Part shown: positions 1 to 64,000 of the stretch, piece by piece | Position numbering within the stretch: position 1 is the first letter of the stretch | How the letters are laid out: each line of letters opens with the position of its first letter | Assembly: GCF_003018115.1 (NCBI RefSeq) | Contig: NZ_CP027457.1 | Reading direction: 5' to 3' (one strand) | Source: Escherichia coli | GTDB taxonomy: Bacteria; Pseudomonadota; Gammaproteobacteria; Enterobacterales; Enterobacteriaceae | Length of the DNA stretch: 64,000 nucleotides | Made by a program: the position numbers and the translations under genes | Notes under the pieces: generated by a model | The model's input: only the letters and a program-made list of their open reading frames with translations | Told to the model about the DNA's origin: nothing | Databases searched by the model: none

Positions 1-933
1 AACCTGAGTCAGAAAATCAAAGTCGGCTCGCAGCGCAACTTGCTTCATTAGCGAATTGATCGCTGCCACGCTAAAAGAAACCATAATTGGGCATATCGCC
101 ATCGTGGCAATACCGAGACGTGCGGAGAACATTTCCGGAATGGAGAACGGCGAACCGACCGAGATATCAATCACCGAATTAGCCACCAGTACGATTTCCA
201 CCGCACCGGTAACAAAGGTCAACAGACATGTTACCTGCGGCGTATAGCGCACTGCACACCAGATTAATGCAGGCAGCGGGAACGCCAGACTCCCCGCTCC
301 GCCAATGACTACCGAGGCAATAACCGACACAATAAGCGCGATGGCGGGCATCATCTGTTCTGCTTTAAAGCGCGGCAGCACTCCAGGAATTGCCAACGTC
401 AGCATACAAGGCACGATCAACACGCCCGTTGAGAATTGCTCACTGAACCAGTCGGCAAGCAAGGGCCAGAAATCCAGACTATCAATACTGACCGAACCAA
501 TCGCCCCGACAATAGCGCATAATAATGCGGCAATCAGACAGTAATTAAATAGCCGTAAGGCACTTACTGGCTCATACTTATTTTTCCCCAGACGCTTATC
601 CCGCACGACCAGTAAGGCGACGGTAACAATAAACATCATATTGGAGAAATTGATAGCCAGTGAAACCAGTCCCCATTCGGTGGTTATGGCATCATAAACC
701 AGCATCGCCACATAACTGATCGCATAGTAATGCAGTCGATTAAGCCAGACATAGCGGGCAAACACCCCCGCCATTACGCCATTCAGCGGCCAGAAAAGAG
801 AAAGTTCGTGAACCAGCCGTAACTCTGCACCAATAAAATAGAACAGCGTGGTTAGCGCAAAAATAGCGATGCTATTACGTAGCAGATGACCTTCCTGGAA
901 CAAACGGAAAGTTGAAATGGGGTGTACATGCAT
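1..933 (-). CDS. yneF: N-terminal polytopic membrane part of a protein whose 3' end lies beyond the window start; position upstream of yneG fits yneF (dgcF) diguanylate cyclase
   Basis: Open minus-strand frame from ATG at 931-933 through position 1; translation MHVHPISTFRLFQEGHLL... is hydrophobic with several TM segments; synteny with yneG/glsB/sad. GGDEF domain not in window. Confidence 0.55.
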   Translation of the reverse strand, partial: MHVHPISTFRLFQEGHLLRNSIAIFALTTLFYFIGAELRLVHELSLFWPLNGVMAGVFARYVWLNRLHYYAISYVAMLVYDAITTEWGLVSLAINFSNMMFIVTVALLVVRDKRLGKNKYEPVSALRLFNYCLIAALLCAIVGAIGSVSIDSLDFWPLLADWFSEQFSTGVLIVPCMLTLAIPGVLPRFKAEQMMPAIALIVSVIASVVIGGAGSLAFPLPALIWCAVRYTPQVTCLLTFVTGAVEIVLVANSVIDISVGSPFSIPEMFSARLGIATMAICPIMVSFSVAAINSLMKQVALRADFDFLTQV

Positions 934-1071
934 TAATTATCTGTCCATACAATTGCGGGTGGCAATTATCTCAACGTAATAAGTAAATTCTCATAAAGGA
1001 TAGCATGTTCGCTGACAGCGGCGGCAAATAAAGGTACCCTGGGAATGCTATTTTATCGTTTTCCGCAATTA

Positions 1072-1431
1072 TCATGGCTGATTCATCTGTATAACCAGCC
1101 AGTGATAGATTACCGCCACGATATAACGTTGTTGTTGCTCGCTTAACGAAACACCCTGCGGAATGTTATGCCACTTAGCCAGACAACCGCGACAACAGGT
1201 TGCAGTGGCGTGCTGAGCGATAAACACCGGATGCCCGCGCATGGGGGTTTGCTTACCGTCATTAGCCGGTAATGCCGGAGCAAGACGTTTAGCGACAAAA
1301 TCCGCCGCATGTTGTTCGATGACTGGCGCACCTTTATCCAGACAATACTGACGCTCTTTCATGCCCAAACGAAAGCGAGATCGAAATTTTGAACGGGATA
1401 AACGCGCGAAGAGTGGATCGAGAGACTGCAT
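1072..1431 (-). CDS. yneG: YneG, DUF4186 family protein
   Basis: 119-aa ORF immediately downstream of glsB on the same strand; recognised sequence and synteny. Confidence 0.85.
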   Translation of the reverse strand: MQSLDPLFARLSRSKFRSRFRLGMKERQYCLDKGAPVIEQHAADFVAKRLAPALPANDGKQTPMRGHPVFIAQHATATCCRGCLAKWHNIPQGVSLSEQQQRYIVAVIYHWLVIQMNQP

Positions 1432-2357
1432 TAATAAACCGAACGCCCTAACTGTTTCGTCAATTGTTCAAGGACGGCAATGCCCGCAAGCGAGTTACCA
1501 GCATCATCCAGTTCCGGACTCCAGACTGCGATGGCCATTTCATGCGGAACAATCGCCACAATACCGCCACCAACGCCAGATTTCGCCGGTAGTCCCACCC
1601 GCCAGGCAAACTCCCCCGCGTTCTGGTACATACCACTGGTCGCCATCAGCGCGTTAATTTGCCGTGCCTGCATTGGCGTCACCACAGGTTCATCAATATG
1701 AATAGCTTTCCCCTGATTAGCCAGAAAGACAAACGTCCGGGCCAGCTCTACACAGCTCATTTTCAGAGCGCAGTAATGAAAGTAGTTTTGCAGAACGGTT
1801 GTCACGTCATGATGGAAATTGCCAAACGACTTCATCAGCCAGGCGATAGCCGCATTTCGCGCGGAATGTTCAAATTCGGAACGCGCTACCACCGTATCGT
1901 AGGAAATATCAGACACACCGCTTAAGCCGCGCACGACTTCCAGCATACGTTGCCGTGGTGCGCTTAATCGCCCTTGCAACATATCGCAAACCACCAGCGC
2001 ACCGGCATTAATGAACGGATTACGCGGTATACCCTGCTCCATTTCCAGTTGCACTAAAGAATTGAACGGTGATCCAGACGGATCTTTGCCGACGCGTTGC
2101 CAGATTTCCTCTTCGGAGTAATGACGCATGGCGACAACGAGACTCAGCACTTTGGAAATAGACTGAATGGAAAAACGTTCTTGCGCGTCTCCGGCCTGAA
2201 AAAGCTGTCCGTCAACGGTACAGATAGCAATGCCCAATCGGGAACCGTCTACTGTAGCCAGCGCCGGAATATAATCCGCGACTTTACCCTGACCAATGAG
2301 CGGCCGCACTTGCCGCAAGATGTTTTCTAAAATTGCATTATCCATGGCGACTGCCAC
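1431..2357 (-). CDS. glsB: Glutaminase 2
   Basis: 308-aa ORF with serine-dependent glutaminase family features; length and synteny match GlsB/YneH. Confidence 0.9.
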
Positions 2358-2420
2358 TTTCTACTCCTGGACCGCAGGTCTGAAAAGACCTGCGAGTATA
2401 TCAGAGCTGAATATGTCGCG

Positions 2421-3809
2421 TCAGATCCGGTCTTTCCACACCGTCTGGATATTACAGAATTCGTGTAAGCCGAAATGGGAAAGCTCACGACCAAAGCCAC
2501 TCTTTTTCACGCCACCAAAGGCCACTCGCGCGTCGCTGGCACAATAACCATTGATAAACACCCCACCGCATTCCAGACGTGCCGCCATCTGTCTGGCCTG
2601 TGTTTCGTCGGTGGTAAAAATGGTCGCTGAAAGGCCGAACTCACTATCATTAGCCAGTTCCAGCGCATGTTCTGCATCTTTCGCAATGGTGATTGCCGCA
2701 ACGGGGCCAAACATTTCTTCCCGAAACGCGGTCATTTCTGGGGTAACATTCGCCAGAACCGTTGGCGGATAGTAGTTACCTGCCCCAGCCATCTTTTCCC
2801 CGCCCAGTAACAAACGCGCACCCTGCGCCAGGGTTTTCTCCACCTGATGATGCAGCTCATCACGTAAATCAAAACGAGCCATTGGTCCGAGAGTGTTCTC
2901 TTCGTCACGGGGATCGCCCATTTTCAAGGCTGCCGCAGCTGCCACAAAACGTTCGGTAAATGCAGAAGCAATTCCCTCTTCGATAATAAAGCGTTTTGCC
3001 GCTGCACATACCTGTCCGGTATTCTGATAACGTCCGGCTACCGCCGCTTTAACCGCCAGTTCCAGATCGGCATCGTTAAGCACAATAAATGGATCCGAAC
3101 CGCCCAGTTCCAGTACGCATTTTTTCAGTGCCGCTCCAGCCTGTGCGCCAATAGCCGCTCCCGCACGAACACTTCCGGTCACCGTGACAGCAGCAATGCG
3201 CGAATCTTTAATCATTTGGCTGACACCGTCGTTGTCGGCATTCAGCCAGCCATATACGCCTTGTGGGATTCCCGCATCTTTAAACACCTGGGCAATGAGC
3301 TGAGCACAGCCCATCACATTCGGCGCATGTTTAAGTAAGTAACCGTTACCTGCAAGAATGATGGGAACAGCGCCACGCATCACCTGCCATAACGGAAAAT
3401 TCCACGGCATAATCGCCAGAATCGTCCCCAACGGTCGATACTCAATAACCGCCTGCTGATTTTCCACCAGCGTAGGTTCCGCCTTCAGCATTGCCGGACC
3501 ATGTTCTGCATACCAGTCACACAAATTCGCCGATTTCGCCACTTCAGCGCGCGCCTGGTTGATTGGTTTGCCCATTTCACGGGTGATCATTTGCGCCATT
3601 TCTTCGCTACGGGCGCGCAGAGCCTTACCGATATCACGCAGTTTTTCAGCACGATAATCTATATTTGTCTCGCGCCAGTCGCGAAAGCCTGCTGCCGCCA
3701 GCTGAAGTGCGTTTTCGATATCATCAGCACCAGCCCACGGCAGCACAGAAAGTTGTTCACCCGTGGCAGGATTTATCGAAATTGCATGAGTTGCCGGAGT
3801 AATGGTCAT
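2421..3809 (-). CDS. sad: NAD-dependent succinate-semialdehyde dehydrogenase
   Basis: 462-aa aldehyde dehydrogenase family ORF (catalytic Cys context QVCAAAKRF, ELGG motif); synteny with glsB and yneJ. Confidence 0.9.
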   Translation of the reverse strand: MTITPATHAISINPATGEQLSVLPWAGADDIENALQLAAAGFRDWRETNIDYRAEKLRDIGKALRARSEEMAQMITREMGKPINQARAEVAKSANLCDWYAEHGPAMLKAEPTLVENQQAVIEYRPLGTILAIMPWNFPLWQVMRGAVPIILAGNGYLLKHAPNVMGCAQLIAQVFKDAGIPQGVYGWLNADNDGVSQMIKDSRIAAVTVTGSVRAGAAIGAQAGAALKKCVLELGGSDPFIVLNDADLELAVKAAVAGRYQNTGQVCAAAKRFIIEEGIASAFTERFVAAAAALKMGDPRDEENTLGPMARFDLRDELHHQVEKTLAQGARLLLGGEKMAGAGNYYPPTVLANVTPEMTAFREEMFGPVAAITIAKDAEHALELANDSEFGLSATIFTTDETQARQMAARLECGGVFINGYCASDARVAFGGVKKSGFGRELSHFGLHEFCNIQTVWKDRI

Positions 3810-3909
3810 CGGGGTATCTCCTTTATGAGTTATGGTAAAAAGATACGCAGATTTACTCTTGCTTTAAAATGAATAATATTAAGCCACTTATTCACGAATC
3901 GAGAATATT

Positions 3910-4791
3910 ATGGATCTGACCCAACTGGAGATGTTCAACGCGGTTGCCGAAGCTGGCAGCATTACGCAGGCTGCAGCAATAGTGCATCGCGTGCCGTCGA
4001 ATCTCACTACCCGTCTACGCCAGCTGGAAACAGAACTGGGGGTAGATCTGTTTATTCGCGAGAATCAGCGTTTACGTCTATCTCCTGCCGGGCATAACTT
4101 TTTACGCTATAGCCAACAAATTCTCGCGTTAGTGGATGAAGCGCGGAGCGTTGTCGCTGGCGATGAGCCGCAAGGTTTATTTTCTCTGGGTTCGCTGGAA
4201 AGCACCGCAGCAGTTCGCATTCCGGCCACGCTGGCGGAATTCAACCGTCGTTATCCCAAAATTCAGTTTTCACTTTCCACCGGCCCTTCCGGCACTATGC
4301 TGGAAGGTGTGCTGGAGGGAAAACTTAATGCGGCGTTTATTGATGGACCCATTAACCATACTGCCATTGACGGGATACCGGTATACCGCGAGGAGCTGAT
4401 GATCGTCACGCCACAAGGTCATGCGCCAGTAATCCGTGCCAGTCAGGTTAATGGCAGTAACATTTATGCCTTCCGCGCCAATTGTTCGTATCGTCGCCAC
4501 TTCGAGAGCTGGTTTCATGCTGACGGTGCCGCTCCGGGAACTATCCATGAAATGGAGTCTTATCACGGAATGTTGGCCTGTGTAGTCGCAGGAGCAGGCA
4601 TTGCGCTTATTCCGCGCTCTATGCTGGAAAGTATGCCGGGGCATCACCAGGTTGAAGCGTGGCCGTTAGCTGAGCAATGGCGTTGGTTAACAACCTGGCT
4701 GGTCTGGCGTCGTGGTGCGAAAACACGTCCGCTCGAGGCATTTATTCAACTGCTGGATGTGCCTGACTCGGCAAGACAGGGATATCAATGA
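3910..4791 (+). CDS. yneJ: LysR-type transcriptional regulator
   Basis: 293-aa ORF with N-terminal LysR HTH ([23 protein letters not shown]), divergent from sad. Confidence 0.9.
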
Positions 4792-4868
4792 GCTATTTTT
4801 GATAGTTCTTGCGGCTAATATGCTCTATATAGTGATGTTCCGATGACTTATGACTATATGGGGCAAAT

Positions 4869-5984
4869 ATGGTTACGCCAGTAAGCATCAGCAATTACAT
4901 ATCTCTTCCTGATGATTTTCCCGTTCATAATATTGCACCGCAGGTAAAAGAAGTTTTAAAGGATTTTATTGATGCACTTAGTACAATAATATGTAATGAA
5001 GAGTGGCGCACATCTTTAAACATCAACTCAGCCACAAAAAAGATATTTAATAACCTTGACAACTTATCATATATTCAGAGGACTTCTTTTCGGGGTAACG
5101 ACACGCTATACAATGAAAAGGTTCAGTTTAAACTCACTTATCCCGCCAGGAATGGAAGACACAAAGAAAATATTGAATTTCAGGTAGTAATAAATTTAAG
5201 CCCTATTTATTTAGATAATTTCCGCCATGATGGAGAAATTAATATTTTTTGCGCTCCCAACCCAAAGCCTGTCACTATGGGGCGCGTATTTCAGACCGGC
5301 GTCGAGCGTGTGCTCTTTCTGTTTCTTAATGATTTTATTGAACAATTTCCAATGATCAACCCTGGCGTCCCCATCAAAAGAGCGCATACACCACATATTG
5401 AACCCCTGCCTCCGGATCACCATACCGCTGCAGATTACTTACGCCAGTTTGATTTGCTTGTCCTGAATTTTATCTCTCGCGGTAATTTTGTCATACTTCC
5501 CCGATTATGGAATAACTCTGAGGTTCACAGATGGTTCGTCAATAAAGATCCTAACTTGATCACCGCCATTTTCGACATAACGGACAGCGAATTAAAAGAG
5601 GATTTATTGCAAAGCCTGATGGATTCATTAGGTTCTAACAAACATGTACTACCCGAAGTCTGCATCTGCTTTTTATCCCTTTTAGCAGAACAAGATTTTC
5701 CACATTTTCAGGACTTGTTTTTATTTTTCGCCAATATGTTGTTACACTATCACCAATTTATGAATCCCAATGAAAGTGATTTGAATGACGTGTTGATGCC
5801 AGCATCATTAAGTGATGATAAAATTATCAAACATATGGCGCGCAAGACCCTCAAACTTTTTGTAAAAAATGAAACGCCGCCAAAAGTTACTCATGAAGAC
5901 CTGGTGAAAAACAGGCCTCGCTCCCCTGTCAGACCACCTATACCCGCAACCTCCAAAACGCCAGACCTCCCTGAACGTCATTAA
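4869..5984 (+). CDS. yneK: Uncharacterised protein YneK
   Basis: 371-aa ORF, AT-rich codon usage, position between yneJ and ydeA. Confidence 0.8.
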   Translation: MVTPVSISNYISLPDDFPVHNIAPQVKEVLKDFIDALSTIICNEEWRTSLNINSATKKIFNNLDNLSYIQRTSFRGNDTLYNEKVQFKLTYPARNGRHKENIEFQVVINLSPIYLDNFRHDGEINIFCAPNPKPVTMGRVFQTGVERVLFLFLNDFIEQFPMINPGVPIKRAHTPHIEPLPPDHHTAADYLRQFDLLVLNFISRGNFVILPRLWNNSEVHRWFVNKDPNLITAIFDITDSELKEDLLQSLMDSLGSNKHVLPEVCICFLSLLAEQDFPHFQDLFLFFANMLLHYHQFMNPNESDLNDVLMPASLSDDKIIKHMARKTLKLFVKNETPPKVTHEDLVKNRPRSPVRPPIPATSKTPDLPERH

Positions 5985-6133
5985 ACCGTGATGTTACCAA
6001 CTCTCTGACGCGGAACAGAATCAGCGTCAGAGAAACGGAAAACGCGATCCAGATCACAAATGCATTGTATTCACATCATTAACCGTTTTAAGATCATTTC
6101 ATCACTTTTTCGCAACTCACCCGATAATCTGTT

Positions 6134-7324
6134 ATGACAACAAACACTGTTTCCCGCAAAGTGGCGTGGCTACGGGTCGTTACGCTGGCAGTCGCCGCCT
6201 TCATCTTCAACACCACCGAATTTGTCCCTGTTGGCCTGCTCTCTGACATTGCGCAAAGTTTTCACATGCAAACCGCTCAGGTCGGCATCATGTTGACCAT
6301 TTACGCATGGGTAGTAGCGCTAATGTCATTGCCTTTTATGTTAATGACCAGCCAGGTTGAACGGCGCAAATTACTGATCTGCCTGTTTGTGGTGTTTATT
6401 GCCAGCCACGTACTGTCGTTTTTATCGTGGAGCTTTACCGTTCTGGTGATCAGTCGCATTGGTGTGGCTTTTGCACATGCGATTTTCTGGTCGATTACGG
6501 CGTCCCTGGCGATCCGTATGGCTCCGGCCGGGAAGCGAGCACAGGCATTGAGTTTAATTGCCACAGGTACAGCACTGGCAATGGTATTAGGATTACCTCT
6601 CGGGCGCATTGTGGGGCAGTATTTCGGTTGGCGAATGACCTTCTTCGCGATTGGTATCGGGGCGCTTATTACCCTTTTGTGCCTGATTAAGTTACTTCCC
6701 TTACTGCCCAGTGAGCATTCCGGTTCATTGAAAAGCCTCCCGCTATTGTTCCGCCGCCCGGCATTGATGAGCATTTATTTGTTAACTGTGGTGGTTGTCA
6801 CCGCCCATTACACGGCATACAGCTATATTGAGCCTTTTGTGCAAAACATTGCGGGATTCAGCGCCAACTTTGCCACGGCATTACTGTTATTACTCGGTGG
6901 TGCGGGCATTATTGGCAGCGTGATTTTCGGTAAACTGGGTAATCAATATGCGTCTGCGTTGGTAAGTACGGCGATTGCGCTGTTGCTGGTGTGTCTGGCA
7001 CTGCTGCTACCTGCGGCGAACAGTGAAATACACCTCGGGGTGCTGAGTATTTTCTGGGGGATCGCGATGATGATCATCGGGCTTGGTATGCAGGTTAAAG
7101 TGCTGGCGCTGGCACCAGATGCCACCGACGTCGCGATGGCGCTATTCTCCGGGATATTTAATATTGGAATCGGGGCGGGTGCATTGGTAGGTAATCAGGT
7201 GAGTCTGCACTGGTCAATGTCGATGATTGGTTATGTGGGCGCGGTGCCTGCTTTTGCCGCGTTAATATGGTCAATCATTATATTTCGCCGCTGGCCAGTG
7301 ACACTCGAAGAACAGACGCAATAG
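6134..7324 (+). CDS. ydeA: MFS sugar (arabinose) efflux transporter
   Basis: 396-aa 12-TM MFS protein; synteny next to marC. Confidence 0.9.
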
Positions 7325-7347
7325 TTGAAAGGCCCATCCGGGCCTTT

Positions 7348-8013
7348 TTAATGGTACGTTTTAATGATTTCCAGGATGCCGTTAATAATAAACTGCACAC
7401 CCATACATACCAGCAGGAACCCCATCAGGCGGGAGATCGCTTCAATGCCACCCTTGCCCACCAGCCGCATAATTGCGCCGGAGCTGCGTAGGCTTCCCCA
7501 CAAAATAACCGCCACCAGGAAAAAGATCAGCGGCGGCGCAACCATCAGTACCCAATCAGCGAAGGTTGAACTCTGACGCACTGTGGACGCCGAGCTAATA
7601 ATCATCGCTATGGTTCCCGGACCAGCGGTACTTGGCATTGCCAGTGGCACAAAGGCAATATTGGCACTGGGTTCATCTTCCAGCTCTTCCGACTTGCTTT
7701 TCGCCTCCGGTGAATCAATCGCTTTCTGTTGCGGAAAAAGCATCCGAAAACCGATAAACGCGACGATTAAGCCGCCTGCAATTCGCAGACCGGGAATCGA
7801 AATGCCAAATGTATCCATCACCAGTTGCCCGGCGTAATACGCCACCATCATGATGGCAAAGACGTACACCGAGGCCATCAACGACTGACGATTACGTTCG
7901 GCACTGTTCATGTTGCCTGCCAGGCCAAGAAATAACGCGACAGTTGTTAATGGGTTAGCTAACGGCAGTAACACCACCAGCCCCAGGCCAATTGCTTTAA
8001 ACAAATCTAACAT
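7348..8013 (-). CDS. marC: MarC family inner-membrane protein
   Basis: 221-aa membrane protein divergent from marRAB. Confidence 0.9.
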
Positions 8014-8124
8014 TGGTGGTTGTTATCCTGTGTATCTGGGTTATCAGCGAAAAGTATAAGGGGTAAACAAGGATAAAGTGTCACTCTTTAGCTAACCTTG
8101 CATCGCATTGACCAAAACTTGAAC

Positions 8125-8222
8125 CGATTTAGCAAAACGTGGCATCGGTCAATTCATTCATTTGACTTATACTTGCCTGGGCAATATTATCCCCTGCAAC
8201 TAATTACTTGCCAGGGCAACTA
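8125..8222 (+). promoter_or_regulatory. marO: marO: marbox plus two MarR operator palindromes flanking the marRAB promoter
   Basis: Palindromes TTGCCTGGGCAA (about 8173-8184) and TTGCCAGGGCAA (about 8208-8219) with -35 TTGACT / -10 TATACT-like hexamers; marbox-like GATTTAGCAAAACGTGGCAT at 8125-8144. Confidence 0.8.
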
Positions 8223-8224
8223 AT

Positions 8225-8659
8225 GTGAAAAGTACCAGCGATCTGTTCAATGAAATTATTCCATTGGGTCGCTTAATCCATATGGTTAATCAGAAGAAAG
8301 ATCGTCTGCTTAACGAGTATCTGTCTCCGCTGGATATTACTGCGGCACAGTTTAAGGTGCTCTGCTCTATCCGCTGCGCGGCGTGTATTACTCCGGTTGA
8401 ACTGAAAAAAGTGTTGTCGGTCGACCTGGGAGCACTGACCCGTATGCTGGATCGCCTGGTCTGTAAAGGCTGGGTTGAAAGGTTGCCGAACCCGAATGAT
8501 AAGCGCGGCGTACTGGTAAAACTTACCACCAGCGGCGCGGCAATATGTGAACAATGCCATCAATTAGTTGGCCAGGACCTGCATCAAGAATTAACAAAAA
8601 ACCTGACGGCGGACGAAGTGGCAACACTTGAGCATTTGCTTAAGAAAGTCCTGCCGTAA
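8225..8659 (+). CDS. marR: Multiple antibiotic resistance repressor MarR (GTG start)
   Basis: 144-aa winged-helix [28 protein letters not shown]...; first codon is GTG. Confidence 0.95.
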
Positions 8660-8678
8660 ACAAAAAAGAGGTATGACG

Positions 8679-9062
8679 ATGTCCAGACGCAATACTGACG
8701 CTATTACCATTCATAGCATTTTGGACTGGATCGAGGACAACCTGGAATCGCCACTGTCACTGGAGAAAGTGTCAGAGCGTTCGGGTTACTCCAAATGGCA
8801 CCTGCAACGGATGTTTAAAAAAGAAACCGGTCATTCATTAGGCCAATACATCCGCAGCCGTAAGATGACGGAAATCGCGCAAAAGCTGAAGGAAAGTAAC
8901 GAGCCGATACTCTATCTGGCAGAACGATATGGCTTCGAGTCGCAACAAACTCTGACCCGAACCTTCAAAAATTACTTTGATGTTCCGCCGCATAAATACC
9001 GGATGACCAATATGCAGGGCGAATCGCGCTTTTTACATCCATTAAATCATTACAACAGCTAG
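8679..9062 (+). CDS. marA: AraC/XylS-family activator MarA
   Basis: [23 protein letters not shown]... 127 aa from ATG 8679; an in-frame ATG at 8673 gives a 129-aa alternative. Confidence 0.95.
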
Positions 9063-9093
9063 TTGAAAACGTGACAACGTCACTGAGGCAATC

Positions 9094-9312
9094 ATGAAAC
9101 CACTTTTATCCGCAATAGCAGCTGCGCTTATTCTCTTTTCCGCGCAGGGTGTTGCGGAACAAACCACGCAGCCAGTTGTTACTTCTTGTGCCAATGTCGT
9201 GGTTGTTCCCCCATCGCAGGAACAACCACCGTTTGATTTAAATCACATGGGTACTGGCAGTGATAAGTCGGATGCGCTCGGCGTGCCCTATTATAATCAA
9301 CACGCTATGTAG
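9094..9312 (+). CDS. marB: MarB periplasmic protein
   Basis: 72-aa ORF with signal peptide MKPLLSAIAAALILFSAQGVA. Confidence 0.9.
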   Translation: MKPLLSAIAAALILFSAQGVAEQTTQPVVTSCANVVVVPPSQEQPPFDLNHMGTGSDKSDALGVPYYNQHAM

Positions 9313-9368
9313 TTATTGTCAGGCTCTGATCACAGAGCCTGACATCTCCGTAATATCTTCCTGAAGTC

Positions 9369-12515
<3,147 letters not shown>

Positions 12516-12561
12516 TTAAGAGTGTAATAGTTTCCTCCAGCTAACGCACTGGAGGAAAAAT

Positions 12562-12879
12562 TCAGGCATGGAGTTCTTTTCTTAATGAAATAATTTCCCT
12601 GGCTAAATCCTGGCATAACATCGCATTCATCAAATGATCCTGTGCATGTACCAGAATTAAATTAACTTTTATTTTGCCACAGCCTTCATCCTGACTAATT
12701 AACGCGGTCTGAATCTTATGTGCCTGAAGACAGGCAGATTCAGAACTGGCCATTAGCTGAGTTGCGCCCTGCCAGTCTTTTTTCCCGGCACAACGTATGG
12801 CTTCCATCGCATCAGAACGAGCCTGTCCCGCGTTGACCAGTAACTCCATAACAAGTTCTTCATCTGCAAACATCAACAT
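12562..12879 (-). CDS. PTS EIIA component, lactose/cellobiose family
   Basis: 105-aa ORF with conserved His context (LILVHAQDHLM) typical of ChbA-like EIIA. Confidence 0.85.
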   Translation of the reverse strand: MLMFADEELVMELLVNAGQARSDAMEAIRCAGKKDWQGATQLMASSESACLQAHKIQTALISQDEGCGKIKVNLILVHAQDHLMNAMLCQDLAREIISLRKELHA

Positions 12880-12900
12880 CTCCTTTCTGTGTGAATGGGA

Positions 12901-14223
12901 TTATCCGTTAGTTGTTAAGTTATTGACCTTGTTGGCGGCAATAACAAAAGGTAAATAGATCATTGTCGCCACACCTAAACATAAAAAACCAACCAGTAAC
13001 GCCAGCCAGTTTCCCCCGGTTCCGAGGAAAGCAATTAAAGGTCCGGGCGTAGTCCAGGGCACGGCATAAGCAACCGGTGGAATAATTTCCATCGAAACAA
13101 AGAAGTAACCAATGGCACAGTTAACAATGGGAACCAGAATAAACGGCACCATCATAATGGGGTTAAGTACAATAGGAAGGCCGAACATTATCGGTTCATT
13201 GATATTGAAAATACCGGGGATAAATGACATTTTTGCCAGATCACGGTATTCCGCACGCTTAGATGCGATAAAAATAGCCAACAATAACCCCAACGTCATA
13301 CCTGAACCGCCGCAGTTGGCGAATGCATCATTAATAGAAGTCCAGGTAATCGGATATGGCGCGCCCCAGGTAGTGCCGTGTTGAGCGGCCCAGGAGAGAT
13401 TCTCCAGATTAGCCTCAGAAAAAACGGTTTCTCGAATTGCCGACGTGGTATTAGGTCCGTGGATCCCCAGCACCCAGAGGAAATTACCCACAGCCCCCAG
13501 GATAATTACCGCAAAGATATTCGTTCCCATATGTTTGAGCGGCGTCTGGATTAATGTGTAAATGAGATCGTTTAATCCTGCCGGGGATATCAGTGTCAGG
13601 CAATAATTAAGTGTGGAAAAGAACACCATAACAAAAAATATTGGCAATAAAACTTTAAATGAACGCGCTACCGCAGGAGGTACAGCTGCCGGCATCGTTA
13701 TGGTGATTTTTGGGTTTCGAGCTAAGCGACAAAATATTTCACTGGTGATCAATGCAACGATAACAGCAACAAACAACCCCTGCGCGCCGAGATATTTGGT
13801 CGTCAGGAATGCTTGTCCTTCTATCATCTGATATGGTGTATAAACAATAAAAAATGCTCCTATTGCCGTTAATCCGCATAAAAGATCATCTTGCTCATAG
13901 CTAATCGCCATATTTCTGGCGACCAGGAAAGCAATCATAATTGACATGATATTTACAGAACCATTCATTACCGGAGTAAAAATAGCTTGTGCTTTTTCAA
14001 GGTTGGGGAAAATGCTGTTCAGATGCAGTAATCCGGCAATAAAACCGTCTGGCGATAATATGGCAAAGTTAATTAATATAATTAATGAACTTGCCATGAT
14101 AATTGGAAACGTAAAAACGAATCCATCTCTCACCGCTGCAACATGTTTTTGTGAGTTTAACTTGATAGCAACTGGAACAAGAAAACGTTCCATTCCACGT
14201 TCGAATGAGGCCATTAATCCCAT
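12901..14223 (-). CDS. PTS EIIC permease, lactose/cellobiose family
   Basis: 440-aa polytopic membrane protein at the ChbC-like position between EIIB and EIIA. Confidence 0.85.
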   Translation of the reverse strand: MGLMASFERGMERFLVPVAIKLNSQKHVAAVRDGFVFTFPIIMASSLIILINFAILSPDGFIAGLLHLNSIFPNLEKAQAIFTPVMNGSVNIMSIMIAFLVARNMAISYEQDDLLCGLTAIGAFFIVYTPYQMIEGQAFLTTKYLGAQGLFVAVIVALITSEIFCRLARNPKITITMPAAVPPAVARSFKVLLPIFFVMVFFSTLNYCLTLISPAGLNDLIYTLIQTPLKHMGTNIFAVIILGAVGNFLWVLGIHGPNTTSAIRETVFSEANLENLSWAAQHGTTWGAPYPITWTSINDAFANCGGSGMTLGLLLAIFIASKRAEYRDLAKMSFIPGIFNINEPIMFGLPIVLNPIMMVPFILVPIVNCAIGYFFVSMEIIPPVAYAVPWTTPGPLIAFLGTGGNWLALLVGFLCLGVATMIYLPFVIAANKVNNLTTNG

Positions 14224-14336
14224 TTTTTATACCTGCTGTTCTGGATATTTATACATCCCAATAAAGCATGTATGCCATATCCATTTTATGATGTGTGAAA
14301 AGTTAGTTCAGGTAATAGTTTAATAATATTAGATTC

Positions 14337-14648
14337 TTACTCTTGCAGTAGTTTCATCGCAAATTCAAGAACTGCCTGTCCGTTCATGGTGCCATAGTCT
14401 TTCATCTCGATAACGGATACAGGCATTTTCCCCTGTGCAACGGCTTCAATCTCCGGTTTCTGAAAGCGAACTTGCGGGCCAAGTAAAACAACGTCAACTT
14501 CGTTATTTTTAATTTTCCCTTTAGCCTCTGCAATCGCCAATGCGGAAATATTAACTTCAAGTGAAATAGCGTTAGCATGATCAATCATACGTTTAACCAG
14601 CATACTGGTTGACATGCCCGCAGCGCAAACTAACAATATCTTTTTCAT
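14337..14648 (-). CDS. PTS EIIB component, lactose/cellobiose family
   Basis: 103-aa ORF with active-site Cys context (LLVCAAGMSTSMLV). Confidence 0.85.
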   Translation of the reverse strand: MKKILLVCAAGMSTSMLVKRMIDHANAISLEVNISALAIAEAKGKIKNNEVDVVLLGPQVRFQKPEIEAVAQGKMPVSVIEMKDYGTMNGQAVLEFAMKLLQE

Positions 14649-14846
14649 ATTTTCCCTTACTGGTATATAACAGACTACATTGTGTAAATATCATATCCCG
14701 CAGTAGCTATACATCCTGGTACATTGATCACAGTAATACAGTAATAAAGTTGTTCAACATCAGGGTGTTAATTAAACGACTCGGCCATACGATAAACCAA
14801 TCAGGACTCAACCCCTTGTTTTCAATGGCTCTTAAAAGGTGCAAAA

Positions 14847-15545
14847 GTGATTTTTCAAAAGATTGCCCGCTTACTTAAATCCGAGATCAATGGCTATTCA
14901 TGGCATGTTGGTGATTTGTTGCCATCAGAAGCTGAACTCGCAGTTCGTTATAATGTTTCGCGTAATACCCTGCGTAAGGCATTATCCTTGCTGGAAGGCG
15001 AAGGAATTATTCACAGAAAGCATGGTTCAGGAACATACATTCAAAAAAAGAATTTTGTTGCACACATTGATCACATGAACAGTTTCAGTGAAATTGCGCA
15101 TAAAAGCGGCAAAGAGGCAGGGAGTCAGATTATGAAATTTGAAGTGCAGGATGCTTCACCTACTATTGCGACTGAGCTGAATTTAGTAACTGGTGAGCAG
15201 GTTTATTACATAAAGAGACTGCGATTCATTGAGGATAATGCAGCACAATTAGAAGAAACGTGGATGTCAGTGGCACGTTTTCCTGATTTAACCGTAGCAC
15301 ATATGCAAAAATCCAAATTTTCGTATATTGAGAACGAATGCGGGATCAAAATCATTGGCACCTTTGAAACTTTCTCCCCTACTTTTCCTACCCCAGAAAT
15401 CGCCAGTATTTTACGGATCAGCCCACGGGATCCCATACTTAAAATTCAGACCCAGGCTGTGGACAGTAACTCTGTTCCGCTGGATTATTCGTTACTTTAC
15501 AGCAATATTTTCGAGTTCCAGGTAAAGTACTTTTTCCCGCGATAA
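14847..15545 (+). CDS. GntR/HutC-family transcriptional regulator, divergent from the PTS operon (GTG start in track)
   Basis: N-terminal GntR winged HTH (SEAELAVRYNVSRNTLRKALSLLEGEGII) plus UTRA-like C-terminal domain. Confidence 0.8.
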   Translation: MIFQKIARLLKSEINGYSWHVGDLLPSEAELAVRYNVSRNTLRKALSLLEGEGIIHRKHGSGTYIQKKNFVAHIDHMNSFSEIAHKSGKEAGSQIMKFEVQDASPTIATELNLVTGEQVYYIKRLRFIEDNAAQLEETWMSVARFPDLTVAHMQKSKFSYIENECGIKIIGTFETFSPTFPTPEIASILRISPRDPILKIQTQAVDSNSVPLDYSLLYSNIFEFQVKYFFPR

Positions 15546-15588
15546 AGCAGACGCACAGAGTGCTGACATCACATTCTGTGCGTATGGT

Positions 15589-16488
15589 TTAGCCTCTAAC
15601 CTTTACCGCTTTACGCCACCGCAAGCCAAATACATTGATATACAGCCCGGTCATAATGAGCACCGCACCGAAAAATTGCAGACCCGTTAAGCGTTCATCC
15701 AACAATAGTGCCGCACTTGCCAGTCCGACTACAGGCACCAGTAACGATAACGGTGCAACCCGCCAGGTTTCATAGCGTCCAAGTAGTGTTCCCCAGATCC
15801 CATAACCAACAATTGTCGCCACAAAAGCCAGATACATCAGAGACAAGATAGTGGTCATATCGATAGTGACCAGACTGTGAATCATGGTTGCGGAACCATC
15901 GAGAATCAGCGAGGCAACAAAGAAGGGAATGATTGGGATTAATGCGCTCCAGATTACCAGCGACATCACCGCCGGACGCGTTGCGTGCGACATGATCTTT
16001 TTATTGAAGATGTTGCCACACGCCCAACTAAATGCTGCCGCCAGGGTCAACATAAAGCCGAGCATCGCCACATGCTGACCGTTCAGACTATCTTCGATTA
16101 ACACCAGTACGCCAAAAATCGCTAAGGCGATCCCCGCCAATTGTTTGCCATGCAGTCGCTCCCCGAAAGTAAACGCGCCAAGCACGATAGTAAAAAACGC
16201 CTGTGCCTGTAACACCAGCGAAGCCAGTCCAGCAGGCATACCAAAATTAATGGCGCAGAACAGAAAGGCAAACTGCGCAAAACTGATGGTTAATCCATAC
16301 CCCAGCAGCAAATTCAGTGGTACTTTCGGTCGTGCGACAAAAAAGATGGCCGGAAAAGCGACCAGCATAAAGCGCAAACCGGCCAGCATCAGCGGTGGCA
16401 TGTTATGAAGCCCCACTTTGATGACCACAAAATTTAGCCCCCATACGACCACTACCAGTATCGCCAACACCCCATCTTTTCGCGACAT
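15589..16488 (-). CDS. eamA: Cysteine/O-acetylserine exporter (DMT family)
   Basis: MSRKDGVLAILVVVVWGLNFVVIKVGL... 299 aa from internal ATG of the 306-aa ORF; two EamA repeats. Confidence 0.9.
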   Translation of the reverse strand: MSRKDGVLAILVVVVWGLNFVVIKVGLHNMPPLMLAGLRFMLVAFPAIFFVARPKVPLNLLLGYGLTISFAQFAFLFCAINFGMPAGLASLVLQAQAFFTIVLGAFTFGERLHGKQLAGIALAIFGVLVLIEDSLNGQHVAMLGFMLTLAAAFSWACGNIFNKKIMSHATRPAVMSLVIWSALIPIIPFFVASLILDGSATMIHSLVTIDMTTILSLMYLAFVATIVGYGIWGTLLGRYETWRVAPLSLLVPVVGLASAALLLDERLTGLQFFGAVLIMTGLYINVFGLRWRKAVKVRG

Positions 16489-16682
16489 TCTACCGCCTCT
16501 GAATTTCATCTTTTGTAAGCAATCAACTTAGCCGAATTTACTTTTCTTTAACAGTTGATTCGTTAGTCGCCGGTTACGACGGCATTAATGCGCAAATAAG
16601 TCGCTATACTTCGGATTTTTGCCATGCTATTTCTTTACATCTCTAAAACAATACATAACGAAACGCACTGCCGGACAGACAA

Positions 16683-17870
16683 ATGAACTTATCCCTACGA
16701 CGCTCTACCAGCGCCCTTCTTGCCTCGTCGTTGTTATTAACCATCGGACGCGGCGCTACGCTGCCATTTATGACCATTTACTTGAGTCGCCAGTACAGCC
16801 TGAGTGTCGATCTAATCGGTTATGCGATGACAATTGCGCTCACTATTGGCGTCGTTTTTAGCCTCGGTTTTGGTATCCTGGCGGATAAGTTCGACAAGAA
16901 ACGCTATATGTTACTGGCAATTACCGCCTTCGCCAGCGGTTTTATTGCCATTCCTTTAGTGAATAACGTGACGCTGGTGGTGCTCTTTTTTGCCCTCATT
17001 AACTGCGCCTATTCCGTTTTTGCTACCGTGTTGAAAGCCTGGTTTGCCGACAATCTTTCGTCCACCAGCAAAACGAAAATCTTCTCAATCAACTACACCA
17101 TGCTCAACATTGGCTGGACCATCGGTCCGCCGCTCGGCACGCTGTTGGTGATGCAGAGCATCAATCTGCCCTTTTGGCTGGCAGCTATCTGTTCCGCGTT
17201 TCCCATGCTTTTCATTCAAATTTGGGTAAAGCGCAGCGAGAAAATCATCGCCACGGAAACAGGCAGTGTCTGGTCGCCGAAAGTTTTATTACAAGATAAA
17301 GCACTGTTGTGGTTTACCTGCTCTGGCTTTCTGGCTTCTTTTGTTAGTGGCGCATTTGCTTCATGCATCTCACAATATGTGATGGTGATTGCTGATGGGG
17401 ATTTTGCCGAAAAGGTGGTCGCGGTTGTTCTTCCGGTGAATGCTGCCATGGTGGTTACGTTGCAATATTCCGTGGGCCGCCGACTTAACCCGGCTAACAT
17501 CCGCGCGCTGATGACAGCAGGCACCCTCTGTTTCGTCATCGGTCTGGTCGGTTTTATTTTTTCCGGCAACAGCCTGCTATTGTGGGGTATGTCAGCTGCG
17601 GTATTTACTGTCGGTGAAATCATTTATGCGCCGGGCGAGTATATGTTGATTGACCATATTGCGCCGCCAGGAATGAAAGCCAGCTATTTTTCCGCCCAGT
17701 CATTAGGCTGGTTGGGCGCAGCGGTAAATCCATTAGTGAGTGGTGTTGTACTTACCACTCTCCCGTCGTCTTCGCTGTTTATCATTCTGGCGTTAGTCAT
17801 CATTGCCGCGTGGGCGCTGATGTTAAAAGGTATTAACGCCAGACCCCAGAGGCAACCAGCACTCTGTTGA
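16683..17870 (+). CDS. ydeE: MFS transporter YdeE
   Basis: 395-aa 12-TM MFS protein at the expected position after eamA. Confidence 0.9.
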   Translation: MNLSLRRSTSALLASSLLLTIGRGATLPFMTIYLSRQYSLSVDLIGYAMTIALTIGVVFSLGFGILADKFDKKRYMLLAITAFASGFIAIPLVNNVTLVVLFFALINCAYSVFATVLKAWFADNLSSTSKTKIFSINYTMLNIGWTIGPPLGTLLVMQSINLPFWLAAICSAFPMLFIQIWVKRSEKIIATETGSVWSPKVLLQDKALLWFTCSGFLASFVSGAFASCISQYVMVIADGDFAEKVVAVVLPVNAAMVVTLQYSVGRRLNPANIRALMTAGTLCFVIGLVGFIFSGNSLLLWGMSAAVFTVGEIIYAPGEYMLIDHIAPPGMKASYFSAQSLGWLGAAVNPLVSGVVLTTLPSSSLFIILALVIIAAWALMLKGINARPQRQPALC

Positions 17871-17910
17871 CGTTCGTGCCGTTCCACTACTGGCACGGCT
17901 TCGCTAATCA

Positions 17911-18306
17911 TTATTCTGAGGCAAAGGCATAGCCTTCATCTTCCCAGCCGGTTATCCCGCCGAGCATGATTTTAACCGGCTTTCCGAGTCGAGCCAGTTT
18001 GAGTGCCGCACGGTCTGCACCGTTACAATGTGGCCCCGCGCAATACACCACAAATAGCGTATCGTCGGGCCATTCGGCCATTCTTTCTGCGGTCATTTGC
18101 TTATGGGGTAAATGGAGAGCGCCTGGGATATGCCGACGCGCGAAGTCCTCTTCACGTCCAACCACATGAAGTAAAACGAAATCATCGCCAATATAAGCCA
18201 GAGAGTCATGAACATCGGCGCAATCTGTTTCGACACTCAAGCGCGCGAGAAAATGCGCCTCAGCAACTTCTGGCTTCGCTGTGGTAAATTCAGTGACATA
18301 ACGCAT
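17911..18306 (-). CDS. Single-domain rhodanese-like sulfurtransferase
   Basis: 131-aa ORF with rhodanese active-site loop context (VVYCAGPHCNGADRAA). Confidence 0.75.
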   Translation of the reverse strand: MRYVTEFTTAKPEVAEAHFLARLSVETDCADVHDSLAYIGDDFVLLHVVGREEDFARRHIPGALHLPHKQMTAERMAEWPDDTLFVVYCAGPHCNGADRAALKLARLGKPVKIMLGGITGWEDEGYAFASE

Positions 18307-18379
18307 ATTGCTTTGTCCTTTTGGTTTGTTGTGTTAACAATAATGTAACTAATCTACCTTTCACTGACCGCCTCTCGAT

Positions 18380-19372
18380 ATGCCAGAAATGAGCAAAATG
18401 ATGACAACGTTACAACGTCCGCTGGTCATTGCACTGGCATATGACGGGCTATGTACTTTTGAATTTGGCGTTGCCGTTGAAATATTCGGCCTGCCACGAC
18501 CGGAACTGGGCGATAACTGGTATCGTTTTGCTGTTGCTGCGGTAGAACCTGGTGCGCTACAAGCCACCGGGGGGATCCACGTGGTTGCAGATGGTGGACT
18601 GGAGTTATTGCCCAACGCCGATATGATTATTATTCCTGGCTGGCGCGGAATAGATGCCAAAGTGCCGGAGATGCTATGCCAGTCATTGCGCGAGGCACAC
18701 CAGCGCGGTACTCGCCTGGTATCAATATGCTCTGGCGTGTTTGTCCTTGCTGCTGCGGGCCTTCTTCATCAGCGAAAAGCAACCACCCACTGGCGCTACA
18801 CTGAACAACTCCAGCACCGTTACCCTTCAATCAGCGTAAGTGATAATGTGTTATATCAGGATGAAGGACAAGTGATGACCTCCGCCGGAAGCGCCGCGGG
18901 GATCGATCTGTGTTTACATATCGTGCGCAAAGATTTTGGTCATGAGATTGCTAATAATGTCGCCCGGCGACTGGTCATTCAGCCACATCGCCAGGGGGAT
19001 CAACCACAAAATCTGACGCGCCCAATGGCCTCACCGCGTGAAAGCCAGACGTTAGGTGCCTTATTCGACTTTTTGCAGCAGAATCTGGCACAAACACATA
19101 CTGTGTCTTCCCTCGCCGAACGGGTAAATATGAGTCCGCGCACTTTTTTAAGACGTTTTGAGGCGTTAACTGGCATGACGCCCGCCCGCTGGCTGCTCAA
19201 TGAGCGCTTAATACGAGTACAGGATTATCTGCAAAATTCGGTTTTTAACATCGAGAAAATTGCCGAGCTGACGGGTTTTGGCAATTCAGCGTTATTGCGT
19301 CATCACTTTCACCAACGTTTTTTATTATCTCCTTCGCAATATCGCAAAAACAGCCGTTCCCCATCACAATAA
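18380..19372 (+). CDS. AraC-family regulator with N-terminal DJ-1/PfpI (class I glutamine amidotransferase-like) domain
   Basis: N-terminal DJ-1/PfpI fold with nucleophile-elbow Cys (RLVSICSGVFVLAAAGLL); C-terminal AraC HTH (SLAERVNMSPRTFLRRFEALTGMTPARWL...). Exact start among several N-terminal Met uncertain. Confidence 0.75.
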   Translation: MPEMSKMMTTLQRPLVIALAYDGLCTFEFGVAVEIFGLPRPELGDNWYRFAVAAVEPGALQATGGIHVVADGGLELLPNADMIIIPGWRGIDAKVPEMLCQSLREAHQRGTRLVSICSGVFVLAAAGLLHQRKATTHWRYTEQLQHRYPSISVSDNVLYQDEGQVMTSAGSAAGIDLCLHIVRKDFGHEIANNVARRLVIQPHRQGDQPQNLTRPMASPRESQTLGALFDFLQQNLAQTHTVSSLAERVNMSPRTFLRRFEALTGMTPARWLLNERLIRVQDYLQNSVFNIEKIAELTGFGNSALLRHHFHQRFLLSPSQYRKNSRSPSQ

Positions 19373-19479
19373 TCGCCTGATTCAGCCTTTGTTTAGATAA
19401 CCTCTGCTAATATCTTTCTCATTGAGATAAAAATTAAGGTAAGCGAGGAAACACACCACACCATAAACGGAGGCAAATA

Positions 19480-19575
19480 ATGCTGGGTAATATGAATGTT
19501 TTTATGGCCATACTGGGAATAATTTTATTTTCTGGTTTTCTGGCCGCGTATTTCAGCCACAAATGGGATGACTAA
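19480..19575 (+). CDS. mgtS: Small membrane protein MgtS (YneM), 31 aa
   Basis: Translation MLGNMNVFMAILGIILFSGFLAAYFSHKWDD; below the ORF-track size cutoff; GGAGG RBS upstream. Confidence 0.85.
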   Translation: MLGNMNVFMAILGIILFSGFLAAYFSHKWDD

Positions 19576-19602
19576 TGAACGGAGATAATCCCTCACCTAA
19601 CC

Positions 19603-19642
19603 GGCCCCTTGTTACAGTTGTGTACAAGGGGCCTGATTTTTA
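19603..19642 (+). terminator. Rho-independent terminator downstream of mgtS
   Basis: GC-rich hairpin GGCCCCTTGT...ACAAGGGGCC followed by TGATTTTTA. Confidence 0.6.
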
Positions 19643-19650
19643 TGACGGCG

Positions 19651-19755
19651 AAAAAAAACCGCCAGTAAACCGGCGGTGAATGCTTGCATGGATAGATTTG
19701 TGTTTTGCTTTTACGCTAACAGGCATTTTCCTGCACTGATAACGGATCGTTGACA
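19651..19755 (-). ncRNA. mgrR: Candidate PhoP-dependent sRNA MgrR; boundaries approximate
   Basis: Minus-strand PhoP-box-like direct repeat aGTTTAagctccGTTTAa at plus 19781-19800, then about 100 nt to a minus-strand terminator (CCGCC...GGCGG plus T8, plus 19651-19676). Sequence identity not verified from memory. Confidence 0.45.
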
Positions 19756-19793
19756 CAGTAGCATCAGTTTTCTCAATGAATGTTAAACGGAGC

Positions 19794-20684
19794 TTAAACT
19801 CGGTTAATCACATTTTGTTCGTCAATAAACATGCAGCGATTTCTTCCGGTTTGCTTACCCTCATACATTGCCCGGTCCGCTCTTCCAATGACCACATCCA
19901 GAGGCTCTTCAGGAAATGCGCGACTCACACCTGCTGTCACGGTAATGTTGATATGCCCTTCAGAATGTGAGATGGCATGGTTATCGACTAACTGGCAAAT
20001 TCTGACACCTGCACGACATGCTTCTTCATCATTAGCCGCTTTGACAATAATGATAAATTCTTCGCCCCCGTAGCGATAAACCGTTTCGTAATCACGCGTC
20101 CAACTGGCTAAGTAAGTTGCCAGGGTGCGTAATACTACATCGCCGATTAAATGCCCGTAGGTATCATTAACCAATTTAAATCGGTCAATATCCAACAACA
20201 TTAAATAAAGATTCAGAGGCTCAGTGTTGCGTAACTGATGATCAAAGGATTCATCAAGAACCCGACGCCCCGGCAATCCCGTCAAAACATCCATATTGCT
20301 ACGGATCGTCAGCAAATAAATTTTGTAATCGGTTAATGCCGCAGTAAAAGAAAGTAACCCTTCCTGAAAAGCGGCGAAATGCGCGTCCTGCCAGTGATTT
20401 TCAACAATAGCCAGCATTAATTCCCGACCACAGTTATGCATATGTTGATGGGCAGAATCCATTAGCCGAACGTAAGGTAATTCATCGTTATCGAGTGGCC
20501 CCAGATGATCAATCCACCGACCAAACTGGCACAGTCCATAAGAATGGTTATCCGTTATTTCTGGCTTACTGGCATCTCTCGCGACCACGCTGTGAAACAT
20601 ACTCACCAGCCACTGGTAGTGGGCATCGATAGCCTTATTGAGATTTAACAAGATGGCATCAATTTCCGTTGTCTTCTTGATCAT
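19794..20684 (-). CDS. dgcZ: Zinc-regulated diguanylate cyclase (CZB + GGDEF)
   Basis: MIKKTTEIDAILLNLNKAIDAHYQWL... with GGEEF motif (RYGGEEFIIIV); 296 aa from internal ATG. Confidence 0.9.
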   Translation of the reverse strand: MIKKTTEIDAILLNLNKAIDAHYQWLVSMFHSVVARDASKPEITDNHSYGLCQFGRWIDHLGPLDNDELPYVRLMDSAHQHMHNCGRELMLAIVENHWQDAHFAAFQEGLLSFTAALTDYKIYLLTIRSNMDVLTGLPGRRVLDESFDHQLRNTEPLNLYLMLLDIDRFKLVNDTYGHLIGDVVLRTLATYLASWTRDYETVYRYGGEEFIIIVKAANDEEACRAGVRICQLVDNHAISHSEGHINITVTAGVSRAFPEEPLDVVIGRADRAMYEGKQTGRNRCMFIDEQNVINRV

Positions 20685-20938
20685 TGCCACTCCTTTTTCA
20701 CAGTTCCTTGTGCGCGTTATTCTAACGAGAGAAAAGCAAAATTACGTCAATATTTTCATAGAAATCCGAAGTTATGAGTCATATCTGAGATAACATTGTG
20801 ATTTAAAACAAAATCAGCGGATAAAAAAGTGTTTAATTCTGTAAATTACCTCTGCATTATCGTAAATAAAAGGATGACAAAAAGCATAACCCAATACCCT
20901 AATGGCCCAGTAGTTCAGGCCATCAGGCTAATTTATTT

Positions 20939-21331
20939 TTATTTCTGCAAATGAGTGACCCGAACGACGGCCGGCGCGCTTTTCTTATCCAGACTGCCGC
21001 TAATGTTGATCATCTGGTCCGGCTGAACTTCTCGTCCATCAAAAACGGCCGCAGGAATAACAACATTAATTTCACCGCTCTTATCGCGAAAAACGTAACG
21101 GTCCTCTCCTTTGTGAGAAATCAAATTACCGCGTAGTGAAACCGAAGCGCCATCGTGCATGGTTTTTGCGAAATCAACGGTCATTTTTTTTGCATCATCG
21201 GTTCCGCGATAGCCATCTTCTATTGCATGAGGCGGCGGTGGCGCTGCATCCTGTTTTAAACCGCCCTGGTCATCTGCCAACGCATAAGGCATGACAAGAA
21301 AACTTGCTAATACAATGGCCTGAAATTTCAT
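20939..21331 (-). CDS. ydeI: BOF/OB-fold periplasmic stress protein YdeI
   Basis: 130-aa ORF with signal peptide; YgiW/YdeI family. Confidence 0.85.
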
Positions 21332-21606
21332 ACTAACTCCTTAATTGCGTTTGGTTTGACTTATTAAGTCTGGTTGCTATTTTTATAATTGCCAAATAAG
21401 AATACTGCCAATTGTTATAAGGCATTTAAAATCAGCCAACTAGCTGTCAAATATTCAGAGAATTTAACTCACTAAAGTTAAGAAGATTGAAGAGTCTTAA
21501 ACATATTTTCAGCATAATCGGATTTATATGTTTGAAAATTATTATATTGGACGAGCATACAGAAAAAGCAAATCACCTTTACATATAATAGCGTGGACAA
21601 AAAACA

Positions 21607-22125
21607 GTGAACATTAATAAAGATAAAATTGTACAACTTGCAGATACCGACACTATTGAAAACCTGACATCCGCGTTGAGTCAAAGACTTATCGCGGATC
21701 AATTACGCTTAACTACCGCCGAATCATGCACCGGCGGTAAGTTGGCTAGCGCCCTGTGTGCAGCTGAAGATACACCCAAATTTTACGGTGCAGGCTTTGT
21801 TACTTTCACCGATCAGGCAAAGATGAAAATCCTCAGCGTAAGCCAGCAATCTCTTGAACGATATTCTGCGGTGAGTGAGAAAGTGGCAGCAGAAATGGCA
21901 ACCGGTGCCATAGAGCGTGCGGATGCTGATGTCAGTATTGCCATTACCGGCTACGGCGGACCGGAGGGCGGTGAAGATGGTACGCCAGCGGGTACCGTCT
22001 GGTTCGCGTGGCATATTAAAGGCCAGAACTACACTGCGGTTATGCATTTTGCTGGCGACTGCGAAACGGTATTAGCTATAGCGGTGAGGTTTGCCCTCGC
22101 CCAGCTGCTGCAATTACTACTATAA
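21607..22125 (+). CDS. ydeJ: CinA-C-terminal-domain (PncC-like) protein YdeJ
   Basis: 172-aa ORF with CinA C-terminal motifs (TAESCTGGKLA). Confidence 0.85.
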   Translation: MNINKDKIVQLADTDTIENLTSALSQRLIADQLRLTTAESCTGGKLASALCAAEDTPKFYGAGFVTFTDQAKMKILSVSQQSLERYSAVSEKVAAEMATGAIERADADVSIAITGYGGPEGGEDGTPAGTVWFAWHIKGQNYTAVMHFAGDCETVLAIAVRFALAQLLQLLL

Positions 22126-22169
22126 CCAGGCTGGACTGGCGATATCTCCAGTCCAGCCATTGGTGGTGT

Positions 22170-24215
22170 TTATATGTTCAAGCCACGATGTTGCAGCATC
22201 GGCATAATCTGAGGTGCCTTACCGCGCCATTGTCGATACAGGCGTTCCAGATCTTCGCTGTTACCTCTGGAAAGGATCGCCTCGCGAAAACGCAGCCCAT
22301 TTTCACGCGTTAATCCGCCCTGCTCAACAAACCACTGATAACCATCATCGGCCAACATTTGCGTCCACAGATAAGCGTAATAACCTGCGGCATATCCGCC
22401 ACCAAAAATATGGGCGAAATAACTGCTGCGATAGCGTGGCGGTATAGCAGGAAGATCCATATTTTCCGCCACCAGCGCCCGCAATTCGAAATCATCGACA
22501 TCCTGCATTGCTTCGTTTTCTTCCAGGCAATGCCAGCGCATATCGAGAAGTGCGGCGCTAAGCAGTTCGCTCATCTCATACCCTTTGTTGAACAGGCTGG
22601 CATTACGCATTTTCTGTTGCAGTTCGTCAGGCATTGCTGCCCCGCTCTGATAATGCCGGGCGTAGCGAGCGAATACCTGCGGATGCGTTGCCCAGTGTTC
22701 GTTGATTTGCGAAGGAAATTCGACAAAATCACGCGGCGTGTTGGTACCGGAAAGCGTGGCATAACGCTGGCGGGCAAAAAGGCCGTGCAGTGTATGACCA
22801 AATTCATGGAATAAGGTTATGACATCATCCCAGAGTAACAACGCAGGCTCACCGGCAGCAGGTTTCTGATAATTGCAGACGTTATAAATTACCGGATGCG
22901 TTTCATTAAGCGTTGATTGCTCAACAAAATTGCCCATCCATGCACCGCCGCTTTTTGAATCACGGGCGAAGAAATCACCGTAAAATAACGCCAGCCCCAC
23001 GCCATTATGATCAAATATTTCCCACACACGAACGTCAGGATGGTAGACAGGAATATCAAAACGTTCGACAAACTTAATACCGAAGAGCTGATTCGCGGTC
23101 CAGAATACACCTTCATTCAACACCGTGTTTAATTCAAAATATGGCTTGAGCTGCGCCTCATCAAGATCAAATTTCTCCCGCCGGACCTGTTCGGCATAAA
23201 ATGCCCAGTCCCACGGCTGCGCGCTAAACCCGCCCTGCTGCTTATCGATAACCGCCTGTATGGAGGCTAATTCATCGCTCGCACGTTGACGCGCCGCTGG
23301 AACAATTTCCCGCATAAAGTTAAGTGCTGCTTCAGGTGTTTTTGCCATCTGATCGGCGATTTTCCATGCGGCATAATGAGGAAAACCGAGTAATGTAGCC
23401 TGTTGTGCACGGATCTCCACCAGACGTTGAATGATAGCGCGGGTATCATTGGCATCACTTTTTTCCGCTCGCGTCCAGCCCGCAATAAACAGTTGTTCTC
23501 GCGTCGCACGATCGCGCATTTCGGCAAGCGCCGGTTGTTGGGTGGTATTCAGCAGCGGAATCAGCCATTTGTTATCCAGACCTTTCTCGCGAGCCGCCTC
23601 TGCCGCCAGCGCAATCTCTTGCTCACTCATTCCTGCCAGCTGCGCGATATCGTTCACAACCAGACCGCCGGATTTATTTGCTGCCAGTAATCGCTGGTTA
23701 AACTGACTGGTCAGTGTCGCAGCTTCTGTATTCAGTACTTTTAATTTTGCTTTATCAGCTTGCGCAAGTTTGGCTCCGGCAAGGACAAAACGTTGATGAA
23801 TCACCTCCACCAGGCGGATGGATTCACTATCAAGCCCCAGAGATTCACGGCGTTGCCAGACAGCATCTACCCGCGCGAATAATTCACCGTTCAGATAGAT
23901 ATCATTAGCCAGTTCCGCCAGTTCAGCGGAAAACTGCTCGTCAAGACGCTGTAATTCATCATTGGTATGCGCCGCAGTCATCGCAAAAAAGACGCTGGTA
24001 ACGCGGGTAAGTAATTCTCCGCTTTGTTCCAGTGCCAGAATAGTATTGTTGAAATCAGGTGTTTGCGGGTTAAGCGCGATGGCAGCAATTTCTGCCCGCT
24101 TTTGCTGTATTCCCTCATCGAATGCCGGGCGATAGTGATGATTGGCAATTTGATCAAAATGAGGAGCCAGATACGGCAGTGTGCTTTGCACAAGGAAAGG
24201 ATTAATTGTTGTCAT
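22170..24215 (-). CDS. dcp: Dipeptidyl carboxypeptidase II (M3 family metallopeptidase)
   Basis: MTTINPFLVQSTLPYLAPHFDQI... 681 aa from internal ATG; HEFGH zinc motif present. Confidence 0.9.
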   Translation of the reverse strand: MTTINPFLVQSTLPYLAPHFDQIANHHYRPAFDEGIQQKRAEIAAIALNPQTPDFNNTILALEQSGELLTRVTSVFFAMTAAHTNDELQRLDEQFSAELAELANDIYLNGELFARVDAVWQRRESLGLDSESIRLVEVIHQRFVLAGAKLAQADKAKLKVLNTEAATLTSQFNQRLLAANKSGGLVVNDIAQLAGMSEQEIALAAEAAREKGLDNKWLIPLLNTTQQPALAEMRDRATREQLFIAGWTRAEKSDANDTRAIIQRLVEIRAQQATLLGFPHYAAWKIADQMAKTPEAALNFMREIVPAARQRASDELASIQAVIDKQQGGFSAQPWDWAFYAEQVRREKFDLDEAQLKPYFELNTVLNEGVFWTANQLFGIKFVERFDIPVYHPDVRVWEIFDHNGVGLALFYGDFFARDSKSGGAWMGNFVEQSTLNETHPVIYNVCNYQKPAAGEPALLLWDDVITLFHEFGHTLHGLFARQRYATLSGTNTPRDFVEFPSQINEHWATHPQVFARYARHYQSGAAMPDELQQKMRNASLFNKGYEMSELLSAALLDMRWHCLEENEAMQDVDDFELRALVAENMDLPAIPPRYRSSYFAHIFGGGYAAGYYAYLWTQMLADDGYQWFVEQGGLTRENGLRFREAILSRGNSEDLERLYRQWRGKAPQIMPMLQHRGLNI

Positions 24216-24351
24216 TTTCTTCTCCTGAACGCGAGGTGTTCCATAGCGTAGGCTTACTGATAACGGAGTGCAATCTTGCAAACCAGTATTACCCGCTCTT
24301 AAGCATCACGTGCTATGTTATTGACACACAAAAGCGTTGAGGAACAGTGAG

Positions 24352-25098
24352 ATGATCGTTTTAGTAACTGGAGCAACGGCAGGTTTTGGTGAATGCATTA
24401 CTCGTCGTTTTATTCAACAAGGGCATAAAGTTATCGCCACTGGCCGTCGCCAGGAACGGTTGCAGGAGTTAAAAGACGAACTGGGAGATAATCTGTATAT
24501 CGCCCAACTGGACGTTCGCAACCGCGCCGCTATTGAAGAGATGCTGGCATCGCTCCCTGCCGAGTGGAGCAATATTGATATCCTGGTAAATAATGCCGGC
24601 CTGGCGTTGGGCATGGAGCCTGCGCATAAAGCCAGCGTTGAAGACTGGGAAACGATGATTGATACCAACAATAAAGGCCTGGTATATATGACGCGCGCCG
24701 TCTTACCGGGTATGGTTGAACGTAATCATGGTCATATTATTAACATTGGCTCAACGGCAGGTAGCTGGCCATATGCCGGTGGTAACGTTTACGGTGCGAC
24801 GAAAGCGTTTGTTCGTCAGTTTAGCCTGAATCTGCGTACGGATCTGCATGGTACGGCGGTGCGCGTCACCGACATCGAACCGGGTCTGGTGGGTGGCACC
24901 GAGTTTTCCAATGTCCGCTTTAAAGGCGATGACGGTAAAGCGGAAAAAACCTATCAAAATACCGTTGCATTAACGCCAGAAGATGTCAGCGAAGCCGTCT
25001 GGTGGGTGTCAACGCTGCCTGCTCACGTCAATATCAATACCCTGGAAATGATGCCGGTTACCCAAAGCTATGCCGGGCTGAATGTCCACCGTCAGTAA
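24352..25098 (+). CDS. ydfG: NADP-dependent 3-hydroxy acid (L-allo-threonine) dehydrogenase, SDR family
   Basis: MIVLVTGATAGFGECITRRF...; SDR glycine motif and YxxxK (YGATK); 248 aa. Confidence 0.9.
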   Translation: MIVLVTGATAGFGECITRRFIQQGHKVIATGRRQERLQELKDELGDNLYIAQLDVRNRAAIEEMLASLPAEWSNIDILVNNAGLALGMEPAHKASVEDWETMIDTNNKGLVYMTRAVLPGMVERNHGHIINIGSTAGSWPYAGGNVYGATKAFVRQFSLNLRTDLHGTAVRVTDIEPGLVGGTEFSNVRFKGDDGKAEKTYQNTVALTPEDVSEAVWWVSTLPAHVNINTLEMMPVTQSYAGLNVHRQ

Positions 25099-25186
25099 TT
25101 TTTATACCCGGCGTAACTGCCGGGTTATTGCTTGTCATAAAAAAGTGGTAGACTCATGCAGTTAACTCACTCACAAGCAAGAACGA

Positions 25187-25873
25187 ATGACCGTCGAAAC
25201 GCAACTTAATCCCACACAGCCTGTCAATCAGCAGATTTATCGTATCCTTCGTCGCGACATTGTCCACTGCCTGATTGCCCCAGGCACACCGTTGTCGGAA
25301 AAAGAAGTTTCTGTTCGTTTCAATGTGTCACGCCAGCCGGTTCGTGAAGCCTTTATTAAACTGGCGGAAAACGGCCTGATTCAAATTCGTCCGCAGCGTG
25401 GCAGCTACGTCAACAAAATTTCCATGGCCCAGGTGCGCAATGGCAGTTTTATCCGTCAGGCCATTGAGTGCGCGGTGGCGCGTCGGGCGGCGAGCATGAT
25501 TACCGAAAGCCAGTGCTACCAACTGGAACAAAATCTTCACCAGCAACGCATTGCCATTGAGCGCAAGCAACTGGATGATTTTTTTGAACTTGATGACAAC
25601 TTCCATCAACTCCTGACGCAGATTGCCGACTGTCAACTGGCGTGGGATACCATTGAGAACCTGAAAGCGACCGTTGATCGCGTGCGCTATATGAGTTTCG
25701 ACCACGTTTCTCCACCAGAAATGCTGTTACGCCAGCATCTTGATATTTTCTCTGCCCTGCAAAAACGTGATGGCGATGCGGTAGAACGTGCAATGACGCA
25801 ACATTTGCAGGAAATCAGCGAATCCGTGCGCCAGATCCGCCAGGAAAATAGCGACTGGTTTAGCGAAGAGTAA
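25187..25873 (+). CDS. rspR: GntR/FadR-family transcriptional regulator RspR (YdfH)
   Basis: 228-aa ORF with N-terminal GntR HTH and FCD-like C-terminal domain. Confidence 0.85.
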
Positions 25874-26049
25874 TTCATTTCCTCTCATCCCATCCGGGGT
25901 GAGAGTCTTTTCCCCCGCCTTATGGCTCATGCATGCATCAAAAAAGATGTGAGCTTGATCAAAAACAAAAAATATTTCACTCGACAGGAGTATTTATATT
26001 GCGCCCGTTACGTGGGCTTCGACTGTAAATCAGAAAGGAGAAAACACCT

Positions 26050-26253
26050 ATGACGACCTACGATCGTAACCGTAACGCAATCACCACTGGCAGCCGTGTT
26101 ATGGTTAGCGGCACCGGTCACACTGGCAAGATCCTGTCGATTGATACTGAAGGTCTGACCGCTGAGCAAATCCGCCGCGGAAAAACCGTAGTTGTTGAAG
26201 GTTGTGAAGAGAAACTGGCACCTCTGGACCTGATTCGTCTCGGCATGAACTAA
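26050..26253 (+). CDS. ydfZ: Small protein YdfZ
   Basis: 67-aa [32 protein letters not shown]...; GGAG RBS. Confidence 0.85.
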
Positions 26254-26288
26254 GCGTGTGAATGCCGCCGATGGCGGCATTGCTTTTT

Positions 26289-27749
26289 TTACTTCACGGA
26301 ATATTTCGCCACGGTCGCTTTCGCGCCATGCGCTAATAAAGACAAGTACGCTTCCGTCACTTTTGCAGTAAACAAACTATTGTCTGGCAAATCATCACCA
26401 AAGATCGCCTTAATCGCCAGCAATGACTGGACGCGCGCTTTCCCTTCAGCACTACTTTGTACAGCCTTCTGAATAACAGGTAACAGTGGGTCACTGATTT
26501 CAATCGGATTTCCCTGTTCATCAACACCACCGACATAACGCATCCAACCCGCGACGCCCAGCGCCAGCAGATCGAACTTGCTGTCATGCGCCAGATGCCA
26601 GCGAACAGAATCCAACATCCGCTGTGGCAATTTCTGGCTGCCATCCATCGCAATCTGCCAGGTTCGATGACGTAACGCCGGGTTGCTATAGCGTGCAATT
26701 AATCGGTTAGCGTAATCTTGCAAATCAACGCCCTGCACTTTCAGCGTCGGCGCTTGTTCCTGCAACATCAAGCCATACGCCGCATGACGATAATGTTCAT
26801 CTTCCATACAGTCATTAATGTGCTGATATCCGGCAAGATAACCCAGATACGCCAGGAATGAATGACTGCCGTTGAGCATGCGCAACTTCATCTCTTCATA
26901 AGGCAGTACATCGCTAACCAGTTCTGCTCCCGCTTTTTCCCATTCCGGACGTCCGGCTACAAAGTTATCTTCGATAACCCACTGGCGGAAAGGTTCACAG
27001 GCAACGCCAGCAGGATCGCGCACACCGGTAAGTTGTTCGATTTTCGCCAGCGTATCCTCTGTCACTGCGGGCACAATACGGTCCACCATTGTTGATGGGA
27101 AAGTCACGTTATCTTCGATCCATTGTGCCAGTTTTACATCAACGGCTTGCGCGTAGGAAGTGACAACGTCACGCATAACATGACCGTTTTCTGGCATGTT
27201 GTCACATGACATGACGGTAAATGCGGGAAGTCCTGCCGCTTTACGGCGAGCCAGCGCCTCAACAATCACCCCTGTTGCTGTTTTCGGCTGGTGGGGATTT
27301 TGCACGTCGGTAACGACCATCGGGTGATCGAGCATTAACTGTCCGGTCGCCGGAGAGTGTAAATACCCTTTTTCGGTGATTGTCAGAGAGACAATCGCGA
27401 TTTGCGGTTCACACATCGCAGCCAACACGGTTTCTAAGCCATCTATCTGTACGTGCAAGGCTTTTTTAACGACGCCAACGACGCGAGCCGTCCACGCATC
27501 GGCCGACATTTCCGCAACGGTATAAAGATTATCTTGCTGTTGTAAATCGGCAATTTGCTGTTCGCCGCCGATTAAGTTGACCTCATAATATCCCCAGTCA
27601 CTGAAATGTTCTGTAGCAAGAATATCGGCATACACGCCCTGATGCGCACGGTGAAATGCACCAAAGCCTAAATGAACAATTCTTGGGGCCAGGTTATTAC
27701 GATCATAAACAGGGAGTGTCGCTTTTGCTGATAACAAATTATTTCCCAT
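26289..27749 (-). CDS. ydfI: Mannitol dehydrogenase-family oxidoreductase YdfI
   Basis: 486-aa ORF with long-chain mannitol dehydrogenase family features (N-terminal Rossmann GFGAFHRAH). Confidence 0.85.
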
Positions 27750-27838
27750 AACTATTCCTTAAATATAAATATGGCAAGCTACATGTTTTGTTATATGAAT
27801 AAAAAATCCCCTCTCCGGTAAGAGAAGGGATTGAGGAT

Positions 27839-29122
27839 TTACAGACTTCTGGAAGGTTGCGCAGCTCTTACAACACGCGGTTGATCTTCCGCAGCGTCTT
27901 CCAGCGCACTTAAATCACGGTCTTTCACTTCTGGCATTTTCAGTGCAGAGATTAAACCAATCACTGAATATGCCATGATCATAATGGCGATTGGATACCA
28001 GGATTCCGTCATGGTGCAGAAAATACCTGCCAGGATAGGACCAAAACCGGAAGCGATAAGACCACCAATTTCTTTTGAAATAGCCATCCGGGTAAAGCGG
28101 TTTTTACAGCCGAACATTTCTGCCATGGTAATGTTTTCCAGAGCAAATAATCCCAGCACCGCACAGTTATGAATCACAATCAGTGCAACCATAATGGTGC
28201 TCGGGGCATAGCTTTTATCTACGATGATAGAAAGCATTGGCCACGCCAGCACAATCGCGGAGGTATTCATAATAATATACGGGATCCGGCGACCAATTTT
28301 ATCGGATAACCAACCAAGCAACGGAATGGTCATAAAGCCGAGAATCGAACTGATCATCAATGCATCTGTTGGAATTGCTTTGTTAAACAATAACGTCTGT
28401 ACTAAATAGCCTGCAAGGAAAGTCTGAATTAAACCGGAGTTACCCGCCTGACCAAAACGCAGCCCTGTTGCCAGCCAGAAGGATTTGCTCTGGAACATGC
28501 TACCAGCAGGTGCAGGTTTTGCTGTCGGTTGGTTGCTGTCATTAACCTTCTCAAAGACCGGGCTTTCTTTCAGATTCATACGCAACCAGATAGCAAAGAC
28601 CATCACGACAACGCTCGCCAGGAACGGTATACGCCATCCCCACGCCAGCAGTTCCTCTTTACTGAGAATGAAGAACATAAAGGCCCAGATTGCCGTTGCG
28701 CTTAAGGTTCCGCAGTTAGTTCCCATAGCCACAAATGAGGAGATAATTCCGCGCTTACCTTTTGGCGCATATTCCGCCAGCATCGTACCGGCACCGGAAA
28801 TTTCCGCACCTGCACCCAACCCCTGAATAATACGCAGCGTCACCAGCAAGATGGGGGCAAAAACACCAATCTGTGCATAGGTCGGTAACACACCAATTAA
28901 GGTGGTACAGATCCCCATCATGGTGATGGTAATAAAGAGCACTTTTTTACGCCCTATTCTGTCGCCCATTTTGCCGAAAATAAATGCTCCGACAATACGC
29001 GCCACATAACCTGCACCGTAGGTTCCCATTGCCAAAATTAACGCCATTGCCGTTGATGATTCAGGAAAAAATATTTCATGAAACACTAACGCTGCGCCGA
29101 GCGAATATAACTGGAAATCCAT
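27839..29122 (-). pseudogene. ydfJ: ydfJ MFS (metabolite:H+ symporter family) gene, 5'-truncated at the prophage junction
   Basis: Translation starts already inside the conserved TM1 region (DFQLYSLGAALVFHEIFFP... aligns to about residue 35 of ProP/ShiA-type transporters); sequence right of 29122 is AT-rich and unrelated. Confidence 0.8.
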
Positions 29123-29726
29123 AATTCACAGGTGTTTTTTCCCATCCTGTGGTTTCCTTGGCGTTTTCTAGGTTTTTTCAGATAGTTGCATTTTTTTAAA
29201 AAGCATCCTAAGTTCGATCTCAGTGTCTATCTGGGGCCTATTTCTGTCCCATATATGCCCCAAAAAAACTCCCCAACAGATAAGTAGTTTTTTCATGGAT
29301 TTATGCGTAAAATCAAGAACGGCTGGAAATCATTCAATACTCACACTATCGAAAAATTTACCAGCCAATCGCAGCACGTTCTTGCATAAGGCGTGTCTGC
29401 GGTTTTTCAACTATTCAGATACATCACTCCCATCACATTCATTCCTCCGCATCAAAGGCATATAGGCTATATCACCTTGATATTTTTCTTTTTCAGATAA
29501 AAACTGTTATCTATGTATACTTTTAAACCCAATCCGTGTAGAGTCTCTGCATAAGATAGTTTGCAGTTGCCGCTTCAGCTTGCGCCATAAACCGCCTGAT
29601 TTTTGCTGCCACCTGTTAGCATTCCTGTATACCTGAAACGACAATGTTTATCTACGAACTTTAAGAACACCCAAGATAAAAATTGTCAACTATATCATAT
29701 ATAACACATTACTAATTCGAGGCTAT

Positions 29727-29840
29727 ATGAACAGCATACTGATAATCACATCTCTCCTTATCATATTCAGCATTTTTAGTCATGCCCTAATAAAATTAGG
29801 GATTGGCATATCCAATAACCCAGACAAAACCGATGTATAA
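29727..29840 (+). CDS. Candidate 37-aa small hydrophobic protein upstream of ydfK
   Basis: ATG with GAGG RBS; translation [37 protein letters not shown] has one predicted TM helix. No homology evidence. Confidence 0.3.
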
Positions 29841-29908
29841 GTCAACATATCCTGAATCAGACATACAATATCGCAATGAAAATCAATAATATTTTAAGGA
29901 ATATCTTC

Positions 29909-30142
29909 ATGAAATCAAAAGACACCCTAAAGTGGTTCCCTGCGCAGCTTCCTGAAGTAAGAATTATCCTAGGGGATGCTGTAGTGGAAGTAGCAAAACA
30001 GGGAAGACCTATCAATACCAGAACATTGCTTGATTACATTGAAGGAAACATAAAGAAAAAATCATGGCTGGATAACAAAGAATTATTACAAACAGCGATA
30101 TCAGTTCTTAAAGACAACCAAAATTTAAATGGTAAAATGTAA
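29909..30142 (+). CDS. ydfK: Qin prophage small protein YdfK (YnaE paralogue)
   Basis: MKSKDTLKWFPAQLPEVRIILGDAVVEVAKQGRP...; 77 aa from internal ATG of the 88-aa ORF. Confidence 0.8.
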   Translation: MKSKDTLKWFPAQLPEVRIILGDAVVEVAKQGRPINTRTLLDYIEGNIKKKSWLDNKELLQTAISVLKDNQNLNGKM

Positions 30143-30458
30143 TATAATAAACTTACTTTTTTATCATTTTTCCACTTTAACAACATTTTGCTCCACTTTT
30201 CCACGACCAAACAACTTGAAATCTGGTTAAAATAACACGCAACACTATTCTTCTTCCTTGAGTCCGCCCGGAACTCGAAAAACAAACCGAGTTAAAGCCA
30301 TTTTTCACAAAATCGATTTTGGGTCTCACCAAAATTACGGGGTTGCATACGCATTCGTTTATTTTCGAACGTGTACATACAAATATGCACAAAAATAATC
30401 ATAATTATTTTCTGAGATGCATTATGATATGAACACCAATTTCGTATAGAGTCTCACT

Positions 30459-31049
30459 ATGTCTCAAATTTTTGCTTACTGTCGGATATCAACGCTGGAT
30501 CAGACCACCGAAAATCAACGCCGGGAAATCGAAAGTGCAGGTTTTAAAATCAAACCTCAGCAAATAATCGAAGAACACATTAGCGGCTCAGCAGCAACCA
30601 GTGAGCGTCCTGGTTTTAACCGGTTGCTTGCTCGCCTGAAATGTGGTGATCAATTGATTGTGACAAAACTGGATCGCCTTGGTTGTAATGCAATGGATAT
30701 CAGGAAAACAGTGGAACAACTGACCGAAACAGGTATCAGAGTGCATTGCTTAGCATTGGGGGGCATTGACCTGACCAGTCCAACAGGAAAAATGATGATG
30801 CAAGTAATTTCAGCAGTCGCTGAATTTGAACGAGACCTTTTACTTGAACGCACTCATTCCGGGATAGTAAGAGCCCGCGGCGCAGGGAAACGTTTTGGTC
30901 GACCACCTGTGTTAAATGAAGAACAGAAACAGGCGGTATTCGAACGAATTAAGTCAGGTGTAAGTATAAGTGCCATTGCCCGGGAATTCAAAACCTCGCG
31001 GCAAACCATTTTAAGAGCCAAAGCAAAACTTCAGACACCTGACATATAA
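30459..31049 (+). CDS. pinQ: Serine-recombinase DNA invertase (Pin/Gin/Hin family)
   Basis: 196-aa ORF with N-terminal resolvase catalytic domain (YCRISTLDQ, active-site Ser) and C-terminal HTH. Confidence 0.9.
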
Positions 31050-31146
31050 AAAATAATCTCGGTGTGAGATGCTTTACGTCTTCCAAGCCCCCTTCCTTGC
31101 CGTAAATGGAAAGATACATCTAATTATAGAATTTATATGTTTTACC

Positions 31147-31722
31147 CTACGGCAGTGCTGGCCATTCAATATCCTGTGCAGTTGACGTATCAACACGGTT
31201 CAGCAATACCCGATACTTTTTCCATGCTTCCAGCAACGAGATTTCTTCCTCCGTTGCAATTTCCAGATCTGCAGCATCCTGAAGCGGCGCAATATGCTCA
31301 CTGGCTACCTGCATCAGGTTGTTTTTTGTTTCTTCCGCCTCCCGGATCCGGAACAGTTTTTCTGCTTCCGTATCCTTCACCCAGGCTGTGCCGTTCCACT
31401 TCTGAAACTCCCCTTCCGGCGATAACCAGGTAACATTTTCCGGTAACGGACCGAGTTCAGAAATAAATAACGCGTCGCCGGAAGCCACGTCATAAACCGT
31501 TTTACCCCGATGATCTTCAACGAGATGCCACGATGACTCATCACTGTTGAAAACAGCCACGAAGCCAGCCGGAATATCTGGCGGTGCAATATCGGTACTG
31601 TTTGCTGGCAGACCTGTATGAGGCGGAATATATGCATCACCTTCACCAATAAATTCATTAGTTCCGGCCAGCAGATTATAAATTTTTATGGTCCGTGGTT
31701 GTTCACTCATTCTGAATGCCAT
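31147..31722 (-). CDS. tfaQ: Tail fibre assembly protein
   Basis: 191-aa [37 protein letters not shown]...; start overlaps stf stop. Confidence 0.9.
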
Positions 31723-34700
31723 TATGCAAGCCTCACAATATAGTTAAATGCGATGTTTTTGACGGTGTTTTCCGCGTTACCAGCAGCGTTAACGGTGATG
31801 GTGTGTCCATGTGAACCAATCGCAACGGAGTGCGTATGAGCACCAATACCGACAGTATGTGCATGTGCGCCTGCGCTTGCAGCAGTGCCGGACAGCGAGT
31901 GGGTATGAGCACCATCTGATGATGTCTTCCCTGCATTACGAGTCTGGCCACTACCGCTTGTTGTGCTCATAATCCCCGCGCTTAGATTTGAAATCGCGGT
32001 ATAACCATTAGGGAAAATGCTCGTGTTCGTGCCACCAAATGCACCGGAACTCTTGTGTTGGTGCGCACCGGCACTATTTGCGGTCCCGCTAATACTATGG
32101 GTATGCGCCCCGGTGTTATTCGTGGATTTGGTTCCGTAATCAAACGACGATGTGGTTTTCGTCCCCAAATCCGTACTGGATGCGCTGGCGCTGTGGGTGT
32201 GCGATTTAATGCCGTCCTGTTCCTGAGATAATACGGCCCGACCACTGGCGGGCTTGCCCTTAATCGTCCAGCCACGCATATCAGGGATCACGCCTGACGG
32301 ATAAGCAACTGCAAGTTTCGGGTATGCAGATTTGTCAAAAGTCTGCCCCTGCATCAGGGCATAACCAGACGGAACGGTATCTGATGGCCACGGGATTGGT
32401 GCACCGACTGGATAAAACTCTGCAGGAGGATGAGCCGAGGTGTAAAGCTGCGCCCACGGCGACCAGTTTGCGTCGGTCGTATCCCGTCGTGAACGAATAA
32501 ATGCCGGAGCATGAGCACCGCTTGTACCACTCCAGCCGATGAGTAACTCACCTTCGCCAACGGCTGTCATCCCTTTCAGGTGAATGATATTTCCATACGC
32601 TGTTGGATATCCGTTGTTATACACCTCGTATAACTCAAGACCTGCTGCCCCCTGCGTATTGTCTGTCAGCGCGGTTACCCGACCTTTTGAAGCCAGATTA
32701 ACTGATGATACTGCTGTTCCACCTGACGGTAACGCCCCGATCTCTGATGCCGTTGGCTTATTTCTGGAGTTATAGTCCCTTCGCCAGCCAGGTGAATAAT
32801 CTGTTCCGTGATTAATATAGGTAAACTGGGCGTTAGTTGTTCCACCACCAGTGGAGGTGGTCGGTGTGGTAATGCGGATCGTCATCGCTGACTTTATCCC
32901 CATTACTTCAATGACAGCTCCGGCGAGATGAATATTACCGCAGTCAGTATCAGTAATGATTTTATTATTGCCATAAGACCAGGAACCCTTGCACATCCAG
33001 TATGGATGGTTAAATGCTCCCTGAGAATCCAGCCACTCGATAAACTGTGCAGTCGTCCAGTTTCCTGTTGTTGTGCTTACTGACCCACCGAAGGCACGGC
33101 AGGCACCAATATTTTTCGTAAAGGTATCTTTGCCAGGGATATCCGCACCGTTCTGATCTTTCTGCAGACGTTTCTCAGCATTGTCATTGGCTGCTTTTAC
33201 TGCCTTTGGTGTCGCGGCAAGCGTTTCAGACGTGCTGTTGGTCGCGCTGCTTAGCTGGATTATCCCTTTCTGTGCTGTCGTTGCATCCTGTGCGGTGTAT
33301 TTCCCGTTAGCCAGGTCATACGCGGCCTTAACGGCTTTTGGTGTTGCCGCCAGTGACTCGGAAGTGCTGTTAGTCGCACTACTGAGCTGTACTATCCCCT
33401 TTTTCGTCGTGCTCGCATCCTCAAGCGCCACGGCGGATGCAATATCCTCTGCCCGTTTTGCTGCTGTCTCGGCGCGCGTTGCTGCGGATTCTGCCGTACT
33501 TTTGCTCTGAGCTGCCGCCGTCGCACTGCCAGCAGCCTCTGTCGCCTTCGTGGATGCCGTCGTGGCGCTGCTCTTCGCTGCTGACGCTTGTCTGGTCGCC
33601 TCATCTTTTGAAGCAGACGCCGATGATGCCGATGACGCCGCCGAACTGGCTGACGATGCGGCAGCCGTTTTTGAGGATTCTGCGCTGGTTTCCGACGCTT
33701 TCGCGTTCGTTTCGGATGTCTTCGCTGCGGAAGCAGACCTCGCTGCTGCGCTGGCCTGTTCAGTGGCTTCGCCAGCCTTCGTTGTGGCTGTTGAAGCAGA
33801 CGATGCGGCGCTTTCTGCCGATTTTCCGGCGGCGGTGGCACTGGCTGAGGCCTGCCCGGCACTTGTTGACGCTGCACTGGCAGACGACGCAGCCGCTGTT
33901 TTTGAGCCTGCCGCAGCCGAGGCGCTCTGTCCCGCTGCCGTTTCAGAAGACCTGGCGTTCGTCTCTGACGTTTTTGCCGCCTTCGCGGAATTTCCTGCCG
34001 CTGTTGCCGAGGAAGCTGCGCTACTGGCGCTCGAGGATGCGTTCGTTTCTGATGATTTTGCCGCCTCTTTTGAAGCCGACGCATCCCGGGCTGAGGTGGC
34101 AGCTTCTGACGCTTTCGTGGTCGCGGTGGATGCAGAAGTGGCTGCTGATTGTTGTGACGCTGCAGCATTCGTTTCTGACGTTTTCGCGGCACTGGCACTG
34201 GTAGCTGCCGCGCTTTTTGAGGACTCTGCAGCGGCAGCACTTTTTGATGCTTCAGTGGCCTTTGTTGATGCCGTTCCTGCGCTGGAAGACGCTGACTGAG
34301 CCGACGAAGCGGCCTGTCCGGCTGACGTGCTGGCTGCGCGTGCTGAGCCTGCAGCATCAGTCGCATGGGTTGCCGCCTCACGGGCAGATGTGCCGGCATC
34401 GCCGGCTGACTTCTTCGCGGCTGCCGTGTTCTGTGCCACCGCGGACGCGTTACGCGCCACCTCTTCCACCATCAGTTCAAAACGGCGCAGAGCCTCCGGA
34501 CGGGCATCATCCTCCGTCATGGCACCGAGAAAATCATTCAGCGTACCGGGTCGGGAATCTTCATACACGGTGATGGTCCCGGCATGTGACGGCGGGAATC
34601 CTTCCACCAACAGAATAACGCTGTACTGACCGTACTCAACGTCCATGCTGTAACGCCCGGCTTCATCCGGATTTTCTGAGGCCAGCGTGTTCACCACCAC

Positions 34701-34796
34701 CGCGGTGCTGTTACGTTTTGCTTTCAGCTGGATTGTGCAGTTCTGTACCGGTTTTCCTGTGCCGTCTTTCAGTACACCTGAAATCTTTACTGCCAT
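31722..34796 (-). CDS. stf: Side tail fibre protein, lambda Stf-like, full length (about 1024 aa)
   Basis: N-terminus [26 protein letters not shown]... and C-terminus ...[24 protein letters not shown] match my recollection of lambda Stf; track start is a GTG two codons upstream of the ATG. Long Ala/Ser/Thr-rich central repeats; His-x-His motifs near C-terminus. Confidence 0.9.
33180..34330. repeat. Low-complexity Ala/Ser/Thr-rich coding repeats inside stf (GC-rich, open in several frames)
   Basis: Reiterated ...SAA(S/T)SA.../KTSETNA units and duplicated [15 protein letters not shown](S/T)[11 protein letters not shown] block; generates spurious ORFs on both strands. Confidence 0.8.
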
Positions 34797-34805
34797 ATTC
34801 ACCCC

Positions 34806-34833
34806 ACAAAAAAGCCCGCCTGAACAGGCGGGC
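34806..34833 (-). terminator. Rho-independent terminator downstream of lom
   Basis: Hairpin GCCCGCC-TGTTCA-GGCGGGC followed by a T-run on the minus strand. Confidence 0.6.
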
Positions 34834-34860
34834 TGTCATAACACTGTGTTACCTGGCTAA

Positions 34861-35460
34861 TCAGAACTTATAACCGACACCCACGATGAAACCGTCAGTG
34901 CGCCAGTCGCCACTGCCGGAGCCTTCATAAGCAATATCAATGGCCACGGATTCGGTCGGGTTAAACTGCACGCCAGCTCCCCACGCCAGAGACGTGTTGC
35001 TGTGGCGACCGTCATCACTTCCGGTCAGCACGTCGTGCGTTTTCCCCTTGTTGTCAGTTACGCGGAGATAATCCCCGGAGAAAGTCGACACACGGCTGTA
35101 AGCCATACCCGCCATCGCATACGCGCTGAACCATTCATTCACGCGCACAGACGGCCCCACCATCACGCTGAACCAGCGGTTACGCACGGAATCTTCATGC
35201 CAGCGGGTATCGCTGTAACGGGTAAGCTGGCGATTCTTGTCTCCTGCATAGCTGAATGACGTCACCAGCCCCAGTGTGTCCGTAAACTCATAACGGTATT
35301 TCACGTTAATCCCGTTAAGATCATCGCTGCCGGGAACGTTCGTCGAGGCATGAAGATACCCCGCGCTCAGCGTGGACTGATGTTCAGATGCCCATGCAGG
35401 CGCACCGGATACGGCCAGACAAATGGCTGCGGACAAAATGGCGGCATAAAGTTTACGCAT
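34861..35460 (-). CDS. lom: Lom/Ail-family outer-membrane beta-barrel protein
   Basis: 199-aa ORF with signal peptide and C-terminal ...[15 protein letters not shown] as in lambda Lom. Confidence 0.9.
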
Positions 35461-35484
35461 AATTACCTCTCGCTTTTCTGCAAT

Positions 35485-35508
35485 AAAAAAGGCACCATTT
35501 CTGGTGCC
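35485..35508 (-). terminator. Rho-independent terminator downstream of J
   Basis: Hairpin GGCACCA-GAAA-TGGTGCC followed by a T-run on the minus strand. Confidence 0.55.
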
Positions 35509-35529
35509 CTTATATGGGTTATAACAATT

Positions 35530-38500
35530 TCAACGAATACTGATGCCGGAAGCGGCTTTTTTGGTCACAATCACCGTACAGTCGGTGATATTGCCTGCCC
35601 CCTGATTGCCTTTCTGGAAAATCTTAAACTCCAGAGTGACGCTACCACCACCACTAGGCATATCAATAACTGCACTGTAACTACCGGGAATGGCCCCTTT
35701 AGTTTCTCTGGATGCGATTAATACGCCGTTTTTGCGAACTTCAAAACCATAACCCGTGTATCGCGTGCCTCCTGGGTTATTTCCGCTCCCCGGATCGTCA
35801 TACGCTATACCGTTAAAAATAATGGGCGGAATAATAATCTGGCGGTCAAAGTTATGATCATCGCTGATGGTGACTGTAACCGTACCGTTTGGTGTTTCCG
35901 TGTTACCCCACGTACCGACTTTTTTCGGGAAGGCTTTTGATACAGCTTTAACGAAATCCCCTCTGACCTGGGTCGCCTCCAGCATGCCCTTAATCGTACA
36001 GTTCTGGTTAATCGTGACATTGTTGAGCGTTCCTGAGTTCGCATTCACACTACCACTGATATCCGCATTTTTAGCGGTCAGCTTTCCGTCTGATGTCAGG
36101 GAAAATACCGGAGGACTGCCACCGCTGGTAATGGTGGGGGCCGTCAGGCGTTTCAGGAACACTTCATTCATGAATATCTGATCGCCCTGACCAACAAACA
36201 TCGGCTTTGTGTTGCCATTCGCAGGATTAATCATCGCAATCCTGTCTGCTGCCAGCAGCACCTGACTCTGCATGCCGTCAGGGGTGTTCTCAATACCGGC
36301 ACCGATACCCGCAATATAAAGGCGTCCGTCCTGCATCTGCTGCAGCTTCACTGCCCACATGCTGTTCAGGTTATTATTTGTATCAACCTGAACCTTCTGT
36401 ATCTGCTGGATTGCCGCACTCTGGTCTTCCAGTTTCTTATTGACGGTCTGTGTTATTTCATTGCTGACATCCGTTATGGACGTCCTGATTTCAGTCAGGT
36501 CAGGCGCAAGCTGACCGTTATCAATCTGCGTCCACAGCTCCTGAGCCAGATGGGTTTTCCCTATCTCGCCTTTGAAAAAATCCAGATAGCCTGATGCATC
36601 ATCACTCGGCTGACCGACAGCCTCCACGAATGCCGATTTGCCAACGGTGTTCACACTGCGAACGTAAAAATAATAATCATGGCCCGGTTTGATATTGATA
36701 CTGGCGGCTATCCAGTACAGTGCCGTACCAAGATAACGCGCGCTGGTTTCAACCTGCCTGATATCCGCAATCCGTTTTTCCGAGAACCAGAACTCAAACT
36801 GTACCGTCGGGTCATAAACCGCAAGATGCGGCGTGGCGGTTATCTGAAAATAGCCCGGCGTCAGCTCAATCCGCGACGGCGCTGCCGGTGCGGCAATCCG
36901 GAACGATACCGACGCCGGATCGCCCTGCTGCCCCCACGCATTTACTGCCCGGACTGTCAGCCTGTAGTTCCCCAGAGCCAGTTGTGTGAAGCGGTAAGTG
37001 GTTTCCGTCGTCCGGGCCGTGCTGACCAGCCGCTCACGGCCGTCATCCGCTGCCACGGTCAGGCGAAGCAGGAAGCTCACGCCCTTCACCACCTTCGGCG
37101 TGTCCCAGCGCGCCAGCACCTGGTATTCCCCGCTGTCTGCGGTGACTTCTGCGGTCAGGTGCTGCACCGCTGGCGGCGTGACACCATTTACCGTGCCGCT
37201 CTGGTCGCCGTCAAAGTGCGCCCCGTTATCCACGATGGCCTCTTTTTCCGGTACATGCTGCACGGCGGTGATGGCATACGTGCCGTCGTCGTTCTCACGG
37301 ATACTCACGCAGCGGAACAGGCGCTGGCGCAACGTCGACAGCTTCAGCCCCCATACGCTGTATTCAGCAACGCCGTCAGGAACACGGCTCACTTTCACCT
37401 TCACGCCGTCGGTGACGGACTGAACCTCCACGCTGACCGGACTCCCCTGCCCGTCAACCAGGCTTATCAGCGTGGTGCCGGAAGATGGCAGCGTGATTTC
37501 ACGGTCGAGCGTCAGCGTCCGGGTCTGGCTGTTTACCGCCAGCACGCGCCCGCCGGTGCGGATACCGGCATAGTCATCATCGCAGATTTCAATGACATCG
37601 CCCGGTACATGGCGAAGCCCTTCGGCACCCACGCTGAAGTCCACGGTCTGCGTTTCCAGCAGTTCTGTTTTAATCAGCCACAGCCCGGCGCGGTGTGCCT
37701 GCCCCCGGCTGGTACAGCCAAAAGCATCCATCTTCGTGACGTTACGACCGTAACGGGCAATGGCCTGCGTGTCCTCCACAAGCTCTGTCGCCGTCTCCCA
37801 GCCGTTATTCGGGTCAATCCAGTTCACCTCAACGGCATTATGGCGGTCCTTCAGGGCGCTGAAGCTGTAGCGGAACGGCGCACCATCATCCGGCATCACC
37901 ACATTACTGCGGTTATAGGTCCACACCTTATCCGACGGTCGGTCCTGCACGAACGTCAGCGTCTGCCCGTTCCATACCGGCATACAGCGCATCGCAGAGC
38001 AGAAATCACTGAGCACATCCCACGCCTTGCGCTGTGTGGTCAGGTACGCATTACAGGTGATGCGCGGCTCTGTGCCGCCAAAACCGTCCGGCACCGACTG
38101 ATCGCAATGCTGGCCGATGACATACAGCGCCCATTTGTCCACATCCGCCGCACCAAGACGTTTCCCCATGCCGTAGCGCGGATGGGTCAGCATATCCCAC
38201 AGACACCAGGCCATGTTGTTGCTGTATGCTGGCTTAAACGTTCCGTCCCAGATACCGCTGTATTGCCGCGTCTGCGGGTTATAGTTCGACGGCACCTGCA
38301 GAATGCGCCCGCGCAGATGATAATTACGGCTCACCTGCTGGCTGCCGAACTGCTCCGAATCCACCTGCACGCCGACCAGTGCCGTGTTCGGGTAGCACTG
38401 TTTCACATCGATGATTTCGGTGTATGACGACCAGAGCGTTTTGTTCTGCAGCTGGTCTGTGGTGCTGTCCGGCGTCATCCTGCGCATCCGTATATTGAAC

Positions 38501-39027
38501 GGGCGCGGCGGCAGGTTACCCACCACCACCGAGGCCAGATACTGCGAGGTGGTTTTGCCCTTAATGGTGATGTCTTTTTCCGTCACCCAGCCACCATTAC
38601 GCTGGATCTGAACCAGCAGGCGGACTTCCGACGGATTCCGGTCCCCCTTTGAGGTGGTTTCCACCAGTGCCTGCACGCCGAAGGTAAAGCGCAGACGGTC
38701 GATGTTTGCAGACGTAATGGTGCGGGTGATCGGCGTGTCATATTTCACTTCCGTACCCAGCACCGTCTCGGAGCCGGAGGATTCAAACCCCTCCGGCGGT
38801 GTCTGCTCCTGCTCACCGGCACGGAACACCACCGTGACACCGGAGATGTTGGTATTCCCCTCAGTGTCCAGCACCGGCGTACTGTTCAGCAGCACGCTTT
38901 TTAATCCATCCACCGGACCTTCAACCGGCCCTTCGCTGATGGCATCGATCACACTCAGCAGCTGCGTGGACTTCAGGTTGTCCTTCGCTTCGCGCGGGGT
39001 ATGCCCCTTACTGCTGCCTTTACCCAT
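35530..39027 (-). CDS. J: Tail tip host-specificity protein J (1165 aa), lambda J-like with divergent C-terminal region
   Basis: N-terminal about 790 aa match my recollection of lambda J ([34 protein letters not shown]...); central fibre and last roughly 250 aa differ. Confidence 0.9.
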
Positions 39028-39087
39028 TCCTCACGCTCCATAAATGACAAAACCGCCCGCAGGCGGTTTCACATAAAACATTTTGCA

Positions 39088-39759
39088 TCAGCGACCAATC
39101 ACCACAACCTGACCACCGTCCCCTTCGTCTGCCGTGCTGATCTCCTGAGAAACCACGCGAGACCCCACGCGCATTTCCCCGTACAGAACAGGCAGAACAT
39201 TGCCCTGGGCAACCATGTTATCCAGTGAGGAGAAATAGGTGTTCTGCTTACCGTTATCCGTTGTCTGTGTACGGGGAGTTCTGGCTTTCGGTGCCAGCAT
39301 CTGCGCCACACCACCGAGCACCATACTGGCACCGAGAGAAAACAGGATGCCGGTCATACCACCGGTCCCAATGGCTGCCCCCCATGCTGCAAGGGTGGCT
39401 CCGGCGGTAAAGAATGATCCGGCAATGGCGGCAGCCCCCAGGACAATCTGGAATACGCCACCTGACTTGGCCCCGGCGACTCTGGGAACAATATGAATCA
39501 CAGCGCCATCAGGCAGAGTCTCATGTAACTGCGCCGTTAACCCGGACGTGCTGACGTCCCGCCCGGCAATCCGTACCTGATACCAGCCGTCGCTCAGTTT
39601 CTGACGAAACGCCGGGAGCTGTGTGGCCAGTGCCCGGATGGCTTCAGCCCCCGTTTTCACACGAAGGTCGATGCGGCGACCAAATCGTTGTAAATCCCCG
39701 TAAAGGCAGATGCGCGCCATGCCCGGTGACGCCAGAGGGAGTGTGTGCGTCGCTGCCAT
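39088..39759 (-). CDS. I: Tail assembly protein I
   Basis: 223-aa ORF, lambda I length; overlaps K 3' end. Confidence 0.9.
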   Translation of the reverse strand: MAATHTLPLASPGMARICLYGDLQRFGRRIDLRVKTGAEAIRALATQLPAFRQKLSDGWYQVRIAGRDVSTSGLTAQLHETLPDGAVIHIVPRVAGAKSGGVFQIVLGAAAIAGSFFTAGATLAAWGAAIGTGGMTGILFSLGASMVLGGVAQMLAPKARTPRTQTTDNGKQNTYFSSLDNMVAQGNVLPVLYGEMRVGSRVVSQEISTADEGDGGQVVVIGR

Positions 39760-40400
39760 TTGTCGGTGTACCTCTCTCGTTTGCTCAGTTGTTCAGGAAT
39801 ATGGTGCAGCAGCTCGCCGTCGCCGCAGTAAATTGCGGCGTGATTCGGCACTGATGAACCAAAACAGCACAGCAGCACATCGCCCGGCTGTGCCGCTGAC
39901 AACGGCACCTGATACAGCCCCGTCGCCTCCAGATTATCCAGATAGAGATTCTGGCCGTTACGCCACCAGTCATCCTCACGATAAAAGTCCGGCATCTCAA
40001 TCCCCGCCAGATGATAAGCATCCCGGAACAGTGTGTAACAGTCCGTCACACCGTGCTCAAAGCGCCGCCCGGTGAGATGCGGCACACAGCGGAACTTATG
40101 AATCGTCCCCCGGCAGACCAGCCACCACGGCAAATCACTCTGCACCTGCAGCCGCCGGTCGGCCTCACTCAGCCAGGGCAGACCACCGGGGTGGCTGTGG
40201 ACCAGCGCCACAATCTCACCCTGCATTTCTGCCTGCAGCCAGTCTTCCGGCGACATACGGAAATACGCCTCCGGCTCACCGGAGATATTCACGCAGGGAA
40301 AATATCTTTCCCCCTCCGGCGTGCTTACCACGAAGCCGCACGACTCCGCTGGCGCACATCGCCGGGCGTGCGCCAGAATCGCTGATTCTGTCTGTGTCAT
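39657..40400 (-). CDS. K: Tail assembly protein K (JAB/MPN plus NlpC/P60 domains)
   Basis: 247-aa ORF MTQTESAILAHARRCAPAESCGFVV...; HSHP metalloprotease motif and Cys-His peptidase motifs. Confidence 0.9.
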   Translation of the reverse strand: MTQTESAILAHARRCAPAESCGFVVSTPEGERYFPCVNISGEPEAYFRMSPEDWLQAEMQGEIVALVHSHPGGLPWLSEADRRLQVQSDLPWWLVCRGTIHKFRCVPHLTGRRFEHGVTDCYTLFRDAYHLAGIEMPDFYREDDWWRNGQNLYLDNLEATGLYQVPLSAAQPGDVLLCCFGSSVPNHAAIYCGDGELLHHIPEQLSKRERYTDKWQRRTHSLWRHRAWRASAFTGIYNDLVAASTFV

Positions 40401-40405
40401 GGGAT

Positions 40406-41104
40406 TTACTGCGAAAGTTTGTTAATGGAAAGGAAGCTGCCAAAGTTGCCGACATTATTGCGAAACTTACAGCCACTCAGGCATTTGCTGCATTTATCCT
40501 TCGTGATATCGGACGTCGGCTGGTCATATTCATCCGCGACCGCCGGACCGCTATAACCGCACTCATCGCCGCGATAGGTCCAGGTGCAGGTGTTGGCCAG
40601 CATGATACGTCCCGGAAAAACAGCGCCATCCGTTTCCGTCGGCGTGGACAGTACAAAGGAGGCACTCACCGCGCTCAGTTCGCTGCACTGCTCAATGCGC
40701 CAGCGGCTGATCACCTCCTGCTCCGGATCGGCGTAACTGTTTCCGTTGACGAAGTTCACCGCATCCAGAAAACGGGCGTAAACCTTACGCCGGACCACCG
40801 TTCCGCCGACCAGACTCTGCATATCTTCCGCCATCCCGGTGACCATACCGTACAGGTTAGAAACCGTCAGCGTGGGGCGCGTACTGGTGCCTTTGCCATT
40901 CAGTTCAAAACCGCTCCCCTGAATGGGATACGGCTGATACTGTCGCCCCTGCCAGGTGACCGGCTCACCTTTTTCGTTCTGCTCATTACAGAAAAAATAA
41001 CGTTCTCCACCGACCTCTGTCAGGTCGATTTCCCAGAGCACCACGCTGGCCGACTGCTCCGCACGGGTGCATTCATTCAGTGTTTCCTGCCGGATATCCT
41101 GCAT
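40406..41104 (-). CDS. L: Tail tip protein L
   Basis: 232-aa ORF at the lambda L position, with C-terminal Cys cluster. Confidence 0.9.
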   Translation of the reverse strand: MQDIRQETLNECTRAEQSASVVLWEIDLTEVGGERYFFCNEQNEKGEPVTWQGRQYQPYPIQGSGFELNGKGTSTRPTLTVSNLYGMVTGMAEDMQSLVGGTVVRRKVYARFLDAVNFVNGNSYADPEQEVISRWRIEQCSELSAVSASFVLSTPTETDGAVFPGRIMLANTCTWTYRGDECGYSGPAVADEYDQPTSDITKDKCSKCLSGCKFRNNVGNFGSFLSINKLSQ

Positions 41105-41433
41105 CAGTTCACCACCTGTTCAAACTCTGCGCTGAACTCAACACGCAACATACTGACCCGCGACGACCATTTTGCGCAGGTCACCTTTATCTGCCGCCAC
41201 TCATAAGGCGGCGTCCACAGAAAGGATTTCCAGCCCCCGTGCTCTTCCAGAAACGACTCCAGTACCGTGGCCTCCTCACGGGGGACAGAAAGCGTCACGC
41301 TGTACGTTTTCAGGTTGGCATTCAGCCCGGCAGGCGCTCGCTGAGAATAGCCATCACCAAAGCGCACCTTTCTTACAGAAGGGACCGAAGCCACATCCAT
41401 ACCGGGTTTCACTTTCCAGCGGAAGGTCTTCAT
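41104..41433 (-). CDS. M: Tail tip protein M
   Basis: 109-aa ORF at the lambda M position. Confidence 0.9.
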   Translation of the reverse strand: MKTFRWKVKPGMDVASVPSVRKVRFGDGYSQRAPAGLNANLKTYSVTLSVPREEATVLESFLEEHGGWKSFLWTPPYEWRQIKVTCAKWSSRVSMLRVEFSAEFEQVVN

Positions 41434-43991
41434 CGTCCACCTCCGGAGAACAGGCCACCATCACGCATCTGTGTCTGAATTTCATCACGGGCACCCTTGC
41501 GGGCCATGTCATACACCGCCTTCAGAGCAGCCGGACCTATCTGCCCGTTCGTGCCGTCGTTGTTAATCACCACATGGTTATTCTGCTCAAACGTCCCGGA
41601 CGCCTGCGACCGGCTGTCTGCCATGCTGCCCGGTGTACCGACATAACCGCCGGTGGCATAGCCGCGCATCAGCCGGTAAAGATTCCCCACGCCAATCCGG
41701 CTGGTTGCCTCCTTCGTGAAGACAAATTCACCACGGTGAACAATCCCCGCTGGCTCATATTTGCCGCCGGTTCCCGTAAATCCTCCGGTTGCAAAATGGA
41801 ATTTCGCCGCAGCGGCCTGAATGGCTGTACCGCCTGACGCGGATGCGCCGCCACCAACAGCCCCGCCAATGGCGCTGCCGATACTCCCGACAATCCCCAC
41901 CATTGCCTGCTTAAGCAGAATTTCTGTCATCATGGACAGCACGGAACGGGTGAAGCTGCGCCAGTTCTGCTCACTGCCGGTCAGCATCGCCGCCATATTC
42001 TGTGCAATACCATCAAAGGTCTGCGTGGCTGCACTTTTTACCTGCGACATACTGTCCGTGGCGCTCTCTTCCCACTCACTCCAGCCGGACTTCAGGCCTG
42101 CCATCCAGCTCCCGCGAAGCTGGTCTTCAGCCGCCCAGGTCTTTTTCTGCTCTGACATGACGTTATTCAGCGCCAGCGGATTATCGCCATACTGTTCCTT
42201 CAGGCGCTGTTCCGTGGCTTCCCGTTCTGCCTGCCGGTCAGTCAGCCCCCGGCTTTTCGCATCAATGGCGGCCCGTTTTGCCCGTTGCTGCTGTGCGAAT
42301 TTATCCGCCTGCTGCGCCAGCGCGTTCAGGCGCTCCTGATACGTAACCTTGTCGCCAAGTGCAGCCAGCTGGCGTTTGTACTCCAGCGTCTCATCTTTAT
42401 GCGCCAGCAGGGATTTCTCCTGTGCAGACAGCTGGCGACGTTGCGCCGCCTCCTCCAGTACCGCGAACTGACTCTCCGCCTTCCACAAATCCCGGCGCTG
42501 CTGGCTGATTTTCTCATTTGCTCCGGCATGCTTCTCCAGCGTCCGGAGTTCTGCCTGAAGCGTCAGCAGGGCAGCATGAGCACTGTCTTCCTGACGATCG
42601 CCCGCAGACACCTTCACGCCGGACTGTTTCGGCTTTTTCAGCGTCGCTTCATAATCCTTTTTCGCCGCCGCCATCAGCGTGTTGTAATCCGCCTGCAGGA
42701 TTTTCCCGTCTTTCAGTGCCTTGTTCAGTTCTTCCTGACGGGCGGTATATTTCTCCAGCGGCGTCTGCAGGCGTTCATAAGCCTTCTGCGCCTCTTCGGT
42801 ATATTTCAGCCGTGACGCTTCGGTATCGCTCTGCTGCTGCGCATTTTTGTCCTGTTGACTCTGCTGCTCAGCCTTCTTTCGGGCGGCTTCAAGCGCAAGA
42901 CGGGCCTTTTCACGATCATCCCAGTAACGCGCCCGCGCTTCATCGTTAACAAAATAATCATCCTTGCGCAGATTCCAGATATCGTCCGCTTTCTTAAACG
43001 CGGCCTCTGCCTTAATCAGCATCTCCTGCGCGGTATCAGGACGACCAATATCCAGCACCGCATCCCACATGGATTTGAATGCCCGTGCTGTCCTGTCTGC
43101 CCAGGTTTCCAGCGTGCCCATGTTCTCTTTCAGGCGGCGGGTCTGGTCATCAAACCCTTTCGTTGCGGCCTCGTTCGCCGCCTGCAATGCCCCGGCTTCA
43201 TCGCCGGAACGCTGCAACTGAGCAACATACGCAATCTGCTCCGCCGTCACGTTATGGAACTGGCGTGCCATCGCCGTCAGCCCCGACGTCGGGTCTGTGG
43301 TCAGCTTCCCGAAGGCTTCAGCGACCTTGTCCACCTCCACGCCGGATGCAGAGGAGAAACGCGCCACACTCTGGCTGATGGACGCAATCTGAGCCTCACC
43401 GCTTACCCCCGCCTTAACCAGTGCGCTGAGTGACTCGCTGGTCTGGTTAAACGTCAGCCCTGCCGCCTGCCCGGCTCTGGACAGGACCAGCATACGATCT
43501 GCCGTCAGTCCCGCCTGATTGCCGGAAAGGACCAGCGTTTTGTTGAAATCGGACAGGGTTGAGTTGCCCTGATACCAGGCATACGCCAGCGCTCCGGTCG
43601 CCACCGCCAGCGAGGTAGCCCCCACCATCGGCAGGGTGATCGCACCGGCAAGCCCCCGGAACATGGGGATCATCCCGCCGAAGGAGTCCTTCACCTGACC
43701 CCCCTGTTGCAGCAGGATCAGCCACGGACTTTGCCCGCCTGCAAGCTGCGTGGCCACGTCGGTGAACTGTGCAGGCAGCATACGCATGGCGGCTTTATAC
43801 TGCCCGACGGAAATCCCCGCTTTCTGTGCAGCCAGCGCCTGTCGGCTCAGCGACTGTTCAACGACTGCCGCTGTTTTTTTCGCATCAGTTTCCGTACCGG
43901 AAAAATGACGCCTGACTCTGGCCATCTGCTCGTCAAATCTGGCCGCATCCAGACTTAAATCAACGACCAGATCGCCTACCGGTTCAGCCAT
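41430..43991 (-). CDS. H: Tail tape measure protein H
   Basis: 853-aa ORF, same length as lambda H, coiled-coil rich with Gly-rich C-terminal region. Confidence 0.9.
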   Translation of the reverse strand: MAEPVGDLVVDLSLDAARFDEQMARVRRHFSGTETDAKKTAAVVEQSLSRQALAAQKAGISVGQYKAAMRMLPAQFTDVATQLAGGQSPWLILLQQGGQVKDSFGGMIPMFRGLAGAITLPMVGATSLAVATGALAYAWYQGNSTLSDFNKTLVLSGNQAGLTADRMLVLSRAGQAAGLTFNQTSESLSALVKAGVSGEAQIASISQSVARFSSASGVEVDKVAEAFGKLTTDPTSGLTAMARQFHNVTAEQIAYVAQLQRSGDEAGALQAANEAATKGFDDQTRRLKENMGTLETWADRTARAFKSMWDAVLDIGRPDTAQEMLIKAEAAFKKADDIWNLRKDDYFVNDEARARYWDDREKARLALEAARKKAEQQSQQDKNAQQQSDTEASRLKYTEEAQKAYERLQTPLEKYTARQEELNKALKDGKILQADYNTLMAAAKKDYEATLKKPKQSGVKVSAGDRQEDSAHAALLTLQAELRTLEKHAGANEKISQQRRDLWKAESQFAVLEEAAQRRQLSAQEKSLLAHKDETLEYKRQLAALGDKVTYQERLNALAQQADKFAQQQRAKRAAIDAKSRGLTDRQAEREATEQRLKEQYGDNPLALNNVMSEQKKTWAAEDQLRGSWMAGLKSGWSEWEESATDSMSQVKSAATQTFDGIAQNMAAMLTGSEQNWRSFTRSVLSMMTEILLKQAMVGIVGSIGSAIGGAVGGGASASGGTAIQAAAAKFHFATGGFTGTGGKYEPAGIVHRGEFVFTKEATSRIGVGNLYRLMRGYATGGYVGTPGSMADSRSQASGTFEQNNHVVINNDGTNGQIGPAALKAVYDMARKGARDEIQTQMRDGGLFSGGGR

Positions 43992-44822
43992 ACCGGACTC
44001 CTCCTGCGATCCCTTCTGATACTGTCATCAGCATTACGTCATCCTCCGTCATGTCCGCCACATCCGGGGAAGCGGGGATAACTTCATTCCCTTCCGGGCC
44101 AAAGCGGACGCCTCCGGCAAGCCCTGCCGCTTTCTGCATCAGCACATCATCTTCAGGCTCTTCGTCAGCCTCACGCCGGTTCAGCAGACTGAAATCCAGC
44201 GGATGCATATCCGGATCGCTGAAAAACAGGCTGAGCACGGTGTACGTCAGCCCGGAAAAGTGCATATCCAGCAGAACATCATGAAAATAATGGGTACTGT
44301 AAAAGCGGTGCCAGTCGGCATACTCCGTGGATGACATCCCGGCAAGCATGGCACGCCAGTCGGGTCGCCCCATCTCTCGCGCCAGTTTCAGGGCAAAACT
44401 CAGCTCACCATCGAACACTTTCCCGCAGAAACAGGCTCTGCAGGCCCGGCGTCCTCTGTCTGTTCAGGAGCATCATTCACCACAAACTCATACATACCGG
44501 ACAGCCGGTACACCACGTTTTCAGCATGAGAAATTGCCTCCGTGGGCCAGGTGGTAAGCACTTCCTGCTCAATCTGTTTAACGGCTTCATTCATGGAAGG
44601 CAGCTTTGTCTTCTTCGGATGGTTATGCCACAGGGACATCGCCACCAGAAACGCGCCGGTTCTGATGGCGTCTTCCACAGTAAACTTCCGGTTGCTGTCT
44701 GACTCCGCCTGTTCTGCCTGCCGTTTCATCAGGGCGAGATGCTCAATACGCTGCAGGGCTGACAGTTCAGAAAGCGTGACGGTCACACCGTTATGTTCAA
44801 ATGATTCGGTTTTCAGGAACAT
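43984..44822 (-). CDS. GT: G-T fusion tail assembly chaperone made by -1 programmed ribosomal frameshift
   Basis: -1 frame ORF (43984-44418) opens exactly at the GGGAAAG slip site (plus 44418-44424) near the end of G. Confidence 0.8.
44400..44822 (-). CDS. G: Tail assembly chaperone G
   Basis: 140-aa ORF MFLKTESFEHNGVTVTLSELSALQRIEHLALM...; slippery heptamer G GGA AAG six codons before stop. Confidence 0.9.
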   Translation of the reverse strand: MFLKTESFEHNGVTVTLSELSALQRIEHLALMKRQAEQAESDSNRKFTVEDAIRTGAFLVAMSLWHNHPKKTKLPSMNEAVKQIEQEVLTTWPTEAISHAENVVYRLSGMYEFVVNDAPEQTEDAGPAEPVSAGKCSMVS

Positions 44823-44837
44823 CTCTGACTCCCCGGA

Positions 44838-45578
44838 TTAACTGGCGGTGACGGTGATTTCTGCAACCGCAGCAAACTCACCATTACCGGATACAACCGG
44901 AATGTTGACCTTGCCTGCAGCAACGCCGTTCACGGTGATGGTCATACCACTGACCGACACGGTGGCTTTTGTTTTATCCGCAGACACCGCACGAAAGCTC
45001 TTGTCGGTTACGCCCTCCGGCTGGAAGGCCACGGTCAGCGTGGTGCTCTGCCCTTTCACCACCGAGGTGCTGGCAGGCGTCACGGTCATGCCGGTTGCCG
45101 CTGTTACCGTGCTGCGATCTTCTGCCATCGACGGACGTCCCACATTGGTGACTTTCACCGTGCGGGTGATCACTTCCTTCGCCGTCACCGCCTTACCGAT
45201 ACTGCTGACCCAGCCACGGAACACATCGACCGTGCCGTTCGGGAAGCGGATTTTATAGGCACGGGTATCGCCTTCATTAAACCACGCCAGCAGCGCCTGC
45301 TGCCCCTGCTCTCCGGGCATCCACGCCAGCGTGAAGCTGGTATCTCCGGCAGATTTCTGCCCCTGCCCGGTCGCAGTCCAGTCTGCATCTTCATCATCGA
45401 GATAGCTGTCGTCATAGGACTCAGCGGTCAGTTCGCCGGGCGTCAGGTCTTTAACTTTTGCCAGACGCGACCAGTCAACGTCTGAAAGCGGATTCGCATA
45501 AGGGTCACCGCTCCCCTTATAAACCCACAGGGTGGTCCCGGCACCTTTCACCGGCATTGTAGGATTTGGTACAGGCAT
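44838..45578 (-). CDS. V: Major tail tube protein V with C-terminal Ig-like domain
   Basis: [24 protein letters not shown]... 246 aa from internal ATG of the 256-aa ORF. Confidence 0.9.
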
Positions 45579-45585
45579 AGCGTCC

Positions 45586-45981
45586 TCACATTTCATAGGT
45601 AATGACATAAGTCAGATCGGCTGAACTCCACAGGCCCGCATCATCGTCGCGCCGGTAGTCATAGCCGCTGGCCACCATACTGGTGATCAAATCTGACAGT
45701 GCCGGGATATCGCTCATCACCGGATAAATCCGGGACTCCATCCACGCATCCAGCTCTGAATCCGGCACCTGAGCAGGCAGGAAAACTTCGATATGCAGCT
45801 CCGCCTGCCAGGTATCGCTGTCCAGCTCTTCGCCCGTGTATTCAGCGCCGGTGAGATAAACGGCAACTGCCGGAAAATCCGCCTCATCAAAAACAGCGGG
45901 GCGACCATCAAAAAACGTCGCCCCGGTGTCATGCTTCTCCAGTGCATCCAGTACGGCTGCACGGAGTTCAGTATGTTTCAT
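45586..45981 (-). CDS. U: Tail terminator protein U
   Basis: 131-aa ORF at the lambda U position. Confidence 0.9.
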
Positions 45982-46556
45982 CGCTTTATTACCATCCTCA
46001 GTTGATGCTGCAGCGCATAGCCCAGCTCTTTCGGAAGACGTTCACGCCGTATCCGCTCAATATTCTGTTTAAACGCCGTGGTCAGCGGCACCGCCATCGG
46101 GATTTTCACCACATCAATGGGGTAACGGTTTTTCCCGGCCACACGCTGCATGACATGCCACCGGCCATTTTTCAGTTGCTGAATAAACGCGCCGGGAATA
46201 CGACGGTTACCCACCACAAGCACGCTGCCGCCACCTTTCAGGGATGAACGCTGCCCCTTTTTACGACGCCTGCGGCGCGAAAGGACAACCCGCGCATTAC
46301 CCAGCTTGATTACGGGCAAATCCCCCCGGTTAACTTTGATTCTGGCCTGCGGATTTTTGACCGTGGCCCTTTTCAGCCTGGCCCTTTCCTTTACCAGTTT
46401 CCGGCGTACCTTTGTCTCACGGGCAACTTGTGACGCCGACTGCGATATCGCGGATGAAGCAACGCGGTTAATGGCCATTGCGGCGGCACCAGGCACCGCC
46501 GTTTTGCTGATACGGCTGAGGTTTTCAACGGCCTGCTCAAGACCTTTTATGGCCAT
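45978..46556 (-). CDS. Z: Tail completion protein Z
   Basis: 192-aa ORF at the lambda Z position. Confidence 0.9.
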   Translation of the reverse strand: MAIKGLEQAVENLSRISKTAVPGAAAMAINRVASSAISQSASQVARETKVRRKLVKERARLKRATVKNPQARIKVNRGDLPVIKLGNARVVLSRRRRRKKGQRSSLKGGGSVLVVGNRRIPGAFIQQLKNGRWHVMQRVAGKNRYPIDVVKIPMAVPLTTAFKQNIERIRRERLPKELGYALQHQLRMVIKR

Positions 46557-46567
46557 ACATCCCCCTT

Positions 46568-46921
46568 TCAGCGGCGACGGTTAACGGCAGGCGGTACGCC
46601 CCGTCCAAGCCAGAGATGACAACTTCCGCCATCATCCGGCGAAACCCGATCTACCCAGAAATTTTCCTCACCGATGGTCAGCGTGTCTCCACGCCGCAGC
46701 TGCCGCACCTCATCAGTCCGGACAAACAGGGACGGGCTGGAGCCTTCAACGCGCACGCCCTGTCCGGCATAGCTGATATTTTCAGGGTCATCAAAAACAC
46801 CACGTATCACCGCACCTGACTGCTCACCGGATGTCATGGTGGCTGACGTTCCCATGTACCCGCGTATCGTTTCATCGGCGCGGGCAATGGCAGCATCGAA
46901 CAGGTTATCGAAATCAGCCAC
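46568..46921 (-). CDS. FII: Head-tail connector protein FII
   Basis: 117-aa ORF at the lambda FII position. Confidence 0.9.
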   Translation of the reverse strand: MADFDNLFDAAIARADETIRGYMGTSATMTSGEQSGAVIRGVFDDPENISYAGQGVRVEGSSPSLFVRTDEVRQLRRGDTLTIGEENFWVDRVSPDDGGSCHLWLGRGVPPAVNRRR

Positions 46922-46932
46922 AGCGCCTCCCG

Positions 46933-47331
46933 TTATTGCATTCTGGCCAGGCCGCGCTCTGTCATTTCGGCTGCCACACCGGCAGAGACACGAAACGCCG
47001 TTCCCGGCAGCACAAATGCCACAGGTTCATCCCGCGTGGCGTGAAGTGCATCAGTATGCAGCTTCACCAGTGCCACGACCGTGACCAGTTCAGACGTATC
47101 CAGAATCACGGTATCCGGCTGCGCTGATCCCACCTCATTTTCATGTCCGGTCAGCACATTTTCCCGGCTGAGAGGGGTGTCCTGACCGGCAGTTTCATCC
47201 GTGTCATCAAGCTCCTCTTCCAGCTCTGCCACACGGAGCGCCAGTTCTTCTTTCGTCCCCGTCAGGCTGACATCACGGTTCAGTTGTTCACCCAGCGAGC
47301 GGAGACGGGCAATCAGTTCATCTTTCGTCAT
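46933..47331 (-). CDS. FI: DNA-packaging protein FI
   Basis: MTKDELIARLRSLGEQLNRDVSLTG...; 132 aa from internal ATG of the 145-aa ORF. Confidence 0.85.
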   Translation of the reverse strand: MTKDELIARLRSLGEQLNRDVSLTGTKEELALRVAELEEELDDTDETAGQDTPLSRENVLTGHENEVGSAQPDTVILDTSELVTVVALVKLHTDALHATRDEPVAFVLPGTAFRVSAGVAAEMTERGLARMQ

Positions 47332-47372
47332 GGACTCCTCCACAGAGAAACAATGGCCCCGAAGGGCCATGA

Positions 47373-48398
47373 TTACGCCAGTTGTACGGACACGAACTCA
47401 TCAGGGTCAGCCAGCAGCATCAGCGGTGCTGACTGAATCATGGTGAACTCACGCGCCGGATCGCCGGTGGTCACCCAGTTTTTCGGGTAACGGGCAGAGG
47501 CGTTAATGCCTTCGCGCTGTGCGTCCGCATCCTGAATGCAGCCATAGGTGCGCAGACCGCGTGCCTGAGTGTTCCCCAGCACCATCGTGTTGTCCGGCAG
47601 GAAGTTCTTTTTGACGCCGTTTTCCACGTACTGTCCGGAATACACGACGATGGCCACATCGCCATACATCCCCTTATAGGACACCGCTTTGCCCAGGTCT
47701 TTCACCGCTGTCTCCAGCTCGGAATGAGAGCCACGACGGGTATCCAGCTTCTCCTTGACGGCTTTGAAGGAACGGAACAGCGCCCAGCCTTTCGGATCGA
47801 ACACGATGATATTCACCACACCGCTGGCGTTCAGCGCGTAGGCTTCGATATCGTCGGTCGGGTCATACGTGGACTTGTCACGCTTGCTCCACTCCGTGCC
47901 GCCGGACTGCGTGATGTTATTCTCCTCACTGCGGCCCATATCCACCTCAACCGGATCGAAGGCTTCACCGGTCATGGTGTATTTGCCCTTAAGCACGGCA
48001 GAAACTGCCTGCATCTCTTCGACCTGAGCAATGGCCAGCTCTTCGTCACGCATGTTCTGCATGATGATGCGACGGCGGCGGTAAGCCGGGTCCGCCAGAT
48101 TCTGCGGATCTTCATCCGGCAGGCGACGCAGGGTCATCTGCGGATTCACTTCATGCTTCGGCTTGACATATCCCGGCGTAAATTCAGAGGTGGAGCCGCC
48201 ACGGGAACGGATAACCTCACCGGAAACAATCGGCGAAACGTACAGCGCCATGTTTACCAGTCCCGGAATTTGTGAGAGATAGACTTTCTCCGTGGTGAAG
48301 GGATAGCTCTCACGGAAAAAGAGACGCAGAAACAGCGGATCAAACTTAAATTTCTGCTCATTTGCCGCCAGCAGTTGGGCGGTTGTGTACATCGACAT
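47373..48398 (-). CDS. E: Major capsid protein E (HK97 fold)
   Basis: 341-aa ORF MSMYTTAQLLAANEQKFKFDPLFLRLFFRESYPF... Confidence 0.95.
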   Translation of the reverse strand: MSMYTTAQLLAANEQKFKFDPLFLRLFFRESYPFTTEKVYLSQIPGLVNMALYVSPIVSGEVIRSRGGSTSEFTPGYVKPKHEVNPQMTLRRLPDEDPQNLADPAYRRRRIIMQNMRDEELAIAQVEEMQAVSAVLKGKYTMTGEAFDPVEVDMGRSEENNITQSGGTEWSKRDKSTYDPTDDIEAYALNASGVVNIIVFDPKGWALFRSFKAVKEKLDTRRGSHSELETAVKDLGKAVSYKGMYGDVAIVVYSGQYVENGVKKNFLPDNTMVLGNTQARGLRTYGCIQDADAQREGINASARYPKNWVTTGDPAREFTMIQSAPLMLLADPDEFVSVQLA

Positions 48399-48454
48399 AA
48401 AAAAATCCCGTAAAAAAAAGCCGCACAGGCGGCCTTTAGTGATGAAGGGTAAAG

Positions 48455-48787
48455 TTAAACGATGCTGATTGCCGTTCCGGCAAACGCGGTCCGTTTTTTC
48501 GTCTCGTCGCTGGCAGCCTCCGGCCAGAGCACATCCTCATAACGGAACGTGCCGGACTTGTAGAACGTCAGCGTGGTGCTGGTCTGGTCAGCAGCAACCG
48601 CAAGAATGCCAACGGCAGCACCGTCGGTGGTGCCATCCCACGCAACCAGCTTACGGCTGGAGGTGTCCAGCATCAGCGGGGTCATTGCAGGCGCTTTCGC
48701 ACTCAATCCGCCGGGCGCGGTTGCGGTATGAGCCGGGTCACTGTTGCCCAGCGGCTGGTAATGGGTAAAGGTTTCTTTGCTCGTCAT
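48455..48787 (-). CDS. D: Capsid decoration protein D
   Basis: [12 protein letters not shown]...; 110 aa from internal ATG. Confidence 0.9.
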
Positions 48788-48796
48788 AAACATCCC

Positions 48797-50096
48797 TTAC
48801 ACTGGTGTGTTCAGCAAATCGTTAACGGCATCAGATGCCGGGTTACCTGCAGCCAGCGGTGCCGGTGCCCCCTGCATCAGACGATCCAGCGCAGTGTCAC
48901 TGCGCGCCTGTGCACTCTGTGGTGCTGCGGCCAGAATGCGGCGGGCCGTTTCCACGGTCATACCGGGGGTTTCTGCCAGCACGCGTGCCTGTTCTTCGCG
49001 TCCGTGAGCCTCCTCACAGTTGAGGATCCCCATAATGCGGCTGTTTTCTGCCGCAACCGCTGCGGTGATCTGCGCGTTCACGTCCGGCTGCGCCGCGCTG
49101 GCGTTTTCGCCCTCCGTCGCTGGCACCACGTCAGTAACGTCAGCCTGCGAAGCAGTGGCTGAAACAGTTGTTGATTGAGTCTCTTTGGTCATTCGCCCTC
49201 CTGAGAGACGGGATTTACGTGCATCCAGTGCATCACGCATGACGGTGATCGCATCGGTGCTGTTAACAAGTTCATCAGCCAGTCCGGCATCAATGGCCTC
49301 CTGACCGCTGTACACTGCAGCCTCGGTATCCAGCACAGCCTGCACGGACAGGCCGGTATATGCCGACACCTTCTGCGCAAACATCTGGCGGGTTGCGTCC
49401 ATCCGGGACTGCAGTGTCTCCCGGACGTCATCCGGAAGATGGCTGTAGGGGTTGCCATCCACCTTATGGCTGCCGCTGTAAATCAGAGTGATTTCCACAC
49501 CCTGTTTCTCCAGCGCAGCACCGTAATTACTGTGAGCCATCATGACGCCGATGGAGCCTGTCCGGGCGGTCTGCGTGACCAGACGCCGGGAGGCGGCACT
49601 GGCAAGCAGCTGACCTGCACTGCAGTTCATGTCGTTGGCCAGCGCCCATACCGGTTTTATGTCACGCACACGGGCGATGATGTCAGCGCAGTCAAATGCC
49701 CCCGCCACCATCCCGCCGGGCGTGTCCATATCGAGCAGAATGCCGTCCACCATCGGATCGCTGGCAGCCTGTTGCAGACGGGCGATAATGCCGTTGTAAC
49801 CGGTCATCCCCGAGTACGGCTGCAGCGCCCGCGTCCGGCTGACCAGCGTGCCGGACACCGGCAGCACGGCGATGCCGTTCATGACCTGATAACTGCGGGC
49901 CTGTCGTGGTCCGTCATCATCACCGGATAATGCCAGCGTCGCGAGTGCCTCCTGGGCAGTCAGGCTGTCGCCGGACACCGCATCCATCAGGCGGCTGATC
50001 CCAAGCTGGCCTGCAAGCGCACAAAAGAAAACCCGCGCATAGGCGGGTTCAAGCATCAGCGGCTCATTAAAAGCCATGCTGGCAATATGCGGGAGA

Positions 50097-50116
<20 letters not shown>
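48797..50116 (-). CDS. C: Head maturation protease/scaffold C (GTG start) with nested in-frame Nu3 scaffold reading frame
   Basis: VTAELRNLPHIASMAFNEPLMLEPAYARVFF... 439 aa from GTG at 50114-50116; S49-type protease fold; 20-nt overlap with B as in lambda. Confidence 0.85.
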
Positions 50117-53797
<3,681 letters not shown>

Positions 53798-53823
<26 letters not shown>

Positions 53824-54343
53824 TCAGCAACCCCGGTATCAGTTCATCCAGCGCGGCTGCTTTGTTCATGGCTTTGATGATATCCCGTTTCAGGAAATCA
53901 ACATGTCGGTTTTCCAGTTCCGGAAAACGCCGCTGCACCGACAGGGGGATCCCGTCGAGAATACTGGCAATTTCACCTGCGATCCGCGACAGCACGAAAG
54001 TACAGAATGCGGTTTCCACCACTTCAGCGGAGTCTCTGGCATTTTTCAGCTCCTGTGCGTCGGCCTGCGCACGCGTAAGTCGATGGCGTTCGTACTCAAT
54101 AGTCCCTGGCTGGAGATCTGTCTCGCTGGCCTGCCGCAGTTCTTCAACTTCCCGGCGCAGCTTTTCGTTCTCAATTTCAGCATCCCTTTCGGCATACCAT
54201 CTTATAACGGCGGCAGAGTCATAAAGCACCTCATTACCCTTGCCACCGCCTCGCAGAACGGGCATTCCCTGTTCCTGCCAGTTCTGAATGGTACGGATAC
54301 TCGCACCGAAAATGTCAGCCAGCTGCTTTTTGTTGACTTCCAT
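53798..54343 (-). CDS. nu1: Terminase small subunit Nu1
   Basis: 181-aa ORF MEVNKKQLADIFGASIRTIQNWQEQGMPVLRGGGKG... with winged HTH. Confidence 0.95.
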
Positions 54344-54359
54344 TGTTCATTCCACGGCC

Positions 54360-54560
54360 AAAAACAGAGAAAGGAAACGACAGAGGCCCAAAAGCTCGTT
54401 TTCAGCACCTGTCGTTTCCTTTCTTTTCAGGGGGTATTTTAAATAAAAACATTAAGTTACGACGAAGAAGAACGGAAATGCCTTAAACCGGAAAATTTTC
54501 ATAAATAGCGAAAACCCGCGAGGTCGCCGCCCCGTAACCTGTCGGATCGCCGGAAAGGAC
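54360..54560 (-). other. cos: cos packaging site (cosB, cosN, cosQ); cosN 12-nt cohesive-end sequence at 54521-54532
   Basis: Plus strand reads ...CGCGAGGTCGCCGCCCCGTAACCTGTCGGATC...; reverse complement GGGCGGCGACCT is the lambda cohesive end, flanked by lambda-like left- and right-end sequence and CGTTTCC-type Nu1 sites. Confidence 0.85.
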
Positions 54561-54731
54561 CCGCAAAATGATAATAATTATCATCTGCATGTCACAACGT
54601 GCATCTACGCCATCAAACCACGTCAAATAATCAATTATGACGCAGGTATCATATTAATTGATCTGCATCAACTTAACGTAAAAACAACTTCAGACAATAC
54701 AAATCAGCGACACTGAATACGGGGCAACCTC

Positions 54732-54965
54732 ATGTCAACGAAGAACAGAACCCGCAGAACAACAACCCGCAACATCCGCTTTCCTAACCAAATGATTGAA
54801 CAAATTAACATCGCTCTTGAGCAAAAAGGGTCCGGGAATTTCTCAGCCTGGGTCATTGAAGCCTGCCGCCGGAGACTGTGCTCAGAAAAAAGAGTTTCTT
54901 CTGAAGCAAACAAAGAAAAGAGTGACATTACTGAATTGCTCAGAAAACAGGTCAGACCAGATTGA
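54732..54965 (+). CDS. ynfO: Small basic prophage protein YnfO (YlcI-like)
   Basis: 77-aa ORF MSTKNRTRRTTTRNIRFPNQMIEQINIALEQKG...; position between cos and ydfO. Confidence 0.7.
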   Translation: MSTKNRTRRTTTRNIRFPNQMIEQINIALEQKGSGNFSAWVIEACRRRLCSEKRVSSEANKEKSDITELLRKQVRPD

Positions 54966-55022
54966 AGCAATTTAGATAATCGTGCAGACTACGCCCCCTC
55001 ATATCACATGGAAGGTTTATCT

Positions 55023-55433
55023 ATGGATCAGGTAGTCATTTTTAAACAAATATTTGATAAAGTTCGAAACGATTTAAACTATCAATGGTTTTATTCTGAG
55101 CTAAAACGTCACAATGTCTCACATTACATTTACTATTTAGCCACAGAGAATGTTCATATTGTATTAAAAAATGATAATACAGTGTTATTAAAGGGCCTAA
55201 AAAACATTGTGTCTGTCAAATTTTCAAAGGATAGGCATCTTATAGAAACGACCTCTAATAAGCTGAAATCCAGAGAGATCACATTTCAGGAATACAGAAG
55301 AAACCTTGCTAAAGCAGGAGTTTTTCGGTGGGTTACAAATATCCACGAACAAAAAAGATATTACTATACCTTTGATAATTCATTACTATTTACTGAAAGC
55401 ATCCAGAAAACTACACAGATCTTACCACGCTAA
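55023..55433 (+). CDS. ydfO: DUF1398-family prophage protein YdfO (YbcV-like)
   Basis: 136 aa from ATG at 55023 (GAAGG RBS); an upstream in-frame ATG at 55008 has a poor RBS. Confidence 0.7.
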
Positions 55434-55584
55434 ACCATAACGTCCGGCTTCTCTCACTCCTGAGCCGGACTGCATTGGTTTAATAAAAACCATCAACAAT
55501 TGTGATTTAGATATTCGGAACCATTCAAATATAACAAAACCCCGTAAAAACGAGGTTTATGGATAAATTTTATTATTGAATACA

Positions 55585-55758
55585 TCAGATTAAATTAATC
55601 TTGACATCATAGCTTTCAAGACCCGTCATTTTTTCCCGTGCGGTAAACTGAATACTGGTAACTTCTTTCCCGGTCTTTTTCTTAAGTTCAATAATTTTTT
55701 TTGTTATATATTCAGAAATATCTGCTTCTGCTTTTGTTTTTAAGTTTTCAATATTCAT
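55585..55758 (-). CDS. gnsB: GnsB (GnsA/GnsB family), 57 aa
   Basis: Minus-strand translation MNIENLKTKAEADISEYITKKIIELKKKTGKEVTSIQFTAREKMTGLESYDVKINLI; below ORF-track cutoff. Confidence 0.8.
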   Translation of the reverse strand: MNIENLKTKAEADISEYITKKIIELKKKTGKEVTSIQFTAREKMTGLESYDVKINLI

Positions 55759-55929
55759 CATTTCCTCTTTTAGTCTGTTATGACTTTCCAGTTACACAGT
55801 AAGTCGATTATATGGTGCAAACGTGTAAAAGATAAGATGAAACATCGCAATAATCAACATACGATAGTCTAAATTTTACACAAACAGACAAAGAGAATTT
55901 TCCTGAATTATCAATGCAATAGCATCAAA

Positions 55930-56160
55930 TCAACTCAAGAGCCTTATTGCTGCTTCCAGAATTTCTTCTGAAGTAACATGTCGATCCGCGGCTACATAAA
56001 TGACTTTATGATCTCCGGTCAGAGATGGAAACCCTGCGGCCATTACAGTAAGGTGTGTTTTTTCGCCATTTGGATATTCACGCATGATGGTGTTAACTCC
56101 AGTCATCGCTGGCACTACCACTGCTGGTTCAGAGTTAAAAAAAACTATGATTTTTTTCAT
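55930..56160 (-). CDS. Small prophage protein (possibly ynfN-like); start uncertain
   Basis: ORF MKKIIVFFNSEPAVVVPAMTGVNTIMREYPNGEKTHLTVMAAGFPSLTGDHKVIYVAADRHVTSEEILEAAIRLLS; a 51-aa version would start at MREYP (56085). Confidence 0.45.
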   Translation of the reverse strand: MKKIIVFFNSEPAVVVPAMTGVNTIMREYPNGEKTHLTVMAAGFPSLTGDHKVIYVAADRHVTSEEILEAAIRLLS

Positions 56161-56431
56161 GATGTTACCGTAGTATGTGAGTATCCATCGAATAGACACC
56201 AAGCAAAAAAGCTCCCGAAGGAGCCTTCATTTTCACTTTTTTAAATCCAACGACAGACGGCTGGCATTTAAGTATTGTGAAATATTATCAAATGTAATCA
56301 TCATTGATTTACAAAAGATACATTTTGCCCCGAAAGGATTCATGTCAGAAACATCAAAAGATGATGTTCTATACTGGGAACCATGACAACACGGGCATCT
56401 AAAGTGAATATGGTTTGTAATATTGTCTACC

Positions 56432-56644
56432 TCAAAGCGCCACTACATGAACAGCGGCAGGACCTTTAGGTCCGTTCTCAATACCAAATTCAACTTCCTG
56501 ATTCTCAGTTAATGTTTTGAAATCGTTGCTCTGAATTGCTGAGAAATGGACAAACACATCTTTGCTGCCATCTTTCGGCGTGATGAAACCAAAACCTTTT
56601 TCAGGGTTAAACCATTTCACTAAACCAGTCATTTTGTTAGACAT
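56432..56644 (-). CDS. cspI: Cold-shock protein (CspA family)
   Basis: 70-aa [41 protein letters not shown]... with RNP1/RNP2 motifs. Confidence 0.85.
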
Positions 56645-57006
56645 AATTATTACCTTTTGAAGAAATTAGCCCTTGGGCAGAATGGTCCGAAAAAAAATAT
56701 CAGAGAGAAAAACCAACAAGGAAATCTCAAGAGGTACAAATAATAAAATTATAACAATGACTGCTTCAGATAAATTTGTAACAAACCAGAACACCATTAA
56801 CGCATGATTAACCACCCATAGCAAGGATTACTTTTGTAAAGAAAAACACAGCAATGAAAGAATAGCTTTATTTATTAATAAAACGTGTCATTCTGATTAA
56901 GACCTTTTATCTTACCCTTAAGATTTCAGGAATTTTGGCTCATGGAAGAGTCCTTTTTATTTAAATTTTACATTCCGCGATGTAAATGTTCCGATTTAAT
57001 ATTACC

Positions 57007-58030
<1,024 letters not shown>

Positions 58031-58034
<4 letters not shown>

Positions 58035-58342
58035 AGATATTTATGATGAGGACGCTCGTGCTTATTGGCAGGATTTTCAATCTTAAAGGAGTACTGATGC
58101 TGCAGATAAGACTCAACTTTTTCTGACAATTTTTCTGCTACTTCCAGGAAGACTTGCCGGACGCTCCTTCTGGCTGCTGCCTCATAAAACTCCAGCGCAG
58201 CTCCTTCAACACGGTCCATGGCGACATCCAGGTCAAAAATTTCACCGTCAAAGCGTTCTTTGTCCTGTAAGGCTACAGTTACCGTAACTTTATTCTCAAA
58301 ATTACGGACTCCTTTCACAACCAGTTCATAGTCTTGAGTCAT
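58031..58342 (-). CDS. ydfR: DUF1327 protein YdfR, between holin and endolysin
   Basis: 103-aa ORF MTQDYELVVKGVRNFENKVTVTVALQDKERFDGEIFDLDV... Confidence 0.8.
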
Positions 58343-58346
58343 TGGA

Positions 58347-58562
58347 TTACTCTCCTCTCGCAGCCTTACGCCTGTCTTCTTTAATCTTGAAATAAAGATT
58401 TGTCAGATACGTCAGCAGGCCAAAAACCAGGCTACCCAGCACACCGATTGCAGCCCACTGTGACGGAGTTACTTTATCGAGTAACTGCAATGCCCAGAAA
58501 CCAGCATTACCCGCCGATGTGCCATAGGCAACACCTGTTGTTAACTTATCCATTGATTTCAT
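58347..58562 (-). CDS. essQ: Class II holin (phage 21 S-like pinholin) with dual-start motif
   Basis: [26 protein letters not shown]... 71 aa; two TM domains; Met-Lys-Ser-Met dual start. Confidence 0.85.
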
Positions 58563-58781
58563 ATCCTCACCCCGATGTACACGGATGGTGCAATATGTTT
58601 GAAAAGATCGGAGTCTACGGGGTAGTTTTGACAGCACACGTTGTTCTCAACGGCGCTAAAAAAACATACACATTAAAAATGTGGGTAATTATTTTGAAAG
58701 AAAGTCATATATAAAATAATAATACGAGAAATGTTTTCATATTTAGTGTACTGTATACGGCCATTTATACAGGAAAAGCCT

Positions 58782-58952
58782 ATGTCAGAACGTAAAAACT
58801 CAAAATCACGCCGTAATTATCTCGTTAAATGTTCCTGCCCAAACTGCACCCAAGAGTCAGAACACAGTTTTTCAAGAGTACAAAAAGGTGCCCTTTTGAT
58901 CTGCCCTCATTGCAACAAAGTATTCCAGACAAATCTTAAAGCTGTAGCCTGA
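58782..58952 (+). CDS. ynfU: 56-aa zinc-ribbon small protein (YnfU-like)
   Basis: MSERKNSKSRRNYLVKCSCPNCTQESEHSFSRVQKGALLICPHCNKVFQTNLKAVA; CxCPxC...CPxC four-Cys motif. Confidence 0.6.
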   Translation: MSERKNSKSRRNYLVKCSCPNCTQESEHSFSRVQKGALLICPHCNKVFQTNLKAVA

Positions 58953-59315
58953 TTGATTTTATTAGTAACAAGTATTTTTTATATTTTAATAATATATTTA
59001 AAGCAGATAATAAAAAACCCGCCTGAGCGGGTTTGAGATTGTGGTGCTTTTTGTGGGAGTCATCCACTTACGCACTTTGTTTTGCCATGCCAGCAGTTAG
59101 CTTCTGCTGTAAAACTATTCATGCAGCAAACCTGCACTTCACCACAATGGTTAGCATACTTTTCCTGATTAAGATTTTGCCAAATATGCTAGCCATTGTT
59201 TCATGTATTGGACCTCCTTACTTTTTATTAAAGAGATCCAATATTCACTACTCTGTCCGTATCTCTACTCAGGCATCAGCCTTCTTCGTTATCGTATACA
59301 GACGAGCGATGAATT

Positions 59316-59531
59316 TTAATCAGTAATGATGACATTTGCTGCTGCAGGACCTTTAGCACCACTCTCTATAGAGAAGGTAACCTTTTGACCTTCAAATAAG
59401 GTTCGATAATTATCATTCTGAATCGCAGAAAAATGCACAAACACATCTTTACTACCATCAACAGGAGAAATAAAGCCGAAACCTTTATCAGCGTTAAACC
59501 ATTTTACTAAACCAGTCATTTTATTTGACAT
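59316..59531 (-). CDS. cspB: Cold-shock protein (CspA family)
   Basis: 71-aa [41 protein letters not shown]... Confidence 0.85.
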
Positions 59532-59831
59532 TCTACATTCCTTAACTTGAGCCTTTCGGCATAAATGGTTTGCATAACAGAAACGACTTCGTACTTAATT
59601 GGAGAGACTCAAAGAAGGAATAAGTGAATAACACCTGAAATGAGAACTGCTTTAGTAAACTACTTCGTATATCGTCTGTTCTTCAAACCGACGCAATCAT
59701 TAACGCATAGTTGAACATATGAAGCAATGTTTATTTTAGACATCCAGCCATCTTCAACCCCATCAAAAAACTATAGCTTTCTTCAGGAACGTGTGTATAG
59801 TGCGCCAAGTTATCAGTATTAAGGAATTTTT

Positions 59832-60044
59832 TTGTCCCGTAAAATGACAGGAATTGTCAAAACCTTTGACGGCAAAAGCGGCAAGGGTCTTATCACCCCA
59901 TCCGATGGTCGTATCGATGTCCAGCTTCATGTTTCAGCGCTCAATCTCCGCGATGCAGAAGAAATTACCACCGGATTACGCGTGGAATTTTGCCGGATAA
60001 ATGGTCTGCGTGGCCCTTCAGCTGCCAATGTTTACCTTTCATGA
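59832..60044 (+). CDS. cspF: Cold-shock-like protein (CspA family, divergent)
   Basis: 70-aa [40 protein letters not shown]...[19 protein letters not shown]. Confidence 0.85.
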
Positions 60045-60098
60045 GCTATATTAAAGCTTTAATTTCAGGCCCCATCGGATCACACATGGAGAGTTTTT

Positions 60099-60188
60099 AT
60101 GAATAACCCCGTCTGTCTTGATGACTGGTTGATTGGCTTTAAAAGCTTATGCTGTACTTTGGCCGTAATAGCTCTGCTAATAATATAA
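60099..60188 (+). CDS. Candidate 29-aa small membrane protein downstream of cspF
   Basis: ATG with GGAGAG RBS 5 nt upstream; [29 protein letters not shown] has a hydrophobic C-terminal helix. No homology evidence. Confidence 0.35.
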
Positions 60189-60465
60189 TAAGCAGACTCA
60201 TTGTGTTTAGGGACATTGTACTGGAAGAAAACATTTTAAACATCAGGCAAATAACCAAGTCACCAGCTAAATAATAAGTTAACAGACATGAGTCCCGGGA
60301 TGAGATTCAACATTACCATTGCCCCATTTAAAGCACAAAACCCGCTCATCAGCGGGTTTTCTACTTTTTCTTAACGTCGGGTATACAAAGCCCATCGTTG
60401 AAAAAATTTTATCCATATTTTTTGAAAAATGCAAACATCATGTCGCCATCTTCAGCAAAAATCAT

Positions 60466-61218
60466 TTATCTCGTCACCTTCCTCAATTGCGCTTCCGCGT
60501 ATGCTTCTTCCTGCCAGCACTTTGTTACCAGTTTACCAATGACGTCCGCATACCCCTTATACCACTGATAATCGGTCAGGTCTGGTACCAGCTTCTGGAC
60601 ATGACGTCGTGCCAGCGTGGTCGGTAAACGACTAAACCGGTTTCCATTACAACGCCCACAAATCTTATATACCGGTACGCCATGAAACCGGGTTCTTTTT
60701 TCATCCAGAACAATCCCTTTACCCTTACACCCTCTGCACGCTGTGCTGGCTTCGCCCTTACCATGGCAATGCTGACATAGTTCCTTCACCCATTCTTCCT
60801 TGATTACAGATTCCCCGCGTCTGTAGTGTTTCACCACTTCGCGCAATACATTATAAAATCCCGTACCTGAACAATGCTCACAGCGAGCCTTACTTGCCGC
60901 AGACCTGGAGTAATCAGCAAAGGCAAAACTCACGAGGTAAGGAATAATCTGTAACCGGATTTCTTCACTCAATTTGTTCAATGTCGGGTTATCCAGTGCC
61001 ATCGCGTAATTTAGCAGGCCTTCAATCGCAAACTGAGGGTCCTGAACACCAACTTTTGCCAGAAATAAGGCCAACCCAAGTGGTGCTTTCGACTGCACCA
61101 TCCCCTGCGCTGCCATTACATCCGTAATTGTTAAACAACCGGTGCCTGTCGCTGGAGCGTCATCGCTCAATTTTGGAGATTTTGGGGAGTAATATTTTGG
61201 TAAGGCTTCAAGGTTCAT
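60466..61218 (-). CDS. quuQ: Late-gene antiterminator Q-like protein
   Basis: MNLEALPKYYSPKSPKLSDD... 250 aa from internal ATG; Cys-rich zinc-binding motifs (CEHCSGTG, CQHCHGKG, CRGCKGKG, CGRCNGN). Confidence 0.85.
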   Translation of the reverse strand: MNLEALPKYYSPKSPKLSDDAPATGTGCLTITDVMAAQGMVQSKAPLGLALFLAKVGVQDPQFAIEGLLNYAMALDNPTLNKLSEEIRLQIIPYLVSFAFADYSRSAASKARCEHCSGTGFYNVLREVVKHYRRGESVIKEEWVKELCQHCHGKGEASTACRGCKGKGIVLDEKRTRFHGVPVYKICGRCNGNRFSRLPTTLARRHVQKLVPDLTDYQWYKGYADVIGKLVTKCWQEEAYAEAQLRKVTR

Positions 61219-61231
61219 GCTCGTTCTCCAC

Positions 61232-62320
61232 TTACGCCAGTACGCCAATTGTCAGCGCGCGATCGATAAAACGAAATATCAGCTCCAGTTGGGAGCCATA
61301 CTTATCTTCAAATGCCACTGTATCCGTATGCAGCTCGTTGTGATGCTTTCTGCACAAAGGCAACACAAAGAGATCATGTGCTTTTGTTCCCATTCCGCCC
61401 TGCCCGTGACCAATCAGATGATGCGGATCGTCGGCTGGCATACCGCAGCAAGCACACGGCTGTGTCTTAACCCAACGTGTGTATTTCTCCTTAACCCAGC
61501 GGCGACGTTTAGGCAGCTTCATGAAAGATTCCGGAGACTCTGGATCAACGGTGATGCTTACCACCGTCTTTTCCTGTGGTGATTTTTGTTGCTGGTGGGC
61601 GTAAGGCAACGGTGCAAGATTTTTTGTGCGTTGTTTCAATATGCTGGTGGCGGTCTGCTCTCCCGGTACGATGTCGCTTTCGCGGTACACCGAGCAGATT
61701 TTTTCCGCTGGTAATCCCAGCGAACGACGCGATACAGCCTCAGGTAGTGCATCCACCACCTGATTGCAGACCGCCCACCAGGATAATTCAGCCAAAGATA
61801 ATTCCCGCTCCTGCGTACCGCTTATTGCGTGACGGATGACGTCAATCACCCATGCTGTCAGATTTTGTTGAGCAAGCAGCTCCAGTGATTCCGATGTCTG
61901 GTCACGCAGTTGGTTGTCGCAGTGCCAGCACAACACCATTGCGCCGGTACCATAACGGTGAATGACTGTTTCAGTGTGATGGTAATCGCCATTAGGCCAC
62001 TGGCAGGATGTAACATGACGTAATAGCCAGTCGGACAATGCGCCAACGCCGCCAGCAGCACGAATCACCCGTTCGTTACTAAAAAACGGCAGCAATGTTT
62101 TGTCTTCCGCCAGCGGCTGGCGAACGGCAGGAACGACTCCGGATGGCAGATTACGCATGCTTTTTGGTTCCGGTTCCACCAGCACTCGAGGATTATGAAA
62201 TATCTGTATGGATTCACGGCCCGGCTTAAGGACCACCAGCCCAAGCTCAGGCACCAGAACAGGTCTAAGTAATACCCGCACGTTACCTCCAGATCCGTTG
62301 CTGGAAAGTGCGGGACGCAC
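61232..62320 (-). CDS. ydfU: DUF968-family prophage protein YdfU; start uncertain (track start may be extended)
   Basis: 362-aa ORF with C-terminal Cys/His cluster (CACCGMPADDPHHLIGHGQGG...CRKHHNELH). Confidence 0.8.
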   Translation of the reverse strand: MRPALSSNGSGGNVRVLLRPVLVPELGLVVLKPGRESIQIFHNPRVLVEPEPKSMRNLPSGVVPAVRQPLAEDKTLLPFFSNERVIRAAGGVGALSDWLLRHVTSCQWPNGDYHHTETVIHRYGTGAMVLCWHCDNQLRDQTSESLELLAQQNLTAWVIDVIRHAISGTQERELSLAELSWWAVCNQVVDALPEAVSRRSLGLPAEKICSVYRESDIVPGEQTATSILKQRTKNLAPLPYAHQQQKSPQEKTVVSITVDPESPESFMKLPKRRRWVKEKYTRWVKTQPCACCGMPADDPHHLIGHGQGGMGTKAHDLFVLPLCRKHHNELHTDTVAFEDKYGSQLELIFRFIDRALTIGVLA

Positions 62321-62561
62321 GTGGTGGGCGTTCGGAATAAGGCAGCCTGACAGAGATTATCCAGTGCCGATAGTCGAGACTGAGAGCTTTCTTAACCTCG
62401 AACCCGCGCCTGCGGTAAGAATGAATCAGCCATTCGGCCTGTTCTGCAGTGCATGGAGGGTGCTGGAACCATTCAGACTTGAATGCGTGAGAATACCGCC
62501 CGTGCGTGCAGGCAAGAACGGGCGAATTATCAGAATTGTAATATTTTGCGTTGCGTGCCAT
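62283..62561 (-). CDS. Hypothetical 92-aa protein immediately upstream of ydfU
   Basis: ORF MARNAKYYNSDNSPVLACTHGRYSHAFKSEWFQHPPCTAEQAEWLIHSYRRRGFEVKK...; non-random composition; ends where the shorter ydfU start would lie. Confidence 0.4.
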   Translation of the reverse strand: MARNAKYYNSDNSPVLACTHGRYSHAFKSEWFQHPPCTAEQAEWLIHSYRRRGFEVKKALSLDYRHWIISVRLPYSERPPRASRTFQQRIWR

Positions 62562-62627
62562 CGGTTTTCTCCGGTGGCACGGTGTTACTCAGCGGGAGTT
62601 CAGCCCCGCGCAAGATTGTAGATGAGT

Positions 62628-62879
62628 TTATTCTCCTGAAAAAGCAGAAAAGCCAGCTTTTATTCCGATCTCTTTCAATGCCTGTAATGAAGTGACAAAC
62701 TCACCTTCGCGCAAGATAAATCCGTCCGTGACCCGAGCATCCACAAAATTAATTAACGCAGCCCCATTCTTTCGCAAACACATAATGCGGTAATGACTAA
62801 CAAGATTTCCATTTTCAACGCACACAGCATAGAGGCCATCTTCACAAAAAATTTTACGCAGTTCTTCGATGTTCATCAT
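62628..62879 (-). CDS. rem: Qin prophage protein Rem
   Basis: 83-aa ORF MMNIEELRKIFCEDGLYAVCVENGNLVSHYRIMCLRKNG... Confidence 0.8.
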   Translation of the reverse strand: MMNIEELRKIFCEDGLYAVCVENGNLVSHYRIMCLRKNGAALINFVDARVTDGFILREGEFVTSLQALKEIGIKAGFSAFSGE

Positions 62880-62997
62880 CAGAATCCTTCCGGATAATTA
62901 GCTCTCCCCTTTAAGGGACCATCCCTCTTATCCCTGCGCGCTACTTAAGTATTTTTGATTCTATTCCGGCACCGTCCAGAACTTCAAACGCGTTGAA

Positions 62998-63027
62998 AAT
63001 AAAAACAAAAACCCGCCGAAGCGGGTT
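62998..63027 (-). terminator. Rho-independent terminator downstream of hokD (end of relB-relE-hokD operon)
   Basis: Hairpin AACCCGC-TTCG-GCGGGTT followed by T-run on the minus strand. Confidence 0.55.
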
Positions 63028-63095
63028 AAGTGCGGGTGCGTTGAGGATGCCTGCCACATCAGAGGTGGCGAGGGATTTCTCCCCCGCCGGGTCTC

Positions 63096-63251
63096 TTACT
63101 CCTCAGGTTCGTAAGCTGTGAAGACAGCGACCTCCGTCTGGCCGGTTCGGATTCGTACCTCGCAGAGGTCTTTCCTCGTTACCAGTGCCGTCACTATGAC
63201 GGTTAAACAGATGACGATCAGGGCGATTAACATCGCCTTTTGCTGCTTCAT
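63096..63251 (-). CDS. hokD: Hok-family membrane toxin HokD (RelF), 51 aa
   Basis: Minus-strand translation MKQQKAMLIALIVICLTVIVTALVTRKDLCEVRIRTGQTEVAVFTAYEPEE; below ORF-track cutoff. Confidence 0.85.
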   Translation of the reverse strand: MKQQKAMLIALIVICLTVIVTALVTRKDLCEVRIRTGQTEVAVFTAYEPEE

Positions 63252-63322
63252 AGCCTGCTTCTCCTGTCAACGCAAAGCAGAAGTGTCACCTTCGGTGCGA
63301 AACAGAGATGTCATGCTTTGGT

Positions 63323-63610
63323 TCAGAGAATGCGTTTGACCGCCTCGCTATATACTTCCGAGCGTTCTCTTTTCCCAACAGAAATCACGAAAACGACAAC
63401 TTTCTCGTCTATAACCTGGTATACAAGGCGATAGCCTGAAGACCGGAGCTTAATCTTGTAACAATCAGGCATACCACGGAGCTTGTTTGCTTCAATCCGG
63501 GGTGACTCAAGTACTTCAACCAGCTTCTTTTTCAACTGTTCACGTACCGTCGAGCCCAGCTTTCGCCATTCCTTTAGTGCCCGCTCGTCAAAATCCAGAA
63601 AATACGCCAT
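63323..63610 (-). CDS. relE: RelE mRNA interferase toxin
   Basis: 95-aa ORF MAYFLDFDERALKEWRKLGSTVREQLKKKL... Confidence 0.95.
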   Translation of the reverse strand: MAYFLDFDERALKEWRKLGSTVREQLKKKLVEVLESPRIEANKLRGMPDCYKIKLRSSGYRLVYQVIDEKVVVFVISVGKRERSEVYSEAVKRIL

Positions 63611-63849
63611 CAGAGTTCATCCAGCGTCACACGTACTGGCTTAGGATTACGAAGCCGTTCTTTCACTATCTCCACAAGTTCAGCATCTTCATCACTCAGG
63701 AGTGTCTGTTTGAACGGCAAGCGTTCATTGTCAGCGATATACTCGAGCATGAGACGAAGCGCTTCAGAAGGAGTTACACCCATTTTTTCAAGCGCGGCGT
63801 AAGAACGCGCTTTAAGTTCATCGTCAATACGCAGGTTAATGCTACCCAT
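63610..63849 (-). CDS. relB: RelB antitoxin (RHH DNA-binding)
   Basis: 79-aa ORF MGSINLRIDDELKARSYAALEKMGVTPSEALRLMLEYIADNERLPF...; 1-nt overlap with relE. Confidence 0.95.
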   Translation of the reverse strand: MGSINLRIDDELKARSYAALEKMGVTPSEALRLMLEYIADNERLPFKQTLLSDEDAELVEIVKERLRNPKPVRVTLDEL

Positions 63850-63860
63850 GTCTTACACCT

Positions 63861-63887
63861 CTTGTAATTACAAATGTCATTACAAGT
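63861..63887 (-). promoter_or_regulatory. relO: relBE operator: palindromic repeats overlapping the relB promoter
   Basis: CTTGTAATTACAAATGTCATTACAAG directly upstream of relB start; 12-bp palindrome TTGTAATTACAA plus repeated ATTACAA. Confidence 0.7.
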
Positions 63888-64000
63888 ATCGCACTACAAC
63901 ATGCTTAGGGCAAGTCACGAAGGAAGTCAGAAAGTAGTCGTAAGAACGGTGATCACTGTCCGCTTTGTGCCAGGAGCAGCCATTGCTAAGTCCATCCTGT

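Follow-up and report, generated by a model that had tools for sequence, protein, structure and literature searches.

Between ydeE on one side and mgtS on the other, the stretch of Escherichia coli DNA analysed here (64 kb; the window) carries two divergent neighbours, a gene for a single-domain rhodanese and a gene for a regulator in which a DJ-1/PfpI domain is joined to an AraC-type DNA-binding domain (Table 1). An earlier note on this DNA had singled out both open reading frames, and they were found at the coordinates it gave, in the divergent arrangement it described. The intergenic spacer of 73 bp that it reported applies if the regulator starts at the ATG at 18380 and does not apply with the PGAP start at 18401, from which the spacer is 94 bp; 18398 is a further in-frame alternative. 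A start at 18398 or 18401 is favoured because the conserved predicted operator overlaps 18381-18407. The pair is already annotated: RefSeq names the regulator of the window ftrA, and in the O157:H7 strain Sakai the two genes are ECs2142/ECs2143. The Sakai tags are ECs_5444 for the rhodanese and ECs_2143 for ftrA, and the numbering of the tags suggests that the old tag ECs2142 is that of the rhodanese.

Table 1. Coordinates in the window of the two genes, the elements of their spacer and the surrounding haplotype block
Feature	Position	Strand	Product	Basis or remark
Single-domain rhodanese gene	17911..18306	-	131 aa	ORF, Pfam PF00581
ftrA, GATR-type AraC regulator	18401..19372	+		Pfam and NCBIfam matches, PGAP start
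Predicted FtrA operator	18381..18407	-		Consensus of 73 loci; overlaps ftrA start codons
Third box region, partly inverted	18358..18380	-		Anchored alignment; between half-site 2 and presumed rhodanese promoter
Candidate -10 hexamer TAGATT of rhodanese promoter	18351..18356	-		Read from sequence
Enterobacterial palindrome	18328..18342	.		Upstream sequences of enterobacterial loci
Haplotype block, last ~170 bp of ydeE plus the pair	17700..19385	.		Sliding identity, junction alignment

The rhodanese and the regulator

The rhodanese product matches the Pfam Rhodanese family with 44.2 bits (cutoff 22.2; E 2.8e-11) over residues 52-123, which bears out the fold that had been proposed for it. Its active-site loop, C89-A-G-P-H-C94, precedes the helix NGADRAAL and, judged from the sequence on the model of GlpE, has six residues. 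Loops of six residues are of the sulfurtransferase type and those of seven residues of the Cdc25/Acr2 type. There is also an N-terminal extension, AHFxxRLxxETDCxDV. All 81 rhodanese orthologues have C29, C89, C94 and every residue of the YCAGPHCNG stretch. The closest solved relative is BH2092 of Bacillus halodurans (PDB 3O3W, 3NHV; E 1e-17), an uncharacterised structural-genomics rhodanese for which a literature search gave no function; its alignment with residues 10-124 takes in the ‘ETD’ part of the extension and the loop motif YCxGPxCNGA, and places C89 on its loop cysteine. BH2092 nevertheless has ETDI and GPAC where the window protein has C29 and H93, and none of the CWGPxCN-type relatives that were sampled is paired with FtrA. 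GlpE and PspE of E. coli are classical single-domain rhodaneses with a six-residue loop that opens with the catalytic cysteine. The window protein likewise has one domain and a six-residue loop starting at a cysteine, but its final loop position is Cys94 instead of Ser or Thr, and it has the additional invariant Cys29 in its family-specific extension. Its job is most likely sulfane sulfur transfer or reductive release.

The domain content claimed for the regulator stands, as the Pfam matches of the 18380-19372 product are above their cutoffs: DJ-1_PfpI (PF01965) scores 66.5 bits (cutoff 26.6), and the C-terminal double helix-turn-helix is matched by HTH_18 with 69.9 bits and by HTH_AraC with 47.4 bits, the same region also matching the DNA-binding domain of AdpA (3W6V; E 1e-16). 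The NCBIfam model NF006902 (PRK09393, ‘transcriptional regulator FtrA’) is matched over residues 6-327 with 557.3 bits (cutoff 425). The GbdR model, NF052371, is matched over its full length (E 1e-37) with 129.9 bits, so far under its equivalog cutoff of 480 that an identity of FtrA with GbdR was ruled out, and because of that low score FtrA is classed, at the level of sequence, as a separate orthologous group related to GbdR.

Among solved structures the best relative of the FtrA sensor domain is isocyanide hydratase (ICH or InhA of Pseudomonas fluorescens; PDB 3NON, 6NI5), with which it shares 35% identity over 149 aa (E 1e-17). ‘SICSG’ of FtrA is aligned with ‘SVCTG’ of ICH, in which the cysteine is Cys101, so that the nucleophile is followed by Ser-Gly in FtrA and by Thr-Gly (Thr102) in the enzyme, and the two share an ATTHW motif. 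The nucleophile-elbow cysteine that the earlier note had picked out is therefore well placed, and all 73 orthologues have it, as they have E21 and T129-H130-W131 (323-aa numbering, in which the cysteine is C110). E21 falls at the position of ICH Asp17 by manual positional alignment only; the match was not recovered by BLAST or HMMER, a search of the FtrA N-terminus against solved structures giving nothing and BLASTP against an approximate ICH sequence aligning only the region already matched and not the N-terminus. Whereas the FtrA domain is joined to a DNA-binding domain, ICH stands alone as an enzyme that hydrates isonitriles by way of a cysteine thioimidate (PMC12570138).

The divergent spacer and its conservation

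Loci were collected by a scan of species-representative genomes with an alignment of ten close rhodanese sequences, and the best 80 of more than 594 matches were taken. An ftrA homologue lies upstream of the rhodanese on the opposite strand in 74 of these 80 loci, which come from Enterobacterales and Alphaproteobacteria, with a gap of 81-170 bp in 72 of the 74 paired loci; in the other six of the 80 the rhodanese lacks an ftrA partner, one of these six being at the end of a contig, and two loci have a nucleosidase-like gene between rhodanese and ftrA. The pair is also present in Ensifer, Lelliottia and a metagenomic relative of 52% identity, in the Betaproteobacteria Comamonas and Burkholderia, and on the mobilizable Methylobacterium plasmid pMRAD04. 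More distant relatives of the rhodanese have a LysR regulator as partner, or none. A MetE-family methyltransferase gene follows the rhodanese in 22 of the 80 loci and a GNAT acetyltransferase gene in 6, and these were rejected as parts of the module, being absent from E. coli and not universal. By these comparisons the rhodanese and ftrA form a predicted functional module that is old and widespread in Proteobacteria.

At 73 loci the spacer yields a predicted operator with the consensus tTTG.CATgaT.tt.acg.Tat.TGgCA.....Gcca, seen on the minus strand of the window as two direct half-sites, TTGTCA (18407-18402) and CTGGCA (18386-18381), with 15 nt between them. The half-site cores reach ~2 bits across the 73 loci, the rest of the spacer being unconserved, and at least 10 of the 12 fixed operator positions are matched in 72 of the 73 sequences; in the whole window the motif occurs once. 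Since half-site 1 shares bases with the ftrA start codon, and alternative ATGs occur in frame with both boxes, translation signals could account for part of the conservation of the boxes. The same boxes are found with an FtrA paralogue of Agrobacterium vitis that has another divergent gene, one for an NTF2-like protein. The idea that the regulator may control the rhodanese, also put forward before, draws strong support from the adjacency in 74 of 80 loci and from the conserved predicted operator.

The third box is GCCA..CTGCCAG in Alphaproteobacteria, is more weakly conserved in Gammaproteobacteria and is the degenerate ‘GAGGCGGTCAG’ in the window. The candidate -10 is kept as TAGAGT or TAGATT across Enterobacteriaceae and has no good -35. 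A consensus promoter scan of the spacer found no sigma-70 promoter, which fits an activator-dependent promoter; a reading of TGGCA-N4-TGCCA as a sigma-54 promoter was rejected on a GG-to-GC spacing that is off the consensus. Between the candidate -10 and the ribosome-binding site of the rhodanese (a Shine-Dalgarno-like AAGGA, 9 nt upstream of the ATG) there is a palindrome, GTGTTAACAC in Enterobacter and TTGTGTTAACAATAA in the window, that is found only in enterobacterial loci and is absent from alphaproteobacterial ones. A riboswitch or small RNA within the pair was also rejected, as the sole Rfam match in a scan of 17500-20000, STnc560/MgrR, falls outside it.

The ydeE-mgtS junction in E. 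coli

The pair is carried by 381 of 5426 complete E. coli genomes, 93% being without it; the O157:H7/O55:H7 lineage and a CE10-like group have it, and most other strains do not. The earlier description of the pair as accessory thus holds within E. coli, and its absence from K-12 was borne out by BW25113, which has zero annotated genes between ydeE and mgtS and ~25 nt in place of ~1.5 kb. That the pair had been inserted at this site is a different matter. The order eamA-ydeE-(0-1 gene)-rhodanese-ftrA recurs in a Kosakonia-like MAG, Phytobacter, Enterobacter, Pseudescherichia, Kluyvera and Pseudocitrobacter, and in Cedecea mgtS adjoins ftrA. The GC content of the pair is 50.1% and that of the window 49.6%; no flanking repeats were found at the boundaries and no integrase or other mobility gene in the annotation, and the Rfam scan showed neither a tRNA nor a member of any other RNA family at either boundary. 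A genomic island or mobile-element insertion was rejected on these grounds, the site being occupied in at least six other enterobacterial genera, and the synteny elsewhere with the lack of insertion marks argues for the K-12 state being a loss or a replaced haplotype. The E. coli module sits, as judged by gene order, at its ancestral enterobacterial position beside ydeE, and the pair has apparently been lost from most E. coli and not inserted into the window genome. In the junction alignment K-12 keeps CACAATAA ahead of ATTCAGCC; it matches the final 8 nt of ftrA, with the register unchanged, and is possibly a remnant of the ftrA 3′ end.

The flanks are 98-100% identical among the window, CE10 and K-12, and the block edges at ~17700 and ~19385 are sharp; within the block the sliding identity between the window and CE10 is 67-85%, K-12 being without the pair. 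The two E. coli alleles of the pair are ~16% apart in nucleotide sequence, far above the divergence of the flanks, and the species has three deeply diverged haplotypes, one of them lacking the pair, with ydeE tails that differ by 22-33%. Because of this difference vertical descent with a single deletion is hard to uphold, and a loss in the Escherichia ancestor with re-import at least twice, by homologous recombination through the ydeE and mgtS flanks and from different related enterobacteria, is a rival account that we regard as possible but tentative. The haplotypes with the pair would on that account be imports to an ancestral site and not alleles that had been kept. It would explain the sharp edges against nearly identical flanks, and the distances between the ydeE tails are those of between-genus divergence; further, the best 80 of more than 594 rhodanese matches include no other Escherichia or Salmonella species, and the top match, from Kosakonia, is just 78% identical. 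On the other hand, the E. coli alleles are nearest to each other, with 89% identity for the rhodanese (at most 81% to others found and at most 78% to named genera) and 89-92% for FtrA (at most 81% to other proteins found), which suggests an origin within the Escherichia lineage; the donor is unsampled, and the K-12 ydeE tail is also diverged, so that all three haplotypes may be old. On the preferred reading, the difference between O157:H7 and K-12 at this site reflects loss of an old enterobacterial module from most E. coli, and not the acquisition of pathogen DNA, and with its three divergent haplotypes and sharp edges the ydeE-mgtS junction is a compact case for studies of allelic replacement.

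Likely control of the rhodanese by FtrA

FtrA is similar to the GATR subfamily (CdhR, GbdR, SouR and ArgR of Pseudomonas aeruginosa and CahR of P. putida) in having a DJ-1/GATase1-like N-terminus with an AraC double helix-turn-helix, in being divergent from its (presumed) target gene, in the conserved sensor-domain cysteine, and in a predicted site that, like the GATR sites, pairs direct half-sites of 6 bp across a 15-bp spacer within the divergent intergenic region. CdhR, whose target is divergent, recognises direct GGTCGC half-sites that are 15 bp apart, activates when it has its ligand and represses its own gene when it does not, and the sites of GbdR, SouR and ArgR have the same 6+15 geometry (PMC5806209). 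The half-site sequence is different, TTGkCA for FtrA versus GGTCGC for CdhR, and the putative FtrA target is a lone rhodanese gene, in contrast to the amine-catabolic operons of the GATRs.

We consider it fairly probable that the pair is a self-contained, ligand-controlled module of the GATR type, at its ancestral site, in which FtrA activates the rhodanese promoter and regulates itself. The sites bound by FtrA would be the direct half-sites TTGkCA-15 nt-TGGCA of the short intergenic spacer, which also overlap the start of ftrA itself. Relative to a rhodanese promoter with TAGATT as its candidate -10 and without a usable -35, they would fall near -61 and -40, a placement that is a guess, as is the class of activation. 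With a small molecule bound by its N-terminal domain FtrA would most likely activate rhodanese transcription, and ligand-free FtrA may, by analogy with CdhR, damp its own expression. The enzyme so induced would be one with a loop of sulfurtransferase length, C89-x4-C94, and C29 as a third invariant cysteine. YgaV-YgaP, CstR and BigR are known from regulator-plus-rhodanese modules that respond to sulfane sulfur. The window pair is like such modules in that a dedicated transcription factor adjoins the gene for a rhodanese-type sulfurtransferase, but their regulators are repressors of the ArsR/CsoR type with paired-cysteine sensing, whereas FtrA is of the AraC type with a DJ-1 domain. ArsR-type sulfane-sulfur sensors (sHdrR/SoxR) have also been reported to govern rhd genes (PMC12423496).

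The version of the earlier note, in which a foreign insertion encodes a thiol-based sulfur or electrophile-stress regulon and the DJ-1 cysteine is a covalent sensor modified by an oxidant, electrophile, persulfide, cyanide or isonitrile, is in our view unlikely. Its part on origin fits the absence of the pair from K-12 and most complete E. coli genomes, the module being able to move, as its presence on a mobilizable plasmid shows, and an allele divergence so far above that of the flanks, which fits import by recombination; it is countered by the synteny in at least six other enterobacterial genera, the lack of mobility signatures and the possible ftrA remnant in K-12. Its part on sensing is favoured by the invariance of C110, E21 and H130, by the covalent thioimidate that the equivalent cysteine of ICH, the nearest solved relative of the sensor, makes with substrate (with Ser for the ICH Thr and, by the manual alignment, Glu21 in the place of Asp17), and by the target, rhodanese being the classical enzyme of cyanide and sulfane sulfur. 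Yet GATRs ‘often’ retain the DJ-1 cysteine and their four known ligands are amine metabolites bound non-covalently (bioRxiv 10.1101/2021.11.02.466972), so that the cysteine by itself is no sign of thiol sensing, and the A. vitis paralogue would control a gene for an NTF2-like protein, which is no sulfur enzyme. Less likely again is that FtrA is an enzyme-derived covalent sensor whose isocyanide-hydratase-like Cys110/Glu21 pocket traps a C1-nitrogen or sulfur electrophile, such as an isonitrile, cyanide or a thiocyanate-like compound, or sulfane sulfur, and induces a detoxifying three-cysteine rhodanese; if it were so, the pair would be an unrecognised small detoxification regulon, spread horizontally among plant- and gut-associated Alpha-, Beta- and Gammaproteobacteria and persisting in E. 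coli as an old presence/absence polymorphism. That the two are unrelated neighbours, with FtrA acting on genes elsewhere and the rhodanese constitutive or otherwise controlled, is very improbable, since, although certain loci carry the rhodanese without ftrA, two have the intervening nucleosidase-like gene, and another regulator could act at the enterobacterial palindrome close to the 5′ end of the rhodanese gene, the divergent adjacency persists with varied flanks in two classes, recurring in Betaproteobacteria and on a plasmid, and the conserved predicted operator lies exactly between both genes.

With control by FtrA of the adjacent rhodanese as the preferred model, the name FtrA, for which no tested function was found in the searchable literature, gains a testable proposal with a likely target, the coordinates of a predicted operator and specific residues. 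The GATR regulators, hitherto linked to amine catabolism only, would be extended to a sulfur-type enzyme, and the FtrA ligand, if found, would widen the known range of the GATR sensor domain, keeping in mind that little here will surprise a specialist and that no long-standing question hangs on the pair. Most literature matches to ‘FtrA’ concern an unrelated periplasmic protein of iron transport, and no experiment on the target or ligand of the regulator, or on the rhodanese, was found in the searchable literature. A Tn5 mutant of the regulator gene in Rhizobium tropici is mildly acid-sensitive, in Pseudomonas syringae ftrA served as a stable reference gene, and ECs2142/ECs2143 served as non-K-12 control spots on a microarray. 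Z2164, a ‘putative regulator, O-island 59’, is 6-fold RpoS-dependent in EDL933; that Z2164 is ftrA is only a guess.

The divergent pair and its haplotypes in E. coli

The rhodanese gene and, divergent from it, the gene for a DJ-1/PfpI-AraC regulator were recognized in the earlier note from sequence alone, and in profile assignment the open reading frames and the Pfam and NCBI models agree with this, the regulator scoring 557 bits against a cutoff of 425 for the NCBI curated model 'transcriptional regulator FtrA'. The 73-bp intergenic spacer claimed there holds if ftrA starts at 18380, but with the PGAP start, 18401, it is 94 bp. The pair is real and annotated before, identically in RefSeq for strains F9792, CE10 and O157:H7 Sakai (tags ECs_5444 for the rhodanese and ECs_2143 for ftrA), and is a known O157-versus-K-12 difference; positions 17500-19800 are 100% identical to F9792 and 99.8% to O157:H7 strains. 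The statement there that K-12 has no protein genes between ydeE and mgtS was also correct, BW25113 having ~25 nt from the ydeE stop to the conserved region upstream of mgtS. What is new is that the pair, far from being an insertion, is an ancestral module that most E. coli have lost, that the locus has three unusually divergent haplotypes, and that a conserved regulator and its putative target come with a predicted operator of the geometry of GATRs (the AraC regulator subfamily including CdhR, GbdR, SouR and ArgR).

The pair is present in 381 of 5426 complete E. coli genomes, always chromosomal and single-copy; 320 copies at least 99% identical to the window are those of the O157:H7/O55:H7 lineage and 58, ~84% identical, those of CE10-like strains. 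In O157:H7 ATCC 43889 (hit H70) the pair has undergone an independent partial deletion: only the last third of the block is left (467 bp, query positions 1030-1496), and its annotation is that of a helix-turn-helix fragment. Sliding identity delimits a sharp-edged variable block from ~17700 to 19385. Identity between window and CE10 drops to 67-85% inside it; in its flanks window, CE10 and K-12 are 98-100% identical. The last ~170 bp of ydeE (17700-17872) exist as three haplotypes, those of the window, CE10 and K-12, with pairwise differences of 22-33%, far above those usual within E. coli; outside this tail ydeE is 98-100% identical among the three. The right edge is ~95 nt upstream of mgtS, and positions 19385-19480 differ by ~4% between the window haplotype and K-12/CE10. 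Across the pair the identity of Sakai to the window is 100%. Within eamA (15600-16400) it is only 84-92%, against 96-100% for K-12 and CE10. The region is a recombination mosaic.

Coordinates and basis of features at the locus
Feature	Position	Strand	Basis or remark
GntR-family regulator	14847-15545		just outside eamA
eamA	15589-16488		
Rhodanese ORF, 131 aa	17911-18306	minus	ORF listing; Pfam Rhodanese match
Regulator ORF, 330 aa	18380-19372	plus	ORF listing; Pfam DJ-1_PfpI and two AraC helix-turn-helix models
Half-site 1, TTGTCA	18407-18402	read on minus	predicted, consensus of 73 spacers
Half-site 2, CTGGCA	18386-18381	read on minus	predicted, consensus of 73 spacers
Candidate -10, TAGATT	18356-18351	minus	conserved (TAGAGT or TAGATT) in Enterobacteriaceae
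Palindrome	18328-18342		between candidate rhodanese -10 and ribosome-binding site; GTGTTAACAC in Enterobacter, TTGTGTTAACAATAA in window
mgtS	19481-19576	plus	
sRNA STnc560	19569-19782	minus	Rfam match, 282 bits; adjoins mgtS and mgtT

Insertion, loss or possible re-import

One genome per species was scanned with a rhodanese alignment, and homologues of the window genes were located in the resulting loci. The order eamA-ydeE-(0-1 gene)-rhodanese-ftrA, with orientations as in the window, recurs in a Kosakonia-like MAG, Phytobacter, Enterobacter, Pseudescherichia, Kluyvera and Pseudocitrobacter; in the last the rhodanese is directly beside ydeE, as in E. coli, and in Cedecea ftrA adjoins mgtS. 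No flanking repeats were found at the pair's boundaries and no mobility gene or tRNA near it. Its GC content is 50.1% against 49.6% for the surroundings. In K-12 an 8-nt stretch, CACAATAA, is identical to the 3' end of ftrA and keeps its register of 7 nt to the shared ATTCAGCC that follows. Because of this match, the synteny and the lack of mobile-element marks, the site is taken as ancestral and the K-12 state as a loss. Given the extreme haplotype divergence, the pair-bearing alleles may have been retained or may have been re-imported through the conserved flanks. Each of the two E. coli alleles has the other as its nearest relative, which argues for an Escherichia-lineage origin.

Pairing across genomes and the predicted operator

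Among the best 80 of >594 rhodanese matches in species-representative genomes (from Enterobacterales and many Alphaproteobacteria), an ftrA homologue is encoded upstream, on the other strand, in 74. In 72 of these 81-170 bp separate the two genes, and in the remaining two a nucleosidase-like gene is inserted between them; ftrA is absent from six loci, of which one is cut off by the end of its contig. Comamonas and Burkholderia have the pair too, as does a mobilizable plasmid of Methylobacterium, pMRAD04 (37.7 kb), on which a GNAT gene comes after the rhodanese. Its flanking genes are wholly different among Ensifer, Lelliottia and E. coli. To judge from these comparisons, rhodanese and ftrA form one unit. 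The sampled rhodanese relatives of ~45% identity with a CWGPxCN loop show no FtrA pairing, and an FtrA paralogue of 52% identity, on an Agrobacterium vitis plasmid (L095, locus 2486-3993), is opposite an NTF2-family (SnoaL-like) gene, not a rhodanese.

A homologous GNAT acetyltransferase gene stands after the rhodanese and apparently shares its operon in six of the 80 genome loci, Ensifer (L004), three metagenomic contigs and pMRAD04 (L097); the loci are L097, L004, L018, L019, L023, L025, L039, L075 and L091-L093. pMRAD04, from Methylobacterium radiotolerans, also has an EamA-family transporter. In a plasmid collection 127 Escherichia records have a protein matching FtrA (E <1e-40, <60% identity), presumably another GATR-type regulator, borne by E. 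coli plasmids.

Alignment of 73 spacers, anchored on their common motif, gave the consensus tTTG.CATgaT.tt.acg.Tat.TGgCA.....Gcca.c.g.ca, of which the TTG-CA and TG-CA cores are near-invariant and the other spacer positions unconserved. The predicted operator has two direct 6-bp half-sites, 15 bp apart, and then a third box, partly inverted; the motif occurs once in the 64-kb window. Burkholderia and the A. vitis paralogue have the same boxes, the latter as TTTGGCAT-N13-TCTGGCAA-N4-TGCCA. The characterised relative CdhR is encoded divergently from the operon it controls, and its binding site has direct GGTCGC half-sites 15 bp apart; activation is ligand-dependent and requires both half-sites, without ligand its own expression is repressed, and the sites of GbdR, SouR and ArgR resemble its site (PMC5806209). 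FtrA resembles CdhR in its divergent arrangement and in a predicted operator of direct 6-bp half-sites with a 15-bp spacer.

The candidate -10 would place the half-sites near -40 and -61 of the rhodanese promoter. A consensus scan found no sigma-70 promoter, and the spacer has no recognisable -35; a candidate -10 in this setting fits an activator-dependent promoter. A second regulator may bind at the palindrome, of which Escherichia sp. ESNIH1 (L017) has two copies and Alphaproteobacteria none.

Sensor domain, rhodanese and neighbouring features

FtrA residues C110, E21 and T129-H130-W131 are invariant among orthologues only 51-67% identical overall. Isocyanide hydratase, with 35% identity over 149 aa, is the best solved relative of the sensor domain, and its nucleophile cysteine aligns with C110. 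In the hydratase this cysteine forms a thioimidate, with Asp17 as proton donor (PMC12570138). The resemblance is suggestive. Since GATRs often conserve the sensor-domain cysteine and amines account for all four ligands known (bioRxiv 10.1101/2021.11.02.466972), the thiol-based sensing earlier proposed for FtrA ranks as a minority hypothesis.

The rhodanese subfamily is a tight one, with 58-78% identity across two classes; it has an N-terminal extension 'AHF..RL..ETDC.DV', and both the loop YCAGPHCNG and three cysteines are invariant. The nearest structure is that of the uncharacterised BH2092. The active-site loop is of sulfurtransferase length, and its second cysteine takes the place of the Ser or Thr of classical enzymes, which suggests that internal resolution of a persulfide is possible.

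Upstream of the GntR-family regulator are a carbohydrate porin and PTS genes of lactose/cellobiose type (IIA/IIB/IIC). F9792 and CE10 have this block; K-12 and O157:H7 Sakai lack it, marB and eamA being immediate neighbours there. STnc560 corresponds to MgrR. At window ~21400-22000 CE10 (L003) has ydeJ cut to an 81-bp pseudogene fragment, the region being missing from its alignment with the window.

Follow-up and report, generated by a model that had tools for sequence, protein, structure and literature searches.

In Escherichia coli K-12 the mgtS and mgrR genes are transcribed convergently and in a PhoQP-dependent manner, the PhoQ/PhoP dependence of mgtS-mgtT transcription having been shown with both reporter and RNA-seq data. 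MgrR is an sRNA that requires PhoQ/PhoP for its expression and Hfq for the repression of its targets eptB and ygdQ, and MgtT, which is co-transcribed with mgtS, has been detected by Ribo-RET and epitope tagging, with no phenotype associated with either its deletion or its overexpression. We analysed the corresponding region in another E. coli strain, within a 64,000-nt stretch of DNA hereafter referred to as the window. There is hardly any doubt that positions 19373-19800 are the PhoQ/PhoP-controlled mgtS-mgtT/mgrR locus of E. coli, adjacent to dgcZ and nearly identical to that of K-12. Alignment to MG1655 revealed three substitutions and one end gap in 432 aligned columns (431 window bases), and the order and strands of mgtS, mgtT, mgrR and dgcZ equal those of the K-12 annotation (Table 1). 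Of 5426 complete E. coli genomes, 5416 contained a match to a 601-nt query from the window, and the matches listed carry annotations of dgcZ, mgtT, mgtS and ftrA. Every element that we checked is present and intact, and the promoter layout is conserved when the window is compared with K-12 and with the Enterobacteriaceae. Dependence on PhoP and Hfq, regulatory targets and RNA 3' ends are all taken from the K-12 literature, and we infer them for the present strain because so few differences (three substitutions and the end gap) separate the two sequences. The locus is thus an ordinary and already known one, whose products MgrR, MgtS and MgtT have been characterised in K-12.

Table 1. Features of the mgtS-mgtT/mgrR locus and its surroundings, in window coordinates.
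Feature	Position	Strand	Basis and remarks
Candidate PhoP box of PmgtS, GATTCA-gcctt-TGTTTA	19379-19395	+	Sequence; 12 nt upstream of the -10
Predicted -10 hexamer of PmgtS, TAATAT	19408-19413	+	Sequence and conservation across genera
mgtS (yneM) CDS, 31 aa	19480-19575	+	ORF list, NCBIfam, K-12 b4599, RefSeq annotation
mgtT CDS, 34 aa	19575-19679	+	ORF list, K-12 b4775, RefSeq annotation
Intrinsic terminator of the mgtS transcript, inside the mgtT ORF (about codons 10-23)	19603-19641	+	Fold and Term-seq
MgrR sRNA, 98 nt	19651-19748	-	Rfam RF01407, K-12 ncRNA b4698
MgrR terminator hairpin, nt 72-91	Stem 19677-19658 as scanned, U tract to 19651	-	Scan and fold
MgrR seed U55-A68, UAUCCAUGCAAGCA, identical to K-12	19694-19681	-	K-12 comparison, PMC6239178
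MgrR 5' stem-loop, nt 5-35	19744-19714	-	Fold
Predicted extended -10 of PmgrR, TGc-TACTGT	19755-19763	-	Sequence and conservation; TSS 7 nt downstream at G19748
Candidate PhoP box in the conserved register, CGTTTA-acatt-CATTGA, -41 to -25	19773-19789	-	Sequence; 12 nt upstream of the -10 (architecture I)
PhoP box of the literature and of the first-pass annotation (putative), AGTTTA-agctc-CGTTTA, -52 to -36	19784-19800	-	Motif; 23 nt upstream of the -10 (architecture III spacing)
dgcZ (ydeH) diguanylate cyclase CDS, stop codon 19796-19794	19794-20684	-	NCBIfam, K-12 and RefSeq annotation

The first-pass annotation, made from the letters of the window, had put forward a minus-strand unit of roughly 100 nt as a candidate MgrR, and this identification holds. 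The Rfam family RF01407 (STnc560) matched 19569-19782 of the minus strand with 281.9 bits (gathering score 55, E = 1.8e-64) over model positions 1-214 of 214, and K-12 mgrR (b4698, 1622817-1622914) maps to the coordinates given in Table 1. Aligning the two RNAs, as had been proposed for a check, gave 97 identities out of 98, the single change being U4C at 19745. It falls in the unpaired 5' end of MgrR and C is also the consensus base in Rfam; since the window was 100% identical over MgrR and its promoter to eight of 12 rows spread evenly through the ranking of E. coli matches, U4C is apparently the more frequent allele in E. coli. A 150-nt query with MgrR and its promoter found a match in 5414 of the 5426 complete E. 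coli genomes, the identity reaching at least 99% in 5408 of 5416 matching records. The 214-nt Rfam model overshoots the 98-nt RNA on both sides. Our literature search retrieved no paper naming STnc560 together with MgrR, and we equate the two because the Rfam match overlaps the K-12 mgrR coordinates.

MgrR displays the anatomy of an Hfq class II sRNA, i.e. a 5' stem-loop, a single-stranded A-rich/ARN motif, a Rho-independent terminator and a U tail, in agreement with the description of the K-12 RNA in PMC6239178, where structure probing also agrees with the window in the 98-nt length, the seed U55-A68 and the nucleotide numbering. Folding of the 98 nt yielded -25.9 kcal/mol (z = -2.9), and the A-rich/ARN stretch lies between the 5' stem-loop and the seed. 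When 29 MgrR homologues aligned with MAFFT were given to RNAalifold, the terminator alone emerged, the 5' stem-loops having diverged too far for alignment; the 5' parts were folded individually in place of consensus folding, and each of the 29 formed a 5' stem-loop with an unpaired A-rich stretch behind it. The terminator is conserved across homologues, with changes that are partly compensatory, and the seed is invariant in the alignment, though an 18-mer from the seed region had served to retrieve the homologues. MgrR is convergent with mgtS in the window as well as in Escherichia, Citrobacter, Salmonella, Kosakonia, Kluyvera, Phytobacter and others, and this arrangement is absent in Enterobacter, Klebsiella and Raoultella; therefore, the mgtS context is typical of MgrR without being universal.

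On the opposite strand, the ORF previously noted as MgtS (MLGNMNVFMAILGIILFSGFLAAYFSHKWDD) matched the NCBIfam model NF033842 ('protein MgtS') with 79.9 bits against a cut-off of 35 over residues 1-31 of 31, which assigns it to this equivalog, and RefSeq annotates mgtS in a strain identical over the query. The candidate promoter PmgtS has the layout (A/G)(A/G)TT(C/A)A-N5-(T/C)GTTTA-12 nt-TAnnAT, which recurs in 37 of the 40 loci where mgtS adjoins mgrR, at least two of the three exceptions being loci that end before the upstream sequence; from the position of the -10 we infer a transcription start near 19420. The strong plus-strand terminator reported behind mgtS was likewise borne out: the hairpin 19603-19633 has 13 pairs and one bulge and is followed by UGA and U5 at 19637-19641, its 61-nt context folds with -23.5 kcal/mol (z = -3.3), and a curated K-12 Term-seq 3' end (1622804, plus strand), lying in identical sequence, maps to window 19638. 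Our simple terminator scan of 19200-20000 missed this hairpin, probably because of the bulge, and returned as its sole terminator-like site the minus-strand stem 19677-19658 with its U tract, to whose foot (19658) the K-12 Term-seq 3' end 1622824 (minus strand) maps with a very high score. Both strands thus carry a hairpin and a U tract, where a K-12 Term-seq 3' end maps onto identical sequence, in line with the convergent terminators described at first pass.

The first-pass annotation did not report mgtT (MNGDNPSPNRPLVTVVYKGPDFYDGEKKPPVNRR), whose ATG overlaps the mgtS stop by one base (TAATG) and which is annotated in RefSeq E. coli genomes. The mgtS terminator lies within this ORF, which also extends in antisense over 29 nt of the MgrR terminator. 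MgtT matched no model in the NCBIfam search and its 34-aa form occurs only in Escherichia; other genera retain the start overlap and roughly the first 14 residues, the length of the ORF varying from 7 to 46 aa, and it is the terminator stem that encodes the conserved 'NRPL'. Conservation of length and sequence beyond the genus, which would speak for selection at the protein level, was not found. The functional status of mgtT is weaker than its annotation suggests, and the mapped terminator inside the gene, together with the restriction of the 34-aa form to Escherichia, is relevant to whether MgtT has a function as a protein or arises as a by-product when translation continues beyond the mgtS stop.

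The register of the PhoP box in PmgrR deserves closer attention. With the MgrR transcription start taken from the K-12 annotation (19748), the repeat AGTTTA-N5-CGTTTA (19800-19784, minus strand), which had been proposed as a PhoP box overlapping the dgcZ stop codon (TAA at 19796-19794), occupies -52 to -36, i.e. precisely the site given for mgrR in PMC8313858 'by consensus motif identification (Moon and Gottesman 2009)', and it ends 107 nt before the terminator stem (about 100 nt as first noted), with the annotated RNA of 98 nt in between. A second putative register shares with it the half-site CGTTTA (19789-19784) and pairs this with CATTGA (19778-19773) further downstream. We compared both registers in 95 loci from other Enterobacteriaceae, leaving out eight non-enterobacterial loci as chance 18-mer matches (L028, L033, L041, L050, L058, L064, L090 and L098) and excluding from the statistics as contamination L007, a 'Caldithrix' MAG with a K-12-identical sequence. 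The extended -10 (TG-n-TAnnnT) was present in 90/95 loci, its spacing to the PhoP half-sites being constant, and the shared half-site xGTTTA scored 5/5 in 91. An automatic scan placed the CATTGA half-site in register in 94 loci, and the remaining one, L079, fits by eye; its consensus (C/T)(A/G)TT(G/T)A is matched at three or more of five positions in 83 loci, always in constant register, with T at positions 3 and 4 in 94 and A at position 6 in 83. The distal half-site AGTTTA (19800-19795), the one that overlaps the dgcZ stop, reached at least 4/5 in only three of the 95 (E. whittamii, a divergent 'E. coli' and S. enterica diarizonae). Among Escherichia three loci show a good fit to the consensus, and among the two Salmonella loci one does; elsewhere the fit is poor. 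A scan for sigma-70 -35/-10 pairs in 19200-20000 found none, as would be expected of activator-dependent promoters that do without a -35, and we do not take this result to speak against promoters. CATTGA was also considered as part of a -35 element (TTGAGA) and rejected, the spacer to the -10 being only 10 nt.

These data raise the question of whether the operative PhoP box of PmgrR might be CGTTTA-N5-CATTGA (19789-19773), rather than AGTTTA-N5-CGTTTA as its core, a proposal to which we give not quite an even chance. It is favoured by the conservation of the shared and proximal half-sites across the 95 loci, the distal one being rarely kept; by the position of the proximal half-site, exactly 12 nt from the TG-extended -10, an architecture that the mgtS promoter of the same locus also appears to use and that corresponds to the 11-12-nt position of the box in 12 of 23 mapped Salmonella PhoP promoters (Zwir et al. 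2012); by E. albertii, in which the distal half-site no longer stands in 11-bp phase; and by the many genera, indeed most of them, without dgcZ upstream of mgrR. The recorded site, moreover, derives from motif identification and not from a footprint, and our literature search found a footprint for neither register; a further search on the mgrR promoter found one paper, which gives no information on the box. On the other hand, the distal pair fits the consensus better in E. coli (10/10 core positions vs 8/10), its 23 nt from the -10 is a legitimate architecture III spacing (21-23 nt; Zwir et al. 2012), the distal half-site is invariant across E. coli and close to consensus in one of two Salmonella loci, and all three in-phase half-sites could be used. 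If the -41 to -25 register were the operative one, AGTTTA would be either a lineage-specific third half-site or a by-product of the ...Arg-Val-stop codons. In any event, the recorded, motif-based site has only one half-site in common with the repeat that is conserved in the 95 loci at 12 nt from the -10. The overlap between box and dgcZ stop that had been called tidy does exist, but it may lie outside the core operator, the distal half-site being poorly conserved and the proximal CATTGA conserved.

Two further explanations of the minus-strand elements were weighed. The DgcZ protein scored 518 bits with NCBIfam NF007380, passing the equivalog cut-off, and the scan of 19200-20000 revealed no terminator of dgcZ's own before that of MgrR, so dgcZ transcripts probably run through mgrR. 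The MgrR terminator being the only terminator-like site on the minus strand past the dgcZ stop, the small RNA might be conceived as the 3' UTR/terminator region of dgcZ, released by processing only. This is disfavoured, and indeed highly improbable, given that a dgcZ ahead of mgrR is restricted to Escherichia and some Citrobacter, and the candidate promoter with PhoP box and extended -10 keeps its fixed distance in 95 loci mostly devoid of an upstream dgcZ. K-12, for its part, annotates an independent ncRNA with its 5' end where the -10 predicts it, the PhoP/PhoQ dependence of K-12 MgrR points the same way, and at the 3' end of MgrR the Term-seq signal exceeds that of the opposing mgtS terminator about a thousandfold. 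Still less credit can be given to the idea that the repeat and hairpins arose by chance between genes. The 64-kb window contains a single GTTTA-N6-GTTTA where 0.07 would be expected, which is only modestly improbable (seven of 100 shuffles had at least one match), but this explanation is excluded by the Rfam score and the K-12 annotation, by conservation in about 95 species and by the 3' ends already published.

Taken as an independent PhoP-controlled sRNA gene facing mgtS, mgrR would form with it a pair of activator-dependent promoters, in each of which a PhoP direct repeat would replace the -35. At low Mg2+, phosphorylated PhoP would activate PmgtS, whose mRNA encodes the 31-aa membrane protein MgtS, which raises intracellular Mg2+ via MgtA and PitA, together with the translationally overlapped 34-aa MgtT, the majority of the transcripts presumably ending at the hairpin 19603-19641. 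PhoP would also activate PmgrR, producing from 19748 to 19651 the 98-nt Hfq-dependent MgrR, whose single-stranded seed (nt 55-68) would pair with and repress eptB, ygdQ and other mRNAs. The terminated mgtS and MgrR transcripts have 3' ends ~12-20 nt apart and do not overlap. It is tempting to speculate, even if we consider it rather unlikely, that the locus is more interlocked than annotated, through read-through of the terminator in mgtT, antisense overlap and coupling to dgcZ. As the Term-seq 3' end lies at mgtT codon 22, full-length MgtT would come only from read-through of the mgtS terminator, and terminated mgtS transcripts would present a non-stop mgtT message to ribosomes. A read-through mgtS-mgtT RNA would be complementary first to the MgrR terminator and then to the body of MgrR, so the two PhoP-induced products could interfere via RNA duplex formation or polymerase collision. 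To judge from sequence comparison, a third PhoP half-site may have arisen in Escherichia over the stop codon of dgcZ, and since dgcZ lacks a terminator before mgrR, there could be a coupling between PhoP occupancy, read-through from dgcZ and the output of MgrR.

Among known systems, the K-12 locus is the closest. Its MgrR shares with that of the window the A-rich/ARN stretch, the seed, the terminator, the U8 tail, the promoter and the PhoP repeat, all of them identical, and its mgtS-mgtT operon has the same PhoP box, -10 and terminator. The window MgtS differs from K-12 b4599 by V11I; MgtT is 100% identical to b4775 (YP_010051185.1) over 34 aa, with the same TAATG stop/start overlap. The upstream context of the operon differs, ftrA and a rhodanese-like gene lying between ydeE and mgtS in the window and being absent in K-12, and homology with K-12 restarts at 19380, the second base of the candidate mgtS PhoP box. 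Repeats of the type (T/G)GTTTA-N5-(T/G)GTTTA, placed 11-12 or 21-23 nt from the -10, were found at PmgtS (12 nt) and at PmgrR (12 and 23 nt). The spacing at PmgtS is that of architecture I of Zwir et al. (2012), and both promoters resemble the Salmonella PhoP promoters of architectures I and III in combining direct-orientation repeats with the lack of a recognisable -35. In contrast to those promoters, which have one box each, E. coli PmgrR carries three in-phase half-sites.

The stretch around 19373-19800 is an E. coli locus that is already known; what the first-pass annotation observed there is confirmed and its interpretation supported. A 601-nt query (19300-19900) found matches in 5416 of 5426 complete E. 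coli genomes, with 100% identity in three records; ftrA, mgtS, mgtT and dgcZ are annotated under the matches listed, and in one identical record the gene order is ydeE, a rhodanese-like gene, ftrA, mgtS and mgtT, followed by dgcZ and ydeI on the opposite strand. K-12 MG1655 features were placed by the alignment offset between window 19400-19830 and the K-12 stretch, which show three substitutions and one end gap in 432 columns: a single mgtS leader base, MgtS V11I (19510) and U4C (19745), the sole difference within MgrR. The 31-aa MgtS ORF is indeed present and scores 79.9 bits with the NCBIfam equivalog model (cut-off 35). Between ydeE and mgtS (17911-19372) the window carries the rhodanese-like gene (17911-18306, minus strand) and ftrA (18380-19372, plus strand; NCBIfam FtrA, 557 bits), in place of which K-12 has 26 unrelated nucleotides; homology restarts at 19380, with base 2 of the PhoP box of mgtS, and the 3' end of ydeE shares only 82% identity with K-12.

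Features of the locus, with window and K-12 MG1655 coordinates
Feature	Window	Strand	K-12	Remarks
mgtS	19480-19575	+	1622646-1622741	K-12 MG1655 annotation
mgtT	19575-19679	+	1622741-1622845	K-12 MG1655 annotation
ncRNA mgrR (b4698)	19651-19748	-	1622817-1622914	K-12 MG1655 annotation
dgcZ	19796-19794 (stop codon)	-	1622960-1623850	K-12 MG1655 annotation
PmgtS PhoP box, GATTCA-gcctt-TGTTTA	19379-19395	+		12 nt before TAATAT (19408-19413)
PmgrR first half-site, E. coli CGTTTA	19789-19784	-		5/5 in 91/95 loci
PmgrR second half-site, E. coli CATTGA	19778-19773	-		T3 and T4 kept in 94/95; A6 in 83/95
TG extension of the PmgrR -10		-		90/95 loci
Upstream half-site of the first-pass annotation, AGTTTA	19800-19795	-		at least 4/5 in only 3/95: E. 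whittamii, divergent 'E. coli', S. enterica diarizonae

The minus-strand unit of about 100 nt, for which the first-pass annotation had proposed MgrR, is MgrR: K-12 b4698 maps onto it as a 98-nt RNA, and the whole window, scanned against Rfam, gave a single match at the locus, RF01407 (STnc560; 19569-19782, minus strand), which covers the full model and scores 281.9 bits (gathering score 55). The family overshoots the RNA because K-12 mgrR covers model positions 35-132 only. The 214-nt match takes in 34 nt of promoter (including the -10 and one PhoP half-site), the mgtS 3' end and the mgtS terminator in complement. The 5' hairpin that the model predicts at its positions 18-31 falls in promoter DNA, outside the RNA. 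Folding gives the 98-nt MgrR a stem-loop at the 5' end (nt 5-35), an A-rich middle left open and, ahead of a U tract, a terminator hairpin (nt 72-91); the numbering of the RNA agrees with published structure probing (PMC6239178) of G41, the pairing region U55-A68 and an (ARN)5-like A-rich motif. MgrR plus its promoter matched 5414 of 5426 complete E. coli genomes, with at least 99% identity in 5408 of 5416 matching records. The mgrR feature is visible only in the curated K-12 record, since PGAP leaves the ncRNA unannotated; none of the PGAP-annotated RefSeq E. coli records inspected carries it. Elsewhere in the window Rfam matches above the gathering score were IS009 (31181-31379, minus strand; 220.9 bits) and two cspA-type thermoregulator leaders (56405-56790, 112.8 bits; 59300-59692, 158.8 bits; both minus strand), which suggest cold-shock-protein paralogues further along.

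The MgrR seed, UAUCCAUGCAAGCA, lies at 19694-19681, and a search for the 18-mer AATCTATCCATGCAAGCA in a single genome from each species yielded 106 DNA stretches, eight of them chance matches outside enterobacteria and one further a K-12-identical 'Caldithrix' MAG, evidently contamination. In 29 diverse homologues the distance from predicted start to U-tract end is 91-104 nt, and all 29 form a 5' hairpin, which differs in sequence among them (-7 to -22 kcal/mol), and behind it an A-rich stretch that stays unpaired; the terminator is kept, with partly compensatory changes. Enterobacterial mgrR and mgtS occur on contigs labelled 'Caldithrix sp.' (that MAG, L007, SMXE01000224.1) and 'Chryseobacterium sp. 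18061' (L097), both of which look like contamination or mislabelled public assemblies. Enterobacteriaceae bacterium RIT691 (L015) has two MgrR-like copies (seeds at 1438-1455 and 3032-3049, minus strand) about 1.6 kb apart with near-identical bodies, only one having the PhoP-box promoter; the sequence upstream of the other is unrelated.

Both terminators described in the first-pass annotation were recovered. The plus-strand one after mgtS is a hairpin (19603-19633) followed by UGAUUUUU, with -23.5 kcal/mol and z = -3.3 for its 61-nt context; the minus-strand one (stem 19677-19658, then a U tract) was the sole terminator-like site reported by the terminator scan within 19200-20000. Curated K-12 Term-seq 3' ends (Adams et al. 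2021, supplementary file 1) at 1622804 (+) and 1622824 (-) translate to 19638 and 19658, within the two U tracts, in flanks identical to the window; their scores are 2,596 and 2,434,090, respectively, about 1000-fold apart. The convergent transcripts thus terminated have 3' ends 12-20 nt apart, without overlap.

The first-pass annotation did not see mgtT, a 34-aa ORF whose ATG lies in a TAATG overlapping the mgtS stop codon and whose product is identical to K-12 b4775. In K-12 this gene came to light when stalled initiation complexes were subjected to ribosome profiling, and tagging confirmed it; mgtS and mgtT share a PhoQP-dependent transcript, the mgtT product is not membrane-associated, and deletion or overexpression gave no phenotype. 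The mapped mgtS terminator lies within it, the 3' end at 19638 falling in codon 22 of 34, so that terminated transcripts hold a stop-less mgtT and full-length MgtT needs read-through to 19679. Its last 29 nt are antisense to the MgrR terminator, and it is the G+C stem of the mgtS terminator that codes for the conserved 'NRPL'. In other genera the T(A/G)ATG overlap is seen again, as are the first ~14 residues, but the ORF stops after 7 to 46 codons; the 34-aa form is kept within Escherichia only, and NCBIfam holds no model for MgtT.

That MgrR is merely a product of the dgcZ 3' UTR is unlikely. The terminator scan found no terminator for dgcZ before that of MgrR, so dgcZ transcripts probably continue through mgrR and their 3' UTR probably carries the whole MgrR sequence; PmgrR is nonetheless conserved in species without dgcZ, which argues against such an origin. 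Escherichia and some Citrobacter are the only lineages with dgcZ upstream of mgrR, so the half-site's overlap with the dgcZ stop, built from the codons for Arg-Val-stop, is a lineage-specific detail.

According to K-12 work, low Mg2+ activates PhoQ/PhoP, and PhoP turns on both PmgtS and PmgrR. MgtS raises intracellular Mg2+ via MgtA and PitA. Hfq binds MgrR at the U tail and the A-rich motif, and MgrR pairs by nt 55-68 with the eptB and ygdQ mRNAs. As all functional elements are identical, we infer that this mechanism would hold in the window strain too.

Two further points, both minor, are the status of mgtT, an ORF with a working terminator inside, and the register in which PhoP would bind at PmgrR. 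No sigma-70 -35/-10 pair was detectable by promoter scan in 19200-20000, which fits the appearance of activator-dependent promoters. The direct repeat noted earlier, AGTTTA-AGCTC-CGTTTA, is present at 19800-19784 (minus strand), its first half-site overlapping the dgcZ TAA, and the 64 kb of the window hold a single GTTTA-N6-GTTTA where 0.07 would be expected. The repeat spans -52 to -36 from the annotated MgrR start, G19748; this agrees with the literature, since PMC8313858 documents the mgrR PhoP site at identical coordinates, by 'consensus motif identification (Moon and Gottesman 2009)'. Comparison of 95 non-redundant loci anchored on the -10 revealed an invariant layout, xGTTTA - 5 nt - (C/T)(A/G)TT(G/T)A - 9 nt - TGn - TAnnnT. 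Upstream of mgrR E. coli thus has three in-phase half-sites, and the 11-bp phase of the upstream one is lost in E. albertii. At PmgtS the box/-10 layout is kept in 37 of the 40 loci where mgtS adjoins mgrR. The conserved -41 to -25 register, which pairs CGTTTA with CATTGA, may be the core PhoP site of PmgrR, a tentative reading to which we give slightly less than an even chance. Among the PhoP-box distance classes of Zwir et al. (2012), this conserved repeat, 12 nt upstream of the -10, has architecture I, the layout of mgtA and phoP, whereas the recorded repeat, 23 nt upstream, fits architecture III (21-23 nt from the -10).

Follow-up and report, generated by a model that had tools for sequence, protein, structure and literature searches.

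The tail-side attachment junction of a Qin-type lambdoid prophage inside ydfJ of Escherichia coli

Does the ydfJ gene of this E. coli chromosome begin where its reading frame begins, or has its 5' end been removed by an inserted phage? The question is raised by a 64,000-nt stretch of contig NZ_CP027457.1 (hereafter the window), in which the ydfJ frame on the minus strand abuts AT-rich DNA. A preliminary description had assigned the frame to ydfJ, with a start inside the first transmembrane (TM) region of MHS-family transporters, and had placed a prophage attachment junction at about 29115-29130. We put the probability at about 96% that positions 29114-29128 are the tail-side attR (P-O-B') of a Qin/PPydfJ-type, lambda-like temperate phage integrated in ydfJ. 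Coordinates of the features are collected in Table 1.

Table 1. Features at the ydfJ junction and sequences of the four attachment sites (attachment sites in window orientation).
Feature	Position	Strand or extent	Sequence or description
ydfI	26289..27749	minus	mannitol dehydrogenase family; co-oriented with and downstream of ydfJ
ydfJ 3' fragment	27839..29122	minus	codons 29-455 and stop; MHS-family MFS transporter YdfJ
att core of attR	29114..29128		GAAATCCATAA-TTCA; 11 nt exact between attP and attB (29114-29124) and 4 nt past the 1-nt A-run difference
P arm of attR	29129..29262	~134 nt	identical to K-12 Qin and mEp460 attP
Candidate bending-protein site	29174..29188		TTTTTCAGATAGTTG; repeated in the attP P' arm as TTTATCAAATAGTTG; putative
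Candidate arm-type integrase site	29245..29265		TGTCCCATATATGCCCCAAAA; related 21-mer in the P' arm of attP; putative
AT-rich accessory region, att to pinQ	29129..30458	+	35.8% GC; ynfT and ydfK (cold-shock protein) as annotated in relatives
pinQ	30459..31049	+	serine DNA invertase; Resolvase and HTH_7 domains; not the integration enzyme
Qin-type lambdoid prophage body	29129..64000	runs to window end	from gene content and collinearity
attP	free phages		...CATGACTCTT GAAATCCATAA-TTCA CAGGTGTTTTTTCCC...
attB	intact ydfJ		...ATATAACTG GAAATCCATAAATTCA AGCGCAGTGCC...
attR	window		...ATATAACTG GAAATCCATAA-TTCA CAGGTGTTTTTTCCC...
attL	CFS3246, reverse complement of L004 8770-8810		...CATGACTCTT GAAATCCATAAATTCA AGCGCAGTGCC...

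The open reading frame listing of the window gives ydfJ as a 427-aa ORF with an ATG start. The intact YdfJ protein (WP_000151243.1) has 455 aa and is encoded at positions 4139..5506 of a 9.4-kb locus from the prophage-free strain AHM8C212RI (hereafter L001). Protein alignment of the window ORF with residues 29-455 of intact YdfJ is gap-free, with 426 of 427 residues identical. The ATG start codon (29120-29122) corresponds to the internal Met29 of intact ydfJ, and 28 codons (84 nt) are missing at the 5' end. As a side observation, ydfJ is 97-99% identical across E. coli.

Both proteins were compared with the NCBIfam profile TIGR00883 (metabolite/H+ symporter, MHS family; curated cut-off 443.45 bits), and both score above the cut-off. 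Intact YdfJ matches positions 1-400 from its residue 23 (462.9 bits), and the window ORF matches positions 7-400 of 400 (453.7 bits). The ORF fails to cover the full profile, the start of TM1 being absent, and is a truncated member of the family. Because the profile is entered at position 7, the start of the ORF falls inside the first conserved (TM1) block, as the preliminary description had proposed. The break point in the protein, ...GTALEF|MDFQLYSLGAALVF..., lies in the middle of this block. Translation upstream of the ATG reads ...KKHL*IMDFQ, with an in-frame TGA two codons before the ATG, so no 5' extension of the frame is possible. The same stop codon rules out an N-terminal extension of YdfJ supplied by the phage.

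An uninterrupted frame that starts with ATG, and whose 427-aa product is listed as a CDS ("putative transporter YdfJ") in the current K-12 RefSeq record (NC_000913.3), could be taken for a genuine full-length gene, the AT-rich DNA then being its native upstream region and no insertion having occurred. This reading is almost certainly wrong. When 5,426 complete E. coli genomes were probed with a 400-nt segment that has the intact site at its centre, 2,007 (~37%) showed no interruption; in these, the 455-aa gene is continuous with rspB. In addition, the family profile begins six positions earlier than the ORF, the ShiA, ProP and TcuC models align with it from their positions 22-40, the DNA to the right matches free phage genomes, and PGAP labels the same stretch in relatives as "incomplete; missing N-terminus" or as a pseudogene. 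The preliminary description had named a full-length homologue with the N-terminus of the window ORF as the observation that would speak against truncation; the full-length homologues have 28 extra N-terminal residues. A naturally short ydfJ is refuted by full-length alleles whose residues 29-455 equal the window ORF.

To locate the junction from the host side, the whole 9.4-kb prophage-free locus was compared with the window by blastn. A single match was obtained, joining L001 1-5429 with window 23700-29128 at 99.1% identity. Host homology stops at 29128, and GC content falls from 46.7% in the ydfJ fragment to 35.8% over 29129-30458, in agreement with the earlier remark that unrelated AT-rich DNA lies to the right of 29122. 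The host sequence at the junction is ydfJ, interrupted at codons 26-31. Pairwise alignment with the same locus is exact up to 29124, followed by a 1-nt indel in an A-run and then by four matching bases up to 29128. From the phage side, the matches of the window to the unintegrated phages mEp460_ev081, PhiR42_1, HannyBb, and Tritos all begin at exactly 29114 (97.8-99.4% over 29114-29750). Since the phage match starts at 29114 and the host match ends at 29124/29128, the att core is delimited to 29114-29128; the interval of about 29115-29130 is refined accordingly.

Alignment to an uninterrupted ydfJ, which had been suggested as the way to define the att sequence, also disclosed a 1-nt difference between attP and attB. 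The core of the unoccupied site is GAAATCCATAAATTCA, with AAA in attB where attP and attR have AA. A short core is common to attP, attB, attL and attR, with 11 nt exact and 4 nt across the 1-nt indel. The immediate flanks are ...CTCTT GAAATCCATAA-TTCA CAGGTG... in attP and ...AACTG GAAATCCATAAATTCA AGCGCA... in attB. In attP of mEp460_ev081 and HannyBb, the 15-nt core is flanked by int on one side and, on the other, by the DNA found right of 29128 in the window. The core holds ydfJ codons 29-31 (ATG GAT TTC). These codons consequently occur at either end of the prophage: residues 1-31 are encoded by the 5' fragment, residues 29-455 by the 3' fragment. Counting in the partly matching CT- left of the core lengthens the site to 18 nt for attP and 19 nt for attB. 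This fits the 18-19-bp att sequence which Nakamura et al. (2021, PMC8112680) defined experimentally for PPydfJ from attP, attL, attR and attB; an attP amplicon is reported there for PPydfJ-R of O26 strain 11368.

The DNA right of the junction had been described as prophage, and this is borne out by comparison with strain CFS3246. Window positions 27685-64000 are collinear with the CFS3246 prophage up to the window end (99.9%; 99.88-99.98% by segment), with one small indel. No tandem repeat was found at this indel (47258-47313), which is a deletion between short direct repeats. Starting from the junction, the CFS3246 prophage carries ynfT, ydfK, pinQ, tfaQ, the tail fibre gene, lom and J, and J is followed by full lambda-like tail and head sets, the portal, and both terminase subunits (nohA). 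Further on are ynfO, ydfO, gnsB, cspI and the lysis cassette (essD, ydfR, rrrQ, rzpQ), then cspB, cspF, ydfT (Q-like antiterminator) and ydfU, and finally rem, hokD, and relBE. By collinearity, the window ends at about relB/ydfV, near relBE. The tail fibre has ~1026 aa in the ORF listing of the window and 1024 aa according to the annotated coordinates of CFS3246.

With its head, tail, lysis and Q genes, the window element represents a full-length lambdoid prophage and differs in this from the remnant known from K-12. The name Qin used in the preliminary description is appropriate with regard to site and type, which are those of K-12 Qin, but not if it is read as the 20.5-kb remnant. A search for inverted repeats that could bound a tail-fibre segment invertible by PinQ gave only a weak 20-nt pair, 80% complementary, located inside ydfK and pinQ; this pair is probably due to chance. 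In annotation terms, ydfJ becomes a 5'-truncated fragment, and the interval from 29114 to at least 64000 becomes prophage.

The missing 5' piece of ydfJ had been predicted to lie at the other prophage end, outside the window. Neither this fragment nor rspB is present in the window, as judged from a 33-nt pattern with three mismatches allowed and from blastn of the 9.4-kb prophage-free locus, which matches nothing past 29128. In CFS3246, the element continues with dicB, dicA, dicC, an exonuclease gene, xis, and the gene for a 426-aa integrase. A domain search, run on the CFS3246 homologue (L004) as the window strain's own int is beyond the window, found Arm-DNA-bind_2 and Phage_integrase domains in the integrase and a DUF1233 match in the excisionase. 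Past the integrase gene comes the ydfJ 5' fragment, which is interrupted by an IS2 (GGTGA duplicated); rspB follows. The reciprocal junction, ...GCGCTTGAATTTATGGATTTC|AAGAGTCATGCGTG..., is situated beside the integrase and excisionase genes.

The core-to-core distance in CFS3246 is 50,282 bp, which in view of the 99.9% identity places the expected distal end of the window prophage ~15 kb past 64000; the size of the free phages (45-49 kb) places it at least 10 kb past this position. By analogy, the sequence ...CACGCATGACTCTT GAAATCCATAAATTCA AGCGCAGTGCC... is expected there, followed by an 84-93-nt ydfJ 5' fragment and rspB. Collinearity thus supports the predicted placement, the 5' piece lying 50.3 kb away in CFS3246, by int/xis and rspB, and the distal junction and the integrase of the window prophage would be those of its 99.9% identical relatives. 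At the far end of the K-12 prophage, an intQ pseudogene and ynfP (36 aa) lie beside rspB (NC_000913.3). VanOrsdel et al. (PMC6001520) list YnfP as MTIEKHERSTKDLVKAAVSGWLGTALEFMDFKSHAC. It consists of the first 31 residues of YdfJ followed by five that are read from the P' arm of the phage (AAGAGTCATGCGTGTTAA), as at attL of CFS3246.

In genomes other than the 2,007 with an uninterrupted site, the two halves of the 400-nt probe match apart from each other. The ydfJ half ends at L001 5429 and the rspB half starts at L001 5411-5414, which means that the halves overlap by the core. With a probe covering the junction (window 27700-29600; matches counted at coverage of at least 80%), the window junction together with conserved phage-arm DNA was found in 3,173 of 5,426 genomes (~58%). 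Matches of this probe fall into classes ending at query positions 1429, 1563, 1703, and 1901. The class ending at 1429 represents empty sites, including AHM8C212RI, the one member of the class that was inspected. The matches that end at 1563 and 1703 stem from other prophages, which have only the proximal arm in common. For instance, O157:H7 strain MB9-1 carries DinI-like and DUF1076 genes after ~134 nt of arm (~80% identical), and strain L26 has a different prophage that shares the proximal arm, with IS903B nearby.

The recurrence of the breakpoint bears on the possibility that the junction is a chance fusion of prophage and ydfJ, produced by deletion, inversion or IS-mediated rearrangement and not by att integration. 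According to PMC8112680, prophages in ydfJ do invert with ompW prophages in some STEC strains, and IS elements are common nearby, as illustrated by IS2 in the CFS3246 5' fragment and by IS1 and IS3 in other strains. However, thousands of genomes break at the identical base, which falls in the attP core of the phage; the reciprocal junction has the same core, and inspection of the sequence at 29100-29140 revealed neither an IS end nor a target duplicate. The breakpoint cannot be ascribed to chance, because it falls on the same base in thousands of genomes and four phages start at exactly 29114. Chance rearrangement was rejected on this recurrent breakpoint at attP combined with the reciprocal attL, and we regard it as very improbable. 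Genes for tRNA are a common att target; no tRNA or Rfam element was found at this junction.

Integration at an att site would have proceeded by recombination of a phage circle carrying attP with the chromosomal attB at ydfJ codons 26-31, in a site-specific reaction catalysed by a tyrosine integrase. Strand exchange probably took place inside the 11-nt identical block GAAATCCATAA, since attR of the window keeps the phage AA while the int-side attL of relatives keeps the host AAA; we infer the exact cleavage positions from the sequences compared. The reaction would split ydfJ, leaving codons 1-31 by rspB at the int/xis end (ynfP in K-12) and placing codons 29-455, the window ORF, at the tail-fibre end. 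Nothing was found that counts against integration, and the 1-nt difference between attP and attB leaves 11 nt of exact identity.

The phage arm next to the core could also be delimited. It is still recognisable in a different prophage at the O157:H7 site (with DinI/DUF1076 cargo) and in Stx2a phage records; the latter were deposited with flanking ydfJ and match window 29050-29262. The stretch shared with these heterologous prophages and records delimits a probable functional P arm of ~134 nt (29129-29262). A block TGTCCCATATATGCCCC, starting at 29245, is conserved in the O157 prophage, and attP contains a related copy of it in its P' arm. The P' copy of TTTTTCAGATAGTTG, TATCAAATAGTTG, agrees with the IHF consensus WATCAANNNNTTR. 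The repeats at 29245-29265 and 29174-29188 are candidate arm-type Int and IHF sites, respectively.

At the empty site, rspA, rspB, ydfJ, and ydfI are co-oriented, with a gap of 57 nt between rspB and ydfJ. The insertion puts ~50 kb between rspAB and ydfJ-ydfI and would thereby uncouple the two pairs. The ydfJ fragment shows no decay, having no frameshift and one amino acid change in 427. A crude consensus scan of the minus strand at 28900-29900 (~780 nt upstream of the ATG) gave no sigma-70-like promoter, and no Shine-Dalgarno-like motif could be seen by eye in the 15 nt before the ATG. The fragment is most likely a non-functional remnant, given that it lacks the upstream sequence native to ydfJ and the N-terminal half of TM1 and that an in-frame TGA of phage origin precedes the start codon. 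Against a loss of function, the ORF is intact and listed as a CDS in K-12 RefSeq. We also infer from sequence the loss of YdfJ transporter function and any polar effect on ydfI.

The undecayed ORF may instead suggest that a Met29-455 form of YdfJ is still made and works, the att core providing its ATG, or that the prophage is a reversible switch ("active lysogeny") whose excision restores ydfJ and the rspAB-ydfJI arrangement. Excision is plausible in the light of intact int and xis in relatives and the existence of near-identical free phages, and ydfJ RNA is altered upon DicC induction in K-12 (PMC11430063). We nevertheless consider both possibilities very unlikely. Half of TM1 is gone, and the upstream minus strand offers neither an SD-like sequence within 15 nt nor a promoter-like site. 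The ~58% of genomes that are occupied include many degraded prophages, such as K-12 Qin with its intQ pseudogene, and an intact ORF is equally expected from recent or repeated integration and recombination between strains. The positive support amounts to ORF intactness, intact int/xis, and free phage relatives. If true, a switch would rejoin ydfJ codons 1-31 to 29-455 and relink ydfJ-ydfI to rspAB, which is putatively a cluster for sugar-acid catabolism controlled by RspR; a switch or Met29 function could then explain an intact fragment in more than half of E. coli genomes.

The integrated element preferred here has a close counterpart in Qin (Kim) of K-12 MG1655 (NC_000913.3, 1632277..1652745), which occupies the same host gene with a base-identical junction. 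Alignment of the two over window 29095-29420 shows one substitution, near 29408. As the end of K-12 ydfJ (b1543, 427 aa) at 1632285 corresponds to window 29122, the annotated Qin start at 1632277 falls on window 29114, where the core begins. K-12 Qin shares with the window element ynfT, ydfK, pinQ and tfaQ, as well as nohA, cspI, the lysis cassette, cspB/F, ydfT, and ydfU. It is, however, a 20.5-kb remnant in which the terminase-to-J stretch of head and tail genes is missing, as is the greater part of stf, while intQ and ydfE are present as pseudogenes. In the window element, the morphogenesis block is complete, and its 99.9% identical relative suggests a length of ~50 kb with int and xis intact.

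Prophages termed PPydfJ in STEC (O157:H7, O26:H11, O145:H28) likewise integrate in ydfJ (PMC8112680). The junction of O157:H7 MB9-1 has the core and the ~80% identical P arm in common with the window. Cargo next to att differs, being DinI-like and DUF1076 proteins (nleG family, according to that paper) in PPydfJ and ynfT, ydfK and pinQ in the window. The four free phages have the order xis-int-attP-ydfK-pin-tfa-stf, as in the window-type prophage, but are unintegrated.

Similarity also extends to the lambda Int/attP system. The integrase of the relatives, like that of lambda, combines an arm-binding N-terminal domain with a tyrosine-recombinase catalytic domain and has xis adjacent to it. Both att sites consist of a short core and long phage arms, with int at one prophage end and tail genes at the other. 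Core and target are different, as lambda uses the gal-bio intergenic region and the Qin-type phage a site inside a coding region. Site-specific insertion into a host ORF is known also for Rac in ttcA and e14 in icd (PMC6379469). In the case of e14, the 3' end of icd is duplicated and restored, and TtcA receives a variant N-terminus from Rac, whereas no replacement N-terminus comes with the Qin-type phage; an in-frame stop stands two codons before Met29 instead.

Several reports describe this insertion site. Ramisetty and Sudhakari (2019, PMC6379469) reviewed the insertion of Qin at the ydfJ 5' end, by which the gene loses its promoter and 28 N-terminal codons, and give the prophage as present in 48% of 638 strains. 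According to E. coli W genomics, Qin is inserted at ydfJ in each of the strains W, K-12, B, and Crooks (PMC3032704), and SE11 carries a 46.8-kb lambda-like prophage "between ydfJ and rspB" (PMC2608844). The junction, the truncation and the att sequences are thus already known from K-12 annotation, reviews and STEC papers, and the present locus is an ordinary case. It represents textbook lambdoid use of a site inside a host gene and adds little to that picture. What is quantified here is the core at 29114-29128, with exchange probably in GAAATCCATAA, the long and apparently complete form of the prophage, and the state of the site in E. coli, empty in ~37% of complete genomes and carrying the junction in ~58%.

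The locus of E. coli strain 2018-05-2CC (L002), which gave the top match to the junction probe (99.2%), shows that one and the same insertion exists in independent states of decay. Its ydfI is interrupted by IS1A (L002 813-3050), and in its prophage a partial tail-fibre gene is joined to a partial terminase gene, a remnant condition resembling that of Qin in K-12.

Features annotated in the window are listed in the table. Inspection of the region comprising pinQ and the tail-fibre genes (window 29100-35000) revealed neither inverted-repeat crossover sites of at least 16 nt around these genes nor a second tfa/stf-C set in the opposite orientation. PinQ may therefore be left without an invertible segment.

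Features of the prophage and adjoining host region
Feature	Window position	Strand	Remarks
STnc560, Hfq-binding sRNA family	19569-19782	minus	full-length match, 281.9 bits; host region upstream of ydfJ junction
pinQ, serine invertase	30459-31049		intact; Resolvase + HTH_7
tfaQ + tail fibre	31147-34802		
Rfam family IS009	31181-31379	minus	full-length match, 220.9 bits; within tfaQ coding region
gpFI-like ORF	46933-47370	minus	
cspA-type thermoregulator 5' UTR (Rfam RF01766)	56405-56790	minus	upstream of prophage cold-shock gene
cspA-type thermoregulator 5' UTR (Rfam RF01766)	59300-59692	minus	upstream of prophage cold-shock gene

Genes downstream of the two RF01766 elements are cspI and cspB, named by collinearity; altogether, there are at least three csp paralogues in the window prophage, in addition to ydfK.

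The prophage of strain CFS3246, elsewhere 99.9% identical, lacks ~57 nt (window 47258-47313) within the gpFI-like ORF. Because the direct repeat CAGTTC(T/A)TCTTTCGTC lies on both sides of this segment, the difference looks like a repeat-mediated in-frame indel.

In the free temperate phage mEp460_ev081 (L006), a second core-like sequence, TGAAAACAATAATGCACAGGT, is located inside the int 3' end (2373-2393), 127 nt away from the true core. Aligned with the core region TGAAATCCATAATTCACAGGT, this sequence is identical in 18 of 21 positions, a similarity that could be due to chance, or could mark a secondary or ancestral site.

At the attL of CFS3246, the 93-nt ydfJ 5' fragment is itself split by IS2 (L004 7404-8739), accompanied by a 5 bp target duplication (GGTGA). 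Precise excision of the prophage would therefore not restore ydfJ in this strain.

Follow-up and report, generated by a model that had tools for sequence, protein, structure and literature searches.

The window, the whole stretch of DNA analysed here, comprises 64,000 nucleotides of Escherichia coli (contig NZ_CP027457.1) and carries one end of a Qin-type prophage. The junction between prophage and host, an approximate position for the att core region, was placed at 29111–29122 (no strand assigned), from the onset of homology to the free phage mEp460 (29111) to the end of the truncated host gene ydfJ (29122); the location at a prophage end given by the initial annotation is thus correct, and the frame under study is the first gene inside that end. 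Specifically, translation of the window gives an open reading frame on the plus strand from 29727 to 29840, which opens with the ATG at 29727, the first start codon past the upstream stop, and closes with a TAA at 29838–29840, the 37 codons in between being those that the initial annotation had claimed. The Shine-Dalgarno sequence GAGG, also part of that claim, can be read from the sequence at 29719–29722 (+), with a 4-nt spacer to the ATG. A 68-nt spacer (29841–29908, +), which includes the ribosome-binding region of the next gene (AAGGA), leads to ydfK (29909–30142, +), the 77-aa product of which is annotated as 'cold shock protein YdfK'; the proposed ydfK neighbour, about 70 nt downstream and in the same orientation, is therefore found where expected. 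A second copy of the small gene was searched for in the 64-kb window and none was found. The region of the two genes is nearly identical to that of K-12 (99.8% over 1.2 kb). Past tfaQ, the minus strand of 31722–39027 holds long ORFs of two kinds that the K-12-like locus (L001) lacks, one tail-fibre (1026 aa), the other J-like (1165 aa).

The same 37-codon frame is present in K-12 MG1655, where it is annotated as b4748, 'protein YnfT' (YP_009518787.1), at 1632890–1633003. The two show 0 nucleotide differences and have the same neighbours, between the ydfJ remnant and ydfK at the Qin end. In addition, RefSeq places at exactly the coordinates of our ORF a gene named ynfT, coding for a 'YnaM/YnfT family protein' (WP_120795384.1); this protein is annotated in about half of the complete E. 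coli genomes, and a 1-kb query covering the locus matches 2808 of 5426 of them. K-12 harbours a twin of ynfT in the Rac prophage, namely ynaM (b4744, UniProt YNAM_ECOLI). Profile searches gave 96.2 bits with the Pfam model PF23676 (YnaM), covering residues 1–37 of 37, and 63.9 bits with the NCBIfam model NF041477 (YnaM/YnfT), the curated cut-offs of which are 27 and 35 bits, respectively, as well as a match to PHROG phrog_35882 with an E value of 3e-20. The traits of the YnaM/YnfT family, that is a length of about 37 aa, an N-terminal hydrophobic helix and a conserved 12-residue tail motif, are all present. In conclusion, with a probability of roughly 0.9, the frame is the already annotated E. 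coli small membrane protein gene ynfT (CDS 29727–29840, 37 codons plus TAA, nucleotide-identical to b4748) and not a discovery. The initial annotation had described it as a candidate 37-aa micro-protein with a single transmembrane (TM) helix; a translated single-TM protein it is, while its status as a candidate did not stand, the gene being already annotated.

The product has been detected in published work. VanOrsdel et al. 2018 (PMC6001520, Table 1) list the exact sequence and report that the chromosomally SPA-tagged products of both ynfT and its twin ynaM were detected by immunoblot. Their two entries lie one between ynaE and ttcC, which corresponds to ynaM, and the other between ydfJ and ydfK, at 1632890–1633003, a gene then named ynfQ and since renamed ynfT (PMC6001520). 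Therefore, epitope tagging and Ribo-seq, the two experimental checks suggested for the frame, already have positive published outcomes, the former for both ynfT and ynaM and the latter with tetracycline Ribo-seq (PMC6001520). As for the amount of protein, the majority of the small proteins newly detected are less abundant than YnaM-SPA (Weaver et al., bioRxiv 511675). The same study observed no start-codon density for YnaM with retapamulin or Onc112 (bioRxiv 511675). The ynfT and ynaM copies of K-12 are identical over their first 23 nt and carry only 3 differences, all synonymous and in third position; the start peak of YnaM may be lost because, over this identical 23-nt stretch, short footprints would map to both copies and, as the identity of the copies leads us to infer, may have been discarded. 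That the frame arose by chance in intergenic, AT-rich DNA, a reading which ynfT invites by being short and AT-rich, would also fit the missing start peak (bioRxiv 511675) and the fact that no mass-spectrometry peptides have been reported; on the other hand, it is contradicted by the immunoblot detection of the tagged protein (PMC6001520) and by the match to the curated models PF23676 and NF041477.

The initial annotation had also predicted one TM helix, and the presence of a single hydrophobic helix is borne out by both hydropathy analysis and structure prediction. The most hydrophobic 19-residue window of YnfT corresponds to residues 4–22, with a Kyte-Doolittle mean of 2.52. Among the 298 ATG-initiated ORFs of 25–60 aa in the whole window, only 4, YnfT included, attain a value of at least 2.4, and the other three include two known peptides, YnfS and HokD. 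The AlphaFold2 model, built with 15 natural variants, consists of one helix spanning residues 2–29 and followed by a disordered tail, with a pLDDT above 90 over residues 1–20. On the DNA, the predicted helix maps to 29730–29813 (+), with a hydrophobic core of residues 4–22 and K23 at the C-terminal edge of this core, and the conserved C-terminal motif, residues 25–36, maps to 29799–29834 (+); it is a polar, probably disordered tail which includes NNPDKTD.

Other hydrophobic short frames were observed elsewhere in the window. The one at 60099–60188 (+) is the known small protein YnfS of the Qin region, and a 51-aa Hok-type peptide (HokD-like), likewise a known feature of that region, is encoded at 63096–63251 (−). 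A very hydrophobic ORF of 43–52 aa at 56666–56824 (−) lies inside an Rfam cspA-type thermoregulator (56405–56790, 112.8 bits), in the 5' UTR of a cspI-like gene at 56432–56644; this ORF has probably arisen by chance, the leader being structured.

Conservation of the frame was assessed across Qin, Rac and other loci, and in all of them the frame was kept. The 2807 ranked E. coli records were sampled at even intervals, and a YnaM/YnfT gene is annotated in all 39 near-full-length matches of that sample (95–100% identity). In a collection of 15 billion proteins, about 1000 contigs or more were counted for each of three variants, two that are common in E. coli and one that is the main form in Salmonella, while the two frameshifted forms of YnfT are singletons; a frame disrupted in closely related prophages, which the initial annotation had named as the outcome that would speak against it, was thus encountered only in singletons. 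The most diverged copies are those of Salmonella, found in phage 118970_sal3 and in prophages, with 77–80% nucleotide identity, and in these too the GAGG, the start and stop codons and the 37-codon length are all retained; the GAGG in fact shows no variation among the copies of E. coli, phages and Salmonella.

The pattern of substitutions points in the same direction. Comparison of ynfT with the Salmonella copy of locus L007 by the Nei-Gojobori method gave 17 synonymous and 9 non-synonymous differences (sd=17, nd=9) and a dN/dS of 0.05, with the differences distributed over the three codon positions as 4/5/17 (binomial p=2e-6). The dN/dS was 0.08 against the copy of Salmonella phage sal3, and ydfK gave 0.08 in the same E. 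coli–Salmonella comparison. These ratios show, at the level of aligned coding sequences, a purifying selection on YnfT as strong as that acting on its neighbour ydfK. The five alternative frames at ynfT are all closed by stops in both E. coli and Salmonella. Across 15 aligned E. coli and Salmonella variants of YnfT, 21 of the 37 alignment columns are invariant, and I26, G27, S29, N30, N31, P32, K34 and D36 are the same in 15 out of 15. The common forms of E. coli and Salmonella do not differ in residues 25–36, and between E. coli and phage sal3 the 12-residue C-terminal motif has accumulated 5 silent changes and 0 amino-acid changes. The third-position periodicity with low dN/dS, and the retention of RBS, start, stop and length at 77–80% nucleotide identity, argue further against a chance frame; taken together with the immunoblot and the family models, they exclude it, and we give that reading next to no weight. 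In conclusion, we regard it as close to certain that YnfT is a genuine translated protein gene. Reading of the raw sequence alone had therefore recovered a genuine 37-aa gene overlooked by classic gene finders for two decades, although current knowledge of what this ORF is has been neither overturned nor extended.

The signals around the transcription unit were then considered. At 29367–29410 (+) lies a terminator-like hairpin (−18.1 kcal/mol, z −3.08) followed by a U-run (UUUUU), about 260 nt inside the prophage end, where the conservation shared by Qin, Rac, S88 and 2H10 begins. Judging from its sequence and placement, this hairpin probably delimits the ynfT transcription unit on the upstream side, and it would put the promoter of ynfT-ydfK between 29410 and 29726. 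The lambda tI/sib terminator lies beyond attP, downstream of int, and by position the hairpin may be likened to this element. In the interval downstream, a weak sigma-70-like site (TTCAGA-18-TATACT, 29492–29521, +) matches 9 of 12 consensus positions and is a possible ynfT-ydfK promoter; it is conserved in four E. coli copies, as is all the sequence around it. A promoter scan of the ynfT region returned 7 sites, none of them convincing, compared to 5.1 expected from shuffled sequence, and the SELEX-predicted ydfK promoter TTCCCA-16-GATAAT could not be located by eye between 29100 and 29730. The scan for intrinsic terminators detected none between ynfT and ydfK.

Rfam models gave no significant match at the ynfT ORF. 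A sub-threshold match to CssrB, a Shigella sRNA, covers 29370–29507 (−) with 25.3 bits, compared to a gathering score of 76, and an E value of 0.01; its well-matched part is the hairpin 29367–29410 read on the opposite strand, and the likeness suggests a prophage end of this kind as a possible origin of CssrB. Three Rfam families were found at gathering threshold in other parts of the window, namely STnc560, an Hfq-binding sRNA (19569–19782, −), IS009 (31181–31379, −, inside tfaQ) and a second cspA thermoregulator (59300–59692, −).

Published expression data associate both genes with the cold-shock regulon. In one RNA-seq data set, ynfT is up 5.7x and ydfK 5.3x, together with cspI, cspG, cspB, ymcE and deaD (PMC13058169), and the YdfK protein is higher at low temperature and decreases when the temperature is raised from 23 to 37 C (PMC12890032). 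Prematurely terminated, Hfq-binding 5'-leader transcripts of ydfK and ynaE are mentioned in passages of PMC5089854 and PMC4152368 that refer to Raghavan 2011. The ynfT ORF lies inside this reported ydfK 'leader', and given such short 5'-leader transcripts much of the ynfT RNA may end before ydfK. From the joint rise of the two genes and the temperature response of YdfK, it is somewhat more likely than not that ynfT and ydfK are co-transcribed or co-regulated in a cold-shock-type response.

The same arrangement raises the question of whether ynfT matters mainly in cis, as a leader peptide, a uORF or a riboregulator RNA controlling the cold induction of ydfK, with the peptide as a by-product. 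Its position 68 nt upstream of a cold-induced gene and on the same strand, the prematurely terminated Hfq-binding leader transcripts referred to in the above passages (PMC5089854, PMC4152368), and the long regulatory leaders that are typical of cold-shock genes, two cspA thermoregulators being present in the window, are all compatible with such a role. However, the amino acids of YnfT are constrained along the whole length of the protein, with a dN/dS of 0.05–0.08, a constraint for which a uORF acting purely in cis has no need. Moreover, the sole notable hairpin of ynfT, a 7-bp stem inside the E. coli gene (CCCTAAT/ATTAGGG), does not survive in Salmonella, although the amino acids do; the constraint is therefore on the protein and not on an RNA structure. 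The predicted folding of the region is not better than that of shuffled sequence (z −0.61), neither a terminator/antiterminator pair nor an Rfam match was found for it, and the tagged protein is stable (PMC6001520). RNA structure was thus rejected as the cause of ynfT conservation and a role mainly in cis appears unlikely; a dual role of ynfT, as a protein and as a cis-acting leader, is possible.

With ynfT read as a protein gene, we examined the company in which it travels. The segment shared between E. coli and Salmonella comprises both genes with the spacer between them and, ahead of ynfT, about 50 nt; it was delimited by a blastn match to Salmonella phage 118970_sal3 (29674–30146, +, 78.7% identity), has a size of about 470 nt, and the similarity is confined to these coordinates, being lost downstream of ydfK. 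The Salmonella spacer measures 74 nt and is about 70% identical, with conserved blocks at the RBS of ydfK and directly past the stop codon of ynfT. In every locus examined, ydfK/ynaE follows ynfT/ynaM after 68–74 nt. The GC content of this two-gene cassette is about 0.33, compared to 0.45–0.54 in the flanks.

In the lambdoid phages of E. coli (Qin, Rac, mEp460 and 2H10), the cassette is flanked by attP/int on one side and by the pin invertase and tail-fibre genes on the other, while in Salmonella it is found in P2-like (SopE-phage-type) prophages, adjoining a tail-fibre assembly gene (Caudo_TAP). In strains S88 and A1_136 the module occupies another chromosomal site, adjoining prfC. The deposited phages mEp460 and 2H10 contain an intact but unannotated ynfT ORF (at 4128–4241 of locus L005 and 3127–3240 of locus L006, respectively). 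An exhaustive search of 1.84 billion representatives returned 4 YnfT clusters, all of the Escherichia type, the names of which span the Enterobacteriaceae, mainly Escherichia and Salmonella. As to the Salmonella loci L007–L011, at about 2900–5450, ynaM-ynaE lies just downstream of the T3SS effector cargo sopE or nleG, some of the loci also have rexAB, and a 133-aa ORF without a Pfam match lies directly upstream of ynaM-ynaE. Locus L011 has, in addition, a distant YnaE paralogue (27% identical) without an adjacent YnaM.

Being att-proximal beside tail-fibre genes, AT-rich and present in unrelated phage backbones, ynfT-ydfK is placed and behaves, in the compared genomes, like a mobile phage accessory ('moron') cassette. 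The tagged products of ynfT and ynaM show that the cryptic prophages of K-12 express the small gene (PMC6001520). Morons and lysogenic-conversion cassettes are an established concept, of which the sopE cassette of SopE-phage is an example. The likeness extends to the same location between tail-fibre genes and att, to the AT-rich composition in unrelated phage backbones and, in Salmonella, to the position beside the sopE/nleG cargo. The y-ome paper counts ynfT among the uncharacterised genes. In conclusion, the constraint on ynfT, its constant pairing with ydfK and its presence in two unrelated phage families, alongside virulence cargo, recommend that the two genes be studied as a pair, and at low temperature.

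To gain indications on the partner, we modelled YdfK with AlphaFold2. The model, based on a 6-sequence alignment and with a pLDDT of 71, comprises three helices, and its best Foldseek match is E. coli YmgB/AriR (2oxl_A; prob 1.00, TM 0.68/0.83, rmsd 2.0 A, E 0.046), the next match after 2oxl having an E value of 1.9. At the sequence level, the YcgZ_fam profile scored 15.9 bits against a cut-off of 80 (E 0.012), hhalign comparisons of YdfK with YcgZ, AriR and YmgA gave co-linear matches with probabilities of 4–27%, and a sequence search of the PDB with YdfK returned no match. The predicted fold suggests that YdfK is possibly linked, at a distance, to the AriR/YmgB connector proteins, which we take as a lead and not as membership of that family.

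On these grounds, a mechanism can be proposed for the pair. YnfT would be inserted in the inner membrane, K23 and the tail probably facing the cytoplasm, and would work jointly with YdfK in the role of a small membrane partner or modulator; at low temperature, the YnfT-YdfK pair would then alter a process of the lysogen that is associated with the membrane. Insertion of YnfT into the inner membrane and a partnership with YdfK is a tentative proposal, to which we assign somewhat less than even odds. A bolder version depicts ynfT-ydfK as a mobile cold-responsive module in which YnfT would tether or direct an AriR/YmgB-like YdfK to an inner-membrane sensor, such as a histidine kinase of the Rcs or of a different two-component pathway, and this we consider improbable. 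If it were true, temperate phages of two unrelated families would rewire the envelope or biofilm signalling of the lysogen at low temperature.

A different function, namely that of a type I toxin-like membrane peptide of the Hok, Ldr, TisB or PepG1 type, held by an antisense RNA and serving prophage stabilisation or dormancy, has to be weighed against the proposed partnership. YnfT is small, very hydrophobic and prophage-borne, and a real toxin, HokD, is among the strongly hydrophobic short ORFs of the window; there is also a match to the PepG1 model with 13.1 bits and an E value of 0.055, but this score is far under the cut-off of 70. An antisense transcript could be driven by one promoter-like site on the minus strand, from 29918 to 29891, matching 9 of 12 consensus positions; its −10 element, however, is not conserved in Salmonella, and neither a minus-strand terminator nor an Rfam RNA was found at the ynfT locus. 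Binding of the ydfK leader RNA to Hfq, mentioned in a passage of PMC4152368, would suit a toxin under RNA control; nevertheless, the conserved partner of ynfT is a downstream protein gene and not an overlapping RNA gene, and the PADLOC search for defence systems gave no match. In addition, the SPA-tagged protein is comparatively abundant in cells growing normally in LB, unlike tightly repressed toxins (bioRxiv 511675, PMC6001520). Therefore, we judge a toxin function very unlikely.

Comparison with known systems helps to place the gene and its proposed function. With respect to YnfT/YnaM of K-12, the protein is identical, the DNA is identical to ynfT and the position at the Qin end is the same; only the surroundings differ from the K-12 Qin prophage, the prophage of the window being more complete. 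With the Hok/Gef, Ldr, TisB and PepG1 toxins YnfT shares a short length, hydrophobicity and a prophage location, but no significant sequence match and no antitoxin RNA were found for it, and the cell tolerates it at readily detectable levels. YdfK, for its part, resembles the cold- and blue-light-induced connectors YcgZ, YmgA and AriR (YmgB) in its size of about 77 aa, its association with cold and its three predicted helices, and shares with them the segment (I/V)LGxAV...G..(I/L)(N/S)...L, while its sequence scores with respect to YcgZ/AriR are far below the family thresholds; the ycgZ operon is not known to include a small TM protein.

Finally, the proposed partnership finds its counterpart in the small inner-membrane regulators AcrZ, MgrB, MgtS, SafA and KdpF. 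YnfT has no sequence relationship with these proteins and is phage-borne and restricted to Escherichia and Salmonella, and the comparison is one of analogy. It belongs nonetheless to the same size class, consists like them of one TM helix with a short polar tail, and was detected by the same SPA-tagging approach. AcrZ, MgrB, MgtS, SafA and KdpF work by binding a larger membrane protein and, by analogy, this would be the most likely mode of action of YnfT as well.

Follow-up and report, generated by a model that had tools for sequence, protein, structure and literature searches.

Is a Pin-type recombinase gene that stands alone beside one set of tail-fibre genes the last piece of a host-range switch, or did it come from elsewhere? 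The question is raised by pinQ in a stretch of 64,000 nucleotides of Escherichia coli DNA (NZ_CP027457.1), here called the window, where an earlier note had seen a Mu G / P1 C / e14 P-type switch reduced to a solo invertase. In that model the switch has lost its Sv'-tfa' cassette and its crossover sites, and the cognate invertase is left behind with an enhancer that may still be functional. The gene order speaks for the model: pin -> <- tfa <- stf is P1 cin -> cixL [Sv' U' U Sv] cixR <- Sc minus the alternative cassette.

The window contains the dcp-ydfG-rspR-ydfZ-ydfI-ydfJ' region of the E. coli chromosome, where a Qin-type lambdoid prophage interrupts ydfJ. Rightward from the junction the order is ynfT, ydfK, pinQ, tfaQ, stf, lom and J. 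The first two genes, ynfT (29727-29840) and ydfK (29909-30142, plus strand; a cold-shock protein YdfK in the RefSeq annotation of a 99.5%-identical locus), form a conserved accessory block upstream of pinQ; it lies at the right end of the prophage, adjoins the truncated ydfJ, and recurs in phages. The interval 30143-31146 is the ydfK-to-tfaQ stretch that surrounds pinQ. The pinQ gene (30459-31049, plus strand), separated from ydfK by a 316-bp spacer, encodes a small serine recombinase of 196 aa, in which a catalytic domain is followed by a helix-turn-helix at the C-terminus, as judged from its open reading frame, Pfam and the RefSeq annotation (recombinase family protein). Both Pfam domains are full-length (Resolvase, 4-144, 2.5e-36; HTH_7, 147-190, 2e-11). 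On the minus strand lie tfaQ (31147-31722), which encodes a tail-fibre assembly protein (Pfam Caudo_TAP, 3.6e-43), and stf (31722-34802), which encodes an intact 1026-aa side tail fibre (Pfam phage_tail_N, Phage_fiber_2 and Collar). Coordinates agree with the earlier description of pinQ as a serine recombinase gene convergent with tfaQ and stf, and its reading frame is intact. While the Qin prophage of K-12 is a remnant, the tail-fibre region in the window is intact.

The pinQ-tfaQ spacer (31050-31146) leaves 97 bp between the converging stop codons. Its counterpart in P1 contains cixL, and the matrix scan described below detected no crossover site in it. The first ~40 nt are common to the copy on an E. 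coli IncF plasmid, and the spacer, together with the last 31-45 tfa codons, is constant across PinQ loci. A promoter and terminator consensus scan of 30100-31200 returned weak promoter-like matches only and no terminator in this spacer.

To search for crossover sites we built a half-site position matrix from gix, cix and pix, read from Mu (gixL and gixR), P1 (cixL and cixR) and e14 of K-12 (two pix sites), supplemented with hix half-sites, and scanned for 12-2-12 dyads, that is, 26-mers. Real sites of the gix/cix/pix type score 26.5-29.8 bits on this matrix. The best 26-mer in the 64-kb window reached 11.5 bits, while the maxima of 20 shuffled controls averaged 11.6 bits (highest 14.7), and between 29000 and 35500 the best score was 4.4 bits. 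The earlier observation that pinQ is not flanked by gix-type sites was therefore borne out. A gix-like half-site at 55541-55566 stands alone and, at 9.7 bits, is within the chance range. As a positive control in the same genomic context served a related PinQ locus, L019, that has a Mu-like G segment beside pinQ: its two inverted sites were recovered at 27.1 and 25.8 bits. The remaining PinQ loci scanned scored at most 11.9 bits, except L028, which retains one of the two sites of L019. The core-like match that had been picked out in the ydfK-pinQ spacer, AAACCGAG at 30284-30291 (plus strand), does exist but belongs to no scoring site; with a matrix score below 4.4 bits it is no crossover site. 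It lies outside the family-wide site array described below, and the IncF plasmid copy has AAACCATG at this place. A search with the core AAACCNNGGTTT, allowing up to two mismatches, gave 30 matches against 32 expected and was uninformative, and the half-site matrix was used instead.

An invertible segment was equally lacking. Searches by tblastn with TfaQ, Stf, e14 TfaP and TfaE, Mu S and U, a U'/Sv' pair, and Gin, Cin and PinE found no second tfa, stf or serine recombinase in the 64-kb window, and the presence of just one tfa and one stf upholds the statement that there is no alternative, inverted cassette. Inverted repeats between 28500 and 36000 pair with no more than 71-80% complementarity, as expected by chance, and none of them convincingly joins the flanks of pinQ to stf.

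The origin of the recombinase was approached through its relatives. Gin, Hin, Cin and Pin proteins form a clade whose members are 60-80% identical to each other and carry a recognition helix of the form ...STLY(K/R)... PinQ differs on both counts: it is 35, 35 and 38% identical to Gin, Cin and PinE, respectively, with three indels, and the recognition helix of PinQ and its relatives reads T(S/T)RQTILR, where the invertases have STLYKK. In a search of the PDB, Gin (106 bits, 1.6e-29) came out barely ahead of gamma-delta resolvase (84 bits) and Tn3 resolvase (79 bits), which places PinQ outside the invertase clade. The best match among solved structures is nevertheless Gin, and the 12-2-12 geometry of the family site A described below is like that of invertase sites; both run counter to a resolvase reading. 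No curated NCBIfam family claims PinQ, and the matches obtained, to Mpi invertase (85 bits, where the cutoff is 272) and XisF, were below threshold.

PinQ instead belongs to a very large family of proteins that are 62-84% identical to it and have the same recognition helix; those 70-84% identical were retained for alignment. Many are encoded close to partition or replication genes of plasmids, IncF and others. When species-representative genomes were scanned, they provided 80 loci of relatives with 62-80% identity to PinQ. At 27 of the 80 the recombinase gene adjoins a Tn3-family transposase gene (Pfam DDE_Tnp_Tn3 and DUF4158), and in at least 10 of these 27 the transposase gene diverges from position -160 relative to the recombinase, with PinQ identities of 73-79%. 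This is the classic tnpA<-res->tnpR arrangement. One such transposase-recombinase unit, of 3.8 kb, recurs on plasmids of Vibrio, Kosakonia and Providencia with at least 99% identity, which marks it as a transposon that is mobile at present. The transposon that bears the closest TnpR is annotated only as "Tn3 family transposase". The window itself contains no Tn3-family transposase, and a search downstream of pinQ and of its relatives' genes revealed no convincing terminal inverted repeat of a transposon. From these sequence comparisons we conclude that PinQ does not descend from invertases of the Gin/Cin/Pin type.

This ancestry bears directly on the reduced-switch model, since the relatives of PinQ are transposon and plasmid resolvases. 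The part of that model which stands is that the recombinase is solo; there is no sign of a switch from which it could have been left over. The C-terminal module of stf is indeed homologous to the invertible Sv module of L019, a point in the model's favour. However, the homology begins ~20 nt downstream of the place equivalent to gixL (33193-33218, minus strand), as located by alignment with gixL of the L019 segment and with Mu gixL, and that place reads GCCGCGACACCAAAGGCAGTAAAAGC, which is no gix; a trace of a site is thus missing there as well as at the 3' end of pinQ. What is more, where a true switch does lie beside pinQ, in L019, it comes with a truncated gin and gix sites of its own and is lodged between a 3' remnant of tfaQ and stf.

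An enhancer in the 5' part of pinQ, which the earlier note had considered possibly active, is not supported either. The P1 record places the cin enhancer at nt 19-90 of cin. Over the same nucleotides pinQ is 54-56% identical to the enhancer region of gin, cin and pinE, whereas identity among the three themselves is 76-79%. With the degenerate Fis consensus GNNYRNNWNNYRNNC there was no match in the first 200 nt of pinQ, a crude test; a match is conserved at nt 71-85 in gin, cin and pinE and is missing in pinQ.

The solo layout is also widespread. It is identical in all 28 phage and prophage loci that we compared, and the order J, lom, stf, tfa / pin, ydfK / int occurs in the viable phages mEp460_ev081 and PhiR34_1 as well. 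In mEp460_ev081 the order is J, lom, stf, tfa / pin, ydfK / int, xis, with pin and ydfK in the place of lambda's b region. Because viable phages share the layout, it is no product of prophage decay. We regard the reduced-switch model as largely refuted already and hardly credible for this locus. Given that the L019 switch has its own gin and gix sites and that the layout is solo elsewhere, the recombinase and the fibre genes are independent mosaic modules.

If pinQ descends from a resolvase gene, a resolvase site might be expected near its relatives. Upstream of the family members we found a fixed array of half-sites, TGT(A/C)CGAAA and TTTCG(T/G)ACA, the first of which resembles Tn3-type half-sites. 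It comprises site A, a 26-bp, near-perfect 12-2-12 palindrome at -115 to -90 with the consensus TGTCCGAAACCG AT CGGTTTCGTACA; site B, a 32-bp dyad at -75 to -44 made of two inverted half-sites 14 bp apart; and direct half-sites at -34 and -21, around TATAAT. Some loci have further dyads upstream. When 5 kb on either side of the gene were examined, exactly one site A was present in 70 of the 80 relatives' loci, just upstream of the gene, and none had two. Several dimer sites with different spacing that overlap the promoter, occur once per element and often face a Tn3 transposase gene are the architecture of a res site and not of an invertase system. Judged from architecture and gene neighbourhood only, the family array would be a res site, and site A its probable crossover site.

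The prophage gene has kept the place of this array, though little of its sequence. In a MAFFT alignment of plasmid and prophage copies, the non-coding module at 30270-30458 (plus strand) shows homology to the upstream sequence of the gene on the E. coli IncF plasmid, and it holds the remains of the res-like array and of a promoter. In blastn comparisons the homology to plasmids begins at 30403; aligned with the IncF copy, the prophage module is homologous from ~190 bp upstream to ~40 bp downstream of the gene. The gene arrived with its control region. The position of site A (30346-30371, plus strand) is eroded to CATACGCATTCGTTTATTTTCGAACG and scores -7.4 bits, while family members reach 22-40 bits. 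The whole 64-kb window is devoid of a site A: the best score in it is 2.9 bits, and shuffled maxima average 4.7. Site B survives as a remnant (30386-30417, plus strand), TGCACAAAA-N14-TTTCTGAGA, with 19.0 bits against ~36-40 in typical family members and a shuffled maximum of 13.7; it is probably an accessory or operator site. It is followed, within 30423-30448 (plus strand), by a TATGAT hexamer, which is TATAAT in the relatives, and by two direct, degenerate half-sites, ATATGAACA at 30427-30435 and TTTCGTATA at 30440-30448, at the family positions -34 and -21. By its likeness to the relatives this segment is the probable pinQ promoter/operator, and the sites that remain may act as an operator. 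A palindrome-like sequence upstream of pinQ, TGTACATAcaaaTATGCACA, was considered as a candidate site and rejected, since it spans the gap between eroded site A and site B and is not conserved in the relatives.

The decay extends into the coding sequence. We examined the core residues of serine recombinases, which in Tn3 numbering are Y6, R8, S10, D36, R68 and R71. Codon 11 of pinQ (TCA, 30489-30491, plus strand) encodes the serine nucleophile, equivalent to Ser10 of Tn3 and gamma-delta resolvase, as located by alignment with Gin. Y7, R9, S11 and R73 are kept, and E39 replaces D36, a conservative change common to the whole family. The active-site set is incomplete at one position: codon 76 (TGT, 30684-30686, plus strand), in the motif LDRLG-C-N, encodes cysteine at the position of R71. 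Arginine (CGT or CGA) is found at position 76 in 77 of 78 scorable family loci, and in 112 of the 117 scorable proteins among the top database matches. All 25 phage and prophage copies, on the other hand, have Cys76; each also has Ser11 and an intact frame of 196 codons, and they include several viable phages and a lineage only 84% identical to PinQ. In Tn3 resolvase, R71 belongs to a set of six residues that cannot be substituted without loss of recombination, and R71A and R71K mutants show no recombination and ~1000-fold slower cleavage (PMC2794168). By analogy with these mutants, Cys76 is predicted to cripple catalysis.

The dN/dS ratio is 0.37-0.40 between two Cys-bearing prophage lineages and 0.04-0.06 between Arg-bearing members, values which indicate that purifying selection on pinQ is relaxed, not gone. 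The 887-bp module of upstream region, gene and spacer occurs (at least 80% coverage) in 2677 of 5426 complete E. coli genomes, mostly with at least 99% identity. A reading frame that is intact in all 25 copies, a module this widespread and a dN/dS still below 1 run counter to decay and would fit a retained function.

We therefore favour, with a probability of roughly two in three, the view that pinQ is a captured, decaying resolvase module of the Tn3 type that has no substrate in cis. Under this proposal a TnpR-type resolvase gene of a Tn3-family transposon or plasmid would have been captured, with ~190 bp of its upstream res-like and promoter region, into the accessory region of Qin/Rac-type lambdoid phages, between tfa and attP-int, at the position of the lambda b region. 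There the module would have decayed: the 26-bp palindrome was lost, the accessory sites weakened, the R71-equivalent arginine became cysteine and purifying selection relaxed. PinQ would now lack a cis DNA substrate in the window, and its predicted catalytic ability is poor at best. It has most likely been carried along in a very successful prophage module as a DNA-binding relic that regulates its own expression.

PinQ could instead be active in cis on non-gix sites that we failed to recognise, in long-range inversion or excision or in the resolution of phage genome dimers. An intact, widespread gene and the upstream remains of site B and of two half-sites would suit such a role. Against it, the 64-kb window that we searched has no second site A or site B, and no significant inverted repeats involve the flanks of pinQ. 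Moreover, ydfK, pinQ, the spacer and the 3' end of tfa are colinear at every locus examined, and Cys76 argues against any catalytic role. In keeping with this, Kirigo et al. (NAR 2025) reported that PinQ inverts no neighbouring DNA, and their BLAST searches with Qin and rac showed no inversions (PMC12529663). An activity in cis is, in our judgement, highly improbable. That pinQ is solo is thus already published. The papers that could be searched do not appear to describe its resolvase ancestry, the erosion of its res-like array or the loss of the catalytic arginine.

The captured-resolvase reading has to be weighed against the published model, in which PinQ is solo only locally and is an active invertase in trans, on the 1.8-kb P segment of e14, with pix sites within stfP and stfE. 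Action in trans between invertases is well established: PinE acts on the G segment of Mu, and Fin on the H segment of Salmonella. Our own comparison offers some support, as L019 and L028 share the truncated gin' but differ in the orientation of the G-like segment next to it, which some trans-acting enzyme must have flipped. In the published experiments with overproduced PinQ, the 1797-bp P segment was 88% inverted (with pCA24N-pinQ, versus 26-30% in controls), StfE2 was made and adsorption of T2 was blocked; T2 survivors on PinQ-overproducing lawns had an inverted P segment, and the effect of PinQ was absent when stfP, stfE or e14 had been deleted (PMC12529663). The 88% inversion and the protection from T2 run counter to an inactive PinQ and suggest that it has some activity at, or influence on, a gix-type site (PMC12529663).

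Several results of the same study are difficult to reconcile with direct catalysis. In a pinE deletion strain that is pinQ+ pinR+ the segment is locked, with ~98% in one orientation, and the qPCR table gives 22% inversion in the pinQ deletion versus 30% in the wild type (PMC12529663). A steady state of 88:12 is unlike that of a simple reversible invertase, and PinE gave 49% inversion (PMC12529663). In the text of PMC12529663 we found no in vitro assay, no catalytic-serine mutant and no overexpression in a pinE-deleted background. To this are added the cysteine at the essential R71 position; a recognition helix that fits Tn3-type resolvases with a TGT(A/C)CGAAA half-site and not TTATC..AAACC; and a window that has neither a P segment nor a pix site. 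Taken together, the pinE-deletion result, Cys76 and the resolvase-type helix suggest that PinE may be the catalyst and that the effect of PinQ may be indirect or PinE-dependent. We consider direct inversion in trans by PinQ rather unlikely. A more speculative idea, which we rate as decidedly doubtful, is that PinQ and PinR are catalysis-deficient resolvase descendants kept as DNA-binding proteins, whose anti-phage effect would come from biasing or locking the PinE-driven e14 switch or from altering PinE expression. If this were true, a "dead" recombinase, domesticated as a directionality or regulatory factor for the invertase of another prophage, would be present in about half of E. coli.

The distinction matters beyond this locus. 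Annotations of K-12 and of thousands of genomes list both pinQ and pinR as "Pin" invertases, and the new class of anti-phage defence described in 2025 rests on direct inversion, by PinQ, of the DNA of another prophage. Should PinQ be a decayed resolvase of the Tn3 type, the defence mechanism would need re-testing, with PinE as the possible catalyst and PinQ as the possible modulator, and the gene name would mislead annotators who look for fibre switches nearby. What looks plausibly like a degenerate host-range switch is a commonplace mosaic boundary, at which a fixed tail-fibre module meets a cargo gene unrelated to it.

Among known systems, TnpR and res of Tn3 and gamma-delta have the same kind of small serine recombinase, with Resolvase and HTH_7 domains. 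In relatives of PinQ with 73-80% identity the gene likewise diverges from that of the transposase across a 160-bp region of multiple dyads that overlaps the recombinase promoter, and there is one set of sites per element. The copy in the window differs in that it has no transposase, no intact site A and a cysteine for the R71-equivalent arginine; it also lies in a lambdoid prophage, between tfa and ydfK, and its identity to the gamma-delta and Tn3 resolvases is low. A literature search found no publication on a PinQ-type resolvase sub-family with its putative resolution activity. Close relatives are the PinQ-like genes on IncF and other enterobacterial plasmids, such as WP_000086538 on pHN68-1 and WP_022644914 on pNY9_2, which are 70-83% identical at the amino acid level and have the same recognition helix. 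These copies keep Arg76 and an intact site A, for example TGTCCGAAATCG AC CGGTTTCGGACA, whereas pinQ in the window has neither; they adjoin partition or replication genes or insertion sequences, while pinQ adjoins phage genes.

Gin of Mu, Cin of P1, PinE of e14 and Hin, the invertases that depend on Fis and an enhancer, are of the same superfamily and size as PinQ. The position of pinQ beside tail-fibre genes, in an order like that of the P1 cin-C segment minus the cassette, adds to the likeness, and one paper reports an influence of PinQ on the orientation of the P segment (PMC12529663). Unlike these systems, pinQ is without gix-type sites, an invertible segment or an enhancer signature, and its product lacks the R71-equivalent arginine. 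Finally, the "recombinase-activated phage inhibition" by PinQ/PinR and e14 of Kirigo et al. concerns the same gene, in a K-12 allele that is 98-99% identical and also has Cys76. Those authors treat PinQ as a bona fide invertase that acts directly on pix, whereas the sequence evidence presented here points to resolvase ancestry.

Several loci related to the window share a sharp mosaic boundary within tfa, seen when window positions 31050-31290 are compared with loci L006-L030. On the constant side lie the last 31-45 codons of tfaQ, a spacer of 97-103 bp and pinQ, while on the variable side the remainder of tfa and the C-terminus of stf are replaced by unrelated versions. The stf gene is also split by IS3 in several genomes that are otherwise 99.5% identical, including that of E. 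coli XJW9B263 (L001, 8690-9852; hits H10-H15). In these genomes a fragment annotated as a "phage tail protein" pseudogene remains, adjoining tfaQ. On the other side of pinQ, ydfJ (27839-29122) is annotated without its N-terminus, so the prophage-chromosome junction on the attR side must be located between approximately 29123 and ynfT (region 29123-29726).

The 26-bp palindrome upstream of PinQ-family genes (site A), the presumed crossover site, has GT as its central dinucleotide in some relatives and the complement AC in others (loci L034-L112). Its polarity relative to the gene therefore differs among sub-lineages. Among PinQ-like proteins, a few database entries (P0004-P0008, with 1-2 member sequences each) join an N-terminal half of the plasmid type, carrying Arg76, to a C-terminal half of the PinQ type. 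These proteins arose either by natural recombination between the plasmid and prophage copies or as chimeras made during assembly.

A single gix-like half-site is found in the intergenic sequence just after a 141-aa ORF, at 55541-55566 (CCCGTAAAAACGAGGTTTATGGATAA). The right half of this sequence is nearly identical to the gix half-site GGTTTTGGATAA; the left half is absent, and the total of 9.7 bits on the half-site matrix is within the range of shuffled sequences. The related prophages L022 and L027 retain the gix-like sequence.

Two prophage contigs from IMG/VR, both related to the window, carry a Mu/P1-like invertible segment with its neighbours (L019, 1640-5095, and L028, 680-2690). In L019 the segment adjoins an intact pinQ, is ordered Sv' U' U Sv and has a pair of gix sites; its gin is cut to 72 codons and fused to a 3' remnant of tfaQ. 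The same truncated gin and junction are present in L028 with 99.7% identity, yet there the Sv-U half points the other way, and a degenerate gix-like site comes after it. Flipping or rearrangement of the segment must therefore have followed the truncation of gin, presumably through a trans-acting invertase. Stf of the window itself contains two homology blocks, which meet within 33080-33260 on the minus strand, and this join of its Mu S-like and Sv-like parts has no gix site. From residue ~566 onward Stf is a homologue of the invertible Sv part of L019, and its residues ~506-566 are 64% identical to the stretch that closes the constant part of Mu S.

Follow-up and report, generated by a model that had tools for sequence, protein, structure and literature searches.

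The minus-strand gene at positions 31722–34796 is very probably stf and encodes the side tail fibre of a lambdoid prophage, complete and of the Qin type, in Escherichia coli. Its sequence points to a modular fibre, presumably a trimer. Positions refer to the window, the whole 64,000-nt stretch of DNA that was analysed. The gene is of a well-known, catalogued kind and is not an unstable repeat locus. The Qin prophage of K-12 is defective.

Locus and prophage context

The reading frame runs from an ATG at 34796 to a stop codon at 31722–31724, without frameshift or internal stop. A GTG two codons upstream of the ATG is an alternative start that would lengthen the product to 1026 aa. RefSeq WP_000279080.1 is identical to the stf product. 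Many independent complete E. coli genomes carry a 100% identical stf, so the gene is not an assembly artefact; together with the intact frame, this removes the two objections, artefactual repeats or a frameshift in the tract, that the preliminary description had set against its own reading. IS3 interrupts the identical gene in some genomes. The locus comprises the following genes.

30459–31049, plus strand: pinQ, serine invertase gene, convergent with tfa (Pfam Resolvase and HTH_7; annotation)
31147–31722, minus strand: tfa (tfaQ), tail fibre assembly chaperone gene, its start overlapping the stf stop (Pfam PF02413, E = 3.6e-43; phrog_105; annotated tfaQ)
31722–34796, minus strand: stf, complete side tail fibre coding sequence, 1024 aa (reading frame; annotation of an identical copy; 100% identical copies in complete genomes)
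34861–35460, minus strand: lom, Ail/Lom outer-membrane protein gene, upstream of stf (Pfam PF06316, E = 1.4e-119)
35530–39027, minus strand: J, central tail fibre/host specificity protein gene, 1165 aa (reading frame; annotated gpJ in a related locus)

Reading frames, Pfam matches and annotation give the order J-lom-stf-tfa-pinQ, adjoining ydfK/ynfT/ydfJ; the opposite side carries Qin cargo genes (cspI, cspB, cspF, ydfT, ydfU, rem, hokD and relBE). By the same evidence and by comparison with identical and related loci, stf occupies the late-operon place of a lambdoid side fibre gene, after J and lom and before tfa.

An ompC-like porin gene lies between quuD and essD in a related prophage whose stf is identical (strain 10). 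No comparable plus-strand porin reading frame was seen in the corresponding part of the window (54000–64000), and the annotated Qin-type cargo lists no porin.

Domain organization of Stf

Stf can be divided into an N-terminal docking region, a long rod, two fibre repeats, a two-part central region and a tip.

34395–34796, minus strand, aa 1–134: N-terminal tail-docking (collar) domain, followed by a linker and the start of the rod (Pfam PF08400, E = 2.8e-71; PDB 9e7m)
33411–34460, minus strand, aa 113–462: 50 uninterrupted heptads A-x-x-S-A-x-x, taken as the proximal α-helical coiled-coil rod (heptad table, autocorrelation, AF2, lambda identity)
33282–33413, minus strand, aa 462–505: first 44-aa phage tail fibre repeat (Pfam PF03406)
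33150–33281, minus strand, aa 506–549: second 44-aa fibre repeat (PF03406), absent as a second copy in lambda and K-12 StfR, which have one each
32712–33182, minus strand, aa 539–695: central module, homologue of the S/S' tail fibre chain of phage Mu (PDB 8ju3, phrog_6722, phrog_26292)
32418–32711, minus strand, aa 696–793: further fibre module without a solved relative (matches to phrog_22609 and phrog_37852)
31725–32417, minus strand, aa 794–1024: T4 gp37-type receptor-binding tip with collar, needle and head (PDB 2xgf; Pfam Collar)

PF08400 is matched at full length (1–134), as in the docking domain of lambdoid side fibres. PDB 9e7m, a 'Tail fiber protein', matches aa 1–94 (E = 6e-51) and is nearly identical over the aligned 94 residues. 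Residues 1–94 would form the domain that attaches the fibre to the tail. The collar of Ur-lambda is built from twelve copies of the N-terminal domain and bears four trimeric fibres.

PF03406, a repeat of ~42 aa, is found in two stretches (E = 6.2e-37; 125.4 bits against a cut-off of 22). The duplicated 15-residue block noticed in the preliminary description starts at aa 466 and aa 510 and is part of this pair, the two repeats lying 44 aa apart. The copies share 28 of 44 residues and only 77 of 132 nucleotides, with a longest in-register exact run of 8 nt. The two conserved repeats (aa 462–549) probably mark the place at which phages exchange distal modules.

The central part of the fibre, aa 539–793, includes the Mu S'-like domain. 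PDB 8ju3 matches Stf with an overall E-value of 3.5e-84 (4e-68 for the stretch aa 539–695), and the tail fibre families phrog_6722 and phrog_26292 match the same module. A PDB sequence search with aa 690–799 returned no match at E ≤ 10, and aa 696–793 has no characterised relative.

The Ala/Ser/Thr tract is a heptad rod

Alanine, serine and threonine account for 72–80% of residues across aa 151–450, and the GC content of the tract, 61%, is above that of the gene (55%) and of the window (49.6%). Ala occupies position 1 in 47 of the 48 heptads tallied (aa 120–455), Ser position 4 in 37 and Ala position 5 in 34. Autocorrelation of the protein gives z = 7.6–10.2 at all multiples of 7 through lag 119, while the other listed lags have z ≤ 1.8. 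The repeats are far beyond chance in the protein and barely detectable in the DNA: what had appeared to be low-complexity repeats is a structural periodicity kept in the protein, with diverged DNA copies.

AF2 predicts a single continuous helix over aa 98–473 (mean pLDDT 74.7, pTM 0.27) for a single chain run without an alignment, which is silent on the oligomeric state. Residues 102–303 are 84% identical to the proximal coiled coil of lambda, a segment that has been modelled as trimeric (PMC12617516). The in-register heptads, the predicted helix and the identity to lambda match the long proximal α-helical coiled coil of lambdoid side fibres. Residues 113–462 would form a rod of ~52 nm, which, with exactly 15 more heptads, would be ~15–16 nm longer than that of lambda. 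Substitutions in the tract relative to lambda fall on the third stf codon position in 48 cases and on the other two in 18 and 19, as expected if purifying selection acts on the stf frame. Lambda Stf chimeras fused at R393, just past the fibre repeat, are functional, and the N-terminal part and rod therefore constitute a portable scaffold (PMC11338833).

Comparison with lambda Stf

Lambda Stf (KT232076) has 774 aa, so the preliminary description was right about both the identity of the fibre and its size, with a difference of 250 aa. Its attribution of this excess to the repeats and the duplicated block is correct for 149 of the 250 residues: the tract contributes 105 aa, exactly 15 heptads, and the second Phage_fiber_2 repeat 44 aa. 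Another 116 aa come from the larger central module, including the Mu S'-like domain, and the tip has 15 aa fewer than that of lambda. The additional heptads can be placed in a single block.

33573–33887, minus strand, aa 304–408: 15 heptads exactly, a block present in K-12 StfR, mEp460 and PhiR42_1 and missing from lambda Stf (alignment, segment counts)

Recent duplication was rejected as the source of both the 15 heptads and the second fibre repeat: in-register DNA identity does not exceed 58% in the tract, and the fibre repeats share only the 77 of 132 nucleotides given above. The difference may reflect either an insertion or a deletion. A spacing of 51 heptads is the common E. coli form, found also in K-12 StfR, and lambda is a shorter variant. 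The term 'expanded' that had been applied to the gene is misleading.

The fibre of Ur-lambda has been described by cryo-EM/ET and an AlphaFold3 model; its virion carries four Stf trimers and adsorbs faster (PMC12617516). The present Stf resembles it in the N-terminal collar domain (93 of 101 residues identical), in the A-x-x-S-A-x-x rod (169 of 202 and 43 of 53 in the shared parts), in the Phage_fiber_2 repeat, the gp37-like HxH tip and the downstream Tfa chaperone gene, and in its position after J and lom. The two differ where lambda has its hinge and distal coiled coil and the present Stf a different, larger central module. Lambda also has eight HxH motifs compared with seven here, and the head loop differs.

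The length of the tract is stable

The preliminary description proposed that slippage or recombination changes the repeat number and hence the length of the fibre. As a contingency-type repeat, the tract would often shift in copy number through slipped-strand mispairing or unequal recombination, and fibres would vary within and between populations. Tract length does differ among relatives. The distance between anchor motifs is 357, 252, 245, 154, 140 or 133 aa among representatives of 50%-identity clusters, and close relatives show two different 28-aa deletions, one of them flanked by the best direct DNA repeat of the tract (27 of 42 nt, 84-nt spacing). Rare 3-aa indels sit at both of the tiny arrays detected by TRF.

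33616–33640, minus strand, aa ~386–394 (AASSASSAS): 9-bp micro-array, 2.8 copies (TRF), with a rare natural 3-aa deletion (variant P0002, lacking aa 387–389)
33836–33882, minus strand, aa ~305–321: 21-bp micro-array, 2.2 copies (TRF), with a rare natural 3-aa insertion at aa 321 (variant P0032)

However, these two are the only tandem arrays that TRF found in the gene, which has no near-identical head-to-tail DNA repeats. Exact DNA repeats in the gene reach 12 nt at most, and the best in-register 35-aa windows reach at most 69% identity in protein and 58% in DNA, so there is no DNA substrate for ongoing slippage or recombination. The spacing of the anchors is unchanged in 106 of 120 close database relatives, and the variants are mostly known from single partial records. 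Of 5426 complete E. coli genomes, 3577 contain at least 80% of the tract. In a spread sample of these genomes, 45 of 47 full-coverage hits (89–100% identity, K-12 StfR included) have an identical span of 1113 nt. Tandem-repeat analysis and the comparison of repeat number among genomes, two of the checks that had been suggested, both speak against frequent change, and we regard a contingency-type tract as very unlikely. Ongoing slippage is largely unsupported and remains only as slow evolutionary variation; the lengths of relatives differ mostly by whole heptads, which indicates variation of this kind.

Indels that preserve the heptad phase persist in the tract, at 28 aa (two cases) and 105 aa, and the anchors lie 19 to 51 heptads apart. 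We can speculate, though the odds are against it, that rod length is a discrete, heptad-counted trait tuned by evolution, with a reach perhaps matched to the thickness of the host O-antigen or capsule, and that the depletion of T|A at codon boundaries described below possibly reflects selection at the RNA or DNA level. If so, heptad-counted rods would give fibres of different reach, for example ~36 nm compared with 52 nm, and the conserved fibre repeats would allow any rod length to be combined with any tip.

Open reading frames in the other frames of the tract

As noted from the letters alone, the GC-rich tract is open in several frames on both strands, with long reading frames of 335 aa on the minus strand and of 255 and 249 aa on the plus strand. 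That they encode overlapping or antisense proteins seems to us highly improbable. One antisense frame is indeed anomalous: it contains 1 stop codon where 9.8 ± 2.3 are expected (P about 0.0005) when synonymous codons are shuffled only between sites with the same amino acid and heptad position. This frame is open because T|A across codon boundaries is depleted, with an observed/expected ratio of 0.31 compared with 0.93–0.94 elsewhere. The other two long frames, however, are no more open than the shuffled controls (353 codons compared with a mean of 355; 262 compared with 296). The depletion is seen only in lambda, StfR and the window, which are mutually close relatives, and is absent in Gifsy-2 and Fels-1. 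Moreover, the differences from lambda lie mostly on third positions of stf codons, which are the middle bases of the antisense codons, and the antisense protein is therefore not conserved. Genes in alternative frames were rejected on these grounds, the shuffles explaining two of the three long frames and the third encoding a protein that is not conserved. The openness of the alternative frames follows largely from amino-acid composition.

The T|A depletion at codon boundaries in the E. coli tracts is strong; it keeps one antisense frame open.

The receptor-binding tip

The tip of T4 gp37 (PDB 2XGF, chain residues 28–242) aligns with aa 794–1024 in a phmmer search (E = 1.3e-83), and Pfam Collar (PF07484) is found at aa 798–845. 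Two regions of the tip can be distinguished.

31803–32201, minus strand, aa 866–998: span with seven HxH motifs, the predicted iron sites of the needle (motif list; 2xgf alignment)
31908–32090, minus strand, aa 903–963: hypervariable stretch of the head domain, the likely receptor-contact region (drop in identity to mEp460 and PhiR42_1)

The motifs are HTHS at 866, 898, 964 and 987, HQHK at 912, HAHT at 978 and HGHT at 996, and all seven are in register with HxH motifs of T4 gp37. The crystal structure of gp37 contains seven Fe ions coordinated by HxH pairs, according to a passage of PMC11705849 that cites Bartual 2010. The likeness to metal-binding fibre tips that had been remarked for HTHS, HAHT and HGHT thus extends to the entire set, as predicted metal sites. 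Each motif would supply two histidines per chain and six per trimer, with seven irons along the needle.

Within aa 903–963, only 21 of 56 residues are identical to mEp460 and PhiR42_1, compared with 92–100% in every other segment. The exact tip (last 166 aa) is present in the phages mEp332 (100%) and ev099 (99.4%), which match only 45–46% of the full protein. The hypervariable head would contact the receptor, for which an OmpC-type porin and/or LPS is the most probable candidate. A dedicated chaperone gene adjoins the tip, tfa (PF02413, E = 3.6e-43) lying directly downstream, and Tfa is its folding chaperone.

PinQ and DNA inversion

The presence of a Pin-family serine invertase gene (pinQ, Resolvase and HTH_7) directly downstream raises the idea that stf is the target of PinQ-mediated inversion, which would switch the distal part of the fibre as in the Mu G or P1 C segments. 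The similarity of the central module to Mu S' fits this idea. By translation of the gix sequence, the Mu crossover site lies within the sequence coding IQNLGLQE, and the 8ju3 alignment shows this peptide at the corresponding position. However, a search of the entire window for gix, allowing up to 3 mismatches, found no match, and the core AAACCNNGGTTT gives chance-level matches only, all far from stf. These searches thus found no gix/cix-like crossover site of the kind used in the Mu G, P1 C and e14 P systems. The gap between tfa and pinQ is only ~100 bp and holds no alternative inverted set of fibre ends, and the inverted repeats in stf are short and imperfect (15–20 nt, 80–94% complementary). 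The missing gix and core sites, together with the absence of a second fibre end in the tfa-pinQ spacer, speak against an invertible segment, and inversion of stf by PinQ is most improbable.

Relatives of the modular fibre

The modules of this lambdoid side fibre recur in different combinations. StfR of the Rac prophage of E. coli K-12 (1120 aa) is almost identical over aa 1–493, including the whole 50-heptad tract at equal length, and shares a gp37-type tip with seven HxH motifs and the tfa-pin arrangement. It differs in having one fibre repeat instead of two, an unrelated and longer central region and a different head loop.

The relationship to T4 gp37 spans aa 794–1024 end to end, with a common collar, the seven HxH motifs in register and an identical C-terminal strand, whereas the loop of the head domain is longer here and unrelated in sequence. 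The present tip is carried by the coiled-coil rod type of siphovirus side fibre, that of T4 by the β-structured gp34-37 fibre. The chaperone is of the lambda Tfa type, while T4 uses gp38 and gp57A.

In phage Mu, the S/S' chain (PDB 8ju3, 5yvq) is matched by the second fibre repeat (E = 1.4e-15) and by aa 539–695 (4e-68). Unlike in Mu, there is no invertible segment or gix site here, and the Mu-like part is internal and not the receptor-binding end.

The Stf proteins of mEp460_ev081 and PhiR42_1, aligned in full, have the same architecture and 1023 aa, with overall identities of 95% and 94%. PhiR26_1 and PhiR68_2 give matches of 3069 nt, the same length as those of mEp460_ev081 and PhiR42_1. 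All four are plaque-forming or sequenced phages. A marked difference from mEp460_ev081 and PhiR42_1 is confined to the head stretch aa 903–963, the tip here being of the mEp332/ev099 type.

Implications

The supposedly unstable low-complexity tract is a stable rod of structural heptads, part of a common, catalogued prophage fibre, and the HxH motifs would make up an iron needle of the T4 type. Stf scaffolds have been engineered to retarget lambda particles (PMC11338833). The series of rods differing by whole heptads, together with an exchangeable head loop (aa 903–963), hints at design rules for the length and specificity of such fibres, which may be of modest practical relevance.

Stf is an intact fibre protein of a Qin-type prophage

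The side tail fibre gene stf lies downstream of J and lom. Next comes a tail fibre assembly gene, beyond which pinQ is found in convergent orientation:

30459-31049 (+), pinQ, serine invertase gene
31147-31722, tail fibre assembly gene
31722-34796 (-), stf, side tail fibre gene
34861-35460, lom
35530-39027, J

stf is a single intact open reading frame of 1024 codons from an ATG; with the GTG located two codons upstream as start, the protein would have 1026 residues. E. coli strain 10 carries an identical copy, annotated as WP_000279080.1 ("prophage tail fiber N-terminal domain-containing protein"); there the genes tfaQ, pinQ, ydfK, ynfT and ydfJ come next, which marks the Qin position. The window holds a full-length Qin-type prophage: on the other side of stf (35000-64000), the lambda-like head and tail genes are complete and the Qin cargo (cspI, cspB, cspF, gnsB, ydfT, ydfU, rem, hokD and relBE) is present. 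In K-12 Qin, the structural genes are reduced to remnants.

Many independent complete genomes carry stf copies that are 100% identical, and in 635 genomes at least 80% of it is present. An assembly artefact or a frameshift, the two possibilities named as refuting in the preliminary description, can therefore be dismissed, and the observation itself is confirmed. An IS3-family element splits an otherwise 100% identical stf in nine complete genomes among the matches listed. stf belongs to a well-known gene type; proteins identical to its product are already catalogued, and the family is now structurally described.

pinQ encodes a Pin/Gin-family serine invertase and adjoins the fibre genes, about 100 bp beyond tfa. 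An invertible fibre system was rejected, since neither a gix-like crossover site nor an alternative fibre end was found in the window, and pinQ looks like an orphan invertase.

All parts of stf match tail fibre families in PHROGs, and the downstream gene matches tail fibre assembly. The motif RSRRD..W..YTS, which ends the module at residues 696-793, recurs before the StfR tip and at a domain end in the Mu S' chain.

Domain assignments in Stf (residues; assignment; source)
1-134; PF08400; Pfam, E 2.8e-71
1-94; N-terminal domain; PDB 9e7m "Tail fiber protein", PDB sequence search, E 6e-51
Two 44-residue fibre repeats; PF03406; Pfam
490-565 and 539-695; phage Mu fibre S/S'; PDB 8ju3, E 4e-68 for the stretch; Mu S also matched by PDB 5yvq
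696-793 (window 32418-32711 (-)); fibre module without a solved relative; PHROG matches
798-845; Collar domain; Pfam
794-1024; T4 gp37 receptor-binding tip; PDB 2xgf, E 1.3e-83

The Ala/Ser/Thr tract is the proximal coiled-coil rod

Ala, Ser and Thr make up 72-80% of residues 151-450. The residue autocorrelation (residues 120-455) peaks only at multiples of 7: all of these lags as far as 119 give z = 7.6-10.2, and none of the other lags listed exceeds z = 1.8. The Fourier peaks of the tract are at 3.5 and 7.0 residues. Residues 113-462 make up 50 heptads in unbroken phase. Of the 48 heptads in residues 120-455, 47 have Ala at position 1 (the other has Val), 37 have Ser at position 4 and 34 have Ala at position 5. 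AlphaFold2 predicts a single chain of residues 92-475 as one continuous helix (98-473, mean pLDDT 74.7).

The Ur-lambda gpStf is arranged as collar domain (1-91), linker, proximal coiled coil (102-393), hinge, distal coiled coil and gp37-like receptor-binding domain (2025, PMC12617516). Lambda Stf is identical to our protein at 169/202 positions in residues 102-303 and at 43/53 in residues 409-461. The heptad periodicity, the predicted helix and the lambda match therefore identify the tract as the proximal coiled-coil rod. By analogy with the four trimeric gpStf fibres of the Ur-lambda virion (PMC12617516), the rod would be trimeric.

The rod also looks like a mobile module. Two giant database proteins, P0225 (2820 residues) and P0253 (3903 residues), contain many separate A-x-x-S-A-type heptad segments of about 10-28 heptads each. 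In five others (P0142, P0163, P0169, P0194 and P0266) the heptad run of the rod begins at residue 152 instead of 113, and the match begins at about query residue 150.

The fibre is 250 residues longer than lambda Stf

We used the conserved motifs MVEEV, a 15-residue block and GAPIPWPSD as length landmarks.

Landmark spacing in residues (segment; Stf; lambda Stf; difference)
MVEEV to first fibre repeat; 357; 252; +105, exactly 15 heptads (residues 304-408)
First fibre repeat to tip start; 332; 172; +160, of which 44 is the second fibre repeat and 116 a larger central module
Tip start to C-terminus; 226; 241; -15

The lambda tip differs by an additional 10-residue repeat and an eighth HxH. Reiterated low-complexity units and a duplicated block had been proposed to account for the extra length; this segment comparison indicates that they explain 149 of the 250 extra residues, but not the remainder. 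Compared with lambda, Stf is indeed expanded, yet the long rod is the common E. coli form and not specific to this locus. K-12 StfR (1120 residues), from the Rac prophage, shares residues 1-493 almost exactly and has the same type of tip, but it contains one fibre repeat, then a different central region, and another head loop.

The tract hardly repeats at the DNA level

Tandem Repeats Finder reports only two arrays in stf, 9 bp x 2.8 (33616-33640) and 21 bp x 2.2 (33836-33882). Direct-repeat families have lengths of 15-45 nt and for the most part 60-90% identity, and no exact repeat anywhere in stf is longer than 12 nt. Compared in register, even the best 35-residue windows reach no more than 69% identity in protein and 58% in DNA. 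The two fibre repeats are identical at 28/44 residues, yet at only 77/132 nucleotides.

Across the population, however, the tract keeps a stable length. At least 80% of the tract is present in 3577 of 5426 complete E. coli genomes. In an evenly spread genome sample, the tract span is exactly equal in 45 of 47 full-coverage matches (89-100% identity, K-12 StfR included), the two exceptions being -6 and +13 nt. The anchor spacing is unchanged in 106/120 close database proteins. The preliminary description had suggested that repeat number could change by slippage or recombination; frequent slippage is therefore not supported.

In the course of evolution the length does vary, largely in exact heptads, which is a mildly new point. 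Among 21 representatives of 50%-identity clusters having both anchors, spacings of 357, 252, 245, 154, 140 and 133 residues, all multiples of 7, cover 17 proteins; the others have 104 (three proteins) or 149 residues (one). In a wider representative set, the longest in-phase run of a protein comprises anything between a few and about 56 heptads. Close relatives contain rare length variants, mostly single, partial records. Two different deletions remove 28 residues (four heptads), and the tract's best direct repeat, with 27/42 identical nucleotides at 84-nt spacing, flanks one of the two. A 3-residue deletion and a 3-residue insertion map to the two micro-arrays, and a 44-residue deletion takes out one fibre repeat. 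In our reading, recombination or slippage produced these variants on rare occasions, and the outcomes were filtered by the requirement to maintain the coiled-coil register; slippage is supported only as rare evolutionary events.

One antisense frame is unusually open

The long open reading frames observed in several frames on both strands of the tract are real. Two frames are about as open as synonymous-codon shuffles would make them: the +1 sense frame (353 codons, shuffle mean 355) and one antisense frame (262 codons, shuffle mean 296). The other antisense frame (window 33550-34299 (+)) contains 1 stop where shuffles confined to codons that share amino acid and heptad position predict 9.8 ± 2.3 (P about 0.0005). 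This is because T-A steps across codon boundaries are depleted in the heptad tract (observed/expected 0.31, versus 0.93-0.94 in J and the other parts of stf). Lambda and K-12 StfR share the depletion, but are close relatives; Gifsy-2 and Fels-1 lack it. A second gene in this frame was rejected. Of the differences from lambda, 48 fall on third codon positions of stf, compared with 18 and 19 on the other two; these third positions are the middle codon bases of the antisense frame, so the antisense protein is not conserved. The codon-boundary bias is odd, and a mildly new point.

The tip resembles the T4 gp37 receptor-binding domain

Seven HxH motifs are found, at residues 866, 898, 912, 964, 978, 987 and 996, and in the 2xgf alignment each lies opposite an HxH of T4 gp37. 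The gp37 tip contains seven iron ions coordinated by paired HxH histidines (Bartual et al. 2010, as summarised in PMC11705849). The earlier proposal of a metal-binding fibre tip is thus well supported by homology, and the Stf tip would be expected to bind metal.

The head domain lies between the third and fourth HxH. In phages mEp460_ev081 and PhiR42_1, residues 903-963 are identical to stf at only 21/56 positions, compared with 92-100% everywhere else. The last 166 residues are found in phages mEp332 (100% identity) and ev099 (99.4%), whose matches cover only 45-46% of the full protein. This is the usual exchange of receptor-binding ends as modules.

A related strain 10 prophage with identical stf (locus L008) carries an ompC-like porin gene (23591-24673 of L008) between the antiterminator gene quuD and the lysis genes, which is noteworthy because gp37-type fibre tips bind OmpC. 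No comparable plus-strand open reading frame was seen in window 54000-64000, and the annotated Qin-type cargo there includes no porin. Both T4 gp37 and lambda Stf bind OmpC (PMC12617516; PMC9659904). The receptor of this fibre is likely an OmpC-type porin and/or LPS.
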